Positions 1 through 64,000 are shown, counted from the first letter of the stretch. The stretch is 64,000 nt of DNA from Acidobacteriota bacterium (GCA_040752275.1 JBFMFH010000111.1:60015-124014); one strand, 5' to 3'. Notes: generated from the letters alone by a model not told the origin. Numbers and translations are program-made.

Positions 1-2
1 CA

Positions 3-719
3 TCAGGATCGACCCTCGCCTGACGTCCACGTTCGCATCAACACCCACTCGGCGAGCTCCAGATCCCACGCCGTGTCGATGTCGATCGATTCGCGTTCGC
101 TCATGATGAACGGCCGGCAGTCGTTCCCGAACAGGCTCCCCTGGCCGACAAGGCAGGAGGCGCGGACCACGAGGACGGCCGGGCCATTGCGGCTGTAGAG
201 TCTCGGCTTGTCCTGACGGCGAGTAACCGTGCGACCCTCCGCGTACGGCACCAGACGGCCGTCTTCGAGCTTCATGACCGAGACCGGGTTGAACTGGTGC
301 GGCACCTCCACCACGGAGACAACCGAGTCCGCGCCGCTCTCGGCCAGCAGGCCCACGGCGGCGTCAATGTGCGTCGACGTCCTCAAGGGTGAGGTGGGCT
401 GCAGCAGCACCACCACATCAGTGTCGAATCCCCCGGCGTCCCGCAGCGTCTCGACCGCGTTCCTGAGCACGTCGACCATAGGCGTGTCATCCGCCGCGAG
501 ACTAGGGGGCCTCAGGAATGGCACCTCCAGGCCGAGGGCTCTCGCCGCTGCCGCGATGTCCTCGTCCTCCGTGCTGACGATCGTGCGCGTGAGCCGGCTG
601 CTGCCGCGCACCGCTTCTGCGGTCCAGGCGAGCAACGAACGGCCGGCCAGGGGCGCGAGGTTCTTTCGTGGAATCCCTTTCGATCCGCCGCGCGCCGGGA
701 TGACGCCGAGGACTGTCAC
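3..719 (-). CDS. neuA: Acylneuraminate (CMP-nonulosonate) cytidylyltransferase
   Basis: GVIPARGGSKGIPRKN, FLRP, LLQPTSPLR and SIDIDT motifs. GTG start at 719 lies 2 nt after the neuC stop. Its TGA overlaps an ATG at 1-3 (next gene is off-window). Confidence 0.93.
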   Translation of the reverse strand: MTVLGVIPARGGSKGIPRKNLAPLAGRSLLAWTAEAVRGSSRLTRTIVSTEDEDIAAAARALGLEVPFLRPPSLAADDTPMVDVLRNAVETLRDAGGFDTDVVVLLQPTSPLRTSTHIDAAVGLLAESGADSVVSVVEVPHQFNPVSVMKLEDGRLVPYAEGRTVTRRQDKPRLYSRNGPAVLVVRASCLVGQGSLFGNDCRPFIMSERESIDIDTAWDLELAEWVLMRTWTSGEGRS

Positions 720-721
720 GG

Positions 722-1876
722 TCAGTAGCGGATCCGTTTCTGGATCTGCAGGGGCGCGCCGGCGAGGATGTCGGCGATCCGGCTCCCCGCTCGGCCGTCT
801 CCGTAGATGTGCTCCGAGGGGTACCGACCGTGGGCGACCTGCCGCCTGATCGCATCCACGATCGCCTGTCGGTCGTGCGGTACGTCGATCACGTTGCGGC
901 CACGCTCCCGTCCATCCTGCCTGGAGCCGATGTTCACCGTCGGCGTTCCCAGGTACGCGCCCTCCCGGATCGGTGCCGAGGAGTTGCCGACCAGACAGGC
1001 GGTGCACGTCATCAGCCGCACGTACGTCTCGACCGCGAAGTTCTTGTAGAACCGGACGTACGCCGGCTGTCGCTGCTCCCGGAACTTGCGCATCCCCCGG
1101 GCCACGTCGTCCGAGCCCGCGTCCACGTTGGGCCAGAGCATGATCGTGGGCATTCTGAGGATGTCGAGTGCTTCGAGCGTCTCGTGAATCTGCTGCTCGC
1201 CCTGCCCGTACTCGGTCGTGACCGGGTGCTGGCTCACGACGAGGAACGGCTTTCCGATGTCGACGTGTCCTCCGACTCCCTCGCGGTCGAGCCAGTCGGC
1301 GTCGAGCCCATCCGGCGCCTCGCGGGCGATGTCGGCCACCAGGTCGATTCGCGGGCAGCCGACGACGTGCACTGTCGAGGGATCCTCACCCATCCGGACG
1401 ATGCGGTCACCCGCGGCGCGGTTGGCGGCGAAGTGCAGGTGCGAGAGCTTCGTGACGGCGTGCCGGATGCTCTCATCGATCGTGCCCGTCACCTCGCCAC
1501 CCATGGTGTGGGCCACGGGGATGTTCATGTAGGCCGCCGCCACCGCGGTGGCCATCGTCTCGAACCGGTCGCCGACGCTCACCACGACGTCGGGCTGCAA
1601 CAGCCCGAAGAGCGTCGGCAACTCGAGCAACGCCAGCCCGGTCGACTTCGCCATCGTGCCGGGTGTCTCGCCTTCGATGATGATGTTGACCCGCGCATCC
1701 GGCTTGAAGCCGTCGCGTTCGATGATGTCCACGACCGACCCGAAGCGGTCGAGCACGGCCGAGGCGCCGACGATGAGCTGCAGTTCGAGCGCGGCGTGGG
1801 CCCTCACCGCCGTCATGACCGACTTGATGCTGCTGTAGTTGGCTCGGGAGCCGACGACGACGCACACCTTACGCAT
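722..1876 (-). CDS. neuC: Hydrolysing UDP-N-acetylglucosamine 2-epimerase (NeuC/LegG type)
   Basis: GSRANYS, GDRFETMA, GGEVTGTIDESIRHAVTKLSHLHF, VGNSS, NIGSRQDGRE and YGDG motifs; adjacent to neuA; start taken at MRKVCVVVG. Confidence 0.92.
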   Translation of the reverse strand: MRKVCVVVGSRANYSSIKSVMTAVRAHAALELQLIVGASAVLDRFGSVVDIIERDGFKPDARVNIIIEGETPGTMAKSTGLALLELPTLFGLLQPDVVVSVGDRFETMATAVAAAYMNIPVAHTMGGEVTGTIDESIRHAVTKLSHLHFAANRAAGDRIVRMGEDPSTVHVVGCPRIDLVADIAREAPDGLDADWLDREGVGGHVDIGKPFLVVSQHPVTTEYGQGEQQIHETLEALDILRMPTIMLWPNVDAGSDDVARGMRKFREQRQPAYVRFYKNFAVETYVRLMTCTACLVGNSSAPIREGAYLGTPTVNIGSRQDGRERGRNVIDVPHDRQAIVDAIRRQVAHGRYPSEHIYGDGRAGSRIADILAGAPLQIQKRIRY

Positions 1877-4505
1877 AGGCCTGGTCCCGCACGGGAATGG
1901 GGCCCGGCGCTCCTGGACCGCCGAGCGTGGATTCTGCAAACGCCGCGTCATCCAGGCTCATGACCACATAAGGAGCGGCTGACCGCTCCCTGAACGTGCG
2001 CAGCGCCACGGCCAGATGATCTTGGCGGAAACCCTGGGGATCCGAATAGAGCCCCACCGTCGGTGTTCCGCAGAGCGGGCCCAGATACGAGAACCCGCCG
2101 TAGGTGCAGACGAACGCCTGGGCGGCCGTGACGATCTGGGTCTGGACGTCGAGATTGTTCGACGGGGTGAGCAGGTGTTCGACCTGCACAACCCGCTCTG
2201 AATGCTCGATCGGCAGGTCGACGTGGTCATCGTACTGGCGGCCGCCATGGAGCAGCACGACGTGCCCCCTCCCGGTCAGCCTCGACAGAAGACGGCCCGT
2301 GAACTCCCGCGAGACCGAACCGGCCGGCAACCCGTCGTTGCTGTACAGCTTCACCGCCACGTACGGCCGAGGAAGCGTGGCTGCGGCCTCACGGCTCGGC
2401 ACGCTCAACGTCCGTGGCGCCGTGTACCGGCGCACCACGTTCCAGCCCGCCGCGTGGATCCAGAACGGACGGAACGTTCCGTACATGAGGCTGGGGTGCA
2501 GCCAGTCGACTGGTCCCAGTCCAAGCCGCCGCCGGGCGGCGCCGAGCATCTCTTCGTCGAAAACCGAGACGCTGAAGTGCTTCTGGCCATCGGCCTCGGT
2601 CACACGCTGCTGGTTGCGGCTGCGGAACTCTTCCACGCTGCACAGGTCGAACACCTCGACATAGCGTCCGCCGATGTCGCCGTACCAACTCGCGGCCCCG
2701 CCCCGCGACAACACGACCACGCGTTCGCGGCGAACCTGCGCGTACGACTTGGCCCAGCGCAGGAACGGAATCCAGTACAAGAGCTCGAACCCGACCTCGC
2801 TCATCCACGGCCCGACGACCACCGGGCGCCGGCTGCGCCTGACGTCCTCGAGGGTCTCAAGCAGGTGCCGGATCTCGTCCGAGCGGTCGAAGTCCTCCAA
2901 TCGCAGCGCCCGGCGCCGCGTGGTCGAGGGTTTCAACACCCGGCTGAGACGCGTGATCTCGTCGCGACCGCGACGGCGGCGTCGCTCGATCGCACGGGTG
3001 GAACGCTGGTACCGCTTGCGCACGGCGCGCGCGGCGGACTGGGCGAGATGGGGCGCCCGGCTCCGTACTGATGCCGCATGTCCGTAGGCCCGCAGCACAC
3101 GCGCGGTGCCCCGTTGATACCAGGTCTGCTCCACCGGAGCCGGAGACGGCGCGTGCGTGAGGCCCTCGACGGCATCGGCAAAGCGCGGCGTGGCAGGCTC
3201 GCGGAGACCGAACGGCCGGATGAATGCCTCCAGGAATCCGTTGTGGTCGACCCGGCCTCCAGACGCCACCGCAGCCGACAACTGTCTGAGGTGTTCGTCA
3301 ATCGAATCCGCCGTTTGCAGCAGGCCACCGCCAACCTCGGTCAGGTATCGAAAGTGAATCGTGCCCTGCTGGCTCTTCCAGAACTCCTTCTGGAGAATGG
3401 CGAGCAGCGGCTTTCCGGCGATGCCGGCTTCGAGAAACGCGCTGGTGTTGAGGCCCACGACCGCGCTCGCGTAGAACAGGGCGTCGAAGTAGTCCGCGCG
3501 GGCGAGATCATCGATCGGATTGGAGCCATGGACGGCAACGTCCAGGCCCGCCGCCTCCTGTCCTCGCCACTCGTCCAATCGGCCGGGGTGGGGTCTCAGG
3601 AGTATCCCGAGTCCCGCGAGCGTCTCGTCGGCGCTCTCGCGCACGGCGCGGATCCAGCGCCGGGTGAACTCCACCTCTGGCGGATCGCCGCGAAACAGCG
3701 ACGAACAGACGTACAGCACGAACGGGCGATCCGGCCGCAACCCCATGTCCCGGCAGAAGGCGTCCCGCGGCCGGCTCGGTGTCCTGTCGAACCACTGGTC
3801 GTAGCACTGCGCGCCGGTGACCGCAATCCGCTCCGGCGGCACGCCGTGCATCTCGATGGCCTCACGACGCTGCGTCTCGTTCCAGACGGTCATCACGTCA
3901 GGCTGGATCCGGATGAGTGCCTTGCTCGACAGATGGTCCCAGCTTCCCACGGCGAGCATCGTCCGACAGCCCGCCGCCCTGGCGCCTTTCAGCAGGTCGA
4001 GTTGCGGCGAACCGAGGTCGATCAAGGGGGTGAGGATCACGGCGTCCGGACGCTCGTCGTGCATCAATCGGACATACGGCGGGTGAGCGGGAACGCCGTC
4101 TTCGAGAACGGCGAAGAGCCACCGCAGCAGCGCGCGGCCAGGACGGAACCTGAAGCCCGCCCGCTCCACGAGCCAGACCGTGCCCGGCGGCGTTCGTTCC
4201 TTCGCCCGGCGGCGCAGCATCGGCGCAACGTCATAGGTGTGTTCCAGGTAGCGCAGGTAGTCCTGGGAGAGCCGGATTCTCGACGCCAGTTCCACCCAGA
4301 GATCGGTCCTGTCGCGGCGCGGAGTCCATCCGATCGTCACACCGGGGAACCTGGCAGCCAGGCGCTCGACCATCGCCAGGCCTCCGGATGCGTCCTCGCG
4401 ATCCGCCAGGAGCCGTAGTATGTGGCCCCGGCGCGCCAGCTCGACCAGGGCCGACTCGAAGTTGCGCAGGTAGCCGAAATGCCTCGCACAGACGAGGATC
4501 TTCAT
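1869..4505 (-). CDS. Two-domain putative glycosyltransferase (domain A + domain B fusion)
   Basis: N-half has YLRNFE..RGH, SWDHLSSK, VWNETQ, RPHP and NTSAFLEA. C-half has GPWMSEVGFELLYWIPF and TYGGFSYL. An Arg-rich linker joins them. Function inferred from GT-B-like motifs and context. Confidence 0.75.
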   Translation of the reverse strand: MKILVCARHFGYLRNFESALVELARRGHILRLLADREDASGGLAMVERLAARFPGVTIGWTPRRDRTDLWVELASRIRLSQDYLRYLEHTYDVAPMLRRRAKERTPPGTVWLVERAGFRFRPGRALLRWLFAVLEDGVPAHPPYVRLMHDERPDAVILTPLIDLGSPQLDLLKGARAAGCRTMLAVGSWDHLSSKALIRIQPDVMTVWNETQRREAIEMHGVPPERIAVTGAQCYDQWFDRTPSRPRDAFCRDMGLRPDRPFVLYVCSSLFRGDPPEVEFTRRWIRAVRESADETLAGLGILLRPHPGRLDEWRGQEAAGLDVAVHGSNPIDDLARADYFDALFYASAVVGLNTSAFLEAGIAGKPLLAILQKEFWKSQQGTIHFRYLTEVGGGLLQTADSIDEHLRQLSAAVASGGRVDHNGFLEAFIRPFGLREPATPRFADAVEGLTHAPSPAPVEQTWYQRGTARVLRAYGHAASVRSRAPHLAQSAARAVRKRYQRSTRAIERRRRRGRDEITRLSRVLKPSTTRRRALRLEDFDRSDEIRHLLETLEDVRRSRRPVVVGPWMSEVGFELLYWIPFLRWAKSYAQVRRERVVVLSRGGAASWYGDIGGRYVEVFDLCSVEEFRSRNQQRVTEADGQKHFSVSVFDEEMLGAARRRLGLGPVDWLHPSLMYGTFRPFWIHAAGWNVVRRYTAPRTLSVPSREAAATLPRPYVAVKLYSNDGLPAGSVSREFTGRLLSRLTGRGHVVLLHGGRQYDDHVDLPIEHSERVVQVEHLLTPSNNLDVQTQIVTAAQAFVCTYGGFSYLGPLCGTPTVGLYSDPQGFRQDHLAVALRTFRERSAAPYVVMSLDDAAFAESTLGGPGAPGPIPVRDQAYA

Positions 4506-4520
4506 ACCGGCCACACCGTG

Positions 4521-7145
4521 TCAGGGTAGGTTCGCGAGCGCATCCGCCATGCCGAGACCGAGACGCAGCACCGCGACGTCCCGCACGTCGAGCGGCAGGA
4601 ACGAGGCGGCGTTCAGGTCCGTGAAGACGCGCTTGGCGATCTCGAGGTGATCGATGCGGAAGCCCGAGCCGTCCGAGAAGAACGCCAGCGTGTTCACGCC
4701 GAGGAGCGGGGCCAGGTACGAGAATCCCCCGTAGGTGCCGACGAACGCCCTGGCGTGGGCGATGATCCTCGTCTGCACGTCCAGGTTGTTGCGGGCGGTC
4801 ATCAGGTGGTCCACGCCGTGCATGCGCCGCAGCAGCCCGGGCTGGAAGTCGTCGTGGTCGTCGAAGCGCACGCCGGTGTTCAGCAGGACGATCTCGTGGC
4901 GTTCGGCGAGCTGTGCCAGGCAGGAGGCGACGAACGCACGGTTCCCGGCGGTGTCGGGGAAGCTGTTGTTCGTGTAGAACTTCACGGCCACGTAGTCGCT
5001 GGGCAGAGCGCCCGCGAGGTCGCCCAGCTCCGGCCGCTCGATTCGGCGGTGGACGGTGAATCCCTGAACCAGACCGACGGATGCCTGCAGCCGCCAGAAG
5101 ATCCTGAACAGCCTGTACATCAACGACGGGTGCAGCCACTCGGCCTCGCCCGTTTGCGCCGCGTGCTGGGTGCGCTCGAGGATCTCCCGGTCGAAGTCGG
5201 CAATCTCCACGTGCTTCTGGAGACCGCCCTGCTGGAGGATCCGCTGTTCGTTGCGCGCCTTGAACTCGTCGGGGCTGTAGAAGTCGAAGGCGTCGTGGTA
5301 GCGGGACGTCATGTGCCGGTACCACGGCGAGCACCCACCCCGGGACACCACGATGAGACGGTCGTTCCGGAAGTTGCCGTAGCTCTTCGCCCAGTTGAGG
5401 AAGGGAATCCAATACAGGAGCTCGAACCCCGTTTCGCTCAGCCACGGGCCGATCAGAATGGGCCTCCCGCCGCGGGCCATGCGCGTCAGCGCTTCCTTCG
5501 TGTCTTCCACTTCTTCGACGGAATCGAAGAGGTTCTGTGCGCGGTTCCTGATGCGCTCCGATTTCGGCAGGACGACCTCGGGTTGTTCCGTCCGGACACG
5601 CTTGAGGATGAGCGCTTTCAGGAACTGGCGCAGGCCCCGCTTGCTGCCCTGGATCGCGCGCTTGATGGACCGCCGGCTCTTCTTGCGGAAGAGCTGCCAC
5701 TGGGATCGCAGGAACCGGAACCAGATGAGGGGGTAGAGCAGCGGCCGGACCAGGAAGGACCACAGCGGCGCTCCCAGCGGCGGAGTGCTGCCAAGCCGCC
5801 CCAGTTCCTCTACGGCATCCACGAGAATCGCCGTGGCCGGCACGTCGATGCCGCGGGGCCGCACGAAGGCGCGGACGAAGTCGGTCGCGTCTGGCTTCGC
5901 TCCCGCCAGCACTGCCGTCAGTTGGGCGAAGTGGTCGTCGAAGCCGTGGGCCACCTGGAGGACGCCGCCTCCGACTCGCGCCAGGTAGGGCCAGTGGAGT
6001 GTGCCCTCCTGGTTGCGCGAGTAGCTCCGATGGACCAATGAAAGCACCGGCCTGCCCACGACACCGCCCTCGATGAGCGCGGTGGTGTTCAGGCCCACGA
6101 TGACATCGCTGTGGTAGAGCGCGTCGAAATACGCCGCCTTCGACGCGTCGTCGATGGGGTAGCCACCGCGGATGGCCACCCGGCCGTAGTCGGACAGGTC
6201 GACGGCGCGCCACTCGTCCTGGCGCTGCGGATGGGGTCTCACGAGGAGATTGACGTCGCGGATCGCGGGATCGGTGCTCTTCCGGACACGCGTCATCCAT
6301 TCCTCGACCAGATCGGATTCCGGGGGGCTGCCCCGGAAGAGCGACGAGCAGACCCAGAGCACGATGGGCTTCTCAGGGGCGAACCGCAACGACGCGCAGA
6401 AGTCCGCTCGCGCAGTCGAAGGCTGGCGGCCGAACCACTGATCGAAGCACTGGGCACCGGTCACGGTCACACGCTCGGCAGAGACCCCATGCAGATCGAC
6501 CGCTTCTGCCTTCTGCGTGTCGTTCCACACGAAGATCCTGTCCGGCCACACCCGAATGAGCGACTTGCTCGACAGGTGGTCCCAGCTCCCGACGCACAGG
6601 GCCGTCCGGACCCCCGCGGCCTGGGCCGCGCGCAGGTGGTCGAGCTGCGGAGAGCCCAGCTCGACCAGGGGCGTGAGCAGGACGAGATCCGGCCGTCGAT
6701 CGTCGAGGTAGTCGCGCAGGGCGGGACTGAGCGGCACGGCGCGATCGAGCAGGTCGAGGGTGCCCTGCAGGATCATCCGGACAAGTCCCAGCCGGTAGCC
6801 CGTCAGCTTGAGTGCGGCAAGCACCGTCGTGGGAATCCGTTCCTCGGCCCGCAGCCGCAGCTGCGGCGCCACGTCGTACCGGGGATCCTGGTACCTGAGA
6901 AAGTCCTGGGCCAGGCGGATTCTCGTCGCGAGCCAGAACCAGGTGTCACCCTCCCGATCGGGGGACCAGCCCATGGTTATGGCGGGATGCTGGCGCGTCC
7001 AGGCTTCCACCATCTCGCGGCCGCCTAGGGTCTCTTCACGGTCCGCGGCGAGGTGGACGTCGTGGCCGCGGCGGGCCAGCTCGAGGATCGCCTCTTCGTA
7101 GTTGCGAAGGTACCCGTAGTGGCGAGCGAGAAACAGTATCTTCAT
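4521..7145 (-). CDS. Two-domain putative glycosyltransferase (domain A + domain B fusion), paralogue of 1869-4505
   Basis: MKILFLARHYGYLRNYE, SWDHLSSK, RPHP, NTTALIEG; GPWLSETGFELLYWIPF, FVGTYGGFSYLAPL. An alternative coupled ATG start exists at 7196. Confidence 0.75.
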   Translation of the reverse strand: MKILFLARHYGYLRNYEEAILELARRGHDVHLAADREETLGGREMVEAWTRQHPAITMGWSPDREGDTWFWLATRIRLAQDFLRYQDPRYDVAPQLRLRAEERIPTTVLAALKLTGYRLGLVRMILQGTLDLLDRAVPLSPALRDYLDDRRPDLVLLTPLVELGSPQLDHLRAAQAAGVRTALCVGSWDHLSSKSLIRVWPDRIFVWNDTQKAEAVDLHGVSAERVTVTGAQCFDQWFGRQPSTARADFCASLRFAPEKPIVLWVCSSLFRGSPPESDLVEEWMTRVRKSTDPAIRDVNLLVRPHPQRQDEWRAVDLSDYGRVAIRGGYPIDDASKAAYFDALYHSDVIVGLNTTALIEGGVVGRPVLSLVHRSYSRNQEGTLHWPYLARVGGGVLQVAHGFDDHFAQLTAVLAGAKPDATDFVRAFVRPRGIDVPATAILVDAVEELGRLGSTPPLGAPLWSFLVRPLLYPLIWFRFLRSQWQLFRKKSRRSIKRAIQGSKRGLRQFLKALILKRVRTEQPEVVLPKSERIRNRAQNLFDSVEEVEDTKEALTRMARGGRPILIGPWLSETGFELLYWIPFLNWAKSYGNFRNDRLIVVSRGGCSPWYRHMTSRYHDAFDFYSPDEFKARNEQRILQQGGLQKHVEIADFDREILERTQHAAQTGEAEWLHPSLMYRLFRIFWRLQASVGLVQGFTVHRRIERPELGDLAGALPSDYVAVKFYTNNSFPDTAGNRAFVASCLAQLAERHEIVLLNTGVRFDDHDDFQPGLLRRMHGVDHLMTARNNLDVQTRIIAHARAFVGTYGGFSYLAPLLGVNTLAFFSDGSGFRIDHLEIAKRVFTDLNAASFLPLDVRDVAVLRLGLGMADALANLP

Positions 7146-7195
7146 CGACCGTGCCTGCTCACTCTGGCGGGGCTGCCCTGGCGGCGCGCCGTCCA

Positions 7196-8971
7196 TCACG
7201 ACCGCCCGCGAAGGATCGCCTGGAGGCGGTCACTCAAACGGCCGTACAGGTACGCGATCCGCTGGTGGCGCCGTTCCCGTTGTCGCGCGCGTTTGTGGGC
7301 GATCCGCGCCTGCTTTCGTTCCTGCTTGGCCGCCACCTGCTGCTGCCGCGTGCGCTGAAGATCGACGAGCCGAGCCGCGCGCGCGCGGTCGCGTGCCGCC
7401 GTCCGCTCCGCGTGGTCGCGAAGCCGTTCTGCCTTCTTCTGGCGGTCAGCCAGTCGTCCGTGGCGCAGGCGGGCGCGTACCGCACGTTCCTCCGCCGCCT
7501 GGCGCCGGTCGAGCAAGGCCGATCGCAACAGTCCTGACGTGCCGGAGCGCACGACCCAGCCCGCCACCGCCGTGTGCCACCTGGCCGCTCGAGATTCCAC
7601 GATCCTGCCGTTTTGAAGCGCCAGAGACTCGACCGCGTCGACGAAGCCCGGCGTGGCCGGGCAGTCGAGGCCTGATGGCCGCACGAACGCCCGCAAGAAG
7701 CGCTCCCGCCGTTCCCGGCCCGTGTCGCCGCGCGCGAGCAGCTCCTCGAGCTGCCGAACGTGGGTGGCCCAGTCGGGCGCCGCCACCAGCAGGCCGTCTT
7801 CCACCTCCAGCAGGTAGCGAAAGTGCCGCATCCCCATCTGGTGCGTTCGAAGCTCCGGTGGCGTCACGGTGAACACGGGCTTGCCGGCGATCGCCGCTTC
7901 GAGAAAGGCACTGGTCACGATGCCGACGACGGCCGCGGCATGTGTCAGCGCGTTGAAGTAGTCGTCCTTGGCCGACTGGTCGACGGGAATGCGACCGGTG
8001 ACGCGGACAATCCCGTCACCGCTCCAGTCGATCGCCTCCCACTCGGCGCGCCGTTCTGGGTGAGGCCGGACCAGCACCGACGCGGCCCGCAGCGCCTGGC
8101 AGTGTGAGCGACGCAGCGCGCCGATCCAGTCCTTCACGACGCGCAGTTCGCCAGGATCAGGCGTCATTGCCGAGCAGACGTACAGCAGGATCGCTTCGCC
8201 GGGAGGGATCGCCAGGTCGGCGCAGAACTGCTCTCTGGCGCGGGTGGGCTGGCGATTGAACCACTGGTCGTAGACCTGGGCGCCGGTCACGACGATCCTG
8301 TCCGGGGGCAGCCCGTGCAGCTCGACCGCTTCGCGCCGCTGAGTCTCGTTCCACACGAAGACGCGATCCGGCGTTTCGCGGATCAGCGTCTTGCTGGACA
8401 GGTGATCCCAGCTGTACACGCAGACGCCCGTCGGAATGCCAAGGCGGCGCGCGCACCGCAGGTGATCCAATTGGGGTGCGCGGGGGTTCGTCACCGAGGC
8501 GAGCAGCAGCGCGTCCGGCCGCTCGCGCGAAAGCCAGGCCTCCATCGCACGACTCACCGGCATCGCGTCGACGACCAAGCCAAGCGCGCGGGCCAAGAGC
8601 GCGCGAGACGGGCGGCTCCTCGCTCCGGGCAGGGCGAGCAGTCGCGCAAGACCGCGCGGCGCGCGTTCCTCGGCGCGTTCGCGGAGCTTCGGGTAGTCGG
8701 CATACAGGGGATCGAGGAACCGGAGGTAGTCGAGGCCCTGGCGGAGCTTTCGGGCCACCGGAAACCAGTCTTCGCCGCCATACGAGGGCGCGTATTCGAA
8801 GCGCACCTGGAGGTGCCGAGCCTGAAGGTCGCGGGCCAGACGCTCTCCGCCCAGGTCTTCCGGTTCGTCGACGAGCAGCGCGATGTCGTGGCCTCGGTCG
8901 GCGAGCGCCGCCACGGCGGATTCGAAGTTCCGAAAGTACGCGGCGTGCAAGGCGCTCACGACGATCTTCAC
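7196..8971 (-). CDS. Putative GT-B glycosyltransferase (domain A) with Arg/Gln-rich helical C-tail
   Basis: YFRNFES, SWDHLSSK, VWNETQRREA, RPHP, VTSAFLEA; GTGA overlap with the upstream gene. Confidence 0.75.
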   Translation of the reverse strand: MKIVVSALHAAYFRNFESAVAALADRGHDIALLVDEPEDLGGERLARDLQARHLQVRFEYAPSYGGEDWFPVARKLRQGLDYLRFLDPLYADYPKLRERAEERAPRGLARLLALPGARSRPSRALLARALGLVVDAMPVSRAMEAWLSRERPDALLLASVTNPRAPQLDHLRCARRLGIPTGVCVYSWDHLSSKTLIRETPDRVFVWNETQRREAVELHGLPPDRIVVTGAQVYDQWFNRQPTRAREQFCADLAIPPGEAILLYVCSAMTPDPGELRVVKDWIGALRRSHCQALRAASVLVRPHPERRAEWEAIDWSGDGIVRVTGRIPVDQSAKDDYFNALTHAAAVVGIVTSAFLEAAIAGKPVFTVTPPELRTHQMGMRHFRYLLEVEDGLLVAAPDWATHVRQLEELLARGDTGRERRERFLRAFVRPSGLDCPATPGFVDAVESLALQNGRIVESRAARWHTAVAGWVVRSGTSGLLRSALLDRRQAAEERAVRARLRHGRLADRQKKAERLRDHAERTAARDRARAARLVDLQRTRQQQVAAKQERKQARIAHKRARQRERRHQRIAYLYGRLSDRLQAILRGRS

Positions 8972-10737
8972 GACGGCCCGCCGCGAGAAGCCGGTTCGAT
9001 CGGTTGCCTGGCGCCGACGACCCGGCGGAGGCGCGCGGTGATGGCGGCCCGAAGTCGTTGGTGCCGGGCTGTCGCGAGGCGGCGCCGCTTCTCACGACGC
9101 CTGGCCGCGCGCTCCCGCCGGCGCTCTGCCTTCAGGCGCCGTTCGCCGATGAACCGGGACGGCAGTGATACGGCTTTTCTCCACCGCCTTCCCACGAGGC
9201 GGCGGATCTCCTGACGGCGATTCTCCGCCAGCTCGGCCTGACGCCTGGCGTGTTCGTCCTGTTCCCGCGGCCCCCGTAGAAGGGACGTCACGGGCCATCG
9301 CCCGGAGGACGCCATGAGGACGCGGGCGGTCAGAACGGCCAGGCGAGCGGGTGGGCTGTCTGCCGCTTCGGCGTGTGCGCACGCTACCCGTTCGACGACG
9401 TCGACGAAGCGCGAGGTGCCGGAAACATCGAGACCGAGCGGCCGCACGAAGTGAGACACGAACGCCCGGCTCCTTGCCACGGCATTCTCCCGGCTCGCCA
9501 GGACGGCTGCGAGCTGGCCGACATGTTCCTCAAGGCTGTGGGATGCGTGCAGCAGACCGTGTGTCGCGTCCAGCAGGTATCGGAAGTGCAGCGTCCCTTC
9601 CTGGCTTTCCTGGAACTCGGGCAGGAGGATCGTGAGCACCGGGCGCTCCAGGATCGCCGCTTCGATCATCGCGCTGGTGTTGAGGCCAACGACCGCGTTC
9701 GCCCAATAGAGCGAGTCGAAGTAGTCGTCACGCGCCTCGGCCGTCACCGGATTACTCCCCCACAGCCTGACGGCCGGGATCTCATCCACGCCAGCACCAT
9801 CCCACTCGCCGAGGCGTGATGGGTGCGGCCGCACGAGGATCGGCATGTCACGCAGATCGGCTGAGGGATTCGATCGAACGGCGTTGATCCAGCGGCGCAC
9901 GAACGCGGCCTCCGACGGGCTCCCACGAAACAGCGCGGAGCACACGTAGAGGACGAATGGCCGATCGGCGGGCAGGCCCATGTCGGTGCAGAACGCTTGG
10001 CGGGTCCTCGTCGGCTGGCGCCCGAACCACCGGTCGAAGCACTGGGCGCCGGTGACCAGGACGCGGTCGGGAGGCACGTTGTGCAGGTCGATCGCTTCCC
10101 GCTTCTGTGTGTCATTCCAGACGGTCACCGCGTCCGGCATGTCCCGCAGAAGAGACTTGCTCGACAGGTTATCCCAGCTCCACACGGCAAACAGGGTTCT
10201 CAATCCCATCCGCCGGGCGGCCGACAGGTACTCGACTTCCGGTGAGCCCAGGCCGATCAGCGGCGTGAACAGCACGATGTCCGGCGCGTGCCCGTCGAGA
10301 AAGGAGCGGATGCCGGTCTCAATCGGCAATGCCCGTTCGACTGCGCGCAACCCCGCGGCAAGCACGCGGCGAGCGGCCTGCCGGCTCGCGCCCGGGACCC
10401 GAAGGAGCCACAGCAGGCCCCTGGGAGCGCGTTCCCATGCCCTCGCACGGAGGCGAGGGGCGCCGGCATAGGTCTCATCGAGGTAGCGGAGGTAGTCGAG
10501 CCCGAGGCGGAACCGTTCCTGCGCCGTTCTGAATCGGTGCAGTTCGACGGACGGCGTCCAGCCGTAGGTGACCGAATCGCGACGCTCAGCGAGCCGCCTG
10601 ACCAGCTCTTCTCCTCCCTGAGCCTCCCGCTGAATCGCGGCCAGGTGAACCGCGTGGCCTCGATCGGCAAGCGCGGCGATCGCCGAGTCGAAGTTCCTGA
10701 GGCAGCCGAAGTGGTGCGTGATAAACAGGACCTTCAT
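8968..10737 (-). CDS. Putative GT-B glycosyltransferase (domain A) with Arg-rich C-tail
   Basis: CLRNFDS, SWDNLSSK, VWNDTQKREA, RPHP, NTSAMIEA, QEGTLHFRYL; ATGA overlap. Confidence 0.75.
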   Translation of the reverse strand: MKVLFITHHFGCLRNFDSAIAALADRGHAVHLAAIQREAQGGEELVRRLAERRDSVTYGWTPSVELHRFRTAQERFRLGLDYLRYLDETYAGAPRLRARAWERAPRGLLWLLRVPGASRQAARRVLAAGLRAVERALPIETGIRSFLDGHAPDIVLFTPLIGLGSPEVEYLSAARRMGLRTLFAVWSWDNLSSKSLLRDMPDAVTVWNDTQKREAIDLHNVPPDRVLVTGAQCFDRWFGRQPTRTRQAFCTDMGLPADRPFVLYVCSALFRGSPSEAAFVRRWINAVRSNPSADLRDMPILVRPHPSRLGEWDGAGVDEIPAVRLWGSNPVTAEARDDYFDSLYWANAVVGLNTSAMIEAAILERPVLTILLPEFQESQEGTLHFRYLLDATHGLLHASHSLEEHVGQLAAVLASRENAVARSRAFVSHFVRPLGLDVSGTSRFVDVVERVACAHAEAADSPPARLAVLTARVLMASSGRWPVTSLLRGPREQDEHARRQAELAENRRQEIRRLVGRRWRKAVSLPSRFIGERRLKAERRRERAARRREKRRRLATARHQRLRAAITARLRRVVGARQPIEPASRGGPS

Positions 10738-11678
10738 GACCGGGGCAGGTCCTCGACGAAGGGCGGGAGGTCCCGGGTGTCGAATCGCGGTATCAGGAAG
10801 CGCTCGTCCTCACCCGTATTCGCGAGACGCCGCGTCGTCGTGAAGCCCAGGCTATAGCCGGACTCGGCGAGCACACGGAGCGTGTGTCCGTCGTAGGTGT
10901 GGGGATGGCCGTACGGAAAGCAGAACGGTACGGAGGCCTGGCCCGACAGGGCCCGTACCCGCGCGACGCCATCGCACAACTCCAGGCGCTGCTCCTCCGG
11001 CGTCAGACGGGAGAGGACCCGGTGATGTTCGGTGTGGAAGCCGAACACCATCCCCGCTGCAGCCATCTGGGCAATGCGGTCGCCGGACAGGTAGAACATC
11101 GAGGCGAAGTCGTGCTGGTCGCCAAACTCGCGCGCGAACAGCTCATCGAGGATGCGATCGGTGGTTTCGAAAGGCAGCTCGTAGTTCAGGAGGTGTTTCA
11201 CCTCCAGATTCGAGGTCTGGTCGTACCGATACACCTCCTGCCGCCACCGGACCCCTATGCCGGCCGCGACGGCGTGCCTCGGCATTGATTCGCGGACAGC
11301 CTCGCTGAACACCTCGGAGCCGAGACGGTCGAGCAGCAGGTGCGTCTTGTGGACGTTGGCGACTCTCCGCCGCTCGGCGTGAGCCTCGCCAACCAGAAAG
11401 AACACGCCGGTCCAGCCGCGCGACTCAAGTACCGGAAACACCGTCTCGAAATGATCCGCAAACCCATCGTCAAACGTCAGGAGCGCGGCACCGTCGAGGC
11501 GGCGTCTGGCGGCCAAGGCGCGCTCCAATTCGTCACAGGCGACGATTCCGCGCTCCGCGGCAATGCGATCGAGCTGACGCCCGAAGTCGTCCGGCGAGAG
11601 TGCGTTGAGCCCGGAGGATGGCCCATTCGTGTCCCGAATGTAGTGGTACATCGCGACGAGACAGCCGGTTGGTGTCAT
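10734..11678 (-). CDS. Polysaccharide deacetylase (CE4/NodB family)
   Basis: MYHY, LLTFDDG, GFHTEHH, FCFPYG and PRFD motifs. Confidence 0.88.
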   Translation of the reverse strand: MTPTGCLVAMYHYIRDTNGPSSGLNALSPDDFGRQLDRIAAERGIVACDELERALAARRRLDGAALLTFDDGFADHFETVFPVLESRGWTGVFFLVGEAHAERRRVANVHKTHLLLDRLGSEVFSEAVRESMPRHAVAAGIGVRWRQEVYRYDQTSNLEVKHLLNYELPFETTDRILDELFAREFGDQHDFASMFYLSGDRIAQMAAAGMVFGFHTEHHRVLSRLTPEEQRLELCDGVARVRALSGQASVPFCFPYGHPHTYDGHTLRVLAESGYSLGFTTTRRLANTGEDERFLIPRFDTRDLPPFVEDLPRS

Positions 11679-12490
11679 GGCGTCACACCACGGAGCGACA
11701 CCAGCCGTACCCGCTCGTCGCGTGCTACACGGTCCGAGAGGTACTCGGCGACCATGCCGGTCTCGAAGTTCCGGTACAGGGTGTGGACCGCGGCCGCCGA
11801 GAAGTCCTTTCGCTGGTACAACCGCCCCTTTGCCACCTGCGGCTCAGCCCTGACATGGCCTGCCGCGTGCGCCAGCGCCGCCTCGGCAAGCATCCGTGCC
11901 CCGGTTACGATGGCCTTGTTGCCGATCTCGTGAGGTCCGTCCCGAGGCTCGATGCCTGGCCTGGTGTGCGCAATGATCGGGCCCGTGTCGATTCCCGCAT
12001 CGAGATAGTGGACCGTCGAGCCCACGAATTCCGGTTCGCGATTGACCAGCGGCCAGAAGTTCGTTCCGGCGCCCCGGTAGTAGGGTGAGAGGCCGAGATG
12101 GAGGTTGATGATGCGACCGTCGAACCGGCCGATGATTCCGGCCCTGAGCAATCCCGTACCAAAGACGAGCACGACGTCGGGGTTGCAGGACGCCATTCTC
12201 GAGATCTCCGCGGGCTCGTTGATGAAGCCCGGCGGCCCGGTCCTTTGCTCGACCCCGGCAGGCAGACGAAGCTGGCGATGAGCCCCGAACGCCGACTCCT
12301 CGGCGGCATCGCGTGCCGCGAAGTGACTGCGGATGACGGCTTCGTCGTCCGGACCGCCTGCGTAGCGCTCGGGGACGAATGACTTCTCTTCCTGCCACAC
12401 GCCGGCGAGGTTGCACCGTTCGGCCACGCAGCCGATCGCGAAATGGTGCCGCAGGAACGTGCTCGTCAGGACGATGACACGGGGAATCAC
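11675..12490 (-). CDS. Formyltransferase-family protein (probable sugar N-formyltransferase)
   Basis: INLHLGLSPYYRG and TVHYLDAGIDTGPII, the N10-formyl-THF transferase signature. Confidence 0.85.
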   Translation of the reverse strand: MIPRVIVLTSTFLRHHFAIGCVAERCNLAGVWQEEKSFVPERYAGGPDDEAVIRSHFAARDAAEESAFGAHRQLRLPAGVEQRTGPPGFINEPAEISRMASCNPDVVLVFGTGLLRAGIIGRFDGRIINLHLGLSPYYRGAGTNFWPLVNREPEFVGSTVHYLDAGIDTGPIIAHTRPGIEPRDGPHEIGNKAIVTGARMLAEAALAHAAGHVRAEPQVAKGRLYQRKDFSAAAVHTLYRNFETGMVAEYLSDRVARDERVRLVSLRGVTP

Positions 12491-14712
12491 GGTAGTCGGA
12501 TGGCCCGCGGGACCCGCTGCGGGCGGGTGAACTCGAGGTACGCGGGCGCGCCTGGCTTCGAGCGCTCGGTCACGGACACTCCCTCAAAACCGTGTTCGGT
12601 GAGCAGGGCCTCGACTGCGGGGCGCGTCTCGTCTGCGACCTCGATCAAGATGGTCGTCAAGCTCGCTGATCTGAGAACACCGGCCGCCCCTCTGAGCACC
12701 TCGAGCTCGCCGCCATCGACATCGAGCTTGATGGCCGTCGGCAGGGGCAGGTCGTACTCCCGCACCAGGGCATCGAGCGTCGTCGCCAGCACCGGCTGTT
12801 CGTAACGTCCGTCACGGGCACTTGGCGCCCGCCGCGGCCGGCGCTCGCGGATCGCGTGCCGGCTCTGGCCTGGTTCGCGGCTGCGGTACTTGAGGCCCAC
12901 CAGTCCGGAGGCCGACCAGAGGGGCAGGGGCACTGGGATGACGTTGCCCTGACACCGGTTGAGAACGAGGTTCTCACACAGGTGTGCGAATGAGGCGTAC
13001 CCTGGTTCGAACGCCACAACGGTGGTCTTCGGCTGACGGCGGGCAGCGATCAGCGTGAAAGTGCCGACATTCGCGCCGATGTCGTACAGAACCGTGTCGA
13101 CGACTGCCACGCGCTCGATCCAGGCCACGGTCCACGGTTCCTTCCGGCACGAGTACGCCCGCCATTGGCGCTCGGCGTCGGATGTTACGCGCAGGCGGAT
13201 GCGAATGGGCTGGTAGTCGAGATCGACGAGCTCTCCCTCGCGGGCCGCGGCGTGACTGGCCGGGAGGCGCACGTCACCCGACCTCGTCGCCTGCTTCTTC
13301 CTCGTGATCTTGGCCATGCGCTCGACGGCCTGTACGAGATACTCCGTGGCGGGGACCTTCAATCCGCGCGGGCGGACAAACGATCCAATGAAGCGTCGGA
13401 TCGCCTCCCGATCGAAGTCGCCCGCCACGCCACGCGCGACCTGGGTCCTGTGTTCGTCGAGCGTGGAGGCTCTTTCGACAAAGCCGCCGCGTTCCTTGAG
13501 CAGGTAGTGGAAATGAATCGAGCTCTCCTGGCCGTCGGCGAATTCCGTCGGCGCGCGAATCGTGAAGACCGGCCGGCCGACAATCCCAGCCTCGATTTCC
13601 GCGCTCGTGTTGAGTCCGACGACCGCCGCGGCGTGGTACAGGCACTCGTAGAGACCCTGATAGGCCGTGAACGGCGCCCGGACGACGGCGACCCGCTCGT
13701 GGGCATAGGGCGTGGTGACCCGCATTCTGACGTCGCCGCCGGGCCCTTCCCAGGCCATCAGGTGTCCCTCGGCGTCCCACTCGGCGTGAAGGTCCGGGTG
13801 GATCTTGATCAGGATGTTGGCCCGCGCGAGGTCCGAGTGCCGGCGGAGGGATTCGATCCACGTTCCGATGAACCCCTCCTCCCGCGCTGCGACGAACTTC
13901 GACGACCCGAGGTAGACGATGATGGGCTGCGCAGGGTCGAACCCGAGGTGCTCGCAGAACGATGCGCGGTCTAACGAGCTCTCCAGACCGAAGAACTCGT
14001 CGAAGCGCGGGGCCCCGGTGACGACGACCCTCTTCTCGGGCACCTGGTGGAGGTCGACGGCCTCGCGAACCTGGATGTCGTTCCAGACGAACACGCGGTC
14101 CGGCACCTCGTGGATCAGACCCTTCGACGAGAGGTTGTCCCAACTGAAGAGAACCATCGCGACAGGCACGCCGAGTGCATGGCAGGCCTTCACGAAGTCG
14201 GTCTGCCCGGACCCGAACTCCACGAGCGGCGACACGAGCACGGCATCCGGGTTCTCGTGACGGATGAACGCTGTGATGCTCTCGTCCACCGGGATCTGTG
14301 CTTCGAGCAGGCCCGCGAGCGATCGCAGCCGGTCGAGTTCATCTCCCGTCAACCCCAGGCCGAACTCGGCTGGCAGCGAACCCGGCTGCCGCCTCCCGTA
14401 GGACAGGGTGTGCAGCAGCTTGTCCAGCGCCCGCGCCCGGAGCTTGAACGCCTCGCTGAACGGCGGGGTCTGGTACCGCAGGTAGTCCCTGAGCCGGCGG
14501 AACAGGCTCGCGTGGTCGCTCCACTCGTCCGCACGCTTGCTGGCGCACGGCGTTGCCGAGACCCCAGGGCACCGGTCCAGTGGAGACGGAACGCCGTGCT
14601 CGCCGTCCTGGTAGGCGAGCCGTACCGCATGCTCGCGCTCGGCAAGCCGGGCCACGACACTCCTGAAGTGTCTCAGGTAGCCCCGCTGCTTCAAGACGAA
14701 CAGGATTCGCAT
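12487..14712 (-). CDS. Domain A glycosyltransferase fused to a FkbM-family methyltransferase
   Basis: N-terminal SWDNLSSK, KIHP, NTSAEIEA; C-terminal LYDIGANVG, VAFEP, IKLDVDGGE (FkbM). Confidence 0.8.
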   Translation of the reverse strand: MRILFVLKQRGYLRHFRSVVARLAEREHAVRLAYQDGEHGVPSPLDRCPGVSATPCASKRADEWSDHASLFRRLRDYLRYQTPPFSEAFKLRARALDKLLHTLSYGRRQPGSLPAEFGLGLTGDELDRLRSLAGLLEAQIPVDESITAFIRHENPDAVLVSPLVEFGSGQTDFVKACHALGVPVAMVLFSWDNLSSKGLIHEVPDRVFVWNDIQVREAVDLHQVPEKRVVVTGAPRFDEFFGLESSLDRASFCEHLGFDPAQPIIVYLGSSKFVAAREEGFIGTWIESLRRHSDLARANILIKIHPDLHAEWDAEGHLMAWEGPGGDVRMRVTTPYAHERVAVVRAPFTAYQGLYECLYHAAAVVGLNTSAEIEAGIVGRPVFTIRAPTEFADGQESSIHFHYLLKERGGFVERASTLDEHRTQVARGVAGDFDREAIRRFIGSFVRPRGLKVPATEYLVQAVERMAKITRKKQATRSGDVRLPASHAAAREGELVDLDYQPIRIRLRVTSDAERQWRAYSCRKEPWTVAWIERVAVVDTVLYDIGANVGTFTLIAARRQPKTTVVAFEPGYASFAHLCENLVLNRCQGNVIPVPLPLWSASGLVGLKYRSREPGQSRHAIRERRPRRAPSARDGRYEQPVLATTLDALVREYDLPLPTAIKLDVDGGELEVLRGAAGVLRSASLTTILIEVADETRPAVEALLTEHGFEGVSVTERSKPGAPAYLEFTRPQRVPRAIRLP

Positions 14713-14729
14713 GCCGTGCGGTCCGTCCT

Positions 14730-15767
14730 TCAGGCCACGCGCCTCGCCAGCACCCGCAGGTTCTTGCCGTACCCACCGGCGTTCGCCAGGAACTGCATCG
14801 TATCGGCAACGCGTTCGAGGACGGTCATGTCCTCACCGAAGACCTCCTGGCGCTGCCAGACGTAGTCGGCAATGTCGAGCCCCTCCGTCTGGACGAGCTC
14901 GACGCGAAGCCCATGACGCTCGAGAAACGTCCGCGCCGTCATGGGAGTGTAGTACGTGAGGTGGTGGGTGGGCCAGATGAAGTGCGCGTCTTTGCCCATC
15001 AGCAGCCTCGACGCCGAGTCGTAGTTCGGCACGTAGATGTAGAGGATGCCCCCGGGGCGGAGGGCCGCGACGCACTGCCGCAGCGTCTCGGACGGATCGA
15101 ACAGGTGCTCCAGCACGTCGAACAGCGACACGGCGTCGAGCGAGCCCCCATCCAGGCCGGATTCCGAGAGGGCGACGGTCTGCAGATCGAGGCCGCGACG
15201 ACGCCCGAACTCGACCGCGGACGGGTTGAGATCGATGCCGCGCGCCCGCCATCCGAGACGACGGGCGGCTTCCACGACGAATCCCGTGCTACAGCCGACG
15301 TCGAGGTACTCGGGACACGGACCGGCGTCAGGCGCCAGGTAGCGGGCCATGGTCGAGACGCGCTCGGTCCCGAAGCGTTCGACCCGGTAGAGATGGCTGG
15401 CCTCGCCGAGGTCCCGCATGATCTCCTGATAGGCCGGCGACCCGTAGACGGCCAGGTAGTGCGCCTCGTCAAACGCCGGGCTGACGTAGACCGTGTCGCA
15501 CGAAGGACAGCGCACGATGGTCAGGTGGTCTTTGTCGATCTCCGGGCGGCCGTCACGTGCGCCGCAGGTCGGGCAGGATCTGGGCACCAGCAGCTCAGGC
15601 GGAATCCGTCCGTGCTTCGCCACGAGTTCGTCGATCGCATGCGTGCGCTTCTCGAACAGACGGCGGTAGGAGTCCTTCGGCCGCAGTCGCGACAGATCGA
15701 CCGGCTCGTAGTCGCCGATGTGCCGGTAGGGCAGCAGCAGATCCCGATCCTGCGTCGCTTCACCCAT
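14730..15767 (-). CDS. Class I SAM-dependent methyltransferase with N-terminal Cys (Zn-ribbon) motifs
   Basis: CPTCG...CPSC, YLDVGCSTG, FDVLEHL, LRPGG, VPN; start taken at MGEATQ. Confidence 0.85.
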   Translation of the reverse strand: MGEATQDRDLLLPYRHIGDYEPVDLSRLRPKDSYRRLFEKRTHAIDELVAKHGRIPPELLVPRSCPTCGARDGRPEIDKDHLTIVRCPSCDTVYVSPAFDEAHYLAVYGSPAYQEIMRDLGEASHLYRVERFGTERVSTMARYLAPDAGPCPEYLDVGCSTGFVVEAARRLGWRARGIDLNPSAVEFGRRRGLDLQTVALSESGLDGGSLDAVSLFDVLEHLFDPSETLRQCVAALRPGGILYIYVPNYDSASRLLMGKDAHFIWPTHHLTYYTPMTARTFLERHGLRVELVQTEGLDIADYVWQRQEVFGEDMTVLERVADTMQFLANAGGYGKNLRVLARRVA

Positions 15768-15768
15768 G

Positions 15769-18700
15769 TCAGGTTTCCTTGTTGGCGCCCAGGATGGCTC
15801 TGACGCGCGTCGCCACGCCGTAGCGCGCGTGCCGGCCAACCCGTCGTATGCGTTTCGGGAGGCTCGACGCCGCCGTCCGTGCCGCGCGCGAGGCGTCGCG
15901 GGCAGCCTTGGCGAGACGGCGCCAGGCGGCGGTCCGCGGGACCTGCTTCAGGGCGCGAAGGATGCTCTTTCGACGACGGTGGACGGCGAACCGGACCTTC
16001 TTCCGGAAGCGGCCGAAATCGGGCCCGAGCACACGCCCGGGGCCGCGGCGGAACAGCCAGACGCCACCGACGAGCGGAGCCAGTATGAACCTGAGCGCCA
16101 CCGCCCCCACCCCGTCCAGAAACGGCAGCGGCGTCAGCGCGCTTGCGCCCTCGAGGACATCCGTGAGAATCGGGACACACGCCTTCTCGAGGCCGTGTGG
16201 TCGAAGGAACGTGGCGACGAAGCGCTCCGACCGGGCCCGAGCCGCGTCGGGCGCGGCAATCGACGCGGCCAGTTGGTCCAGGTGCTCGGGGAGTGTCTTG
16301 GCGACGATGAGGCAGCCCCCGTTCTCCGGCAACAGGTGCTGGAAGTGCACGGTCCCTTCCTGTTTGGCGCCGAAACCCTCACTCAGCAACGTGTGAACCG
16401 GCCTCCCGATGACCGAGGCTTCGATCATGGCGCTGGTGTTGATGCCGACGACAGCCGCGCTGTGGAACAGCGAATCGAAGAAGTCGCCGCGGTTCTGTTC
16501 GTTGGTGGGATCGTGCCGGCCGCGCGGCCAGATCGCCACGTCGGTCAAGTCCGAGAGATCCGCCCCCGCCCACTGGTCGGCGTTGTACGGATGGGGGCGA
16601 ATCAGGATGTTCGCCTCACGCACGGACGCGTCGCCGGCGTTCCGCACCGCATCGACCCAGCTTCGAACAAACGGCACCTCCGAATGCCTGCCGGTGATGA
16701 AGAACGACGAGCCGGTGAAGAGGATGATCGGCCGCGCAGGATTCAGGCCGACCATGGCACAGAATTCCACGCGCGTGCGGCTGGGCTCGCGGTCGAACCA
16801 TCGGTCGAAGGCCTGTGCGCCGGTCACGGCCACCCGCTCCGCCGACACATCGTGCAACTCGACGGCCTCGCGCTTCTGGGCCTCGTTCCACACGGTCACG
16901 AGATCCGGCTCGATGCGAAGGAGCCCCTTGTTCGTGAGGTTGTCCCAACTCGCGATGCAGGCGACCACGGGTATCCGGCTGGCGCGGGCGGCCCGTACCA
17001 GGTCCATCTGATCCGACGCCGCCTCGACGAGAGGTGTGACGAGCACCGCGTTCGGGCTCACGCTCTTGACAAACTGCACCACGCGGCGGCCCGGCGGAAC
17101 GACGGTCTCGAGCCACGCGAGACCGCCGAGCGCGCTTCGCACCAGTCCGGGCGGCCATTGGTGGAACCGGTCCAGCCACCGCAAGAAGCCCGGAAGGGCC
17201 TTGATCTTCATGCGTGCCCGCAGGGCCGGGACGTGGCTCAGACGGGGATCCAGGTAGCGGATGAAGTCCATCGTGCCCCGTACCCAGTCGGCCAGCGAAC
17301 CCCATGCGTCGCAGCGTGCCGGCACGTCCCCTATGTACCGGATGCCGTCGGATCCTCCCCTGAACCGGGCCTGTTTGGGTCCCTTGGTGGCATTGACCGC
17401 CAGCACGACATCGAGACCGCGCGCAGCAAGTGCTTTCAAGGTGTCGTCGTAGAAGCGCAGGTACTCGGGCGAGCGCATGACGAACAGCAACCGTCGCCCG
17501 CGAGGCGCCCTATCCGCGCCCGGGGATGGCGGTTCTTTCGGGCTCCGCCGCAACCGTCGGGCCAGGCGCGCCAGCACCATGGCCGCCGGTCTGAGAACCG
17601 CGCTGGACAATCCGGGGCCTCGGGCTGCGATCGGCCGTTGTGCGACCTCTTCGATGGCGTCAGCCAGAATCGGGCTGGCCGGACGGTCGAGACCGTGCGG
17701 CCGGACGAACGTCTCGATGAACGCGCGGCCCCGGTTCTGGAACGCGCCGGGGTTCTCGAGAAGCGCGCCGAGTTGGGCCACATGCTCATCGAGCGACGCT
17801 GCTTCGACGAGCAGACCCCCACTGACCTGCTTCAGGTGCTGGAAGTGCAGCGTGCCGTCCTGCGTTCCCGAGAACTCCGGGGTCCGAACCGTGAACACCG
17901 GCCGGCCGACGATGCCCGACTCGATGAGGGCGCTCGTATTCACCCCAACCACTGCGGCGCTGTAGTACATCGAGTGGAAGTAGTCGGCCCGCGCTCCAGC
18001 GTCCACCGGGTTCGAGCCAGCCCGCGGCCAGATGATGACGGGTCCGAGGGCCGACAGCTCTTCGTCGCGCCATTGATCGGCGTTCTGCGGGTGCGGCCGG
18101 ATCAGCACGGCCACGCTCCGCAGGCGCGCGTCCGGCGCCGCGCGTAGCGCGAGGAGCCACCGCCTCACGAAGCCGACCTCGTAGGGCGTGATGAAGGGTG
18201 ATGAGCACAGGTAGCAGAGCATCTGCGACCCGGCCGGCAGCCCTGTCCGGCTGCAGAACTCGTCTCTGGTCAGCGTCGGCGCGGCGGCGAACCAGTGGTC
18301 GTAGGCGCTCGCGCCGGTGACGCGCACGATTCCCGCCGGAATATGGTGTAACGACGCCGCTTCCTCCCGTTGCGCCTCGTTCCACACCGTCACCGCGTCC
18401 GGTATCTCGTGAATGAGGCCCTTGGTCGTCAGGTGGTCCCATGAACCGACACACAGCACGCTGGGAATGCCACGGCGGCGGGCAGCACGAACGTAGTCCA
18501 CCTGCTGCGAGCCGAAATAGAGCAGCGGCGTCACCATGAACACGTCGGGCGCGTGCGTCCGGAGCACGTCGTCAGCGAAGGGGGCGCCGGGAACTGCACG
18601 TTCCATCGCGCGGATGGCCGCGGAGAGCATCCGTCGCACGGGCGGGTGGCGCCCTATCAGGCTCCAATTCCCGATCCGCACCGCCGGTCGCGGCACCTCC

Positions 18701-19008
18701 CGGGCGGCGCGCTCGCGCAGCGCGACGGCGCTCGCGTAGACCGGATCCAGGTAGCGCCAGTAGTCGAGGGTGAGCCGGAGCGACTTCTTGAGCAGATGCG
18801 CCGGGTCGCTCTTCACGCTCGGGCTGATCTCCCACGTGAAGGCGTCCTTCGCCACCCGCTGGAGGTTCTCGAGCGTGCGCATGCCGCCAAGCGTGTCCCG
18901 CCGGTCTGCCAGGAGGTGGATTCTGTGACCGCGCCGTGCGAGCTCGGCGAGGCCGTGCTCGAAATTGCGAAGGAACCCGAAGTGGCTGGTGGAGAAGAGG
19001 ATCTTCAC
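15769..19008 (-). CDS. Tandem double domain A glycosyltransferase (A-A, ~1079 aa)
   Basis: Two full repeats (SWDHLTTK/RPHP/NTSALIES and SWDNLTNK/RPHP/NTSAMIEA). The likely start is GTG at 19008 (GTGA overlap), not 19923. Confidence 0.78.
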   Translation of the reverse strand: MKILFSTSHFGFLRNFEHGLAELARRGHRIHLLADRRDTLGGMRTLENLQRVAKDAFTWEISPSVKSDPAHLLKKSLRLTLDYWRYLDPVYASAVALRERAAREVPRPAVRIGNWSLIGRHPPVRRMLSAAIRAMERAVPGAPFADDVLRTHAPDVFMVTPLLYFGSQQVDYVRAARRRGIPSVLCVGSWDHLTTKGLIHEIPDAVTVWNEAQREEAASLHHIPAGIVRVTGASAYDHWFAAAPTLTRDEFCSRTGLPAGSQMLCYLCSSPFITPYEVGFVRRWLLALRAAPDARLRSVAVLIRPHPQNADQWRDEELSALGPVIIWPRAGSNPVDAGARADYFHSMYYSAAVVGVNTSALIESGIVGRPVFTVRTPEFSGTQDGTLHFQHLKQVSGGLLVEAASLDEHVAQLGALLENPGAFQNRGRAFIETFVRPHGLDRPASPILADAIEEVAQRPIAARGPGLSSAVLRPAAMVLARLARRLRRSPKEPPSPGADRAPRGRRLLFVMRSPEYLRFYDDTLKALAARGLDVVLAVNATKGPKQARFRGGSDGIRYIGDVPARCDAWGSLADWVRGTMDFIRYLDPRLSHVPALRARMKIKALPGFLRWLDRFHQWPPGLVRSALGGLAWLETVVPPGRRVVQFVKSVSPNAVLVTPLVEAASDQMDLVRAARASRIPVVACIASWDNLTNKGLLRIEPDLVTVWNEAQKREAVELHDVSAERVAVTGAQAFDRWFDREPSRTRVEFCAMVGLNPARPIILFTGSSFFITGRHSEVPFVRSWVDAVRNAGDASVREANILIRPHPYNADQWAGADLSDLTDVAIWPRGRHDPTNEQNRGDFFDSLFHSAAVVGINTSAMIEASVIGRPVHTLLSEGFGAKQEGTVHFQHLLPENGGCLIVAKTLPEHLDQLAASIAAPDAARARSERFVATFLRPHGLEKACVPILTDVLEGASALTPLPFLDGVGAVALRFILAPLVGGVWLFRRGPGRVLGPDFGRFRKKVRFAVHRRRKSILRALKQVPRTAAWRRLAKAARDASRAARTAASSLPKRIRRVGRHARYGVATRVRAILGANKET

Positions 19009-20768
19009 CGCAACAACCCGTTCACGGCACCCCTGATCCCGCGTCGCGCGAACCCGCGGACTGTCTTCAGCCCCCTCCGCACCCGCTTCGACAACAGGCC
19101 GCCGAATCGCCGGACCCGCTGAGAGCCTTCGTGTCTGGCCCGCCGAAGGGAACGGCTGACGCGCCGCGCTGCACGATCCCGCGCGCGTCTCCCTCGGTTC
19201 CACGCCGGCGTCACGAGTGCCTGCAGCCGAAACGCCACGGCGAGGACGCCGACCGCGACAGCGACGGCGGGCCGGATCAAGAGACCTGCCCACAGGGGCC
19301 GGTTCCTGGTCGACCAGAGGCTTCTGAGCACGATCGCAGGAAGCCAGAGGACCGCTCGAGCCGCCGGAGCCCACCAGGAGGGTCCCGTTGCCTTGACGTC
19401 CAGCGAGGCGCACGCCTCGACGGCCTCCGCCAGCAGCGGTGTCGCCGCCATGTCGAGTCCGAACGGACGTACGAATGCCTCGACGAACCGCCGGCTCTGT
19501 GTTGCCGTGTCGTGGCCGGGCGCGAGGACCGCTTCCAGGTCCTCGATGTGCGCCCGCATGCTGTCTGCCGCCCGCACTACCCCTCCTGCCACCTGCAAGA
19601 GATACCGGAAGTGCAGCGTTCCCTCCTGGGAGTGGGCAAACTCGGGCGCCAGGACGGCGCAGACCGGTCGCCCCACGATGCCGGCCTCGATGAGGGCGCT
19701 GGTGTTCACACCGACCACCGCTCCACTGTGGTAGAGGGAGTCGAAGAAATCCTTCTTGGCATTGGGCGAGAACGGATCGGCTCCAGGCGGGGGCCAGACA
19801 CAGGCATTGGCAAACCCGCTCAGGTCGACGCGGCCCCACTGGTCGAAGTTGTTGGGGTGGGGCCTGAACAGCACCCCCGTGCCGGCCAGCACTCCTGGCG
19901 TCGACCGGAGCGTGGCCAGCCACCTGACCGCGAACGCCGCCTCGTGCGGCGCGAGGAAGTAGGAGGATCCGACATACACGAGGATGGGCCGGTCTGGCGC
20001 CAGACCGACGTCGCGGCAGAACACTTCCCGCGTACGGCTTGGCGTCCAGCCGAACCAGTGATCGAAGATCTGGGCTCCGGTCACGACCACACGGTCCGCT
20101 GGAACGCCATGCATCTCGACGAGCTCGCTTCTCTGGACTTCGTTCCAGACGAAGATGCGGTCGGGCGCCAGTTTGACCGTTCCCTTGTTCGTCAAATTGT
20201 CCCAGCTCGCGACGCCGAGGGCCGAGGGGATCCCGCTTCTCCGCGCCGCCTTGATGTAGTCGACCTGCGGCGACCCGAAGTCCACGAGCGGCGTCACGAC
20301 GACGAGGTCGGGCGCCTGCTCGCGAAGGAACTCGGCAATGGCGCGGCTCGGTGGGAGCACCGATTCAATCGACCTCAACAGGGCACTCAGCGCGCGAACC
20401 GCCGACGGTCCGGCCTTCGCCACCAGCCCCGCGATCGTGAGGTAGCCCTTCTGCAGGAACTTCTCGGCTCGCTGCCGCAGCAGGGGCGCGTTTCGATAGC
20501 GGGGATCGAGATAGCGGAGGTAGTCGAGCAGGGTGCGGGCGATGGTCGCCAGCGTGTTCCAGGTGTTGTCCTCCCGCTGCGGACATAGTCCGTAACTGAC
20601 ACCGGCACACCCCGCCGCCAGCCGATCCGCCAGCACGGTTTCTCCGAACTTGTCCCGGTCGCCTTCGTAGGCAATGTGAACGCGGTGACCGCGAGAGTCC
20701 AGCAGCCTGATGAGCGGGTCGTAGTTCCGAACGAACCCGGCATGGCGCATGAGCCACAGGATCTTCAT
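19005..20768 (-). CDS. Putative GT-B glycosyltransferase (domain A) with hydrophobic and Arg-rich C-tail
   Basis: FVRNYD, SWDNLTNK, RPHP, NTSALIEA, QEGTLHFRYL. Confidence 0.75.
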   Translation of the reverse strand: MKILWLMRHAGFVRNYDPLIRLLDSRGHRVHIAYEGDRDKFGETVLADRLAAGCAGVSYGLCPQREDNTWNTLATIARTLLDYLRYLDPRYRNAPLLRQRAEKFLQKGYLTIAGLVAKAGPSAVRALSALLRSIESVLPPSRAIAEFLREQAPDLVVVTPLVDFGSPQVDYIKAARRSGIPSALGVASWDNLTNKGTVKLAPDRIFVWNEVQRSELVEMHGVPADRVVVTGAQIFDHWFGWTPSRTREVFCRDVGLAPDRPILVYVGSSYFLAPHEAAFAVRWLATLRSTPGVLAGTGVLFRPHPNNFDQWGRVDLSGFANACVWPPPGADPFSPNAKKDFFDSLYHSGAVVGVNTSALIEAGIVGRPVCAVLAPEFAHSQEGTLHFRYLLQVAGGVVRAADSMRAHIEDLEAVLAPGHDTATQSRRFVEAFVRPFGLDMAATPLLAEAVEACASLDVKATGPSWWAPAARAVLWLPAIVLRSLWSTRNRPLWAGLLIRPAVAVAVGVLAVAFRLQALVTPAWNRGRRARDRAARRVSRSLRRARHEGSQRVRRFGGLLSKRVRRGLKTVRGFARRGIRGAVNGLLR

Positions 20769-22093
20769 GGCGCCATCGATGCCGGAGCCGAGACCCCTCG
20801 ATCGGCGTAGCGTTCCGCGAGGAACCGTGCGATGCGCCCGTCTCCCAGGAACCCGTCATCCGCGCCCCACTTGCGAACGTAGCTCAGCTCCCGGCGATAC
20901 GCCTCGGCAGCCTCGGTGGCTCGATCCCTGAAGACCGCCTGTGCCTCGCACTCCGACCATCGGTTCGAAAGGCCCTGCAGCATCTCTTCGACCGCCAGGA
21001 CGATGTCTTTCGGTGTGTTGTCCACGTACGCGAATCGGCCGGTGTCGCGGAGGTGCGCGAGGTAGTCGGCCCCGAGGAGGTCCACAGGCTTCAGCGCCTG
21101 GCCGGTGAACCGATCGACGACGGTCTTGAAGACGTAGATCCCGTCCTTCCTGACGGGATACGAGCTGATCGGATCCGTGACGTTGACATTGAGAACAGGT
21201 GTGTTCGTCAGGTAGCTCACGCCAACGGGTCCGGCTTCACCGGAGAGGAGGAAGTCGCTCCGCATCAGGCTGTGCACCTGCACTCTGGCCGTGGCGCCGC
21301 TGCACGTGGCCAGGTCGACGACTCCCGCCCGTCGCAGCGGGGTCATCGTCCGGTCGCCGAGGCGGACGATGGTGTAGCCTCTTGCGACGAGCAGGTCGAT
21401 GGCGTCGAAGTAGGTCTCGATGCTGGCATTGCGGGCGCCATCGTCGCGGACGTCCGTGCTGCCCAGACGCCGGTGCTTCTCGTGGACCTCGTACCCCATC
21501 TTGAACCCGCCCTCGCGGGCGTGGATGGTGACGATGCGGCTCGTCCGGCCGATGCCGAGGCGTTCGGCTTCCGTGCACGCCCGTTCATGGACGTCCGCCG
21601 GCAAGTACACGGGAAGGCAGTCTCGTATCAGGCGGCGGTGGAAGTACGGCACGATCTGCCCGTTTCTGGCCGCCGTCCTTGCCTGGTCTCCTGCCAGGCT
21701 CCTCTTGAGCTGTCTCAGGTAGCCGCGCAGATTATCGGGTAGGGTCGGATCGAGGACATGTGACGCCAGCTCCTTGCCCAGCTCGTCTCGAAGCGAGTCT
21801 GTGACCCGGCTCACCTTGGGACGGATGAGCCGGACGACATCGGCTGCCGCAAGCCGGGCCCGGTAGCCGACCCGCGCGGGCAACCGGGGATGAACCCGGT
21901 GCACGACCTCGGATTCCAGGTCCAGAAGCGTCGGGTTGACGGGACGCCTCGGCGGCAGAATGCACAATGGCACTCGCCTGGCTCGCGCCTCCGCCATGGA
22001 CATCAAGATCTCGAGCGCCAGGTGTCCGAACTGGCGTCCATTTGGCCGCGATATCAGGAGGCCGTCGACCGCGTAAAGGAACTCGACTGTCAC
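20765..22093 (-). CDS. Putative glycosyltransferase, TIGR04372-like
   Basis: FGHLALE, VTIHAREGG and RNASIETYFDAIDLL..RGY.IVRLGD resemble the TIGR04372 family (recognised by eye). Confidence 0.65.
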   Translation of the reverse strand: MTVEFLYAVDGLLISRPNGRQFGHLALEILMSMAEARARRVPLCILPPRRPVNPTLLDLESEVVHRVHPRLPARVGYRARLAAADVVRLIRPKVSRVTDSLRDELGKELASHVLDPTLPDNLRGYLRQLKRSLAGDQARTAARNGQIVPYFHRRLIRDCLPVYLPADVHERACTEAERLGIGRTSRIVTIHAREGGFKMGYEVHEKHRRLGSTDVRDDGARNASIETYFDAIDLLVARGYTIVRLGDRTMTPLRRAGVVDLATCSGATARVQVHSLMRSDFLLSGEAGPVGVSYLTNTPVLNVNVTDPISSYPVRKDGIYVFKTVVDRFTGQALKPVDLLGADYLAHLRDTGRFAYVDNTPKDIVLAVEEMLQGLSNRWSECEAQAVFRDRATEAAEAYRRELSYVRKWGADDGFLGDGRIARFLAERYADRGVSAPASMAP

Positions 22094-23421
22094 GACTCCC
22101 GGTCGACCTCTCCCTGGACACCACGCATGCTCGAGGAGCCTGCCGGGTCGGCGGCTGTCGGGAGGGCCGTGCCGTAGCTGGCAACGAGGGCCGCGTGGCG
22201 AACGTCCAGAGGGATGAATGTGCCGGCACCAAGGTGCGCGAAGACTTGCTGGGCGAAGTTCAGGTGGGTCCGGCTGAAGGTGTGACCTTCCGAGTAGAAC
22301 GCCAGCGTGGCGACGCCCAGCAGCGGCGCGAGATACGAAAACCCTCCATAGGTGCCGACGAAGGCTTCGGCCCCGGCAATGATGCGGGTCTGCAGTTCGA
22401 GGTTCGCCCTGACATCGTCACCAATGGGAGGCGTCAGGACCCGCGAGGACGTGGCCTCGGTGTGCTCGCTGTGGTCGTCCACGCCCGATCCGGTCGCCAG
22501 CAAGACCACCGGCACCTGTTCGCTGACCTGCCGGATCACTCGCCGGACAAAGCTGCGGTTCTCCGGAGTCTCGGGAAACGCCAGGCTGTAGTACCACTTC
22601 ATCGCGACGTACCGAGAGGGAAGGCCCGCCGGTCTCTCGTGCTGTCCGACGTCGATCCTGCGGTGGCACGTGAGGCGATCGAGGATGCCCGGGTTTTCGC
22701 CGTCCTTCCAGACGGGCGTGAACGCCTGGTACATGAGCCTGGGGTGCATCAGATGGATGGCGCACCCGAGGCGCTGGCGCACGGCAGCAATGATCTCGCT
22801 GTCGAGCTCCGTCATCCGCAGCTGCTTCCGTGATTGCGACGTGGCCACCTGGAAGCGGTCGACGGTGATCAGGTCGAAGACATCGATGTACCGGTCGGCC
22901 AAACCCCGGTACCAGAGCCCGGTCCCGCCTCGAGACACGACGATCAGGCGCTCGGGTGGCACGTCGAATGTGTTCACGGCCCAGGTCACGAAGGGGATCC
23001 AGTACAGAAGCTCGAATCCGACCTCACCCGTCCACGGCCCCACCACAATCGGACGTTTCGTCGACCTCATATGGGCGAGGTGCCGCCGGAGCCGCTCTTC
23101 GGTACGGCGATGGCCCCGGAACAGCGTTGCGGCCTCGGCGAAGGTGTTGACGCCGGCCGCGAGGCTCTGCTGTTCCCGGCGGATCTCCGTGACCGACTTC
23201 GAGACCAGGCGTTCGATGCGAGCCAGATCGGCTTCGAAGCGCTTGTCCGTGACCTTCCGGCCCGTGCGGTCTTCGTGGTCCCGCTCTCGCTGCTTGTCCC
23301 AGTGCCGCCTGAGGAATCTGAGGTGCTCGACCGCTTCTCTGAGGTGCTCCTCGTCTGTCGAGGTCAGCAGCCGCCGCAATGCCACCCGGGCGCGCGATGC
23401 AACTCGATTCAGCCAGCGCAT
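22090..23421 (-). CDS. Stand-alone domain B protein with N-terminal charged coiled-coil
   Basis: GPWTGEVGFELLYWIPF, VVSRGG, HPRLMY and FVGTYGGFSYLAPL, shared with the C-halves of 1869-4505 and 4521-7145. Confidence 0.72.
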   Translation of the reverse strand: MRWLNRVASRARVALRRLLTSTDEEHLREAVEHLRFLRRHWDKQRERDHEDRTGRKVTDKRFEADLARIERLVSKSVTEIRREQQSLAAGVNTFAEAATLFRGHRRTEERLRRHLAHMRSTKRPIVVGPWTGEVGFELLYWIPFVTWAVNTFDVPPERLIVVSRGGTGLWYRGLADRYIDVFDLITVDRFQVATSQSRKQLRMTELDSEIIAAVRQRLGCAIHLMHPRLMYQAFTPVWKDGENPGILDRLTCHRRIDVGQHERPAGLPSRYVAMKWYYSLAFPETPENRSFVRRVIRQVSEQVPVVLLATGSGVDDHSEHTEATSSRVLTPPIGDDVRANLELQTRIIAGAEAFVGTYGGFSYLAPLLGVATLAFYSEGHTFSRTHLNFAQQVFAHLGAGTFIPLDVRHAALVASYGTALPTAADPAGSSSMRGVQGEVDRES

Positions 23422-23457
23422 CAGAGGCTCCCGGATGAAGGGGTCATGGGCACGCCA

Positions 23458-24450
23458 TCACGCCCGCAAGACGTAGTCGGACGACAGGAGTCTCAATTGG
23501 GGCAGGTACTTCCGTCCCCACTCGACCATGTCCTTCAGGCCTTCCTCCAGGGAGATGCGTGGCTTCCATCCGACATCGCGATGGATGGCGCTGCTGTCGA
23601 GCCAATACCTGGAGTCCTGGCCGAGGCGGTCCGGCACCACCTCGCAGAGCTGCTCGAAGGGCATCCCCAGGGCCTCGGCCGTCTTCTCGACGAGGTGGCG
23701 AATCGAGATCGGCCGTTCGGGTCCAACGTTGTAGACGCGCCCGAGCGGCGCGCCTTCGGAGACCAGGTGGATCGCACGGGCGAGATCCCGAGCGTGCATG
23801 TACGATTTCTCGGCCCGTCCTCCACCCTGGAGCGGCAGCTTCTGGCCGGTGAGCCCGCACAGGACCGCCCGTGGGATGACGCGGTGCAATTGCTGGCCCG
23901 GCGCGTAGGCGTTCGACGGGCGGATGATGTTCATGGGGAACTTCACGACGTTCGCGACCGAAATCAGGTACAGGTCGTACGCCGCCTTGGACGCGGCGTA
24001 CGGACTCGTGGGTCTGATCGGCGCATCTTCCGGCACCGGCCCGTCCACCGAACCGTAGAGCTCCGATGTGCCGATCTGGATGAACCGCTCGAGGTAGTCC
24101 CGCGACATCAGCGCCTCGGTCATCTTCACCATCGCCGTGCTGTTGGTGTCGAAGAAGCGCCAGGAGCGCTTCCATGACGCGGCCCCTTCTCCCTGCGCGG
24201 CGTAGCTGATGATGATGTCGGGCCTCTCCCGATCGAAGAGATCGAAGAGCCGGTCCTGCTCGAAGACCACGTGAATCTGGTGATACTGGTAGCGAGAATC
24301 GCCTCGCCCGAGGTTGAGCGTGAATGGCTCGGGCTTCTCGGGGTTGCGCCCGACGCAGATCACCTTCTTCGGACCGGCGTGCTCGAGCAGGTAGAACGCG
24401 GTATGCACGCCGAAGACGCCATTGCCTCCCAGGATGATGTAGGTCTTCAC
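23458..24450 (-). CDS. NDP-sugar 4,6-dehydratase-like extended SDR
   Basis: LGGNGVFG, TSELYG, PTSPYAASK, RPSNAYAPGQ, DRLGQDSRY. Confidence 0.82.
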   Translation of the reverse strand: MKTYIILGGNGVFGVHTAFYLLEHAGPKKVICVGRNPEKPEPFTLNLGRGDSRYQYHQIHVVFEQDRLFDLFDRERPDIIISYAAQGEGAASWKRSWRFFDTNSTAMVKMTEALMSRDYLERFIQIGTSELYGSVDGPVPEDAPIRPTSPYAASKAAYDLYLISVANVVKFPMNIIRPSNAYAPGQQLHRVIPRAVLCGLTGQKLPLQGGGRAEKSYMHARDLARAIHLVSEGAPLGRVYNVGPERPISIRHLVEKTAEALGMPFEQLCEVVPDRLGQDSRYWLDSSAIHRDVGWKPRISLEEGLKDMVEWGRKYLPQLRLLSSDYVLRA

Positions 24451-24459
24451 CTCAACGCC

Positions 24460-26292
24460 TCACGCCTTTCCTTCGTCCGGTATCGTGCTCGCTGCGGCGG
24501 GCTCTTCGTGATCGATCCTGGAGGTTTCCGTGGGTTCGACCAGCATGTTCGCGAAGAACTCGGTCCGAGGCAGCAGCGGTTCGCCGTCCTCGATCGGGCG
24601 GCCGAACTTTACCTGGGGGATCACCTGGTGGTGTGGCCGGAACTCGACATTGCAGAAGACCGGACCGGAACTGGCATAGACGCGCCCGATGCGGTCGGCC
24701 GCATCCGCATTCCGCTTGAGCGTGACGGTGGGAATGCCGTAGGCGCGCGCGACCTTGACGAAGTCCGGGAACGCGAGCCCATTCTCGACCGTGGTGGCTT
24801 CGTAGCGGCCGCCGAGCCACTGTTCCTGGGTCTGCTGGACCATGCCGTAACCGTGGTTGTTGATCAGGAAGATCCTGATCGGAAGGCGGTGCCGCACGAT
24901 CGTCGCCAGTTCCTGGATGTTCATCTGAAGGGCTCCGTCGCCGGCGACGCACGTGACAGGCGCGTGGCCGGTGGCGAAACTCACGCCGATCGCGGCTGGG
25001 AGAGCGTAGCCCATCGCCGTCGTGTTGAAGGCGTGGTACAGGCGCTGTCCCTGTTTGAACTGAAACGCCTGACACATCCACGCGAGCGCGCACCCCGTGT
25101 CCAGAACGACCTGTTCCCCTGGCTGCGCCGCCTTCGCGAGTTCTTCGACGAACACGTAGGGGTTGATCGCGCGATCGCGGCGGTACTCGGGCGCACAGAT
25201 CGGGTACCGCCGTTTCCAGTCGTCGATCCGGTTCCTCCAGGCCCCGAGGTCCGGACGGGGCAATTCCTGCTCACGCTTCAGCATGGCCCGGACGAACTCC
25301 CCGGCGTCGCTGTGGATGGCAACATCGACCTGCATGCCGAAGGCGCCGAGCTTCCGCAGCTCCGCGGGGTCGATGTCCACGACGATCTTCGTCCCGCCCC
25401 TGACGAAGTCCGCGTAGGGGCTCCCAGCCTCGCGTGTGTCGAGTCTGGCGCCCACGGCCAGCACCAGGTCGGCGTTCTGCAGGGCGTAGTTGGCGTAGCG
25501 CGTGCCGTGGGTCCCGAAGGCGCCGATGACGAGCGGGTGCGAGGCCGGCATGAAGTCGAGCGCGGGCCATGTCAGCAGAACCGGAAAGCCGAGACGCTCG
25601 GCCAACCGGACGGCGTCGTCCACGGCCCCGGCAAGACGGACGCCCCATCCCAGGATGAGGACCGGGCGCGACGCTCTCCCGAGGAGCGGGATCACCCGGT
25701 CGAGATCGGCCGGCAGGACGGCCGGTGCGGGGCGTGCCGGTCCGGGGTCGAACGCTTCGAGCTCGGCGGGATCGATGTCCATCCGTTGCAGGTCGTCGGG
25801 CACGTCCACCAGGACCGGGCCCGGACGCCCGCTCCTGGCGATGTGAACGGCCTTCTCGAGCTCGCAGCGGATCTTCCGCCAGTCCGTCACCATCACGGCG
25901 TACTTCGTCACGGGCCGGCAGATCTCAACGATCTCCGTTTCCTGGAAGCCCATCTGCCGGACGCCCGTGTTTCCCTTCAGGCGGAACGTGGTGACTTGTC
26001 CGGTCAGGTAGAGCACGGGCACGGAGTCGAACCACGAGCAGATGATGCCCGTCAGGAGGTTCGTGGCCCCCGGCCCGCTCGTGGCGAGAGCACAGCCCAG
26101 GTTGCCGGTGGCCTTGGCGTAGCCGTCGGCCGCCATGGCCCCGGCCTGCTCGTGCTGCGGGCAGATGTAGTCGATTCCCGGGGTCCGCGCCACCGAGTCG
26201 ATGATGTGCAGCGAGGCCCCGCCGGTGATGGCGAACACATGGCGGATGCCCTGGGCGGCGAGAAACCCGGCAATGAAGTCGGACAGCTTCAC
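24460..26292 (-). CDS. ThDP-binding acetolactate-synthase-like enzyme (YerE-like carboligase candidate)
   Basis: HEQAGAMAADGY, TSGPGATN, GRPGPV, GDGALQMNIQEL..NNHGYG; sugar-cluster context; no small regulatory subunit nearby. Confidence 0.85.
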   Translation of the reverse strand: MKLSDFIAGFLAAQGIRHVFAITGGASLHIIDSVARTPGIDYICPQHEQAGAMAADGYAKATGNLGCALATSGPGATNLLTGIICSWFDSVPVLYLTGQVTTFRLKGNTGVRQMGFQETEIVEICRPVTKYAVMVTDWRKIRCELEKAVHIARSGRPGPVLVDVPDDLQRMDIDPAELEAFDPGPARPAPAVLPADLDRVIPLLGRASRPVLILGWGVRLAGAVDDAVRLAERLGFPVLLTWPALDFMPASHPLVIGAFGTHGTRYANYALQNADLVLAVGARLDTREAGSPYADFVRGGTKIVVDIDPAELRKLGAFGMQVDVAIHSDAGEFVRAMLKREQELPRPDLGAWRNRIDDWKRRYPICAPEYRRDRAINPYVFVEELAKAAQPGEQVVLDTGCALAWMCQAFQFKQGQRLYHAFNTTAMGYALPAAIGVSFATGHAPVTCVAGDGALQMNIQELATIVRHRLPIRIFLINNHGYGMVQQTQEQWLGGRYEATTVENGLAFPDFVKVARAYGIPTVTLKRNADAADRIGRVYASSGPVFCNVEFRPHHQVIPQVKFGRPIEDGEPLLPRTEFFANMLVEPTETSRIDHEEPAAASTIPDEGKA

Positions 26293-26314
26293 GACCCGTC
26301 CTCGGGCCGACCGA

Positions 26315-27001
26315 TCAGCGCTGCTTCTTGCCCGCGCCGACCGACCAGATGTACTGGCACATCGGCGCGTAACCCGTGTGCACCACTTCGTCATTCATGC
26401 CGAACATGAAGACGTTCTCGAAGTAGCGCTCCATGAGCTCGCGCAGCGAGGCCATGCTCTTCAGATTGATGTGCTGGACCTGGCTGCGCGGGCTCGCCCA
26501 CGCGGCCGCGGTCAGATTGGGCGTCCCCGTCACCAGCACGCCTTCCGGCGTGAGGCACCCCACGATGTTCTCGATGAAGGTGGCCTCGGTGGCCGGCTCC
26601 AGATGTTCGATGACGTCGATCGAGAACGCCGCGTCAACGATGATGGGCGGGCTCTCCCTGTTGAGATCGACGTGGAGGTAGGTGACGTTCTTCAGGTGGG
26701 CGAGCCGGCGCGCGTTGCCCTCCAGCAGGCGCGAATCCCAGTCGAGGCAGTACACGTGTCCGACGTGCTGGGCAACGATCGGCAGGCCGAATCCGTCGCC
26801 CGACCCCACCTCGAGGACGCGCGGCTTGCCCTCGAGCATCTTGGCGCAGAACTTGTAACGGGAGAGGACGAACGTCATGTGCTTCGGATCGTGGACCAGG
26901 CTGAAGGACGTCCATGGACCGAGGGTGAGCTCCTGCTGGTCGAACTGATGGTCGGTGCCCTCCCGGTATGCCTGCGCGGCCGTCTTGGGCCTGTCGTTCA
27001 C
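26315..27001 (-). CDS. Class I SAM-dependent methyltransferase
   Basis: VLEVGSGDG, SIDVIEHL, GTPN; GTGA-coupled start at 27001. Confidence 0.85.
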   Translation of the reverse strand: MNDRPKTAAQAYREGTDHQFDQQELTLGPWTSFSLVHDPKHMTFVLSRYKFCAKMLEGKPRVLEVGSGDGFGLPIVAQHVGHVYCLDWDSRLLEGNARRLAHLKNVTYLHVDLNRESPPIIVDAAFSIDVIEHLEPATEATFIENIVGCLTPEGVLVTGTPNLTAAAWASPRSQVQHINLKSMASLRELMERYFENVFMFGMNDEVVHTGYAPMCQYIWSVGAGKKQR

Positions 27002-27843
27002 GGCTCCTCGACTCCATCGCGTCCGCCCGCGATCGCATTCCCCGCGCGACGCAGGCGGAACCTGTCGCGATCGTCCCGCAACGAGGCGGCGAGCGCCACG
27101 CCACCGTCCTGCCACGGATCGTGGGCTGCGGCGATGTTGCGTCCGCCCACCACGGCCCGGCCCTGTTCCATGCACCACCCGATGCACGCGTAGAGGTCGC
27201 GTGAGGTCAGGGCGCGGTCGGCGTGACGAAAGAACTCGATCGTCTTCGCGTGGCCTTCACCGGCCACGTCGGGGACCGCCAGTGTCTGGCGGTGGATCTT
27301 GGTCGGAACGAAGCCAGGTCCGATGATGAAGGCATTCAGATCCGCCACCTCGTCGTGCAGCAGCTCGCACATCTTGATCAGCAGGATCTTTGACACGCAG
27401 TACGCCGAGTAGTTCGTGAGCGGGTTGTTGGTGCCGCCACCTGCGAAGAAGGCTGCGTGGACCTCGCAACCCGGCCGTCGCAGGGGATACAGGGCGTGGA
27501 GGACGCGCAACTGTGCCGTGGAGTTGGTGATGACGGACTTCTCCCACGCCTCGAATGAGAGAGAGGTCCAGGGACCAATCGGATCGAGTCGGCCCACGGC
27601 GGACACGAAGAGGTCCCACGGCCGCTGCAGGCTCGTGTAAGCGGCAACTGCGCCGGCGACGCTCGCCGGCGACTCAACGTCGCAAGCGATTACCGTCACA
27701 TTGGGCCGCCCCTCCAGCGCGGCAACGCCGGCGCGGGACCGGTACGTGCCGACCACGTGCCACCCATCGTCGGCGAAATGGCCCGCGAGCGCGCAGCCGA
27801 TGTCCGCGCTCGCGGAGAGGATGAAGACGTTCTGCTCGGGCAT
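26998..27843 (-). CDS. SDR family oxidoreductase
   Basis: ILSASADIG (atypical Gly motif), YSAYCVSK (YxxxK), IGPGFVPT. Confidence 0.82.
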   Translation of the reverse strand: MPEQNVFILSASADIGCALAGHFADDGWHVVGTYRSRAGVAALEGRPNVTVIACDVESPASVAGAVAAYTSLQRPWDLFVSAVGRLDPIGPWTSLSFEAWEKSVITNSTAQLRVLHALYPLRRPGCEVHAAFFAGGGTNNPLTNYSAYCVSKILLIKMCELLHDEVADLNAFIIGPGFVPTKIHRQTLAVPDVAGEGHAKTIEFFRHADRALTSRDLYACIGWCMEQGRAVVGGRNIAAAHDPWQDGGVALAASLRDDRDRFRLRRAGNAIAGGRDGVEEP

Positions 27844-27855
27844 GCGGGCGACCGA

Positions 27856-28926
27856 TCAGAAGGGCCCCGTGAAGCTGGGATCCGGGACGTCGAGATGGGC
27901 CAGCGGGATGTCACGCCACTCGGGAAGGGCGACGTCCAGCATTCGTGAAGCGACCCGCACCAGGTCGATGGCGCGGGGATAGTAGTGCGCCGCCAGCGCC
28001 GGAGACGTGGGGGTTGGGCAGTCCGGGAGGCAGACGCGCCGCGGCGGCGTGGCGAGCGGGATCCCCTGTTCGGCAATCCGGGCCACGACCTCGGCACTGA
28101 ACCCCACGGTCGCCCACCCCGTGTCGGTCACGATGACGCGGCGCGTGCGGGCCACCGAGTCCAGGATGGTGGTGTCGTCCCAGGGCCTGAGCGAACGGAC
28201 ATCGACCACCTCGACGCCGATACCGTGGTCGCCGAGCCACGCCGCCGCCCTGAGTGCTTCCACGGCCATGTAGGAGGTCGCCACGATCGTGAGATCTGAC
28301 CCCTCACGCATCACCCGAGCCCGGCCGATGGGAACGCGGTACAGCCCTTCCGGCACGGCCCCGCTGAGGTTGTAGAGCCAGCGGTGTTCGATGAAGACGA
28401 CCGGGTTGTCGTCTTCGATGCTCGCGATGAGCAGCCCTTTGACATCGTACGGCGTGGTCGCCATCACGACCTTGAGGCCGGGCACGTGGGCGAACCACGC
28501 CTGGAGGCTCTGGGAGTGCTGGGGACCCTGGCCCCATCCCCGGCCGACGAGCATGCGGACGACGAGCGGCACCCGGGCGCGCCCACCAAACATGTAGTGC
28601 CACTTCGCCGCCTGGTTGATCAGCGGCTCCATGGCGAGCAGCGCGAAGTCGAGTCTGTGGTGGGTCACGATAGGCCGCATGCCTGCCAGCGCGCAGCCGA
28701 TCGCCACTCCGGCCATGGCGTTCTCTGATGTCGGGAGGTCGGAGACCCGCTCGGACCCGTACTTCGCCTGCAGGCCCAGCGTGGTCCCGAAGATCCCTTT
28801 GGGGTCGGGCACGCCCAGTCCCATGATCTGGACGCGCGCATCGGCCTCCATGCAGAGGTCGGTCGCCTCGCGGATGGCCTGGAGGTACTTCAGTTGCCGC
28901 GTTGCCTCGGCCGTAGTCACGCTCAC
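27856..28926 (-). CDS. ThDP-dependent dehydrogenase E1 beta / transketolase C-terminal-like subunit
   Basis: DLPTSENAMAG, GPQHSQS, PGLKVV, NPVVFIEH, EVVDVRSLRP; GTGA overlap with the alpha subunit. Confidence 0.88.
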   Translation of the reverse strand: MSVTTAEATRQLKYLQAIREATDLCMEADARVQIMGLGVPDPKGIFGTTLGLQAKYGSERVSDLPTSENAMAGVAIGCALAGMRPIVTHHRLDFALLAMEPLINQAAKWHYMFGGRARVPLVVRMLVGRGWGQGPQHSQSLQAWFAHVPGLKVVMATTPYDVKGLLIASIEDDNPVVFIEHRWLYNLSGAVPEGLYRVPIGRARVMREGSDLTIVATSYMAVEALRAAAWLGDHGIGVEVVDVRSLRPWDDTTILDSVARTRRVIVTDTGWATVGFSAEVVARIAEQGIPLATPPRRVCLPDCPTPTSPALAAHYYPRAIDLVRVASRMLDVALPEWRDIPLAHLDVPDPSFTGPF

Positions 28927-29915
28927 TCGGCGTAGGTGAAGGCTGCCATGTCGTGCGCCGGAGGAAACGGGCTGGCTCTTGCGAAGGCCACCGCCTCGTC
29001 TATCTCTGAAGCGATCGTGGCGCGCACACGACCGATCTCGGGTGCGGTCATCACGCCTTGCGCCTCGACCTCCTGTTCGAGCCGTGCCACCGGACATCGT
29101 GCCTTCCAGGCCAGGAAGTCGGCTTCGGTCCGGTAGCCGATGTCGTTGTCGTAGAAGGGACCGCAGTGCTCGCGCCACCGGTACGTCTGGAATTCGAGGA
29201 ACGCCGGACCCTCACCGCGCCGGGCTCGGGCCGCCGCACTGCCGGCAAGCGCGTACACGTTCTTCGTGTCGTTGCCGTCACCCTGCCAGCTTGCGATGCC
29301 GTGGCCCCGGGCGAGATCGCTGACCTGCCGGTTCGGCGGCTGGCGGACGGCCATGGGCGAATAGACCGAGAAGAAGTTGTTCTCGCACACGAACAACACG
29401 GGGAGCCGCTTGAGCGCCGCGAAGTTCAGGGCCTCGTGGAACGCCCCTTCTTCCGTGGCGGCCTCGCCGAAGAAGGCGGCGACCACGCGTTCTTCGCCAC
29501 GGAGTCGGGACCCCCACGCCGCGCCCACCGCCATGGCGATCGTGCTCGCCACGATCGGCACGGCGCCAAGGAACCCCGCCTCGAGGTCGAGGAGGTGCAT
29601 CGACCCGCCCTTGCCGCTGGTGCAGCCGGTCGCCTTGCCGTAGAGCTCCGCAAACATGGCCCGCAGATCACCTCCCTTGGCCAGGTAGTGACCGTGCGAC
29701 CGATGGCCGCTCATGACCCAGTCCCGCCGCCCGAGGTGCGCGCAGACACCGACGGCCACCGCTTCCTGGCCGATCGAGAGGTGCACGGGACACCGCATCT
29801 CCCACTCGGGGTACAGCTCGACGATACGCTCCTCGACCAGCCGGATTCGGACCAGGTCGCGGTACAGACGCGTGAGCGTCTCGCGATCGAGAGGCTCTGG
29901 GGACGCTTCCGACAT
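28923..29915 (-). CDS. ThDP-dependent dehydrogenase E1 alpha-like subunit
   Basis: HLSIGQEAVAVG, HRSHGH, GKGGSMH, GEAATEEG..ENN, TYRWREH. Confidence 0.9.
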   Translation of the reverse strand: MSEASPEPLDRETLTRLYRDLVRIRLVEERIVELYPEWEMRCPVHLSIGQEAVAVGVCAHLGRRDWVMSGHRSHGHYLAKGGDLRAMFAELYGKATGCTSGKGGSMHLLDLEAGFLGAVPIVASTIAMAVGAAWGSRLRGEERVVAAFFGEAATEEGAFHEALNFAALKRLPVLFVCENNFFSVYSPMAVRQPPNRQVSDLARGHGIASWQGDGNDTKNVYALAGSAAARARRGEGPAFLEFQTYRWREHCGPFYDNDIGYRTEADFLAWKARCPVARLEQEVEAQGVMTAPEIGRVRATIASEIDEAVAFARASPFPPAHDMAAFTYAE

Positions 29916-29943
29916 CAGGATGCCCTTCCCGCGCAGACGGCGG

Positions 29944-30597
29944 CTATTCGGTGATCGTCCAGTAGTAGTCGCCGGTGTAGCCGGCCTCCGCGAATAACTG
30001 CCGCCACCCTGGCGGGTCGTAGTACGTGACGGCCGTCAGCACCCACTTCAGGAGGTTGTCTCGCTGCTCGCCGGTGAACCACGAGTCGACCTGCACGTAC
30101 TTGTGCCGGCGGCTCACTCGTTCGATTTCACGAAGTGCCCGGATGCACGCGGCCCGATCCAGATTGTGAAGCGTGTTGATGGAGAGGACCAGATCGAAGC
30201 TCCCGTCGCGAAAGGGCAGGTGCTCGGCCGTGCCACGGACGAGAGCGGGCCGGATGTCACCCGGCGCCTGGCCGAGGGCGTACGCCGAGATGTCCAGTCC
30301 GGCCACAGCGAGGCCGGGCACCACCTGGCGAAGATCGTGCAGCAGGAATCCCTTGGCGCACCCGACGTCCAGCACGCGGCTCCCGGCGCCCAGGCCGAAA
30401 TGGTCCTGCAGGCGCCGGGCGACTGGAAGCCAGCGGCCGTCGTAGTGGTATCCGCCGTAGCCCTGGCTCCGGGTCCCGTCGAAGTACTCACGCCCGAACC
30501 GGCGGGCCACTTCCCGATGGCGCTCGTCGCCCGACCGGTGCTCGGCGATCGGGCGGGCCGACCGCGGAAGGCCGTCGAGCAGGGCCACTTCTCTCAC
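29944..30597 (-). CDS. Class I SAM-dependent methyltransferase
   Basis: EYFDG..GYGGY, VLDVGCAKGF, FDLVLSINTLHNL. Confidence 0.85.
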   Translation of the reverse strand: MREVALLDGLPRSARPIAEHRSGDERHREVARRFGREYFDGTRSQGYGGYHYDGRWLPVARRLQDHFGLGAGSRVLDVGCAKGFLLHDLRQVVPGLAVAGLDISAYALGQAPGDIRPALVRGTAEHLPFRDGSFDLVLSINTLHNLDRAACIRALREIERVSRRHKYVQVDSWFTGEQRDNLLKWVLTAVTYYDPPGWRQLFAEAGYTGDYYWTITE

Positions 30598-31037
30598 GAT
30601 CCGCCCTCGAGTCGGCCGGCCCGTGTGCCCGCCGCAATGGCCCGGTCCCACACATCGATCAGGTACCCGGGAATCGGGTAGGACGGCGCATCCTCACGCC
30701 GGATGAACTCGAGCGCCTGACCCTCCCGGCATTCGAGCGGCTGAACCCCGTCGTACATCGTCCAGAAGACGGTCAGCTTGAGCGGAGGGGCTCCGTCGAC
30801 GTGGTCGTCGACGAACGCGGTCAGCAGGTGCAGGTCACCAAGGCGGTAGAGGGTCTCCTCTTCGAACTCTCGCCGAGCACAGGCCACGATCGACTCGCCG
30901 GCCTCGCGGTGCCCGCCAGGCGGCGTCCACAGTCCGGCATGAGACAGACCGGGCTTGTCATCGCGGTGCTGCAGCAGCGCCGCCCCATCCTCGCGCAGGA
31001 GGACGATCGCGGCGACTTCGTCAGGGGACCCCGTCAC
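30594..31037 (-). CDS. NUDIX hydrolase
   Basis: Nudix box GGHREAGESIVACARREFEEET. Confidence 0.9.
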   Translation of the reverse strand: MTGSPDEVAAIVLLREDGAALLQHRDDKPGLSHAGLWTPPGGHREAGESIVACARREFEEETLYRLGDLHLLTAFVDDHVDGAPPLKLTVFWTMYDGVQPLECREGQALEFIRREDAPSYPIPGYLIDVWDRAIAAGTRAGRLEGGS

Positions 31038-31927
31038 GACGCTCTCAGTGAAGCCTCGATCATCGACATGAGCCCCGCACGGAGCGGCGTGCAGGCGAAG
31101 GACGGGAATGCCGCGATCGTGGCGGAGACGTCGAAGTGCCGGTGCGTGATGGGATTCGCCCGGGGCGACGCCTGGATGGCAACCGGCTGACCGGTTAACT
31201 CCACGACGATCTCCGCAACGCGGGCGAACGGCACCGACGTCCCCGTCACGATATTCAGCACGCCCTCGCTTCGGTGGGCCAGCACGAGCGAGACGAGACG
31301 GCTGACATCGTCAACAAGTACGTGATCCCGCCGTTCCTCACCGCCGCCGAAGAGCTGAATCGGCGCGCCGGCAAGCGCCTGTTGCACGAACCGGTTCGGC
31401 CCGTACCCGTTGTGCGTGTCCCGGGCGCCGTACAACAGCGTTGGCCTGAGGATCGCTAGTGGCGTTCCGCTCTGGCGCGTCGTCTCGAGCAGCATCCGCT
31501 CGCGGACGACGTGCATGAGCCCATGAAGGGACGAGGGCTCACAGACCGACCTCTCGTGCACGGGATTGGCCTCATCGTCGTAGACCGCATCGGAACTGAT
31601 GTACACGACGTGCGCGCATGGCCGCGCGGCCAACGCTTCGCTCACATGCTGTCCCATGCGGAGGTTCTGCATGAACGTCGCGACGGTTCTGCCCCGATCA
31701 GGAGTGAGCGCCGACACGAACACCACCGCATCGTCGCCGCGCAGCCGCGACCGCAGCGCGTCGACCGAGGAGGGTGACGTCAGATCGACCTCCGCCGATG
31801 GAAGGCCCATCACGCGCACGCCCGCAGAATCGAGGCTGCCAACAACATTCGATGCCACGAAGCCCCTGGCACCCAGCACGACGACCCGTTCGGGAGGAGT
31901 CGGCGCCTGATCATGGTGTTCGAGCAT
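31034..31927 (-). CDS. NAD-dependent epimerase/dehydratase-family protein with non-canonical active site
   Basis: LGARGFVA, YISSDAVY, RDHVLVDD; HGLMH sits where YxxxK is expected. Confidence 0.8.
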   Translation of the reverse strand: MLEHHDQAPTPPERVVVLGARGFVASNVVGSLDSAGVRVMGLPSAEVDLTSPSSVDALRSRLRGDDAVVFVSALTPDRGRTVATFMQNLRMGQHVSEALAARPCAHVVYISSDAVYDDEANPVHERSVCEPSSLHGLMHVVRERMLLETTRQSGTPLAILRPTLLYGARDTHNGYGPNRFVQQALAGAPIQLFGGGEERRDHVLVDDVSRLVSLVLAHRSEGVLNIVTGTSVPFARVAEIVVELTGQPVAIQASPRANPITHRHFDVSATIAAFPSFACTPLRAGLMSMIEASLRAS

Positions 31928-31930
31928 CAG

Positions 31931-33211
31931 TTACCTGGCGCTGCCGGTTCCGAGACGACGATGGACGAAGCCGTGACGGGCCGCCGCGTGCGCGTCGATG
32001 ATGCCGTAGGGATCGACCAGGAGGCGGCCCCGCATGACGGCGACGAGCGCGGCGGGGTCGATTCCGGAGAACTCCGGCCACGGCGTCATGATCGCGAGAG
32101 CATCGGCGTCTCGGCATGCCTCCAGGGGAGAACCGGCGATCCTCAGCCAGGGGGCAACCGCTTCGCGATCGAGGCGGGCGGCAGGATCGAACGCGGCGAC
32201 TGGGACGTCGCGAAGCCGGGCAATGAGCTCGAGCGCCGGCGAGCTCTTGGTGACCGCCGTGTTCTCCTTGTAGGTGAGTCCCCAGATCCCGATCGCGACG
32301 GGCCCGGGTCGGCTCAGCACACCTCTGTGCAGCTCGCGGAGCACCCAGTTCCTGCGGTGCTGCGTGTTGGCATTCCATGCCTCAACCACCCCGGCCTCGG
32401 TTCCGTACTGACGTGCGAGGTGGCTGATCGTGGCCAGGTCGCGGGTGAGATTGCCGCCTCCCACACCGAGGCCAGGCGAGAGGTACGCGTGCGGCCCAAT
32501 CCGCCGGTCCAGACGAAGGGCCGGCGCAATCTCCCGCCACTCAGCCCCAACCACCTCGCAGATCTCGGCCAGCGTGTTCGTCGTGGCCACCGAGGACACG
32601 AGGAACATGTTGATGCTGATCTTGCAGAGCTCCGCACTCTCGTAGCGCATGGGCAGGACGGGGCATCCGAAGGCTCCGAGGAAGCTCGTGAGCGCCCTCG
32701 GGAGAGGTACCGCAGGATCGGGGCAGCCCACCATGAAACGTTCTGGCGCCACCGCGCGAGCGACGGCCTGGCCGAACACGAGTGTCTCGACCTGACAGTA
32801 GAGCCGGCTTCCGGCCGCCTCGACGGCCGCCTGGTGGGTCCGGCAGAACCCCGGAGGCACCTGGCTGAGGACCACGATGGCCGTATCCGGCGCCACGCGG
32901 CCGGCGACCAGGTGCACCAACCGTTCGACGGGCGTCACGTCGCTGCGATGCTGGTCGTCGGTCGGCACATCGACGGACACGTAGACGACCCGGCAACGCC
33001 CCAGTGCCGCGGGATCGGCCGTCAAGGTGATGCGCGTCGACTGCTCGTCCAGCATCTCGGGCAGCCCGGGTTCCACGACCGGCATGTGCCCGGTCTGCAG
33101 CCGCGCCACTAGATCCGGCTCCGGGTCGAAGGCCACGACATCGAAGCCCTTCGACGCCGCAGCGGCGCTCGAGACGAGTCCGAGGTGCGTGAGCCCGGCG
33201 TAGCCGATCAT
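31931..33211 (-). CDS. UDP-glucose/GDP-mannose dehydrogenase-family protein (non-canonical)
   Basis: EPGL, SAELCKISIN, LRLDRRIG, GLTYKENT, MTPWPEF; GGGNLTRD replaces GGxCxPKD. Confidence 0.85.
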   Translation of the reverse strand: MIGYAGLTHLGLVSSAAAASKGFDVVAFDPEPDLVARLQTGHMPVVEPGLPEMLDEQSTRITLTADPAALGRCRVVYVSVDVPTDDQHRSDVTPVERLVHLVAGRVAPDTAIVVLSQVPPGFCRTHQAAVEAAGSRLYCQVETLVFGQAVARAVAPERFMVGCPDPAVPLPRALTSFLGAFGCPVLPMRYESAELCKISINMFLVSSVATTNTLAEICEVVGAEWREIAPALRLDRRIGPHAYLSPGLGVGGGNLTRDLATISHLARQYGTEAGVVEAWNANTQHRRNWVLRELHRGVLSRPGPVAIGIWGLTYKENTAVTKSSPALELIARLRDVPVAAFDPAARLDREAVAPWLRIAGSPLEACRDADALAIMTPWPEFSGIDPAALVAVMRGRLLVDPYGIIDAHAAARHGFVHRRLGTGSAR

Positions 33212-34137
33212 GCGATGAGCTCTGTGCCGAGTCGGATGGCCAGCCGGTTGAGCATCCGGCTGATCCAGACGTCATGGTCGAGGTTGGTGCCACCGACGGC
33301 ACACAGCGACTTGAAGTGGTCGTACTCCAACGCCCACGTGGGATCCGGCTGCTCGAGTGTCTGCACTTGCTCGTCAGGCTTGCCCGAGGGCAGCTTGCGG
33401 TCTCGGACGATGAGCGACGTCGGGCCCCACTTGCACAGGCTCGTCACGTGGATGCTGCCGAGTTCCCCGACGATGTCGAGGAAGAAGCTGTTGCGCCATG
33501 ACAGGAGGGTCCCCTCGATCCGGAGCATCGGGCGGGAACCGGGGAATCCCAGCAGGAAGTAGTCACACGCCGCGTTCTCGAAACGCTCGTACGCCCACGG
33601 CTCCGGATCGCCCGCAGGCTGCCCGAAGAAGAAGAGCACCAGATCGAACATGTGCGACGCGAGATCCGGAATGACGCCCAGCCCGCGGTCACGCCAGGGC
33701 GAGTTCCGCACATCGCGCGCCGTGCCGTTGCCGTAGAAGAACCGCGCCTGGTACACCTGGCCGATGGCGCTCCGGTCGAGCAGGTCCTTCACGGAAACCA
33801 GGTGGGGCTCGAAGCGGTGGTTGTAGGCCGTGTAGCAGGCTGCGCCCGTTTGCCGAGCCAGTCGGCCGAGCTCCTGCAGCTCGACCGCGTCCCTCGCGAG
33901 GAGCGGCTTCTCCACCAGGACGTGCTTGCCATGTCCCAGGAGGTAGGTCAGCAGCGCGAGTTTCGGCGCGTCGGGCGTGCACACGAGGGCCGCATCGTAG
34001 GCGTCCAGCGGCACCTCCTCGACCGACCGCCAGTCCGCACCCGGCACGATGGGGTCGACGGTGCCGGCCGCGTCGGCACCGGCGATGGCAAGCCGTTTTC
34101 TGCCCTGGATGCCCAGACCGACGATGAGGCACTTCAT
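33208..34137 (-). CDS. Gfo/Idh/MocA family oxidoreductase
   Basis: IVGLGIQG, HVLVEKP, YNHRFEP, DLASH. Confidence 0.88.
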   Translation of the reverse strand: MKCLIVGLGIQGRKRLAIAGADAAGTVDPIVPGADWRSVEEVPLDAYDAALVCTPDAPKLALLTYLLGHGKHVLVEKPLLARDAVELQELGRLARQTGAACYTAYNHRFEPHLVSVKDLLDRSAIGQVYQARFFYGNGTARDVRNSPWRDRGLGVIPDLASHMFDLVLFFFGQPAGDPEPWAYERFENAACDYFLLGFPGSRPMLRIEGTLLSWRNSFFLDIVGELGSIHVTSLCKWGPTSLIVRDRKLPSGKPDEQVQTLEQPDPTWALEYDHFKSLCAVGGTNLDHDVWISRMLNRLAIRLGTELIA

Positions 34138-35693
34138 GAGTAGTCGAGCCGCTTCTCAACCGCGGTCAGCTTGTCGAGGACCTGCTCGGGGGTCACCGGT
34201 GTGTTGCCTTCGTGCTCGCAGGCCACCGCGGCCGCCATCGACGCCAGGATCGACGCGACGACCGCGTGGTCCGTTGCCACCAGCGCGAGTGTGGCGTAGG
34301 CGAGCAAAGCGTCTCCGGCGCCCATGGGGTCGACGGCGCGGCTGGCAAACGCATCGATCTGGAAGAAGGCCCGGACGTCGTGCGACGGGGCACGGTAGGT
34401 CATCATGCCCCGCTCACCCATCTTGAGGATGAGCGTCTTGCACGCCGCGCGCTTGTACAGCTCGAGGGCCATCGGCCGCACGACCGAGTCCTGGTCGCCG
34501 AGGGCGAACCTCGCTTCCTTCTCGTTCGGGGTGATCAGGTCGAACCCGTGGAAGTCGAGGATGTTCCCCCAGCGGCTCGCAACCTGGCTGTCGGCCACGC
34601 GCAACGGGCCGGGGCGCAGCGCCTTCACGAGGTCAGGAATGGTCGCCTTGCTGAAGATCCCGTGGCGGAAATCGCTGAAGACGTACGCCTCGACATCGGC
34701 CGCCATCAGAGCCGCCTTGAACTGGTCGAGCGTCCGGTCCGAGATGGGCCGGTTGTCTACGCGGTCGACTTTCAGGAGGCGGTACCCGTGTGCGATGAAC
34801 GCCGTCTTGTGAGTGGTCGGCCGGCTCGGGTCGACCACCGGCTGGCACCGCACTCCGTGCCTGTCCATCTCCGCCAGCACGAAATCCCGGTTCGCGTCAT
34901 CGCCGAGGATGGTCGAGAACCAGACCTCTGCGCCGGCGGAGCGCAGGTGGCGTGACACGACGGCGGCGCCGCCGGCGAAGTCGACCTGTTCGTCGTACTT
35001 CACACTGATGGTCGGCGTCTTGCTCGTGCTCGAACCCATGGGCGTGCAGTAGATGTACGAGTCGACGATCGTGTCGCCGAGCACGTGAACGCGTTTCCCC
35101 TGACACTGCTCGAGCGCCCGCCTGAGGTCGGCGAACGAAATTCCCTCCGACTCCATAAGGGCATGAAGCTTCTCGGGGGCGAGGTTGGGTGGGGTCGACT
35201 CGATGAACCGCGACGAGGACAAGACGATGTCACCCGGCGTGAGGATGATCTCGCCCCCGTACCGGCTCAGGACATCGATCTCGTCCTGGGTCCGCGGATT
35301 GACGCCGCCGGCGACGTACTCGTAGCCCTTCGCGAAGTAGTCGGGCTGGAGGTAGGCAATGTTCTCGAGCGGTGTCGGCTGCTCATCGATGATGACGTAG
35401 TCGACGATCTCGAGAGCCGCGAGATTCATGGCCCGTAACTGCTGAGGCACGAAGGGGCGGTAGTCGGCCTTCGAGATGTGGGCGTCGCACGTGAGGCTCG
35501 CGACCAGGATGTCCGCGCGGCCGCGGGCGTACATGAGATGACGCAGGTGGCCCGGGTGAACGAGGTCGAAGGTGCCGTGGCACATGATGACCTTGCGCTG
35601 CCTGGGGCGGGGTCCGAGGATCTCCCGCAGTTCGTCGCGGGTCCTGATCTTGCGGCGATACCGGTCGTCCGTGCCGTCTCGGTGATCCATCAT
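34134..35693 (-). CDS. Bifunctional cytidylyltransferase-family nucleotidyltransferase + PfkB kinase (HldE/RfaE-like, reversed order)
   Basis: N-terminal CHGTFDLVHPGH (HxGH); C-terminal GGAAVV, TPNEKEA, DPMGAGD. Confidence 0.87.
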   Translation of the reverse strand: MMDHRDGTDDRYRRKIRTRDELREILGPRPRQRKVIMCHGTFDLVHPGHLRHLMYARGRADILVASLTCDAHISKADYRPFVPQQLRAMNLAALEIVDYVIIDEQPTPLENIAYLQPDYFAKGYEYVAGGVNPRTQDEIDVLSRYGGEIILTPGDIVLSSSRFIESTPPNLAPEKLHALMESEGISFADLRRALEQCQGKRVHVLGDTIVDSYIYCTPMGSSTSKTPTISVKYDEQVDFAGGAAVVSRHLRSAGAEVWFSTILGDDANRDFVLAEMDRHGVRCQPVVDPSRPTTHKTAFIAHGYRLLKVDRVDNRPISDRTLDQFKAALMAADVEAYVFSDFRHGIFSKATIPDLVKALRPGPLRVADSQVASRWGNILDFHGFDLITPNEKEARFALGDQDSVVRPMALELYKRAACKTLILKMGERGMMTYRAPSHDVRAFFQIDAFASRAVDPMGAGDALLAYATLALVATDHAVVASILASMAAAVACEHEGNTPVTPEQVLDKLTAVEKRLDYS

Positions 35694-36697
35694 GAGCGAC
35701 GTCCCGAGAGCACCGCGAACCAGGCGTTCGTGGCCTCGGCAATCGAATCGGGATCCCACACCGGGGCGTGCCGCCAGTCTTGGATGTGGGCGAGCATCTC
35801 GGCCACGCCGGTCTCGAAGGGCACCTGGGGCGTCCAGCCCAACTCACGCCGGATCTTGCTGATGTCGGCCCAGGTGCAATCGGGCTCGCCGGGACGCTTG
35901 GGTACGTGAACCGTCTCGCCGCCGAGCAACTGGGCCAGCCTGTTCACCGACTGGGGACTCCCGGCACCGGCGTTGTACCAGGTGTGGGTGCGGTCCGATT
36001 GGGCCGCAGCCAGGAAGGCCCGGACGAGATCGGTGGCAAACACGAAGTCACGGGTCTGCGTGCCGTCGCCGACGATCGTGAGCGGTCTTCCCGCCAGCTT
36101 TTGGGCCAGGAACACACCGAAGACCGCGCCGTACGCGCCCGATGTCCGGGACCGAGGTCCGTAGGCGTTGAAGATCCGGATCGAGACCACCGGCAGCCGG
36201 TAGACGCGGCCCCAGTGAAGGACGGCCTCCTCACCCATCCACTTGCTGAGGGCGTACGGGTACTCGGGGTGAATCGGCGCCCCTTCGGTCGTCGGCAGCT
36301 CCGTGGCGATGCCGTAGCACGACGAGGAGGCCGCGTAGACGAACTTCGCGACGCCGGCAGCCCGCGCGGCCTCCAGCGCGGCGACGGTGCCCATGACGTT
36401 GACCGACACGTACTCGACCGGCTTCTCGATCGACGGTACGATGTCCCCGATGCCGGCGAAGTGGAACACGTACCGCGCGCCGGCGAACAGCGTGCTCCCG
36501 GGCCGTGCGTCGCGGATGTCCGACAGGTCGACCTCGAGCCGCGGGTCGGTCTTGTGACGATCGAGGTTGGCGAGGCGCCCGCCGGCCAGATTGTCGATGA
36601 CTCGGACCCGGAAGCCCGACTCCAGCAAGAGGTCCACCATGTGGCTGCCGAGGAACCCGGCACCACCCGTCACGACGGCCATCGGCGCTGGGCTCAC
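35690..36697 (-). CDS. NAD-dependent epimerase/dehydratase
   Basis: VTGGAGFLGSH, ASSSCYG, YALSK, GDGTQTRDF; GTGA-coupled start. Confidence 0.9.
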   Translation of the reverse strand: MSPAPMAVVTGGAGFLGSHMVDLLLESGFRVRVIDNLAGGRLANLDRHKTDPRLEVDLSDIRDARPGSTLFAGARYVFHFAGIGDIVPSIEKPVEYVSVNVMGTVAALEAARAAGVAKFVYAASSSCYGIATELPTTEGAPIHPEYPYALSKWMGEEAVLHWGRVYRLPVVSIRIFNAYGPRSRTSGAYGAVFGVFLAQKLAGRPLTIVGDGTQTRDFVFATDLVRAFLAAAQSDRTHTWYNAGAGSPQSVNRLAQLLGGETVHVPKRPGEPDCTWADISKIRRELGWTPQVPFETGVAEMLAHIQDWRHAPVWDPDSIAEATNAWFAVLSGRRS

Positions 36698-37692
36698 CTG
36701 AGGTTGATCCGCTTGACGGTCCGCACGTTGAAATACCGGTCGTCGGCCAGGGAGTTCGGTAGTTTGCCGTCGCGGAACGCCCGGCAGAGATCGCGCACGG
36801 CGTCCTCGATCGTGCGCTTCGGCATCCATCCGAGCTTCTCGGCGATCTTCCGCGAGGATACGTGATAGGAGCGAGGGTCGTCGCTGGGCGTGGTCTCGAT
36901 GGGGATTGGCGCCAGTTCCGGGAACTCTTGTTCGACGACGCGCTTCACCTGGCCAGCCAGCTCCGACACGGTGAAGTTCTCGTACCCGGCATTGAAGATC
37001 TCGCCCGCCACCTTCGAGTCGGGAATGTCCAGCAGCTCGACGTACAGGTCGGCGATGTCGTCGATGTGGATGTTCGGCCGCTTCTGGGCTCCGCCGAAGA
37101 CGGTGATCTTACGCTTGTTCACCGCGTGATTCGTCAGGATGTTGACGGTCAGGTCGAGCCGCGTTCGCGGCGAGTAGCCGCAAACGGTCGCGGGCCGGAT
37201 GATGATGGTCGTGAACCCCGGCGACTGGTACTTGAGCAGCAGCGGTTCGGTCAGGCCCTTGTAGCGGTTGTATTCGCTCACGGGCACGAGCGGGTGCTCT
37301 TCGGTGACCTCGGGCGCGTCGCTGACGCCATACACCGAGCTCGTGGACGCGTAGATGTACCGGCGCACGCCAGCCGCGACACTCGCCCTGACCATTGGCT
37401 CGAACGAGTCGTAGTTGATCGACCGGCTCAGGTCGGGATCCAGCTCGAAGCTCGGATCGTTCGAGAGGCAAGCCAGGTTGATGACCGCATCGGCCCCGCG
37501 TACGGCCCGGGTATAGGCGGCTGTATCCCGAATATCTCCCCTGATCACGGTCAGGTCCGGATGCGCGGGCAGACCATCGGCACCGAACAGCATCAGGTCG
37601 TAGACCGTGACGGCACAGCCTTTCGCCAGCAGCTTCGGAACGAGCACGCACCCCTTGTATCCCGCACCTCCGATGACTGCGACGTTCTTCAT
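36694..37692 (-). CDS. NAD-dependent epimerase/dehydratase (extended SDR)
   Basis: IGGAGYKG, ASTSSVYG, YNRYK, RPATVCG, RLDLTVN. Confidence 0.88.
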   Translation of the reverse strand: MKNVAVIGGAGYKGCVLVPKLLAKGCAVTVYDLMLFGADGLPAHPDLTVIRGDIRDTAAYTRAVRGADAVINLACLSNDPSFELDPDLSRSINYDSFEPMVRASVAAGVRRYIYASTSSVYGVSDAPEVTEEHPLVPVSEYNRYKGLTEPLLLKYQSPGFTTIIIRPATVCGYSPRTRLDLTVNILTNHAVNKRKITVFGGAQKRPNIHIDDIADLYVELLDIPDSKVAGEIFNAGYENFTVSELAGQVKRVVEQEFPELAPIPIETTPSDDPRSYHVSSRKIAEKLGWMPKRTIEDAVRDLCRAFRDGKLPNSLADDRYFNVRTVKRINLR

Positions 37693-37721
37693 CGTCCCTC
37701 TACCGATTCCGTGTCGGACCG

Positions 37722-38357
37722 TCAGATCCAGAAGACCCGCTCTTGGGCGATGCCATGCTTCGTCAGCCGCTTGGTGATTCTCGCGTCGTCGGTGAACGAC
37801 ATCACCACGAGGACGTCGTAGCGGACGCCGCGCGCCTCGAGTCGGCCCAGCTGCCGGTGGGAGTACACCGGCACATCGAAGAACTTCCTCACCTGGTCCT
37901 TCGCCTTGTCGTCGACGACACCGACCAGACTGAGGTCGGTGTGCTGCAGGCAGATGTACCCGACCTCGGCCACCTCCCCGGCGCCGTAGAACAGGATGCG
38001 CTTCGGCTCGTCGCCGTCCGGTGCGGCGCCAGGGCGTGACGGCCACGCCTCGGACAGCACGGCGAACCGCTCCAGGATCCGATCCCTCGCCGTGGCGTAG
38101 AAGCGGATGGACCGATCGAGGTACGCCCTCGTCATCCGGCTCTTCTCGGCCATGCCGGCCGGCGTCAGGAGGTACAGGAAGCGATTGGGACGGACGTGGA
38201 CCATCCGGACCCAGCCCTTTCTCACGAACCGGCGGATGAGCAGGTTCGTGAGACCCAGCGCGATGCCGAGATTCTGGGAGATAAGCCGCTGGGAACGGGG
38301 TGCCCCGGCCGCCAGCTCGGTCAGAATCCTATGGGCGTGTTCTTCGTGGGACGTCAC
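37722..38357 (-). CDS. EPS-associated MarR-type winged-helix regulator with C-terminal Rossmann-like domain
   Basis: SQRLISQNLGIALGLTNLLIRR..KGWV..YLLTPAGMAEKSRMT (TIGR04176-like); C-terminal ILFYGAGEVAE; first gene of the operon. Confidence 0.85.
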   Translation of the reverse strand: MTSHEEHAHRILTELAAGAPRSQRLISQNLGIALGLTNLLIRRFVRKGWVRMVHVRPNRFLYLLTPAGMAEKSRMTRAYLDRSIRFYATARDRILERFAVLSEAWPSRPGAAPDGDEPKRILFYGAGEVAEVGYICLQHTDLSLVGVVDDKAKDQVRKFFDVPVYSHRQLGRLEARGVRYDVLVVMSFTDDARITKRLTKHGIAQERVFWI

Positions 38358-38513
38358 GATGGGCGGACCCGCTTGCGAGGATTACGCTGATGCAAGTCAC
38401 TGAATGTACTGAGTTTACGAGCCAATGGTGGGCCTAATCGGCACACTCCGTGCCTGTGGCTTACACCGGAGGCGCACGGCAGAATAGGCCCCCCAGCCGG
38501 GGAGAGGCAGGGT

Positions 38514-38528
38514 GTTCACGCGATGAAC
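38514..38528. promoter_or_regulatory. Palindromic operator candidate GTTCA-N5-TGAAC overlapping the predicted transcription start
   Basis: GTTCACGCGATGAAC begins 5 nt downstream of the -10 box, upstream of the MarR-type gene. Confidence 0.55.
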
Positions 38529-38533
38529 GAGCA

Positions 38534-38562
38534 ATTATCGGCCGGAACCCCGGCCGTGTCAA
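38534..38562 (-). promoter_or_regulatory. Sigma70-type promoter of the long minus-strand operon
   Basis: Minus strand reads TTGACA (38562-38557), 17-nt spacer, GATAAT (38539-38534): 11 of 12 consensus bases with optimal spacing in a GC-rich background. Confidence 0.8.
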
Positions 38563-38650
38563 TCGGAAGCGCCGCCCGGAAGGCCCAGGGCGTCGCCGTC
38601 ATAACGCTCGTGCCTCTCGACACCCTTGCTGGGCCCATTGCAGAATCGGG

Positions 38651-39421
38651 ATGACACCGATGCTGACTGCGGATCCCGAGCCATGTCTCTCGATCGTCAT
38701 TCCCACCTACAACGAGGCCCGCGGCATCGCCGAGACTCTCGCCCAATGGTCGGCATCCCTCCGCACCTGGGCGTCCACCTGGGAGGTACTGGTGGCCGAC
38801 GATGGGAGCACGGATGCCACGGTGGCCTGCGTGAAGGACGCGATGCCGGAAGATGCGAGAATCCGCATCATCGAGCTGCCCCATCGCGGCAAAGGCTCCG
38901 CTGTCCGCCAGGGGATGCTGTCGGCCAGAGGCGCCTGGCGGTTTCTGGCGGACGCGGACCTGTCCATGGACGTCGGTGCACTGCAAAGCTTCTTTGTCCC
39001 GTCCGGCGAGCGAGGGCTCGCCGATGTCGTGATGGGTTCGCGGGAAGCCGCTGGCGCGAGGCGCGTCGGTGAGCCCTGGCGGCGCCATGCCATCGGAAGG
39101 GTCTTCAATTGGCTCGCCAGGTTGGTGGCCGTGCCCGGCGTGCAGGACACCCAGTGCGGGTTCAAGCTATTCAGCAGGCAGGCCGCCCTGTCACTCTTTC
39201 CCCATCAGACGCTGGACGGGTTCGCCTACGATGTGGAGATCCTGTTCCTGGCCCGCCGGGCCGGCTTCTCCATGCTCGAGCTTCCCATCACGTGGACCTT
39301 CAGGCCCAGCAGCCGGGTGCGCGTCGGCACGGGATCACGCGCATTTGCCGATGTGCTCCGGATACGATGGAACGCACTGGCGGGCAGGTACGATGGGCTC
39401 GGACGCCATGTAGCGGTGTAA
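38651..39421 (+). CDS. GT2 polyprenyl-phosphate glycosyltransferase (dolichyl-phosphate beta-glucosyltransferase-like)
   Basis: SIVIPTYNE, DDGSTD, GKGSAVRQG, DADL, DTQCGFKLF, FAYDVEIL. Confidence 0.88.
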   Translation: MTPMLTADPEPCLSIVIPTYNEARGIAETLAQWSASLRTWASTWEVLVADDGSTDATVACVKDAMPEDARIRIIELPHRGKGSAVRQGMLSARGAWRFLADADLSMDVGALQSFFVPSGERGLADVVMGSREAAGARRVGEPWRRHAIGRVFNWLARLVAVPGVQDTQCGFKLFSRQAALSLFPHQTLDGFAYDVEILFLARRAGFSMLELPITWTFRPSSRVRVGTGSRAFADVLRIRWNALAGRYDGLGRHVAV

Positions 39422-40866
39422 TGCTGATGCCCTTCTTGCGGAATGGACCAGGCATCTGGGGCGCGGTGACGCTGTTCTTCATGCTCGTCGTCGCCGGTGC
39501 ACTGTCGTGGTGCCTCTTCCACACGCCCCTGACACTGCACGACGGATTGGGTCCGATCCTCGATGCCCAGGCTGCGGCGTCGGCGTACGACATGTTCATG
39601 AGCGGGTTATGGAGCCGCGGCTACCTGAGGCCACTGCGCCTCGCGCAAGTCAAGTGGGTCTTCGACCTCTCGTCCGGGCACTACTTCGCCGCGTACAAGG
39701 CGGTCCACGCCGGCCTGGTCCTGCTGACGTTTGTGCTATTCGCTCGGGTGCTCAGGGTCCGGACACCGATCGAGTTCGTGGCCGCGACGGTGGCGACGAT
39801 GGTGCTCGTCGGCCACCACGCGTTCTTCATGCTCGTGGGCGAGGCCTACCCGATCAACCACTTCATCGAGATCCTCGCCCTCGTACTGCTGGTTGTGGGA
39901 CTTGCGCGCGGACGCCCCGGTTGGCTGCCCGACCTCTCGGCGGTGTTGGCTCTTGCCATTGCCGTGCTGGTGATTGAGTCCGGCCTGCTCGTGTGGGTCG
40001 CGATCGTGAGCTGTTACCTGCTCGGCTGGCGAGGATTATCGCGCCGCGCGTTGGTCGCGACGAGCGTGCTGGTCGCCGGCTACCTGTACCTGCGCTTCGC
40101 CGTGATCCACGTGGGCGGCCCGGGCCTGGATGAGCGGGCATCGGGGTTCCTGCTCGAACGCCTGGAGCCGGCCCAGCTCATCGCCAGGTTCGGTGACAAC
40201 CCCCTGCCCTTCTATGCGTACAACGTCGCGTCGGCTTTCTCGACCGTCTTTCTGTCAGAGCCGCGCGGCGGCGTCTGGACGGTGGTCCGGGCATGGCTGG
40301 ATGGCCACCTTCAGCCATGGATGGTGTTTCACGTCGTGTCCTCTGCGTTGGCCACCCTGGTCGTCGTCGGACTGGTGTTGGGACGTTGGCGGCGCTACGT
40401 CGGGCGGCAGTTCGGCGACGCCGATCGCCTGATGCTTCTGGGGCTGATGATGGCCGGCGCAAACGCGGTCATGAGCTACGCGTATCTGAAGGACGAAGTC
40501 CTCAGCGTGGCTGCGGCGTTCTACGCGTCGGCGGTTTTTGCCGCGGTGGCCGAAATCGGCCGGTGGTGGGTCGCGCGGCCGCGCCGGCTGCTGCCCGCAT
40601 TCTGTCTCGTGTCGGTCCTGGCCGTCGTTTCGTGTCTGTGGACCACGCGCGCGGCCGGCTGTTTCTACAACCTCCGCAGCTTCGCGTCGAAGGTGTCGGC
40701 AGACTGGGCTGATCATTCCCTCGCAGACGACTTCCCGGAGATGGCGGCCAGTCCTGACGCCGTTCGGCTCTACGACACCCTGCGGCGCGAGGCCCTCGAC
40801 TTGCGGACCCCGCACGCCCATTTCACGGATGAACGGCATGTCCAGCGATTCATCGAGATCCGGTAG
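39421..40866 (+). CDS. Multi-pass membrane protein, GT-C-like
   Basis: About 10 hydrophobic segments, acidic first loop and YLRPL motif; TAATG coupling to the GT2 gene. Confidence 0.6.
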   Translation: MLMPFLRNGPGIWGAVTLFFMLVVAGALSWCLFHTPLTLHDGLGPILDAQAAASAYDMFMSGLWSRGYLRPLRLAQVKWVFDLSSGHYFAAYKAVHAGLVLLTFVLFARVLRVRTPIEFVAATVATMVLVGHHAFFMLVGEAYPINHFIEILALVLLVVGLARGRPGWLPDLSAVLALAIAVLVIESGLLVWVAIVSCYLLGWRGLSRRALVATSVLVAGYLYLRFAVIHVGGPGLDERASGFLLERLEPAQLIARFGDNPLPFYAYNVASAFSTVFLSEPRGGVWTVVRAWLDGHLQPWMVFHVVSSALATLVVVGLVLGRWRRYVGRQFGDADRLMLLGLMMAGANAVMSYAYLKDEVLSVAAAFYASAVFAAVAEIGRWWVARPRRLLPAFCLVSVLAVVSCLWTTRAAGCFYNLRSFASKVSADWADHSLADDFPEMAASPDAVRLYDTLRREALDLRTPHAHFTDERHVQRFIEIR

Positions 40867-41311
40867 CCTGTTCGGGTCCGCCTTCGCGGTGGTCGGGCTT
40901 CCGCCGATGCTGCTGGCCGCAGCCCTCATGGCGTTGGTGTCTGGAGTCGGCCCGATCCATCAAGCCTTCTGGCCGTTGCCGTCCCTGACTGCCGCAGAAG
41001 CGGCCGCCCAGGGGGACATTCCGGCCCTGCTGGCCGCCGTTCGGGCTGGTTCCAGCCTCAGGGCTCCTCAACCCGTGCGGGCCGGTATTATCCGGCGCGC
41101 GCGCTCCGTCACGCCCCTCGAGGCGGCTGTCCTGGGGAAGAGCCGTCGCGCGCTCACGTTCCTCCTCGACGCAGGCGTCGAACCGACGACCGCCGACATC
41201 CGCCGCCTGCTGTGCTTCGCCGGCGACAGCGACAGGCGCGAGCTTCGCGAGGTGTTGATTGCCCGTTTCGGACCGCAGCCGCCGGGAGACTGTTCTGCTG
41301 TCACCTGGTAG
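40838..41311 (+). CDS. Small membrane-anchored protein with ankyrin-like repeats
   Basis: N-terminal hydrophobic helix; TAAEAAAQGD..L and TPLEAAVLGK..ALTFLLDAG resemble ankyrin repeats. Confidence 0.55.
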   Translation: MSSDSSRSGSLFGSAFAVVGLPPMLLAAALMALVSGVGPIHQAFWPLPSLTAAEAAAQGDIPALLAAVRAGSSLRAPQPVRAGIIRRARSVTPLEAAVLGKSRRALTFLLDAGVEPTTADIRRLLCFAGDSDRRELREVLIARFGPQPPGDCSAVTW

Positions 41312-41326
41312 TCCGGGCGGGGGCCA

Positions 41327-42280
41327 CTATCGCCGCGTGACGATCGAGGTGATGCTGCCGCTGTCTTTCGTGATGATCTTCACGTGGAACGTGCTCTCGT
41401 TCCTGCGCTGGAAGTCCTGCAGGAACGCGATTGTCGAATTGGTACCGTCGTATCCGTACTCGGGGTCACCCGACGTCTGCAGATCCTCGATGATGTAGCA
41501 CCGCCTCCAGTTGCCCAGCAGGTTCGAGAACGTGTCCTGCTGATCCTTCACGCGATGTGACGCGTCATCGACGATGATGTCGAACACGCGGTCGGTCCGG
41601 TAGTCGGACTGTGCGCATTGCAGGAACTCGACCCTGTCGAGTCCCTCGAGGAACGCCCCAACATCCCGGTTGTCGATGCAGGTGATCGTGGCGTTGGGGA
41701 AGTAGTCGAGCCACATCCGGACCGACCGCCCCTTGCAGACGCCGATCTCCAGCAGCGACGTCACCTCGAAACGAACCGGCTCGAGTACCGTGTTGTAGTC
41801 CTCGGTGAACTTGTGGTGGAGCGCCTTGTCCGTGCGGTGCTTGACGCCCAGCGCCGTCAGGGTGTCCGGCTTCCCCGCTGTGTGGCCGCTTCCGCCTGCT
41901 GCCTCGGGAGGCGTCGCGAGCGTCGCCAGAAGGGCGTCTGCGAGTTCGGACTGTGCCTCGCGCAGCTCGGAGATCGCCGCGTTCAGGCGAGCCGAGAGGT
42001 CGTCTGCCTGGCAGCGCAGGTAGGCCGCCACGAGGCCGAGGTCGGCGAGCAGCATCTGCTCGATCGCCGCGTCGATGGGTGTCCCGACGTCCCGGGTGTC
42101 CGAGAGGATTTCGGTGAACCCCCCCAACCGGGCCAGCATCAGATCCATCGGAAAGGGAGCCCGACCGCCCAGCGTGTCCAAATCAGCCGCGCTGTTGGAG
42201 GGTGGCTTCTGCAGGACCGACGCCGGTGGCATCGATGCGAGGAGGCGTTCGAGCGCCCGGCACTTCTCCGACAGCGTCAT
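41327..42280 (-). CDS. SAM-dependent sugar O-methyltransferase-like protein (MycE/TylE-like) with N-terminal helical extension
   Basis: TDKALHH, LLEIGVCKGRSVRMWLDYFPNA, DIIVDDASH, YIIEDL. Confidence 0.75.
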   Translation of the reverse strand: MTLSEKCRALERLLASMPPASVLQKPPSNSAADLDTLGGRAPFPMDLMLARLGGFTEILSDTRDVGTPIDAAIEQMLLADLGLVAAYLRCQADDLSARLNAAISELREAQSELADALLATLATPPEAAGGSGHTAGKPDTLTALGVKHRTDKALHHKFTEDYNTVLEPVRFEVTSLLEIGVCKGRSVRMWLDYFPNATITCIDNRDVGAFLEGLDRVEFLQCAQSDYRTDRVFDIIVDDASHRVKDQQDTFSNLLGNWRRCYIIEDLQTSGDPEYGYDGTNSTIAFLQDFQRRNESTFHVKIITKDSGSITSIVTRR

Positions 42281-42300
42281 CGCCTCCTCCCCGAGTTCGC

Positions 42301-44034
42301 CTATCTGAAGCAGGGCCAGCCAAGGGGGGCGTAGGTGCCCGTGGGGACGAGCGAGTTCTCAACCAGCAGTACCACCGAGAACCGTCCGTCGAGCGCCTGC
42401 TCGCCCGCCGTGCGATAGTGCGCGTCGAAGTGCTCGGCGATTCGCGGGTAGGCCTCCAGGAAGCTCGAGAACTCCGGTTCGGCCGCCACGACAGCGACGG
42501 ACACCGACTGGCGCCGCAGCCGCTCCAGTGTGAGTGCCTCTGCCTCGGGCGTCCTGAAGAACCCGGCACGCAGGTCGGCATGTCCTCCGGCAAAGCCCCG
42601 CTGGGCCAGCGCCAGCACTTGCGGCAGGTACGGCTGCATGAAGACGCGGTCGGATGGACCCGTGCAGTCGCGCAGGTAGAACGCGAGCCGCATGACGCCA
42701 GGGGTGTCCGGACTGGTCCAGTTCTCCAGCGGCCAGACCTGCTTCAGCCGGCTGCCCACCAGGATGGTGCGGCGAACGGCCCGGCGCGGTCCTTCGACGA
42801 GGCCAGCCTTGTCGAGGCGCCGGTGCAGATCGTAGGTCAGCGCGGACACGGCCACGAACACGATGACCGCCGTAGCCAGGGCGAAGAGTCCGGCGGCCAC
42901 GCGCGTGGCACCGGGCAGTCGGGGTGACACCTCCTCGCGGCCCCGGCGAAGAACCACTAGGCACGCGGCGACCATCCACGCGACAAGCACCGCGTGGGGC
43001 ACGAATGGGTCCGCCAGCCGCGCGGCCAGCGGGTGCCGCAGAAAGCCCACGTCGAGCACGAAGGCCAGAGCGGCCACCACGGCGATCTTCTCCCTGGCAT
43101 ATGGCCAGGGCGCCCGGAATCCCCTGCGTGACACCAGCACGCCGGCCAACGCCACAAATGGAAGGACGATCTCGAGGTAGAACATCCACGCGACCCAGTT
43201 GTCGCGGAGGACGGCGACGGGTCTCGCCACCGGACCGCCCCGGCTCGCGGCGTCCGAGACCCCGTCGGGATTGTCGAAGAGGCCCGGCCAGACGGCCGGG
43301 GTTCGGCCACGATCCTGCTCGGCCCAGGTCGTGGCCTGCCGGAAGTAGTGGGCCACTCCGCCGTGCAGTTGGATGAAGACCAGGTAAGGCGACACCAGCG
43401 CGATCACCGTCGCGACGTAGACGACCGCGTGCTTCACCCGCTCGCGCGCGGGCAGCCGCACGAGCAAGGCTATCGCGAGACCGGCGGCGATGGCCACGAA
43501 GACCCCGTGATCGTGGCGAAACAGGAACGCCACTGCCGTCACGGCAGCCATCCAGAAGCGCCGCCGGGTGCTCTGGTCGTCGATGAACGCCCAGATGACG
43601 GGAATCGCCAGCGCGTAGACCAGGATCTTCGGGTAGTTGTAGAAGCGAGGCTCGAGCAGGACCTGGAACCCCGCCGCCGCGAGTCCCAGGACGATCGAAC
43701 CGGACGCCCGTCGTGCCAGCCAGAATGTCAACGCCGCGCTGAACGACAGCGCGCCGGCCGAGAAGACCAATTCCGAGAGCGTGCCGCGGCCGCCGATGAG
43801 TTGCACCGCGGCCGCCACGTAGTAGTAGAGGGGCGCGCCGTGATCCACGAAGTCGCGCACGGGCAGGTCGCCCAGGAGGATCTGCCAGCCACGAACGAGG
43901 TAGAAGAAGTGATCGTCGGTGAGTCCACCGAACGACCCGTTGGGATCGTTGAACCTGTACAGCCACGATCCGACGAACACGACTGCGGCTGACAGCCACA
44001 TCGTTGCCGCCTGCAGGCGGGACGGGGAGGTCAT
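42301..44034 (-). CDS. Multi-pass membrane GT-C-like protein (paralogue 1)
   Basis: LTDDHFFY..G.LPVRDFVDHGAPL loop after TM1, many TM segments, soluble C-domain; start taken at MTSPSRL. Confidence 0.68.
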   Translation of the reverse strand: MTSPSRLQAATMWLSAAVVFVGSWLYRFNDPNGSFGGLTDDHFFYLVRGWQILLGDLPVRDFVDHGAPLYYYVAAAVQLIGGRGTLSELVFSAGALSFSAALTFWLARRASGSIVLGLAAAGFQVLLEPRFYNYPKILVYALAIPVIWAFIDDQSTRRRFWMAAVTAVAFLFRHDHGVFVAIAAGLAIALLVRLPARERVKHAVVYVATVIALVSPYLVFIQLHGGVAHYFRQATTWAEQDRGRTPAVWPGLFDNPDGVSDAASRGGPVARPVAVLRDNWVAWMFYLEIVLPFVALAGVLVSRRGFRAPWPYAREKIAVVAALAFVLDVGFLRHPLAARLADPFVPHAVLVAWMVAACLVVLRRGREEVSPRLPGATRVAAGLFALATAVIVFVAVSALTYDLHRRLDKAGLVEGPRRAVRRTILVGSRLKQVWPLENWTSPDTPGVMRLAFYLRDCTGPSDRVFMQPYLPQVLALAQRGFAGGHADLRAGFFRTPEAEALTLERLRRQSVSVAVVAAEPEFSSFLEAYPRIAEHFDAHYRTAGEQALDGRFSVVLLVENSLVPTGTYAPLGWPCFR

Positions 44035-44125
44035 TCGTCGAGCGCCTGCTGTTCGAGTGCGGGGGCGCGCATCGGCCGGAAGAGCCGCACGAGCACCGCG
44101 GCCTGTTCGGGGTTCATCAGTGCAG

Positions 44126-44131
44126 ATTATA
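44126..44131 (-). promoter_or_regulatory. Possible -10 box (TATAAT) in the divergent intergenic region 44035-44204
   Basis: Perfect TATAAT on the minus strand ~90 nt upstream of 44034; no recognisable -35. Confidence 0.35.
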
Positions 44132-44204
44132 GTCATTCCCGGCCAGGTTCCTGTAGTAGAGTTCCAACGTGGCGCGTCTGTCCGACCGGCGACGCCATCC
44201 CACC

Positions 44205-44729
44205 ATGCCAGCACTCCGTTCGCTGATGACACGCGCGCTTGCCGCGATCGGGCTCGCCTCGGCGGGCACCGTCCGTGTTCTTCGCGAGCGCCTGGACGCC
44301 GCCGAGACGCGGGCTGACGCTCTGAGCACGCAGGTGGCAACGGTCAAGGCCGAGGCCCAGTCCGTCAAGTCCCGTGTCGAGGAACTCAAGGCGCAACTGG
44401 CCGCGGCCCGGACCGAGGCCCAGGCTTCGAAGTCTCGAGCTGACGAGGTCGCGAGAGAGCTGGCCGCGCTCCAGAGTGACCTGAGCCGGTCCCGCGCGCA
44501 GGTTCAGGAGCTGACCGCCAAAATCGCCACGTGGCGAACCAAGGGCGACCGGATCAAGGTCAAGCTGGCGCGAGCCGAACGGGCGGTCCAGGTCGCGAAC
44601 GAACACCTGATGTCGACGGAGACGAAGCTGGATCTCGTGGAGGCCGCCATCACCGTGCTCGACACGCGGACCCGCAGGCCGCGCTCGGGATCCGCTTCTC
44701 CGGCGTCGGACGACGGACAGGTGACGTGA
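44205..44729 (+). CDS. Coiled-coil protein with conserved N-terminal amphipathic leader
   Basis: Ala/Glu/Lys/Arg heptad pattern throughout; N-terminus is similar to that of 49259-50335. Confidence 0.72.
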   Translation: MPALRSLMTRALAAIGLASAGTVRVLRERLDAAETRADALSTQVATVKAEAQSVKSRVEELKAQLAAARTEAQASKSRADEVARELAALQSDLSRSRAQVQELTAKIATWRTKGDRIKVKLARAERAVQVANEHLMSTETKLDLVEAAITVLDTRTRRPRSGSASPASDDGQVT

Positions 44730-45709
44730 ACACCTCCGCACCTCCATACCTCAGCATCGTCCTCACCGGCCGCAACGATAACTACGGCGGCGACTTCAAC
44801 GAGCGCTTCTTCCGGGCCCTGCGATTCAACCACACGAACCTGGCCGCGCACGGCGTCGATCACGAGGTCGTCTTCGTCGAGTGGTCTCCGCTCGCTGGCA
44901 GGCCCCATCTTTCCGACCTGCTGGCCGCCGAGTTCTCCGATCTGGCTGCCACAGCGTTGACCTGTTACGTCGTGGACCCGCGCTACCAGGACGAGCTATC
45001 CCTGAATCCGAGCATCAAGTATCTGGAGTACCTCGCCAAGAATGTCGGTCTCCGGCGCGCGACCGGCCGGTTCGTCCTGTCGACGAATACCGATGTCTTC
45101 TTCGGCGAGTCGGTGGTTGCCTCGCTGGCGTCGGGGCGCCTCGAGGCCGGCACCGTCTACCGCGCGCCGCGGTTCGACCTGAAGCTGGGCATCGACCAGA
45201 GTCACGTCTCCTGGGAGATGTTGGACGACGAACGCAATCAGACCCGGCGCGGGACCCTCGCGCCGCCGTTGCTCTCTGGCGCGGCTGGTGACTTCCTTCT
45301 GGCGGATCGAGAGAGCGTGCATCGTCTGAAGGGATTCAACGAGGTCTACCGCCTGGCTCGCGTCGGGATCGACGTCAACTTCCTGGTCAAGGCGTATGGG
45401 GCCGGCCTTCGGATGGCCGACATCGGCGGGCCCGTCTATCACGTCGACCACATCGGCAGCCATCGGAGCTCCAAGTCCTTGTACGACGACAGCACGGCAC
45501 CGTGGGGTCGCGGGCGCTGGCATGCGCGGACCGCGAGCTACGACAATCCCCACACGTGGGGTCTTGCGGAAGCCCCCCAGGTGGAGGTAGGGCCGCGGAC
45601 GTTCCGCATCGACTTCGACTGGGCCGCGATGCCGCCGCTGGTGGAGTTGCGGCGCGTCGTCCTGCCTGTCAGGCGCGTGGGTCAGGCGGACGCGGGTGGT
45701 GACGCCTGA
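44726..45709 (+). CDS. GT-A fold putative glycosyltransferase
   Basis: LSIVLTGRND, KNVGLRRATGRFVLSTNTD, GDFLL..GFNE; GTGA overlap. Confidence 0.68.
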   Translation: MNTSAPPYLSIVLTGRNDNYGGDFNERFFRALRFNHTNLAAHGVDHEVVFVEWSPLAGRPHLSDLLAAEFSDLAATALTCYVVDPRYQDELSLNPSIKYLEYLAKNVGLRRATGRFVLSTNTDVFFGESVVASLASGRLEAGTVYRAPRFDLKLGIDQSHVSWEMLDDERNQTRRGTLAPPLLSGAAGDFLLADRESVHRLKGFNEVYRLARVGIDVNFLVKAYGAGLRMADIGGPVYHVDHIGSHRSSKSLYDDSTAPWGRGRWHARTASYDNPHTWGLAEAPQVEVGPRTFRIDFDWAAMPPLVELRRVVLPVRRVGQADAGGDA

Positions 45710-46733
45710 CGCACGGGACAGGTCGTCGATGAGCGCGGCGTACTGGCGGGAGCAGCGGGTTCTGGTCGGCGGCGGCTGCGGCTTCCTGGGTTCGTACCTG
45801 GTTCCGCTGCTTGCCGACTCGGGTGCCCGGATCACGGTTGTCGACAATCTCGCCTCGGGGCACCCGGACGCTCTGGCCCCCGTGGCGGGTCGTGTCGAGT
45901 TCGTGGAAGCGGATCTCTCGGACCCGGCCGTCTGCGACCGTCACATGCACGGGAAGACGGCGGTGCTCAACCTGGCCGCACGCGCGTTCGGCATGGACTA
46001 CTCGCGCAGCCACCACGGCCAGATGCTGGTGCACAACCTGCTCTGCACACTGGCGCCCCTCGAGGCGGCCAGACGTCACGGCGTGACGGATTACCTGGTC
46101 GTGAGTTCCTCCTGCGTGTATCCAGACGATGGCCCGACGCCGACACCGGAGCTGGAGGCGTTCTCGGGCAGACCGGAAGCCGTCAATGAAGGATACGGCT
46201 GGGCCAAGCGCATCCAGGAACTGGCGGGCACTTACTTCGCTGCCGAGCACAGGATGCGCGTCACGATTGTCCGCCCGTTCAACGTTTACGGCGGCCGTTA
46301 CCGCTGGCGCGACGCGCAGACGGCGCACGTGGTGCCGTCTCTCGTCAAGCGCGTTATGGACGGCGAAGATCCTCTCATCGTCTGGGGCAGCGGGCAGCAG
46401 CGGCGCAACCTCCTCCATGGCAGCGATGCGGCCGAGCTGATGCTTCGGGTCGTGGAAAGCGCACCGGGCCCGGAGCCCGTCAACATCGGTTACGAGGATG
46501 ACACCTCGATCTCGGAGTTGGTCGATCTGATCTGCGAGGTGGCGGGCGTTCGGCCGGCCGTTGTATTCGACACGTCCAAGCCGGAGGGTCGCTTCCGGAA
46601 GTCCGCCGACGCCACGCGCTTGCGCCTGCTCACCGGTGGCTACACTCCGCGCGTCTCGCTCCGCGAGGGTCTGCTGGACATGAAGGGGTGGTACGACCGG
46701 ACGTTCGGTCGGGGCGAGAGATCAGCAGGCTGA
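45696..46733 (+). CDS. NAD-dependent epimerase (GDP-mannose 3,5-epimerase / GDP-fucose synthase-like)
   Basis: GGCGFLGS, SSSCVYP, YGWAK, VWGSGQQRR, DTSKPEG; the start may be a few codons later. Confidence 0.82.
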   Translation: MVTPDARDRSSMSAAYWREQRVLVGGGCGFLGSYLVPLLADSGARITVVDNLASGHPDALAPVAGRVEFVEADLSDPAVCDRHMHGKTAVLNLAARAFGMDYSRSHHGQMLVHNLLCTLAPLEAARRHGVTDYLVVSSSCVYPDDGPTPTPELEAFSGRPEAVNEGYGWAKRIQELAGTYFAAEHRMRVTIVRPFNVYGGRYRWRDAQTAHVVPSLVKRVMDGEDPLIVWGSGQQRRNLLHGSDAAELMLRVVESAPGPEPVNIGYEDDTSISELVDLICEVAGVRPAVVFDTSKPEGRFRKSADATRLRLLTGGYTPRVSLREGLLDMKGWYDRTFGRGERSAG

Positions 46734-46753
46734 GGACGGCCGGCGCGTTTCGT

Positions 46754-48487
46754 TCATCTGAAGCAGGGCAGGTCCAGCGGCTCGTAGCGGCGTACTGGTG
46801 ACACGGACTTGGACACGAAGAACGCCAGGGTGAGGTTCCCGTCGAGAATCCGTTCACCGGCGGGCAGGTACTGCTCGTCGAGATAGGCGATGATGAGCGG
46901 AAACGAGCCGCGGAAGCCCTCGTGTCCCTCCCCGCCTGCCAGCACGACGATCGGGACGCTCTGCCGGCGAATCCGCTCGATCGTCAACTTCTGAGCGCCG
47001 GTGCTCCGGAAGAACCCGGGCCGCAGATCGGCGTGCCCACCCGCGAACGCGCGCTGCGAGAGTGCGATCACCTGCGGTAAGTACGGCGCCACGAACACGC
47101 GGTCGGCTGGTCGAGTGCAGTCCCGCAGGTAGAAGGTCAGATCCATCGCGCGAGGGCTGTTGTGCTCGGTCCATCGCTCCAGCGGCCAGGTTGACGCGAA
47201 CGCCTTCGCGATGTCGCCGGCGCGGTCGACGGCCTTTGACGGCCCATCGAGAAGGCGGGCCTTGTCGAGCCGCCGTCGGAGATCGTGGCTCAACGTCACG
47301 GCCAGCAGGGTGACCAGGGCGAGGACGACCAGTCCCACGCCGCTCGCCGTGACCCGGGGGAACTTCGCCGCAGGTGGTTGAAGCGCTGCGGATCCTCCTC
47401 GCACCATCCGAACCGTCGCGGCAACAATCCACGCCAGGAGAATGGCGTGGGGCACCGACGGGTCGGCCAGCCGAGCCCCGAGCGGCCCCCGCAGGAAGCC
47501 GGCGTTCAGCACGATGCCCATGACGGCAACCGTGGAGATCTTCGCGGCCGCGTTGGGCCACCCCTGCCGGCCGGCACTCGAGGCCAGGCCCATGAGGCCG
47601 AGCGCCAGGAACGGCACCGCGATCTCCAGGTAGTACAGCCAGGCGATCCGGTTGTCCCTGATCACGGCGACCGGGCGCGTCAAGACGTCCCCGTGGCGAG
47701 CGTCCCCTGAGATCCCGTCTGGGTTATCCATGAGTCCCGGCCACTTCACGGGGGCGCGCTCCCGATCGCGCTCGGCCCAGGCATAGGCTTCCTTCAGGTA
47801 CGCCGTCATCCCTCCGTTCATCTGGACGAACAGGACGTACGGCGACAGCAGCGCGATAACCATGAGCGCGTACAGGCAGGCATGCCGGGCGCGGTCACGC
47901 CACCCGACACTCTTCATGAAGATGAGCAGTGCCGCCATCGACAACGCGACGAACACTCCATGGTCGTGCCGGAACAGAGAGCCAATCACCGTAACGAGCG
48001 CGATCCAGAAGCTCCGCTGGAGCGTGGGACGGTCCGCGAACGCCCACAGTGCCGGTATCGCGACGACATAGACGAGGATCTTCGGGTAGTTGTAGAAGCG
48101 GGGCTCGAGCAGGATCTGGAAGAGCGCGGCGGCCACTCCGAGCATCCTCGACCCGGATGCCCTGGCCGCCAGCCAGTAGGTGGCCGCCGCCCCAACCGAC
48201 AGCGCCGTGACGCAGAAGACGATTTCGGGGAGCGTGCCGCGGCCCCCCAGCCACTGCACCGCGGCGCCGACATAGTAGAAGAGTGGCGCCCCGTGGTCAA
48301 CGAAATCGCGGACAGGTAGATCGCCGAACAGGATCTGCCAGCCACGCACCAGGTAGAAGAAGTGGTCGTCGGTCAGACCGGCGTAGGCGCCGCCGGGGTC
48401 GTTGAATCGCAACAACCACGAGAACGCGAAGATGATCGCGGCGATCGCCACCGAGCCAACGGTTCTCGAGCGGACCGAAGCGTTCAC
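46754..48487 (-). CDS. Multi-pass membrane GT-C-like protein (paralogue 2)
   Basis: Shares long blocks with 42301-44034 (GLTDDHFFYLVRGWQIL, LEPRFYNYPKILVY, FAGGHADLR, C-terminal PCFR). Confidence 0.68.
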   Translation of the reverse strand: MNASVRSRTVGSVAIAAIIFAFSWLLRFNDPGGAYAGLTDDHFFYLVRGWQILFGDLPVRDFVDHGAPLFYYVGAAVQWLGGRGTLPEIVFCVTALSVGAAATYWLAARASGSRMLGVAAALFQILLEPRFYNYPKILVYVVAIPALWAFADRPTLQRSFWIALVTVIGSLFRHDHGVFVALSMAALLIFMKSVGWRDRARHACLYALMVIALLSPYVLFVQMNGGMTAYLKEAYAWAERDRERAPVKWPGLMDNPDGISGDARHGDVLTRPVAVIRDNRIAWLYYLEIAVPFLALGLMGLASSAGRQGWPNAAAKISTVAVMGIVLNAGFLRGPLGARLADPSVPHAILLAWIVAATVRMVRGGSAALQPPAAKFPRVTASGVGLVVLALVTLLAVTLSHDLRRRLDKARLLDGPSKAVDRAGDIAKAFASTWPLERWTEHNSPRAMDLTFYLRDCTRPADRVFVAPYLPQVIALSQRAFAGGHADLRPGFFRSTGAQKLTIERIRRQSVPIVVLAGGEGHEGFRGSFPLIIAYLDEQYLPAGERILDGNLTLAFFVSKSVSPVRRYEPLDLPCFR

Positions 48488-48528
48488 CGGACTGTTCTTG
48501 GTGTGGCTGGCGCCAGCGGGCACAGAGC

Positions 48529-49299
48529 CTATGGCTTGGGTTCGGAACTGACCGCAACTGCCAGAAGAACGCCGAGGAAGACCACGTGTGCGATCCCGGC
48601 AATCGTCGTCCACAGCGCGAGGCGGGCTATCGGATGCGAGCCTGCACGGAGGCGGTCAGCCACCCTCTTGGCCACCGTGTCACGCGTGGCACGAGTCTCG
48701 AATGCCAGGTGGCCCGCCTGCTGCTGCTCTTCGGCAATGAGCATCCCCTCCAGGTCAGCGCGGTCCTGGGTCACGAGCAGCCTGACGCCGACCGGAGCAT
48801 GGATGGCAATGCGATAGCGATGCCCCTTGGAATCCTCGATCGGGTCGAAATTCCAGGCGAAGCGCCGGGCGCGTGCGAACGTGTGCACAGGCGTCGTCAT
48901 CCGGCGCACGAGACGTTCGCTCGCATCGCGGATACGCGGATCCAGGTCGGCAGCATCCCACACCTCGAACACCACGTCCCCGCCCTGGTTGGTTGAATCC
49001 AGCGTCAGCGGATACACCGACAGCCCCGAGAACCCGGGCGCACCCATCCTGAAGGTCTGGAACATCCCGCTGGACGCCGACTTCGCCGCCGCTGTGTTGA
49101 ATGGAATGATGTTGGGGAAAGCGGATGGGAGCCCGACCGGCTGCCAGAAGAGCAGGTACGCCTCGGCGGCGAGGATGAAGATGAACCCGCCGAGTGCCAA
49201 GCGTCCGGCCGGGCGAAGCCAGACGCCGCGCCAGTTCTGCAGGAGCGCCAGCGCTCTGTTACGCCAAGAAGGAGCGCGCCAGGCGAATCGTGTCGACAT
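48529..49299 (-). CDS. Hypothetical membrane protein: two TM helices flanking a beta-rich extracytoplasmic domain
   Basis: TM segments LALGGFIFILAAEAYLLFW and LWTTIAGIAHVVFLGVLLAVAV; QTF...FDPIEDSKGHRY domain between them. Start uncertain. Confidence 0.6.
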   Translation of the reverse strand: MSTRFAWRAPSWRNRALALLQNWRGVWLRPAGRLALGGFIFILAAEAYLLFWQPVGLPSAFPNIIPFNTAAAKSASSGMFQTFRMGAPGFSGLSVYPLTLDSTNQGGDVVFEVWDAADLDPRIRDASERLVRRMTTPVHTFARARRFAWNFDPIEDSKGHRYRIAIHAPVGVRLLVTQDRADLEGMLIAEEQQQAGHLAFETRATRDTVAKRVADRLRAGSHPIARLALWTTIAGIAHVVFLGVLLAVAVSSEPKP

Positions 49300-50335
49300 C
49301 GTATGCTTCGTAGGCCTTCCCGGTCGAGGCCTGCTGTCCGACAAACGCCGGACGCTCGCCGAAGTCCGGCGGACGAACGTCCCGGAGCCGGTCGAAGTAG
49401 AGGTGCTCCAGATACACGCCGTTGGGCTCGTCGACCTGTCGGTAGGCATCCAGCAGTCGGTCTTCGAAGACCTGGAGCCCGCATCTGAAGAACACGGTGT
49501 TGGCCTTCGGCTTCTGTCCCGGTTTGCCGATCTTCCTGAAGAAAGCCTCGGCGCTCGTCGTGAGCTCGCTCACGAGATCGAAGTTGCGGACGAACACACG
49601 GCCCGAAATCTTGTAGAACGTCTCGCCCATTCGGAGCAGCCGGCTGTGGGCGAACACGTGCTCCAGGATCTCGCCGTCGCCGTATCCCTTGCCCCGCTGC
49701 GCCGCATGTGTGTTGCCGTCGAAGACCAGCACCTCGACTTCCTTGCCGGCGGCCTCCAGGAATCGAACGATCCTCGAGAAGTCGAAGCCGGTATTGCTGT
49801 TCTCGGCGAGAACAACGCGACGCACGCGCTTCGGCTGCGCCCACGACACGAGGGCGCAGAGGTAGTGAAGGGTTCGTTCGTGCTCGTCGCGGATCACCAG
49901 GTACGGAGTGGCGGCCGCCGTGAACGTCGCCGTCATGACCAGCGTCTCGTCCCCAGACGAGACGACCCGCACCGTTCCGGAGCCTGATGTCGCCTTCAGC
50001 TCCTCGGCCATCGCGCGGCCGCGGAGGCGCTGCGCCGCCACCCTTGCCGACGACACCTGCTGCTCGAGGGTCTCGGCGCGAGTCTTCCAAGCCGCCGATC
50101 CGGACTCCGCTTCCACCAGCCGGAGCTTGAGTGCTTCCACTTCCCGCTCGAATCCGTCTGCTCTGGCTCTCGCCTCCTTCAGCTTGGCTCGGACGTCCGC
50201 CAGCTGACTCTTCAGCGCGGCGGCCCGCGCGCCAGCGGTCCCAAGACGCCCGGTCAGCATGTGCACCGACCTGGCAGACGCAAGCCCGAAGACGGCGAGC
50301 AGCTTTGTGAAGGCCGATCGGAGACCTGCTGTCAT
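49259..50335 (-). CDS. Coiled-coil leader fused to an uncharacterised glycan-locus domain (possible GT-A-like)
   Basis: N-terminal ~110 aa of heptads; C-domain with LAENS, KGYGDGEI, YKISGR. Confidence 0.65.
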   Translation of the reverse strand: MTAGLRSAFTKLLAVFGLASARSVHMLTGRLGTAGARAAALKSQLADVRAKLKEARARADGFEREVEALKLRLVEAESGSAAWKTRAETLEQQVSSARVAAQRLRGRAMAEELKATSGSGTVRVVSSGDETLVMTATFTAAATPYLVIRDEHERTLHYLCALVSWAQPKRVRRVVLAENSNTGFDFSRIVRFLEAAGKEVEVLVFDGNTHAAQRGKGYGDGEILEHVFAHSRLLRMGETFYKISGRVFVRNFDLVSELTTSAEAFFRKIGKPGQKPKANTVFFRCGLQVFEDRLLDAYRQVDEPNGVYLEHLYFDRLRDVRPPDFGERPAFVGQQASTGKAYEAYDVDTIRLARSFLA

Positions 50336-50417
50336 CGGAATGGACGCCGCGCGCTGTCAGGCTTGCCCAACACAACGGCAGGCCCGGTCACGAGGAACGC
50401 GAGCCGGCGCGTGTGAC

Positions 50418-52181
50418 CTACCGCTCAGCCAACACGCGAACGGTCCCGAATCTTCGAATCTCTTTGTATCTTCGGGCAATGTAGTCGTCCAGCAGCGTCA
50501 CGCCACTCGGAACGCTCGACAGGTTGGGCTCCTCGACGTCGTCCCAGCGATCATCAAGAATCAGCAGCCGTGGAGGATTTCCCTGCATCTCTGCAACGAT
50601 CTGCCGCTGTATGCGGCTTTCCGTCTGGACGCCTGGATGTAGTTCGTACCACTTCGTCACGGGCCGGCGTTCCACAAGAAAGTAGAACGCGACCGCGTTG
50701 ACGAAGATCTTGTCGTGGCGTCCGACTCCCACGTAGATGCGATCACCTTCCCGAGTTGTCTCCTTGACGAAGAGAGCAGCACGAACGTAGTCCGGATCGG
50801 CTCTGCCGCACGTCAATCTCGGCAAGACCGGGTCGCTGCACGCAGAAGCCAGGACGGACTTCCCGCTGCCGAGGTCCTGGAGCCCGGTTCCCACGTCGCG
50901 GATTCCTGGCGCGCTCGCCACGCCCAGGATGGCAACGAGGAATAATGACCCGCCCATCACCGCAGTCTTCTGAACGCCGCCCTTCTGGCTCACTTGTGAG
51001 ATGGACCACGCCAGGAGAAGAACGGAGAGGACGATCGCCGGCGCCATGTGGAGTGGAGAGACCCGGACAAGGCCCTTCGCGGCGAACAGCACGCTGGTTG
51101 CCCCTGTGAGGAGGACGAGGAACGAGCCGTCATCAACCGCTCTCGTTGGCTCAACGCCGCGCGCGCTGTGCGCGCCGGGTCTCCGCGCCCAGACAGCCGC
51201 CGCCAAGGCGCTGGCGCCGAATGGAACGTAGACGCTGAAGAGCCCCACATTGTCCAAGTTCTGGATCGACGACCTCAGGGCATCGACTCCTGGCCATGGC
51301 AGCGAGCGCACGCGGGGATAGACGAAGAACGGAATGCGTACCAGGTTCTCCCACAGATCCGGGGCTGGAATGCTGACCAGCAGGACGGCGCTCACAGGCA
51401 ATACGACTGTCGCGACCCCAGCGACGTAGTACCCGATCGCCCCGCCCGCTGAGAGAAGCGCGCGGCGCACCTGGCCGGGCGGACTCGCCGTCGCGAATTG
51501 AACCAGTGTTGTCGTCGCCGCCGCCAGTACGCAGGCAACGCCAAGGTCGTGCCTGAAGCAGGCCGCGAGACCAGTCGTCACGCCGGCGGCGATCAGGAAG
51601 CACCTGCGCCCGGCCATTCCCTGTTCCAGCAGTGACATGGCCAACAGCGCGAGGGCCAGAGCCGGGAATATCGGGAATGCGTCGTCCTTGGCTCCGATCA
51701 AGATGCCCAACGTGAGTGTCGCGCCGGCCAGGGCCAGCAGGCCCCCTGACGTGCGCCTGACTCCTGCATAGATGGCGAGCACGATCGCGGACTTCGAGAC
51801 GATTCCAATGGCACGCGCAACGATGGGTACCGCTCCGAAGACGTTGAACAGCCAGGCCGTCAGATAGAACTGACCGGGTCCGTACATCGTCCAGAAGTCC
51901 CGGTATGGGAGCTTCCCGGCACGGATGGAATCGGCGCCGACGAGGATGATCCCTTCGTCATACAGGTTGACGCCTGGACCATACGCGAGCAGTTGCGCAA
52001 TCAGGGCGAATCCGAAGACCAGGGCATGGACATGCCACTGATCGGCCGAACTGGTCGCGCCTGTCCTCTTCTCAGGAATCGGCACGCTGTCGCCGTCGCG
52101 TCCACATCCAGCCGTCGTCGGCCGCCTCCTTGGACGGGGCCGCTGGTGTCCTCCTGAAGCGGCGTCAGGCATACGCCCCAA
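50418..52181 (-). CDS. Multi-pass membrane GT-C-like protein (ArnT/PMT-like)
   Basis: YDEGIIL..GKLPYRDFWTMYGPG loop, FRHDLG, many TM segments; the start is uncertain and may lie downstream. Confidence 0.65.
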   Translation of the reverse strand: MGRMPDAASGGHQRPRPRRRPTTAGCGRDGDSVPIPEKRTGATSSADQWHVHALVFGFALIAQLLAYGPGVNLYDEGIILVGADSIRAGKLPYRDFWTMYGPGQFYLTAWLFNVFGAVPIVARAIGIVSKSAIVLAIYAGVRRTSGGLLALAGATLTLGILIGAKDDAFPIFPALALALLAMSLLEQGMAGRRCFLIAAGVTTGLAACFRHDLGVACVLAAATTTLVQFATASPPGQVRRALLSAGGAIGYYVAGVATVVLPVSAVLLVSIPAPDLWENLVRIPFFVYPRVRSLPWPGVDALRSSIQNLDNVGLFSVYVPFGASALAAAVWARRPGAHSARGVEPTRAVDDGSFLVLLTGATSVLFAAKGLVRVSPLHMAPAIVLSVLLLAWSISQVSQKGGVQKTAVMGGSLFLVAILGVASAPGIRDVGTGLQDLGSGKSVLASACSDPVLPRLTCGRADPDYVRAALFVKETTREGDRIYVGVGRHDKIFVNAVAFYFLVERRPVTKWYELHPGVQTESRIQRQIVAEMQGNPPRLLILDDRWDDVEEPNLSSVPSGVTLLDDYIARRYKEIRRFGTVRVLAER

Positions 52182-55100
52182 GGAACACGGTCGTCCAGCC
52201 CACCAGATCGAAGAGCGCGAGCAGGGTCAGCAGCCCCACTCCCACGATGTGCCAGTGCCTCTCTGGCCACCAGGTGCTCAGACCTATCCACAGGAGCACG
52301 CTCAACGGCCCCAGCACGGGGAAGAGATAACGTCCCTGGGCCATGATGTGCCACAGGAAGTACGACCCGAAGATGCCCGCTACCTGGACGGCGGCGAGCG
52401 CCGTCGCAACCAGCAGGATCGGCCTGCGCGCACGATCTCGAAAGAGGCCGAAGACGACGCCGGCGCACGCAACGACGACGAGCGTGTTCATCGCGTTGAG
52501 CCAGGGGCGGGGGGCAGGGAATCTCAACCACCCCGCGATCAGCCACGAAGAATCCACCAGCGCCTTCAGGAAGCGCAGTAGAAACTCCAGCGACAAGTCC
52601 AGCCCTGCTCCAACGGGCAACACCGCCGCTCTCACTGCCGCTTCCACTCGATCGACCTCATCGGGGGCGAGGAGCCAGACCGCTGCCGGAATCCCCATCG
52701 CAACGAGCACCGCGGCGCTGACAGAGAGCGCGCGGATCACCGATCGACGTCCCGCGACGACCACTGCGATGAGGGACACGATGGCAGCCATCGGTAGGTG
52801 GAGGGCCCCTATGCGCCGCAGTCCCGAGCTGAGCACTGCAGCCATCCACACACCAGCCACAGATGAGAACGACTGTTGCTGGCCCAGAAGGCGCGCCGCC
52901 TGCCACCAGAGGAAGGCACCGCAGAGGTTCACGAAGGCGTCTGGCCCTGCCGTCGTTGACACGATCAAGAACTGCGGCAATAGCGCGAGCATGCCAGTCA
53001 CGACCAGTGCGGACACCGGCTCGAGACATGCCTCCGCGGCCATCCAGCAACAGTAGACCGTCAACGCCCCGGCGATGGCTGAACAGATGCGCAGCAGCAG
53101 CAGTGCGCCTTCAGCGTCCACAGGCCCGATCCAGCCGAGCACCGCGCCCAGGACAAGATAGTACAGTCGTCCTCCACCGTGTTCCACCGACTTGACGACG
53201 CTGTCGCTCTCCTTGTCCGAGAATCCAGACGGCAGTGGGTTGGGAGTCGATCGGCTGTAGTACTGCCACCACCCATGCTTGGCCATGGAGCGGATGATAT
53301 CGCGCTGTGCGCCGGCTGCCGCGGCCGGGCTCGAGACCGAGGACTGCGTGAGGACCGCCGCGACGTGCTGCGGCTCGTCGGGATTCTGCCACGGAGGGAT
53401 CACGGCGAGGGAGAGCAGCTCCCTGCAGAGGAAAATGATGAAGACGAGCGTGGCGGGACTCCGGAGCAGCGTCCTCAGTCGGCCTCGCCAGTATTCGTTC
53501 GTGCGGGCGGGACGGTCTCTGTCGACCTCAACAACCTCCCGCCGCAATTCGGGCCGCATCGAGGATGAGCCGGCAGATCGCGTCGCCGTGGTCTGTGTCC
53601 TGGCCCTTCCGACTGCGCCTCCCGTGCCCGGCTCGAGCGGCATCTTCCCAGCCATCTCGTGCGGTGACGCGAGGAGTTCATCGTACAGACCGGCAGCGTC
53701 CCGCAATAGCCGGTCCATGTGGAATCGGGAGAGCACCGCCGCCCTGGCACGCTCGCCCATGCTGCGTCGTCGGTCAGGTGACGCGGCCAGGTCCAGGACG
53801 GCGTTCGCGAGCGCAGGCGCCGATCCGAAGGCCGCGAGCGCGCCGACCTCAGCGCTCGTGATCACGTCTCCAACGCCGCCGACATCGGTGCTGACGCCAA
53901 CGACGCCTGACGCCATGGCTTCGATGAGCGCGACCGGCGTCCCTTCATTGCGCGACGTGAGCACGAACACGTCCGTTGCGCCGTAGATCGTCGTCAGGTC
54001 GGAGCGCCAACCAAGGAATCTCACCCGCTCGCCCAGCTTGAGTTCGCGAGCGAGGGTCTCAAGGCGCTCGCGAAGTTCTCCGTCGCCGGCAATGAGGAAC
54101 AGCATGTCCGGCCGGTGGGTGGCGACGAAGGCCGCCATTTCCAAGAAGAGGTCGTGCTGTTTGATCTCCGTGAGCCTGCCGACCGTCGTGACGACGAGCA
54201 TGCCCTCGGGAATGCCGAGGGCAAGCCTCGCACGCCCGCGTGCCTCGTCGTCGATCGCCGCGAAGGGAGAGAGATCGAAACCGAGGGGAATCACGCGAAC
54301 CTGGCCGGGACGAGCGATGCGGTACGTCTGCAGGTCTTCCTCCACGCGCGGGGAGATTGCGACCAGCGCGTCGGTGCGCCCGGCAAGCCACCGCTCGATG
54401 GCAATGAAGACGCTCGTCGAGGCGCTGCCGAAGTAGCCCTCGAACACGTGCCCGTGGTACGTGTGGACCAGCCTGGCCGCCTTGAGTCGGCCGAACGTCT
54501 CGTTGTAGGCAACGGCTGCAAGCCGGCCGATCGCCCCGGCCTTCGCCGTGTGCGTGTGCACGATGTCGGGACGGAACCGGCACATGGCGCGGAAGATCTG
54601 CCAGGCCCCGCGCAGATCCTGGAGAGGGGACACCGCCCGCCCCATCGTGGGGACGGCCTCCGCTCTGGCGTCCGGCGCGAGGAGATACCGCATGTCGCCT
54701 TCTCCCGGCGACAGGCGGCCGTGCATCAGAAGCGTGTCGTAGCCGAAGGGTCCCAGCCGCTGAGACAGGCTGGCCGCCTGGATGGCGGGCCCGCCGATGT
54801 TCAGTCTGGTGATGACGCGGATGACCCGGCGATTGCTCTTCGTCTGCGCTACGCCGTGCTCCTCACCCGCACGTGTGGCTCCGGAGCGGACGCGACGGCC
54901 GACGACCCGGCTCGTCAACCGGAACGACTCACGAGATCCCTTGAGCAGGAGGAACAGGAGAACGGCGTACACGAGGAACGCCGACCGCGGATAGTCGCTG
55001 GACCTCAATACGTACAGGACTGCCAGGTGCGCAGCCACGACGCCGAGCAGGACCGCCTTGCCAAATGTGGTGGCGTCGGCCTGTGCGAACAGCCCGTCTC

Positions 55101-56373
55101 TGCCGCGATAGGTGCCGGCGGCGAACAGCGCCACCACCTGGGCAGCCAGCACGAGCGGAAGGGACGTGAGGAAATAGCGAAACATCCCCAGGAACTGCGG
55201 ATCTGGGTACCTCAGGCGGTACGCGAGATAGTACGCGCCGAGCACCAGGCAGGCGTCGAACAGCACCTCCACGGCACGGTACTTGTAGAACGCCTCCGTC
55301 GCGAACGGCGTGATGCGTCGCTGGCTTCGCGGAATGCTGGGCTCGTCCCGCACGCCGAGGCCGGAGAGCACCGCCGCGACAATCGCCGTGACGATCGACG
55401 CCGCAGCAACGACGTGTGCCGCGCAGCTCGCGGCGAACAGCCGGACCCACACGACGACCGCCATCACGAAGGCACCTAACAACCAGAGCACCAGCACCGC
55501 TTCCCGCCGGGACGGCGTGATGCCGAGAACCCGGTGCGGCGCTCGCTCGCGCTGGGCCGCCGGGAGGCGTCCGACGCTGGCCCTCCAGAATGTGTGCAGC
55601 CCGGAGTCGACCACGGGGATCAGGAGCACGGCGAGGATGGGCAGCAGCACCACCGGGAGGAGGTGCAGCCGGCCACCCGCCGGGTTCGGCAGTCCCTCCG
55701 GCGACGCTCCGGGCTCCAGCACGAGCACGGCGAGATTCAGGCCGAGGAATAGCCCTCCGCTGTCGCCCAGGAAGATCGAGGCAGGGTGGGTGTTGTAGAC
55801 CAGGAGACCCGCCACGGCGCCCAGCAGGATTGCGGCGTGACGCAAGGTCACGAAGTCCCGCGTTCCCGGGCTCGCAGCGGACAGCAGGATCATCGTCCCC
55901 GCACACACGGAGAACGTGACGCCTCCGCAGAGACCGTCCATGCTGTCCAGCCTGTTCACGGCATTGGTCACGCCGATGATCCAGAGGACGGTCAGGAAAC
56001 TGTCGAACGTCACGGAGTGCGTCAGCTCCAGACGGTATTGGAAGAGCAGGAAAACCGATGCCAGCGCCACCTGGGCCGCGAGCTTTGTCGTCGGCTGCAG
56101 ACCGAGGGTGTCGTCCGCCAGGCCGACCAGGAAGATCAGGAGGCCGCAGGCGAGCACCGCAGGCTGGCTGCCGGGGCCATTGAACATGGCGGAGCACGCG
56201 AGAACCGCGATGGCCACACCCACGCCGCCAAACAGCGCGGTCGGGGGACGCATCCCGCGGTCGTCAGGATGCTCGACGACAGTGCCGAGCTCCCTGGCAA
56301 CCGCCCGCACGAGGGGCATGAGCGCCATCGAAGCGCCGAAGGAGACCAGGAAGGGCATGAGCCAAGTTGGCAT
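52165..56373 (-). CDS. Large fusion: WecA/MraY-type polyprenyl-phosphate HexNAc-1-P transferase + membrane segment + GT4 glycosyltransferase + DUF2142-like GT-C domain
   Basis: GLADD, NAVNRLDSMDGL, IFLGDSG (PNPT); ITRLNIGGP, HTHTAKAG, SRNEGTPVALIEAMA (GT4); PPWQNPDEPQH and QGRYLFP (DUF2142-like); one uninterrupted frame. Confidence 0.78.
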   Translation of the reverse strand: MPTWLMPFLVSFGASMALMPLVRAVARELGTVVEHPDDRGMRPPTALFGGVGVAIAVLACSAMFNGPGSQPAVLACGLLIFLVGLADDTLGLQPTTKLAAQVALASVFLLFQYRLELTHSVTFDSFLTVLWIIGVTNAVNRLDSMDGLCGGVTFSVCAGTMILLSAASPGTRDFVTLRHAAILLGAVAGLLVYNTHPASIFLGDSGGLFLGLNLAVLVLEPGASPEGLPNPAGGRLHLLPVVLLPILAVLLIPVVDSGLHTFWRASVGRLPAAQRERAPHRVLGITPSRREAVLVLWLLGAFVMAVVVWVRLFAASCAAHVVAAASIVTAIVAAVLSGLGVRDEPSIPRSQRRITPFATEAFYKYRAVEVLFDACLVLGAYYLAYRLRYPDPQFLGMFRYFLTSLPLVLAAQVVALFAAGTYRGRDGLFAQADATTFGKAVLLGVVAAHLAVLYVLRSSDYPRSAFLVYAVLLFLLLKGSRESFRLTSRVVGRRVRSGATRAGEEHGVAQTKSNRRVIRVITRLNIGGPAIQAASLSQRLGPFGYDTLLMHGRLSPGEGDMRYLLAPDARAEAVPTMGRAVSPLQDLRGAWQIFRAMCRFRPDIVHTHTAKAGAIGRLAAVAYNETFGRLKAARLVHTYHGHVFEGYFGSASTSVFIAIERWLAGRTDALVAISPRVEEDLQTYRIARPGQVRVIPLGFDLSPFAAIDDEARGRARLALGIPEGMLVVTTVGRLTEIKQHDLFLEMAAFVATHRPDMLFLIAGDGELRERLETLARELKLGERVRFLGWRSDLTTIYGATDVFVLTSRNEGTPVALIEAMASGVVGVSTDVGGVGDVITSAEVGALAAFGSAPALANAVLDLAASPDRRRSMGERARAAVLSRFHMDRLLRDAAGLYDELLASPHEMAGKMPLEPGTGGAVGRARTQTTATRSAGSSSMRPELRREVVEVDRDRPARTNEYWRGRLRTLLRSPATLVFIIFLCRELLSLAVIPPWQNPDEPQHVAAVLTQSSVSSPAAAAGAQRDIIRSMAKHGWWQYYSRSTPNPLPSGFSDKESDSVVKSVEHGGGRLYYLVLGAVLGWIGPVDAEGALLLLRICSAIAGALTVYCCWMAAEACLEPVSALVVTGMLALLPQFLIVSTTAGPDAFVNLCGAFLWWQAARLLGQQQSFSSVAGVWMAAVLSSGLRRIGALHLPMAAIVSLIAVVVAGRRSVIRALSVSAAVLVAMGIPAAVWLLAPDEVDRVEAAVRAAVLPVGAGLDLSLEFLLRFLKALVDSSWLIAGWLRFPAPRPWLNAMNTLVVVACAGVVFGLFRDRARRPILLVATALAAVQVAGIFGSYFLWHIMAQGRYLFPVLGPLSVLLWIGLSTWWPERHWHIVGVGLLTLLALFDLVGWTTVFLGAYA

Positions 56374-56390
56374 GGGCGTCGTGCCTGTGA

Positions 56391-57122
56391 CTATCGTCGG
56401 AAGAAGAGCCTCGCGAGCTCCTGGCGCAGCCTGGGCCACACCCGCTGGGACTCCATTCGACGAAAGACGGGACTCACTTCGTGGAGGCGATGGAAGTGCT
56501 CGGCGTATGGCACGTCGTCGATCATGATCCCGGCGCCGGCATCGTGGATGATGCCCGGGTCAGCCACGAGGTCGTCGATGCTCGCCAGTCTCCCTGACCG
56601 AGCCCGGAACACGATCCGGTTGGTGATGTCGAGCACCACGACCCGGTCGTCCAGCCGGACGAGCGTCAATTGCACCGCCAGCCGCTTCGGGTTCTTGCCG
56701 ACGCCGACGACGGTGGCCGGCATGCCATCGTAGCTTGCGAGCGCCGCCAGGGCCTCTGCGCGTTGGTCGGGCGCCCCGTAGTGACGCACGAAGATGTGAA
56801 ACACGTGGTCGTCGATCACCGGGAGACCCGGTGGCACCGGATGGATGTTCGCCGTGACCCAGTCGTACATGCGCAGAAGACGCTGTTCCGGGAGTTCGGC
56901 TTCGCCGGCAACCTCGCGGGTCAGGCGTCGCATCTGGAGGTCCCGATCGATGAAGTCGATCATCTTCTCGCCGAGCGTCAACCGCTTCACCGTGACACGG
57001 TAGTCGACCCCGACCGCCGTCGTCACCGGCCAGCAGGCGATCAAGGCCAGGGCGACCGGGACGGCCGCCATCGCCGTCCGCCACAGGACTCGCCGCCGCC
57101 GATCGGAGAGCTTCGGCCCCAT
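56391..57122 (-). CDS. Membrane-anchored transglutaminase-like domain protein (catalytic Cys apparently absent)
   Basis: N-terminal TM; RMYDWVTANI...YGAPDQRAEALAAL..G...VVLD pattern resembles the transglutaminase core. Confidence 0.55.
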   Translation of the reverse strand: MGPKLSDRRRRVLWRTAMAAVPVALALIACWPVTTAVGVDYRVTVKRLTLGEKMIDFIDRDLQMRRLTREVAGEAELPEQRLLRMYDWVTANIHPVPPGLPVIDDHVFHIFVRHYGAPDQRAEALAALASYDGMPATVVGVGKNPKRLAVQLTLVRLDDRVVVLDITNRIVFRARSGRLASIDDLVADPGIIHDAGAGIMIDDVPYAEHFHRLHEVSPVFRRMESQRVWPRLRQELARLFFRR

Positions 57123-57128
57123 CTCGCC

Positions 57129-58436
57129 CTACTTCGTGCTGCGCAATACGGCGAACGCCAGCCACACGAACCGGAAGTTCATGGCATCGACATTCACGCT
57201 GTTGGCGAGCACGCCCACCAGGCCCGCGGTGAACGCTGCGAGGACATCGTCTCGCGATGTTCGCCCCCTCGCGACGTGACGAGCATAGCCCAGGAACCCG
57301 ACCCACAGCGCCGCCAGCCCGGCAGTACCAACCAGCCCCGTCTCGGCCAGCCGCCCCAGCCAGGTCGAATGGGGATCGGTGGCGCGATAGTCACTTGACA
57401 TCCGTCCCTGCTCGACCGCGCGACCGGTCTCTCCGTGGAAGGCGGCGAGTCCGACTCCGGTCCACGGCTCGCGCTGCCACGCCTCGAACGCCAGTTGCTT
57501 GAGGAACCAGTAGCTCATGACGTTGTACGCCACCTCGATCCTCACGCTGGGCACGCCGGGCCGGCCGTCGTCGACCGCATACGGGTAGGGCCGTTGCTCC
57601 ACGCTCAGGTTCCGGGAGGTGGTCATCTCCACGTCCCGCACGGCAAAGACGAGGAGCACGTTGACCGCGGCAACGAGCACGATCGACGACGCCAGCAGTG
57701 TGACGGCCAACAGCCGCCGGCGGCGCTGCCACACCCGCGGCACGATGAGCGCGAACGCCAGCGCTGCTCCCGCGGCCCCGTGTGCGATGGAGAAACACGA
57801 GGCTCCCAGAACCGCGGCGACGGCGCCCATCCACAGCATGCGCTCCCGCGCCGTCGTTGCTCCGTGGGCCTGGATCACCACCAGCGGCGTCGCGAAGGCC
57901 AGGAAGTTGACCAGGTACTCGGGCGACGGGAAGGTACAGTAAAGCCGGTACACCCGGCCGACGTACGGAAGGGGCATGACGACACCCAGCCGAGGGATCG
58001 CAACGCCTGTCAGGAAGAAGATCGCCACCGCAAGAAGACCGACTCCCGCCACCGTTGCCGCAACGGCTGCCAGCCAGCGCGCGACCTGAGATGGCGTGAG
58101 GAACTGCGCCACGAGCACAGCGACGAGGCCGTACACGACGGCCAGGTACGCCTGCTTCGTGAGCCCGATCACACTGGACCCCGGCACGGTGGAGGTCGCG
58201 AGGGACGGCACGGCAGAGCAGAGATAGGCGATCACGAGCACGTCGAGGAACGACAGCCGGAACGGCGGCCTCGCAAGGATCGCGAGCACGAGCAGCGCCG
58301 CGAATAGAACGTCGCACCACTGCATGTTCCACGGCAACGGCGACCAGAAAACGACCGACAAGCAGATGTACGACAGAACCAGGGCCGCAGCCGCTCGGCC
58401 GATGAAGGGCACGGCCTGGGTGCGATCCTCGTTCAC
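57129..58436 (-). CDS. O-antigen ligase / Wzy_C family membrane protein
   Basis: Multiple TM segments, PWTGVGL and PHSTWLGRLAETGLVG (WaaL His motif); GTGA-coupled start. Confidence 0.8.
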   Translation of the reverse strand: MNEDRTQAVPFIGRAAAALVLSYICLSVVFWSPLPWNMQWCDVLFAALLVLAILARPPFRLSFLDVLVIAYLCSAVPSLATSTVPGSSVIGLTKQAYLAVVYGLVAVLVAQFLTPSQVARWLAAVAATVAGVGLLAVAIFFLTGVAIPRLGVVMPLPYVGRVYRLYCTFPSPEYLVNFLAFATPLVVIQAHGATTARERMLWMGAVAAVLGASCFSIAHGAAGAALAFALIVPRVWQRRRRLLAVTLLASSIVLVAAVNVLLVFAVRDVEMTTSRNLSVEQRPYPYAVDDGRPGVPSVRIEVAYNVMSYWFLKQLAFEAWQREPWTGVGLAAFHGETGRAVEQGRMSSDYRATDPHSTWLGRLAETGLVGTAGLAALWVGFLGYARHVARGRTSRDDVLAAFTAGLVGVLANSVNVDAMNFRFVWLAFAVLRSTK

Positions 58437-59128
58437 TTGGTCGCCTTCACGGCCATGTTCAACATCACCGGACCGATAACGCGACCCAGGCGGTCGAGCC
58501 TGCGCAGCACCGGCCAGGTCGGCCGCACGACGGGAGGAAAGAGGTGGAACCCGTCCATCCTCACAATCCGCAGGCCCTGCGCTTTCAGAGCGTGCCGGAG
58601 CTGCCACCACCACACCCAGTTCTCCAGACCCTCGTACGGCCGGAGCTTGAAGACCTCGGCCACGGTTGCCGACCATCGCCAGATCCTGTTCGGCACGGTC
58701 AGCACCAGCGTTCCGCCGATCCTCAGCACGCGGCACATCTCGCGGACCGCCAGCAGCGGATCCTGCGTGTGCTCGATGCACTCCGAGGACACGACGATAT
58801 CGAAGGCCTCTCGTGAAAACGGCAGACGACACGCGTCTCCGGCAATGAGGGTCGCGTAGGACTTCTCGCGGGTCTTCTCAAGCAACCGGATGCTCACGTC
58901 GAGGCCAGTCACGTGTGCCTGGCGGGCTGTCGCGCGCGCGGCGAACCATCCTGTGCCGCAACCGATGTCCAGCAGCGTTTGGCCGGACAGCGCATGCCCA
59001 CCCAGGTACTCATCGAACACCAGAGCCAGCCGGCGATCGCGATCGTACGGGTTCATCACCGCATCGAAGCGGTCGGCAATGGTGTCGTAGAACAGTTCCT
59101 TGGCCGGCCTCGGCTGGATCGCGCCCAT
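58433..59128 (-). CDS. Class I SAM-dependent methyltransferase
   Basis: LLDIGCGTG, FDIVVSSECIEH, RVLRIGG, TVPN. Confidence 0.87.
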   Translation of the reverse strand: MGAIQPRPAKELFYDTIADRFDAVMNPYDRDRRLALVFDEYLGGHALSGQTLLDIGCGTGWFAARATARQAHVTGLDVSIRLLEKTREKSYATLIAGDACRLPFSREAFDIVVSSECIEHTQDPLLAVREMCRVLRIGGTLVLTVPNRIWRWSATVAEVFKLRPYEGLENWVWWWQLRHALKAQGLRIVRMDGFHLFPPVVRPTWPVLRRLDRLGRVIGPVMLNMAVKATK

Positions 59129-59129
59129 G

Positions 59130-59987
59130 TCAGACCGCGCCCCGTGTGCGCGGCCACGCCGCGCAGGTCGCGGCGAGTCCCGCTTCCAACGCTGTCGCCG
59201 GTTCCCAGCCGAGTTCGACACGCGCGCGGAGGGTGTCGGCGACCGAGTACGGAGCGCCCGCGGACAGGTGATCGGGCGGCGTGACCCACTCGGCGGAGAT
59301 CCCGAGCAGCGCGGCGATCATCGCGACCAGGTCCGCCATTCGTGTCCCCTTCCCCGTTCCGATGTTGAACACTCGGAACGTGCCACACGGGTGGATCGCC
59401 GCCGCGACGAACGCATGCGCCACGTCATCGACGAAGACGAAATCCCGCACCGCTTCAGGTGACCGCAGGATCGGCGTGCGTCCCGACACAAGAGCACCGA
59501 TGATGTCCGGGACGACGTAGGGCGGGCGTTGGCCAGGCCCGTACACGTTGAACAGGCGGAGGACCGCGCACTCGATGCCGGATTGCGTCGAGGCTTCCCC
59601 ACACCGCTCCTCGGCCGCCAGCTTGCTCGTGGCGTAGATGGACTCGGGCGACGTCGGCGCATCTTCCTTCAGGGGCCCCGTAACGGCCGGCCGGTAGACG
59701 CCGGCCGTGGAGGCAAAGAGACACCTCGCACGTGCGCGCCGGCAGTAGTCGAGCACGGCCGTGACCGCCGAGACCTCGCCCTCCCGTGCAGCCGACACCT
59801 CTTGGGCGAGCGGCCCGTGTCGCGCGCCGGATGCCAGGTGGATGACTACGTCAGCGGGATCGGTGCAGCGAGTTAGTGTCTCGGCAGGCGCTGCCCACGC
59901 CCGCACATCGTGCCCGAGGGCCCAGAGGATCCGCGTGACCGGACGCCCGATGAACCCGTGGGCGCCCGTGACCAGGACTCGGAGCAC
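59130..59987 (-). CDS. NAD-dependent epimerase/dehydratase
   Basis: VTGAHGFIG, YATSK, RLFNVYGPGQ, RDFVFVDD. Confidence 0.87.
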   Translation of the reverse strand: MLRVLVTGAHGFIGRPVTRILWALGHDVRAWAAPAETLTRCTDPADVVIHLASGARHGPLAQEVSAAREGEVSAVTAVLDYCRRARARCLFASTAGVYRPAVTGPLKEDAPTSPESIYATSKLAAEERCGEASTQSGIECAVLRLFNVYGPGQRPPYVVPDIIGALVSGRTPILRSPEAVRDFVFVDDVAHAFVAAAIHPCGTFRVFNIGTGKGTRMADLVAMIAALLGISAEWVTPPDHLSAGAPYSVADTLRARVELGWEPATALEAGLAATCAAWPRTRGAV

Positions 59988-59992
59988 GACGA

Positions 59993-60988
59993 TTAGCGTC
60001 CGACACCCAGCCCAAGCCGCCACAAGGCCGAGTCAGGCGAGTGCAGCACGTCCAGGTAGTCTCTGTACCAGGCGATCGTGCGCCCGAGGCCCGTGTCGAG
60101 GTCGGTCCTTGGTGCCCAACTAAGCACCTGACGGGCTTTCGTGCTGTCCGCGCACATCCGGGGAATCTCGCCATCCCGGTCGGGGAGGCCACCGACCCGG
60201 ATCGTCGTGGTGCTGCCGCAGAGATCGCGGATGCGGTGCACCAGGTCCCGAATCGAGATTTCCTCCCCGGATCCGACGTTGAAGGTCTGGCCTTCGATGC
60301 CCGCCATCGTCCCCACGGCCACAAACGCGTCCACGAGGTTCTCGACGTAGTTGAAGTCGCGGGTCTGCGTGGCGCTCGTCGTGACCAGTTCGTCCCCGCG
60401 GAGACACGTGATGATGGTCTCGGCCACGACTGCCCGCGCACTCTGGTAGGGCCCGAAGGCATTGAACGGTCTCAGGACGACGACCGGCCGGCGAAGCGAA
60501 CGCCACTTCAACCTGGCGAACAGCTCCCCGCCATACTTGCCCACCGCGTACGGCGACAGCGGGGCTGGAGTCATCTCCTCATGAAACGGCACGTTCGTCT
60601 GGTACCCGTACACTTCGGACGTCGACACGTAGACGAAGCGTTCGTAGTCCTCATAGGCTTCGAGGAGATTCGCCGAGCCCTTCGCGTTCGAATCGAGGGC
60701 CTCGGCCACGTGCAGGAAGCTGTCGCCGACGTGGTTGTAGGCCGCCAGATGATAGATGAGCTCCGGCGCCAGTGTCCGGATCTGGTTCAATGAATCGGGG
60801 TTTCTGAGGTCGGCTTCGAGCGTCCGTACGTCTCGCCAGACTGGAGCCAGGCGGATCGCGTCGACCACTGAGTTGTACTTCAGCTGGACGGTGACGTCGG
60901 CCCTTTCTGCAAGCAGCCGCCTCACAAGGTGCGACCCGATGAAGCCGGCCCCACCCGTGACGAGCACCCGTTTCCTGCGAAGGCTCAT
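59993..60988 (-). CDS. NDP-sugar 4,6-dehydratase-like extended SDR
   Basis: VTGGAGFIGSH, STSEVYG, SPYAVGK, RPFNAFGP, TRDFNYV. Confidence 0.87.
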   Translation of the reverse strand: MSLRRKRVLVTGGAGFIGSHLVRRLLAERADVTVQLKYNSVVDAIRLAPVWRDVRTLEADLRNPDSLNQIRTLAPELIYHLAAYNHVGDSFLHVAEALDSNAKGSANLLEAYEDYERFVYVSTSEVYGYQTNVPFHEEMTPAPLSPYAVGKYGGELFARLKWRSLRRPVVVLRPFNAFGPYQSARAVVAETIITCLRGDELVTTSATQTRDFNYVENLVDAFVAVGTMAGIEGQTFNVGSGEEISIRDLVHRIRDLCGSTTTIRVGGLPDRDGEIPRMCADSTKARQVLSWAPRTDLDTGLGRTIAWYRDYLDVLHSPDSALWRLGLGVGR

Positions 60989-61698
60989 AGGGGCTTTCGC
61001 TCCGTCTGCGTGAAGAACGAGACCATCTCGAGCTCGGCCTGATCCACGTCACGCTGGGTGTTGAACGTGATCTGTGGGCCCGCGTACGGGTGGGCCCGAA
61101 CGCGCCGCGCGGCAACCAGCCGCTGAATCAGGGTGACCAATCCCTCGCCGTCCGGCGCCCGCAGGAGGTCTTCATCGACGTGGTCGAGCACGGTCCGCTC
61201 GAGGAGCAGATGGCCGACGAAGTACGGCAGCACCGGCTTCTCGCGAAACGAGAGGAGCCAGTGATCGTGGTCGGTCTCGAGGAGTCCGAAGGGGCTTCGC
61301 ACCTGCGCCACGGTCAGGGTCAGCGCCGCCTTGGATGCCAGATGCTCGGCGAGCATGTCCGGCAGCCGCACGTCGACCAGCGTGTCGCCGTACGCCACCC
61401 ACGCCCGCTCACCCATCAGGTGCCTGACGCGGTGGAGGCGTTCCAGCATGCTCGCGTCCGCTCCGGCATCATCCCACTCGAAGGCCGCCTGCGGCAGGTG
61501 CTTCGTGCAGAAGTCGACGATCCTGTCACCAAGGTACCCGACGCACAGGACGAACTCCCGGTGGCCCTTCGCCAGGTATCCTTCTACGATGTGCTGCAGG
61601 CAGGGCTTGCCGGCCAGCGGGATGAGTGCCTTGGGGATGTGGTCACCCATCACTCCCAGGCGCGTGCCCTTTCCGCCGCAGAGAATGATGGTCTTCAA
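60985..61698 (-). CDS. Sugar-1-phosphate nucleotidyltransferase (glucose-1-P cytidylyltransferase-like)
   Basis: IILCGGKGTRL..PKAL, YGD, FREKP; TTG start overlaps the upstream stop. Confidence 0.85.
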   Translation of the reverse strand: MKTIILCGGKGTRLGVMGDHIPKALIPLAGKPCLQHIVEGYLAKGHREFVLCVGYLGDRIVDFCTKHLPQAAFEWDDAGADASMLERLHRVRHLMGERAWVAYGDTLVDVRLPDMLAEHLASKAALTLTVAQVRSPFGLLETDHDHWLLSFREKPVLPYFVGHLLLERTVLDHVDEDLLRAPDGEGLVTLIQRLVAARRVRAHPYAGPQITFNTQRDVDQAELEMVSFFTQTERKPL

Positions 61699-62684
61699 CG
61701 AGACGCTCGTCGAGGCAGGGACGCTTCACGAACGATGAACTCGGGGCGCCCTTTCGTCTGCTCGAAGATGCGTCCCACATACTCGCTCAGGACGCCGATC
61801 GCGATGAGCTGCACGCCGGAGAGGAACAGGATCGACACGCTCACCGTCGCCCAGCCCGGCGGCAGCCACACCCGGGCGCCGGCCATGTTGAGGAGTCCCA
61901 TCACGACCGTCGCGATCCCGTAGACGAACGACAGGAACGCCACGAGGCAGCCCATCGCGAGCGACCACCGCAGCGGCAGCAGCGAGAAGGCCATGATGCC
62001 GTCGACGGCGAAGGACGACAGCGATCGGAACGAGAACTTCGACACCCCCGCATGGCGCGACGAGGGGTCGTAGTCCACTCCGGTCTGGCGGAACCCTGCC
62101 CACTCGACCAGGCCGCGCAGGAACTTCCGCGCCTCGGGCATGTCAAGGAGCACGTCGACGACCTTGCGGTCGAGCAATCTGAAATCCGACTGGCCGAACG
62201 ATAACCGAAGGCCCGACAGCTTCGAGAGCAGCCAGTAGAACGCCCTGACCTGCTGCAATCGCAACCCGCTCACGGGGTACCGGCGCTTTCGCGTGTAGAC
62301 AACCTCATAGCCCTGCTGCCAGAGCCGAATCATCTCGGGCAACAGGGCCGGCGGGTGTTGAAGATCGGCGTCCATCGTGATCGCAGCGGCCCCGCGAGCG
62401 TGGCTCAGACCCGCGATGAGTGCTCCCTGATGGCCGAAGTTCCGGCTCAGGGACACGTAGTGGGCGCGATGGTCGGCCTGGCACAGGCGCTTCATGATGG
62501 CCAGGGACTCGTCGGCGCAGCCGTTGTCCACGAAGATCAACTCGAATGCCAGGCCCGTCCCCTCCAGCGCGGCCGTTACGTCGCGGTACAGCACGTCGAG
62601 GTTCTCGGCCTCGTCGTAGACTGGGAACACGACCGAGATGGACGGTGCGCCGCTGTCCGTCCTGTCCGTGCCGGTCAGATCCAT
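61695..62684 (-). CDS. GT2 undecaprenyl-phosphate glycosyltransferase (GtrB/ArnC-like)
   Basis: LSRNFGHQ, MDADLQHPP, DFRLLDRKVV, FLRGL, two C-terminal TM segments, EYVGRIF..KGRP. Confidence 0.9.
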   Translation of the reverse strand: MDLTGTDRTDSGAPSISVVFPVYDEAENLDVLYRDVTAALEGTGLAFELIFVDNGCADESLAIMKRLCQADHRAHYVSLSRNFGHQGALIAGLSHARGAAAITMDADLQHPPALLPEMIRLWQQGYEVVYTRKRRYPVSGLRLQQVRAFYWLLSKLSGLRLSFGQSDFRLLDRKVVDVLLDMPEARKFLRGLVEWAGFRQTGVDYDPSSRHAGVSKFSFRSLSSFAVDGIMAFSLLPLRWSLAMGCLVAFLSFVYGIATVVMGLLNMAGARVWLPPGWATVSVSILFLSGVQLIAIGVLSEYVGRIFEQTKGRPEFIVREASLPRRASR

Positions 62685-64000
62685 CCTCGCCACCAGTAGA
62701 TCACCATCGCACCGTACTCGTGCACGATGCCGCCGATCTGCTCGAGTGTTGGTCCTTGCATCGCCCCGTGCAGGTAGAACTGGCTGACTGGCACGGGAGC
62801 GGCAATGACGTCGGTGCCAGGAGCGACGCGCCGCCAGACCATGACCGCCCGGCGCATGTGGTAGGGGGAGCTTATCAGCAAGGCGCTCCGCCAGCCACGG
62901 TTCTCGAGGATCCGCGCCACGAAGGTGACGTTCTCGTGCGTGTTCGCCGCCTTCGACTCGAGCACGATTGCGTCGGCTGGGACGCCGATGGACACGGCCA
63001 GCTGTTTCATGACCTCGGCCTCTCGAAACACGAACGAAAAGCCGGAGGAAAAGACGAGGTGCGTCGCGTAGCCTCGATGGTAGAGATCTGCCGCGTGCTT
63101 CACCCGTTCCTGGTAGCCGCCCCCGGCTCTGCCCGACTCCCCGACACCGCCGGCGAAGACCACGATCGCGTCGGCGGGCCTCGGCTCGGCGGAGACTCGC
63201 AGCGGCGCCGCCGCCCACCAGACGGCCGGTGTGTAGAACACGATGGCGAGCAGCACGAGGACGGCGCCCAGCGACGCAGCCAGGCGCCTCCGGCCAGCAC
63301 GGTACAGGCGCAGCAGGGTCCGCTCCCAGGCCGCACGCTCGCCGGCGTCTCGGGCGACCAGCGCGGATTCGATCAGATCCGACATCGCAGCCACACGGGC
63401 ATCCCATGCGTTCGCGCGCGCCACTTCGGTGCGCCGGGCCTTCATTTCCGGGGCCACGGGTTCGAGCGCGAGCCTGACAGCTTCCAGAAACGACCCTGTG
63501 TCCGGCGCTATCGCCACGACAGTGCCGGTTTCCCGGTTGAATCGCTCGACCTCCGCGAGCCGCGTGGACACCACGGGTTTGCCCATCACCAGGTACTCGT
63601 TGAGCTTGGTCGGGTACACATTGGCCGTGTACTCGGTCAGCACGTAGGGCACGAGGCCCACGTCGAACGCCTTGACGTAGTGTGGAAGCTCATCGTGGGA
63701 ACGGGCACCCAGCAGGTGGACGTTCCGGCACGCCGCCAGCCTCGACACGTCCGTCTGCGGCGGGCCCACCAGGACGACACTGCCATGGGGAAACGCGGCC
63801 GCCGTTGCCACGAGCAGTTCCTGGTCGACCCACTGGTGCAACCCGCCGACGTAGCCGATCACCGGCCGGGGCAGGCCTTCCAGCTCCTGCGGCACTGGCG
63901 CCGCGCCGTCGCGAACGCGTTCGAAGGCCGTGAGGTCGACGCCGAACGGGAACAGATGAACGTCTGGCCGGTGTCCCGCAGCTCGCTGCCGTAGCTTCTC
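62675..64000 (-). CDS. GT4-type glycosyltransferase fused to a YdcF/DUF218 (ElyC/SanA-like) domain, 5' end off-window
   Basis: IGYVGGL, DVGLVPY, PTKLNEYL; then a TM segment, ADAIVVFAGG, ESKAANTHENV, ISSPYHMRRA, HEY. The frame is open to 64000. Confidence 0.82.
   Translation of the reverse strand, partial: EKLRQRAAGHRPDVHLFPFGVDLTAFERVRDGAAPVPQELEGLPRPVIGYVGGLHQWVDQELLVATAAAFPHGSVVLVGPPQTDVSRLAACRNVHLLGARSHDELPHYVKAFDVGLVPYVLTEYTANVYPTKLNEYLVMGKPVVSTRLAEVERFNRETGTVVAIAPDTGSFLEAVRLALEPVAPEMKARRTEVARANAWDARVAAMSDLIESALVARDAGERAAWERTLLRLYRAGRRRLAASLGAVLVLLAIVFYTPAVWWAAAPLRVSAEPRPADAIVVFAGGVGESGRAGGGYQERVKHAADLYHRGYATHLVFSSGFSFVFREAEVMKQLAVSIGVPADAIVLESKAANTHENVTFVARILENRGWRSALLISSPYHMRRAVMVWRRVAPGTDVIAAPVPVSQFYLHGAMQGPTLEQIGGIVHEYGAMVIYWWRGWI

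Follow-up and report, generated by a model that had tools for sequence, protein, structure and literature searches.

The window, by which we mean the whole 64,000-nucleotide stretch that was analysed (GCA_040752275.1, JBFMFH010000111.1:60015-124014), encodes eight paralogous copies of a domain of ~455 aa, hereafter domain A, all on the minus strand and 32-49% identical to one another in pairwise comparisons. The source is a soil acidobacterium. The genes that carry the copies (labelled P) and their neighbours are laid out as follows.

3..1007, minus strand: frame of a neuA-like CMP-nonulosonate synthetase, domain at ~291-707 (PF02348, CTP_transf_3, 78.8 bits; genome match C111:60305-60721)
722..1951, minus strand: neuC-like hydrolysing UDP-sugar 2-epimerase, directly downstream of P1 (PF02350, Epimerase_2, 228.8 bits)
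1869-4514, minus strand: P1, 881 aa, A+B fusion
1872..2894, minus strand: domain B in P1, a second GT-B-type domain with the motif GPWxSEVGFELLYWIPF (local HMM, 620 bits)
3135..4514, minus strand: domain A copy 1, N-terminal 460 aa of P1, with RGH29, SWDHLSSK191, VWNETQ210, RPHP307 and GLNTSAFLE354 (703 bits, family profile)
4521-7199, minus strand: P2, 892 aa, A+B fusion; likely true start at the MKILF methionine near 7145
4524..5534, minus strand: domain B in P2 (local HMM, 617 bits)
5775..7154, minus strand: domain A copy 2, in P2, motifs at 205, 224, 321 and 369 (717 bits)
7196-8971, minus strand: P3, 591 aa, C-terminal tail basic
7607..8971, minus strand: domain A copy 3, in P3, with the motifs; copy used for the AF2 model
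8968-10737, minus strand: P4, 589 aa, C-terminal tail basic
9373..10737, minus strand: domain A copy 4, in P4, with the motifs (727 bits)
10734-11678, minus strand: polysaccharide deacetylase embedded in the array (PF01522, 62.8 bits)
11675-12490, minus strand: formyltransferase embedded in the array (PF00551, 49.5 bits)
12487-14712, minus strand: P5, 741 aa
12583..13092, minus strand: FkbM-type methyltransferase, P5 C-terminus, residues 541-710 (PF05050, 55 bits; TIGR01444, 86 bits)
13288..14712, minus strand: domain A copy 5, in P5, KIHP variant, fused to the methyltransferase (616 bits)
14730..15839, minus strand: SAM-dependent methyltransferase between P5 and P6 (PF13489, 66.6 bits)
15769-19008, minus strand: P6, 1079 aa, A+A fusion, GTG start
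16114..17508, minus strand: domain A copy 6b, second domain of P6, RGL variant, with the motifs (652 bits)
17629..19008, minus strand: domain A copy 6a, first domain of P6 (677 bits)
19005-20768, minus strand: P8, 587 aa, C-terminal tail hydrophobic and basic
19404..20768, minus strand: domain A copy 8, in P8, with the motifs (690 bits)
20765..22093, minus strand: TIGR04372-family glycosyltransferase, 442 aa (NCBIfam TIGR04372, 99.8 bits against a cut-off of 45)
22093..23121, minus strand: standalone domain B (ORF 22090-23421, 443 aa; local HMM, 584 bits); copy modelled

The original prediction had placed all eight copies at 7196-20768. Six are found there (in P3, P4, P5 and P8, and two in P6), while two lie at 1869-7199 (P1 and P2) and a ninth lies just beyond the window edge (C111:58363-60003). 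For P6 the start is the GTG at 19008, overlapping the P8 stop, and not that of the longer 1384-aa frame. The shared motifs that had been claimed were all present: SWD[HN]L[ST][STN]K, VWN[DE]xQ, [RK][PI]HP (RPHP in seven copies, KIHP in one) and G[LVI][NV]T[ST]AxxE each occur in 8/8 copies, and the N-terminal motif reads RGH in 6/8, REH in 1/8 and RGL in 1/8. Since the copies are 32-49% identical and score 590-727 bits each against the family profile, homology rather than chance accounts for the recurrence of these motifs. The C-terminal tails are markedly basic, R+K making up 24-30% of their residues.

The array genes are co-directional and either overlap or are separated by gaps of <=20 nt, and terminator-like sites are not enriched (6 sites, where shuffles average 7.1). 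The neuC and neuA genes that had been proposed to be co-transcribed with the array are both confirmed and run in the same direction, and the tight packing suggests a common transcript. They belong to a one-directional super-cluster of the organism's own genome that contains three NeuB and four CTP_transf_3 (NeuA-type) genes. The AF2 model of the standalone domain B (pLDDT 79.6) had GT9 heptosyltransferases (WaaC/TibC), and GT1, as its best folds.

The proposal that domain A is a GT-B transferase held at the level of fold. The AF2 model of copy 3 (pLDDT 85.7, pTM 0.87) consists of two Rossmann-like beta/alpha lobes, and Foldseek gave at least 500 GT-B matches at E <= 0.001, with GT-B enzymes only among the matches listed; these computations establish a two-lobed GT-B fold for the predicted structure. 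UDP-GlcNAc 2-epimerase/NeuC structures were the best matches (1f6d, E 3.3e-11, TMq 0.55; also 5zlr), and the epimerases and GT4 enzymes ranked above TagF (3l7l, E 1.1e-8). In the secondary-structure map of the model, SWD follows strand 181-184, WN strand 203-206, HP strand 298-302 and TS strand 347-350. We infer from this topology that the conserved residues lie at strand ends facing the cleft. Across the 68 domain A members used for the conservation and profile tests, H304 and E358 are invariant and R302, P305, T353 and S354 nearly so. The most conserved stretch is SWDxLxxK...VWNxxQ...VTGAxxD in the N-lobe, where S187, W188, D189, W207, N208, E214 and D235 are invariant.

Domain A stays below cut-off in Pfam, NCBIfam and PDB searches alike, yet ~7,900 cluster representatives match it. 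Its assignment as a sialyl/Kdo-type transferase in the sense of GT38, GT52, GT80 or GT107 had to be abandoned: 0/68 members match PF07388, PF06002, PF07922 or PF11477, which argues against a GT38/42/52/80-like enzyme, and 0/68 match PF05159 (Capsule_synth), which argues against a KpsC/KpsS-like one; the profile links described below lead to a divergent TagF/TagB-like branch. Domain A does resemble NmB-polyST, CstII, Lst/NST and PmST1 (GT38/42/52/80) in having HP after a C-lobe strand, a Ser/Thr pair starting the next helix and, as postulated, a CMP-sugar donor. However, no domain A alignment column fits the D/E-D/E-G sialyltransferase motif, of which stray, non-aligned occurrences are found in 3/8 copies. 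Some of what is said of motif roles in the GT38/42/52/80 sialyltransferases is common background. The rest follows Freiberger 2007, as quoted in the available text of PMC5420450. The KpsC/KpsS-type enzymes are retaining ulosonic-acid transferases (GT107, GT99, GT118 KpsS1 and GT140 KrkA), which the available text of PMC12887879 describes as using CMP-Kdo or CMP-Pse donors and as encoded in surface-glycan loci; no KpsC entry was among the Foldseek matches listed for domain A. The observation that no canonical sialyltransferase is visible can be extended from the window to the whole genome, in which no GT38, GT42, GT52 or GT80 gene was found, although three of these four models matched in no control genome either, and in which the only PF05159 match lies on another contig (C127) at 16.8 bits, below the cut-off.

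The closest curated model is instead NF046086 (BFO_1060_trans), the best for 68/68 domain A members, all below its cut-off of 200 bits (best E 2.6e-10; window copies 20-45 bits); TIGR04396 is matched by 23/68 members. Domain A covers model positions 43-180 of 365, whereas true TagF-likes cover only 218-363, so that the N-lobe similarity to BFO_1060 is one that true TagF-likes lack; it is the SWDxLxxK...VTGAxxD stretch that resembles this model and not the TarB/TarF/TarL models. The BFO_1060 homologues Tanf_01245 and TFUB4_00887 of Tannerella forsythia are described in the available text of PMC5420450 as S-layer O-glycan transferases for pseudaminic- or legionaminic-acid derivatives; when they are knocked out, the Pse or Leg derivative at the glycan terminus is lost. 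The same text describes them as TagB/GT-B-domain proteins that bear an HP motif and are encoded next to CMP-nonulosonate genes, and had already proposed TagB-like nonulosonate transferases in 2017. Domain A falls below every curated cut-off, but a nonulosonate-transferase role had been put forward before for its nearest curated relative. Compared through model scores and the published description rather than residue by residue, domain A differs from BFO_1060 as a separate family: it has a helical insert of ~90 aa, conserves neither DXD nor D/E-D/E-G, forms arrays that reach nine copies, and is found fused to a second domain A, to domain B or to a methyltransferase.

We compared domain A with the TagF-like members of PF04464 (Glyphos_transf; gathering cut-off 22.1 bits), namely TagF (3L7I-3L7M), TarL (8VA1), Bcs3 and Cps3D CgoT. 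PF04464 matched 0/8 window copies and two of the 68 members, both sub-threshold (best E 0.0085), and direct hhalign of domain A against true TagF-likes gave no match (Prob 0.1). Domain A aligned with 16 intermediate relatives (Prob 100, E 1.6e-48, 434 columns), which in turn aligned with five true TagF-like proteins in the C-lobe only (Prob 94.5, E 7.5e-8, 211 columns); the link is thus transitive. Ten intermediate relatives were scored, of which all match the BFO_1060 model (33-64 bits) and five pass the PF04464 cut-off (23.4-31 bits). Taken together, these profiles suggest that domain A belongs to the TagF/TagB-like GT-B superfamily as a deeply divergent, so far unannotated branch.

Through the intermediates, three C-lobe motifs can be aligned (R-x-H, S-S..D/E and G-x-x-x-x-D). 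The intermediate alignment with the TagF-likes sets RPHP opposite K-x-H, ST..D opposite DYSS..D and VvGtPQFD opposite GYPRND. The donor residues of domain A fall on TagF-like K279/H281 and S320/S321/D325 and thence on TagF, R302-x-H304 of the HP motif corresponding to R582/H584 and T353-S354...E358 to S624-S625...D629. The true TagF-like profile matches TarL 8va1 (2e-35) and TagF 3l7i (4.6e-31), with TagF H444 in WHG and H584 in RMH. According to the available text of PMC11666461, H444 probably serves as the base in TagF, the pyrophosphate of CDP-Gro is complexed by H584, and the donor site of CgoT/TagF conserves R607, H609, S647, S648 and D652; that of PMC10901376 has TarL H433 contacting the alpha-phosphate and aiding CMP departure. 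By this computed alignment, the domain A C-lobe retains the residues that hold the CMP leaving-group phosphate in TagF, TarL and CgoT, in agreement with the predicted donor role of HP and NTS/E, and CMP would be the expected leaving group in both groups of enzymes. The two also share the GT-B fold and frequent fusion to another GT domain. Unlike TagF-likes, domain A has the WHG/QHG histidine motif (TagF H444, TarL H300) in 0/8 copies, and an equivalence of SWD with WHG was not recovered by hhalign.

Of the expected co-occurrence with neuA and neuB, that with neuB was evident among 301 sampled genomes of the phylum. Domain A is present in 22, and NeuB in 21 of these carriers, the exception being a genome that is 55% complete; by comparison, NeuB occurs in 73/279 genomes without domain A. 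NeuB lies within 13 kb of domain A in 11/22 carriers, and of 71 loci around homologues, 52 contain at least one of NeuB (33 loci), NeuA (37) and NeuC (42). Since several of these loci overlap and most counts come from one order of uncultured MAGs, they are not independent. In contrast, among the nine genomes with true TagF-like matches (E <= 1e-13), none (0/9) has NeuB on the contig of the match. Because BFO_1060 is the nearest curated model and this NeuB linkage is absent from true TagF-likes, transfer of CMP-nonulosonates to a cell-surface glycan is the best available reading of domain A, and one to which we give an even chance. The CMP-nonulosonate or other cytidine donor of the original prediction is consistent with the transitively aligned CMP-site residues and with tight neuB/neuA/neuC linkage within and across genomes, from which it is inferred.

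Domain A could instead have retained an ancestral, TagF-type chemistry and transfer a polyol phosphate or sugar 1-phosphate, through attack on the phosphorus of a CDP-polyol or NDP-sugar with release of a nucleoside monophosphate; the product would be a phosphodiester-linked, teichoic-acid-like polymer to which other enzymes add nonulosonates. The transitive TagF-like membership and the retained R-x-H and S-S..D donor residues are compatible with this, and 25 of 30 named look-alike clusters in the ESM Atlas belong to the PF04464-carrying set. The A+B fusions parallel TagF-like capsule polymerases, described in the available text of PMC11666461 as often fused to ordinary GT domains, and the basic tails (24-30% R+K) recall the basic patches that TarL, according to that of PMC10901376, uses for its anionic polymer. 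We nonetheless consider it unlikely, with WHG/QHG in no copy and an N-lobe marked by invariant SWD, WN and D235 instead, and with TarB/TarF/TarL models that never match domain A but match 5/5 true TagF-likes. The genome also has no TagF, no TagD above the cut-off (TIGR01518, best 44 bits against 165), and only the housekeeping IspD/TarI copy plus a weak match on a NeuA-like gene, and the NeuB linkage of domain A contrasts with 0/9 for true TagF-likes.

Also improbable, in our estimation, is that domain A is an ordinary NDP-sugar glycosyltransferase adding neutral or amino sugars to a nonulosonate-containing glycan, with the nonulosonate added by domain B, the TIGR04372 enzyme or another protein. 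This would leave the genome without any recognisable nonulosonate transferase, domain B looks GT9-like with an ADP-heptose-type enzyme present to supply it, and the donor-side motifs of domain A fit the TagF-like CMP-leaving-group site and not the GT4 pattern, while its closest curated model is a nonulosonate transferase. There is a precedent for such a scenario in Bacillus subtilis SpsB, a counter-example with a TagB domain and HP motifs beside the CMP-Leg genes that the available text of PMC7439481 describes as dispensable for Leg on spores. Moreover, the nine copies outnumber the nonulosonate pathways, the top Foldseek matches are generic GT-B enzymes (GT4 MshA, GT1 and epimerases), Glyco_transf_4 is matched sub-threshold by 34/68 members, and the cluster also encodes a UDP-sugar dehydrogenase, an HldE-like enzyme and dehydratases. 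A non-transferase role as a NeuC-type sugar-nucleotide epimerase or hydrolase within nonulosonate pathways is very unlikely, for although 1f6d and 5zlr head the Foldseek matches and Epimerase_2 (5/68) and NeuC_NnaA (11/68) match sub-threshold, TM scores of 0.5-0.55 reflect only the shared GT-B fold, two full-scoring NeuC proteins (229 and 243 bits) are already encoded in the cluster, nine paralogues with A+A/A+B fusions and membrane-type tails suit assembly enzymes and not a pathway step, and the profile links lead to the TagF-like and BFO_1060 families.

If domain A transfers CMP-nonulosonates, each copy would take a cytidine-activated donor with CMP as leaving group, most likely the CMP-nonulosonates that the super-cluster produces with its three NeuB and four NeuA-type enzymes. 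During transfer of the sugar onto the lengthening glycan, one of the invariant carboxylates, D189 or D235, would activate the hydroxyl of the acceptor, and H304 would help CMP to leave. This glycan may be undecaprenyl-linked, because the cluster encodes a WecA-like primase. The copies would work alongside the GT9-like domain B, which is fused to two of them. All nine paralogues are old, and each is conserved in its own right, so that differences between them in acceptor, linkage or nonulosonate type are probable. Nine transferase domains beside three NeuB and four NeuA are more than a one-sugar-one-enzyme scheme needs.

The window carries eight copies of domain A, a putative GT-B transferase domain of ~455 aa, in tightly packed minus-strand genes.

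Genes encoding domain A (window, G000:C111:60015-124014, source genome and contig)
1869-4514, minus strand: P1, domain A + domain B
4521-7199, minus strand: P2, domain A + domain B
7196-8971, minus strand: P3, domain A
8968-10737, minus strand: P4, domain A
12487-14712, minus strand: P5, domain A + FkbM methyltransferase
15769-19008, minus strand: P6, two A domains; the GTG start at 19008 overlaps the P8 stop
19005-20768, minus strand: P8, domain A
C111:58363-60003, just before window base 1: ninth copy (with the genes after it, also given as L035:12091-18342)

The original prediction was thus correct that eight copies exist, although just six of them lie inside the interval 7196-20768 in which it had placed them all. 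The ninth copy was recovered by a whole-genome profile search, which found no further copy elsewhere in the genome. The motifs ascribed to domain A in that prediction were all present in 8/8 copies, with the variants it had listed. The eight window copies share 32-49% pairwise identity and 59 invariant columns. Across 68 sequences (P3 numbering), S187, W188, D189, L191, W207, N208, E214, G230, D235, F238, E275, H304, G350, E358, H383, F425, and R431 are invariant, and K194, Q211, R302, P303, P305, and N352-A355 are nearly so. Residues 151-245 form the best conserved stretch among the paralogues (53% identity), compared with 30% for a helical insert at 61-150. Separately, the C-terminal ~125 aa of P3 (7196-7570), P4 (8968-9342), P8 (19005-19379), and P6 (15769-16143) are very basic (24-30% Arg+Lys), those of P8 and P6 coming after hydrophobic stretches; these tails may be membrane anchors or binding sites for an anionic polymer.

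No Pfam family reached its cut-off for domain A, with Glyco_transf_4 sub-threshold, and the only NCBIfam matches, to TIGR04396 and to the Tannerella pseudaminic/legionaminic-acid transferase model NF046086 (BFO_1060_trans, 20-45 bits versus 200), fell far under cut-off. Searches of the PDB sequence set with the 8-row and 68-row domain A profiles, and with a profile of the weaker relatives that we term intermediates, returned chance-level matches only. Among 1.84 billion cluster representatives, the domain A profile matched 7,921 at E <= 1e-3, 5,338 at E <= 1e-10, and 2,164 at E <= 1e-30, many of them with two or three tandem domains. Close homologues, where named, are almost always called 'hypothetical protein' and come from Acidobacteria/Vicinamibacterales MAGs; no paper on the family was found in the literature on nonulosonate and TagF-like transferases. 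The same array, with close homologues, was also seen in MAGs labelled Bifidobacteriaceae, Acidimicrobiia, and Gammaproteobacteria (loci L054, L056, L089, L092, and L101), reflecting either horizontal spread or binning errors.

An AlphaFold2 model of domain A based on the eight-row alignment (pLDDT 85.7, pTM 0.87) has two beta/alpha lobes, with the conserved motifs at strand ends: SWD after 181-184, WN after 203-206, HP after 298-302, and TS after 347-350. When this model was compared with the PDB using Foldseek, the matches listed were GT-B proteins only, at TM about 0.5, headed by UDP-GlcNAc 2-epimerases (1f6d, E 3.3e-11) and then GT4 MshA and NeuC, with TagF 3l7l at rank 46 (E 1.1e-8). Since Foldseek at TM about 0.5 does not separate the PmST1, KpsC, and TagF families, the predicted fold alone would not name the domain A family.

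Profile comparisons allowed domain A to be placed. None of the 68 members matched the KpsC/S, GT38, GT42, GT52, or GT80 models, so the sialyl/Kdo-type label of the original prediction fails in the sense of those families, and a KpsC/KpsS-like identity was ruled out (PF05159, 0/68). NF046086, in contrast, was matched by 68/68 members and TIGR04396 by 23/68, at sub-threshold scores. In the ESM Atlas, domain A adjoins PF04464-carrying clusters (25/30 named matches in that set), although the family's own share in the cluster shown is just 12%. The intermediates, drawn from other genomes of the phylum with domain A profile scores of E 1e-21 to 1e-38, aligned with domain A over 434 columns (hhalign Prob 100, E 1.6e-48) and share its SWDN..K, VW, G..Q.D, RPHP, and ST..D motifs. 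Five of ten exceeded the Pfam Glyphos_transf cut-off, and all ten matched NF046086 at 33-64 bits. The intermediates in turn aligned with five true TagF-like proteins (171-210 bits) over 211 C-lobe columns (Prob 94.5, E 7.5e-8). The profile of these true TagF-like proteins matched TarL 8va1, TagF 3l7i, Bcs3, and Cps3D in the PDB, which fixed the TagF positions as H444 in WHG, R582/H584 in RMH, and S624/S625/D629 in DYSS..D. Direct hhalign comparison of domain A with the true TagF-likes found nothing in local or global mode, so the link is transitive.

By these chained alignments, R302/H304 of domain A are predicted to be equivalent to TagF R582/H584, and T353/S354/E358 to TagF S624/S625/D629. 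TagF H444 is described as the likely base and H584 as complexing the CDP-glycerol pyrophosphate, with R607, H609, S647, S648, and D652 conserved in the CgoT/TagF donor site (PMC11666461), while TarL H433 is reported to contact the alpha-phosphate and aid CMP departure (PMC10901376). Given these roles, the HP and NTS motifs, originally proposed to be a cytidine-donor site, would indeed correspond by transitive homology to residues binding the donor at its CMP end. Taken together, membership of the TagF/TagB-like superfamily and use of a donor with CMP as leaving group appear well supported and quite probable.

Domain A nevertheless differs from TagF in several respects. While TagF carries the WHG histidine motif, no copy of domain A does, although W-[H/D]-x4-K spacing is common to domain A and the TagF-likes. 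Equating SWD with WHG was considered and dropped: global hhalign offsets the two motifs, and non-significant N-lobe-only alignments (Prob 1.4 and 0.2) paired WHG with a different strand. D189 and D235 are candidates for the catalytic base. The TarF, TarL, and TarB models were matched by 5/5 true TagF-likes but never by domain A, and the true TagF-likes match NF046086 only in the C-lobe of that model (positions 218-363), in contrast with positions 43-180 for domain A, the matching stretch being also the one best conserved among the paralogues. In the BFO_1060 family, Tannerella forsythia knock-outs are reported to lose a terminal pseudaminic or legionaminic acid derivative, and its TagB domain and HP motif had been pointed out by the authors themselves (PMC5420450). 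The D/E-D/E-G motif is not conserved in domain A. Bacillus subtilis SpsB, a TagB-domain, HP-bearing protein that adjoins a CMP-Leg pathway, is described as dispensable for Leg on spores (PMC7439481).

Co-occurrence with neuB was borne out in the sampled genomes of the phylum. Among 301 sampled genomes, domain A (E <= 1e-20) was found in 22, from 19 genera, and NeuB in 94, a tally that takes in G049, an unpublished genome with NeuB but without domain A. NeuB was present in 21/22 carriers versus 73/279 non-carriers, the single NeuB-less carrier being a 55% complete genome, and in 11/22 carriers no more than 13 kb separated NeuB from a domain A match. In the nine genomes with strong TagF-likes (E <= 1e-13), by comparison, NeuB was on the same contig in none and anywhere in 3. 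We also examined 71 loci around homologues from a species-genome collection, mostly Vicinamibacterales MAGs (a few are labelled Acidimicrobiia or Gammaproteobacteria), some overlapping and some short. At least two domain A copies occurred in 58 of these loci, domain B in 54, NeuB in 33, NeuA in 37, NeuC in 42, and any of these three Neu genes in 52, counts that say more about a conserved super-operon than about independent events. For seven of the nine domain A copies, 24-51 other loci contain a counterpart that is closer than any paralogue from the source genome, which argues that the array is old and each copy separately maintained; the pair formed by A3 and A9 (59.6% identity) is younger.

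In the window, neuC and then neuA come after the array. Downstream of these, beyond the window, lies the ninth domain A copy, after which genes encode an unknown 456-aa protein, NeuB+SAF, the second NeuC and NeuA, two copies of domain B, a dehydratase, an oxidoreductase, and a DegT aminotransferase. C111 carries three NeuB and four CTP_transf_3 (NeuA-type) genes, with KdsB on another contig, and nearly every gene from ~23 to 153 kb (~130 kb, including the whole window) is on its minus strand; this stretch is therefore an unusually large single-direction glycan super-cluster. The source genome has no GT38/42/52/80 genes, although three of these model blanks are weak (PF07922, PF11477, and PF06002 matched no control genome), and it lacks TagF and a further IspD, with neither KpsC/S nor TagD reaching cut-off.

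Domain B is the second GT-B-type domain of the array, with five copies, all on C111, and no Pfam match.

Copies of domain B
1872-2894, minus strand: window copy
4524-5534, minus strand: window copy
22093-23121, minus strand: window copy
L035:10796-13143: two copies outside the window

Domain B carries the motif GPWxSEVGFELLYWIPF ... GTYGGFSYLAPLLG. The domain B model (pLDDT 79.6) is a predicted GT-B fold; its nearest structures, at TM about 0.4, are GT9 heptosyltransferases (WaaC, TibC) and GT1 enzymes. On this basis, domain B would be a weak contender for the nonulosonate step but reasonable as a partner enzyme, and an HldE-like enzyme in the window could supply it with an ADP-heptose-type donor.

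The best single reading of the domain A donor would be a CMP-nonulosonate, to which we give roughly even chances; it draws on the BFO_1060 resemblance, the branch-specific NeuB linkage, and the lack of both CDP-polyol supply genes and any other candidate transferase. Counting against it are the sub-threshold scores throughout, the absent D/E-D/E-G motif, the excess of domain A copies over nonulosonate pathways, and the SpsB precedent. The original claim of a CMP-nonulosonate transferase family survives in its predicted CMP-leaving donor site and neu-gene linkage, but not as a GT38/42/52/80 or KpsC/S type.

To our knowledge, the biosynthetic genes for pseudaminic, legionaminic, and related nonulosonic acids are common, while few of the enzymes that attach these sugars have been identified. 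Domain A, a large unnamed NeuB-linked GT-B family with donor-site residues that can be placed on the solved structures of TagF and TarL, is a concrete candidate to fill this gap in a phylum abundant in soil. Were it such a transferase, domain A would also illustrate the recruitment of a phosphotransferase fold to glycosyl transfer with CMP-sugar donors, and it could yield new catalysts for making nonulosonosides. More tentatively, and rather improbably in our estimate, a TagF phosphotransferase scaffold may have become a true CMP-nonulosonate glycosyltransferase in Vicinamibacterales and relatives, with a carboxylate in place of the WHG histidine as base; as many as nine specialised paralogues, interleaved and fused with GT9-like domain B, would then form an assembly line whose undecaprenyl-linked heteroglycan product would contain several different sialic-acid-like sugars in unusual abundance. 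If so, this would be the largest nonulosonate-transferase family yet recognised (~7,900 representative clusters). If other donors are used, domain A would still be a new TagF-like branch now held in databases as 'hypothetical protein'.

The window also encodes a UDP-sugar dehydrogenase and the following genes.

Other genes of the window
52165-56439, minus strand: WecA/MraY-type polyprenyl-phosphate sugar-phosphate transferase (PF00953) + complete GT4 (PF13439 + PF00534), 1,424 aa
34134-35759, minus strand: HldE-like bifunctional enzyme, reversed domain order (CTP_transf_like, then PfkB kinase)
24460-26394, minus strand: acetolactate-synthase-like TPP enzyme in the sugar cluster, Pfam-confirmed
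27856-29915, minus strand: two frames resembling pyruvate-dehydrogenase E1 alpha/beta, by eye only

The 1,424-aa WecA-like/GT4 fusion probably primes the pathway. Four predicted minus-strand proteins of 317-679 aa (41327-42280, 42301-44340, 46754-48613, and 49259-50335) matched no Pfam family at E <= 1e-4, and AT skew swings sharply, from -0.23 to +0.20, in the 40-44 kb stretch. The TPP enzyme and the E1-like frames suggest a two-carbon branch or an unusual acyl modification of a sugar.
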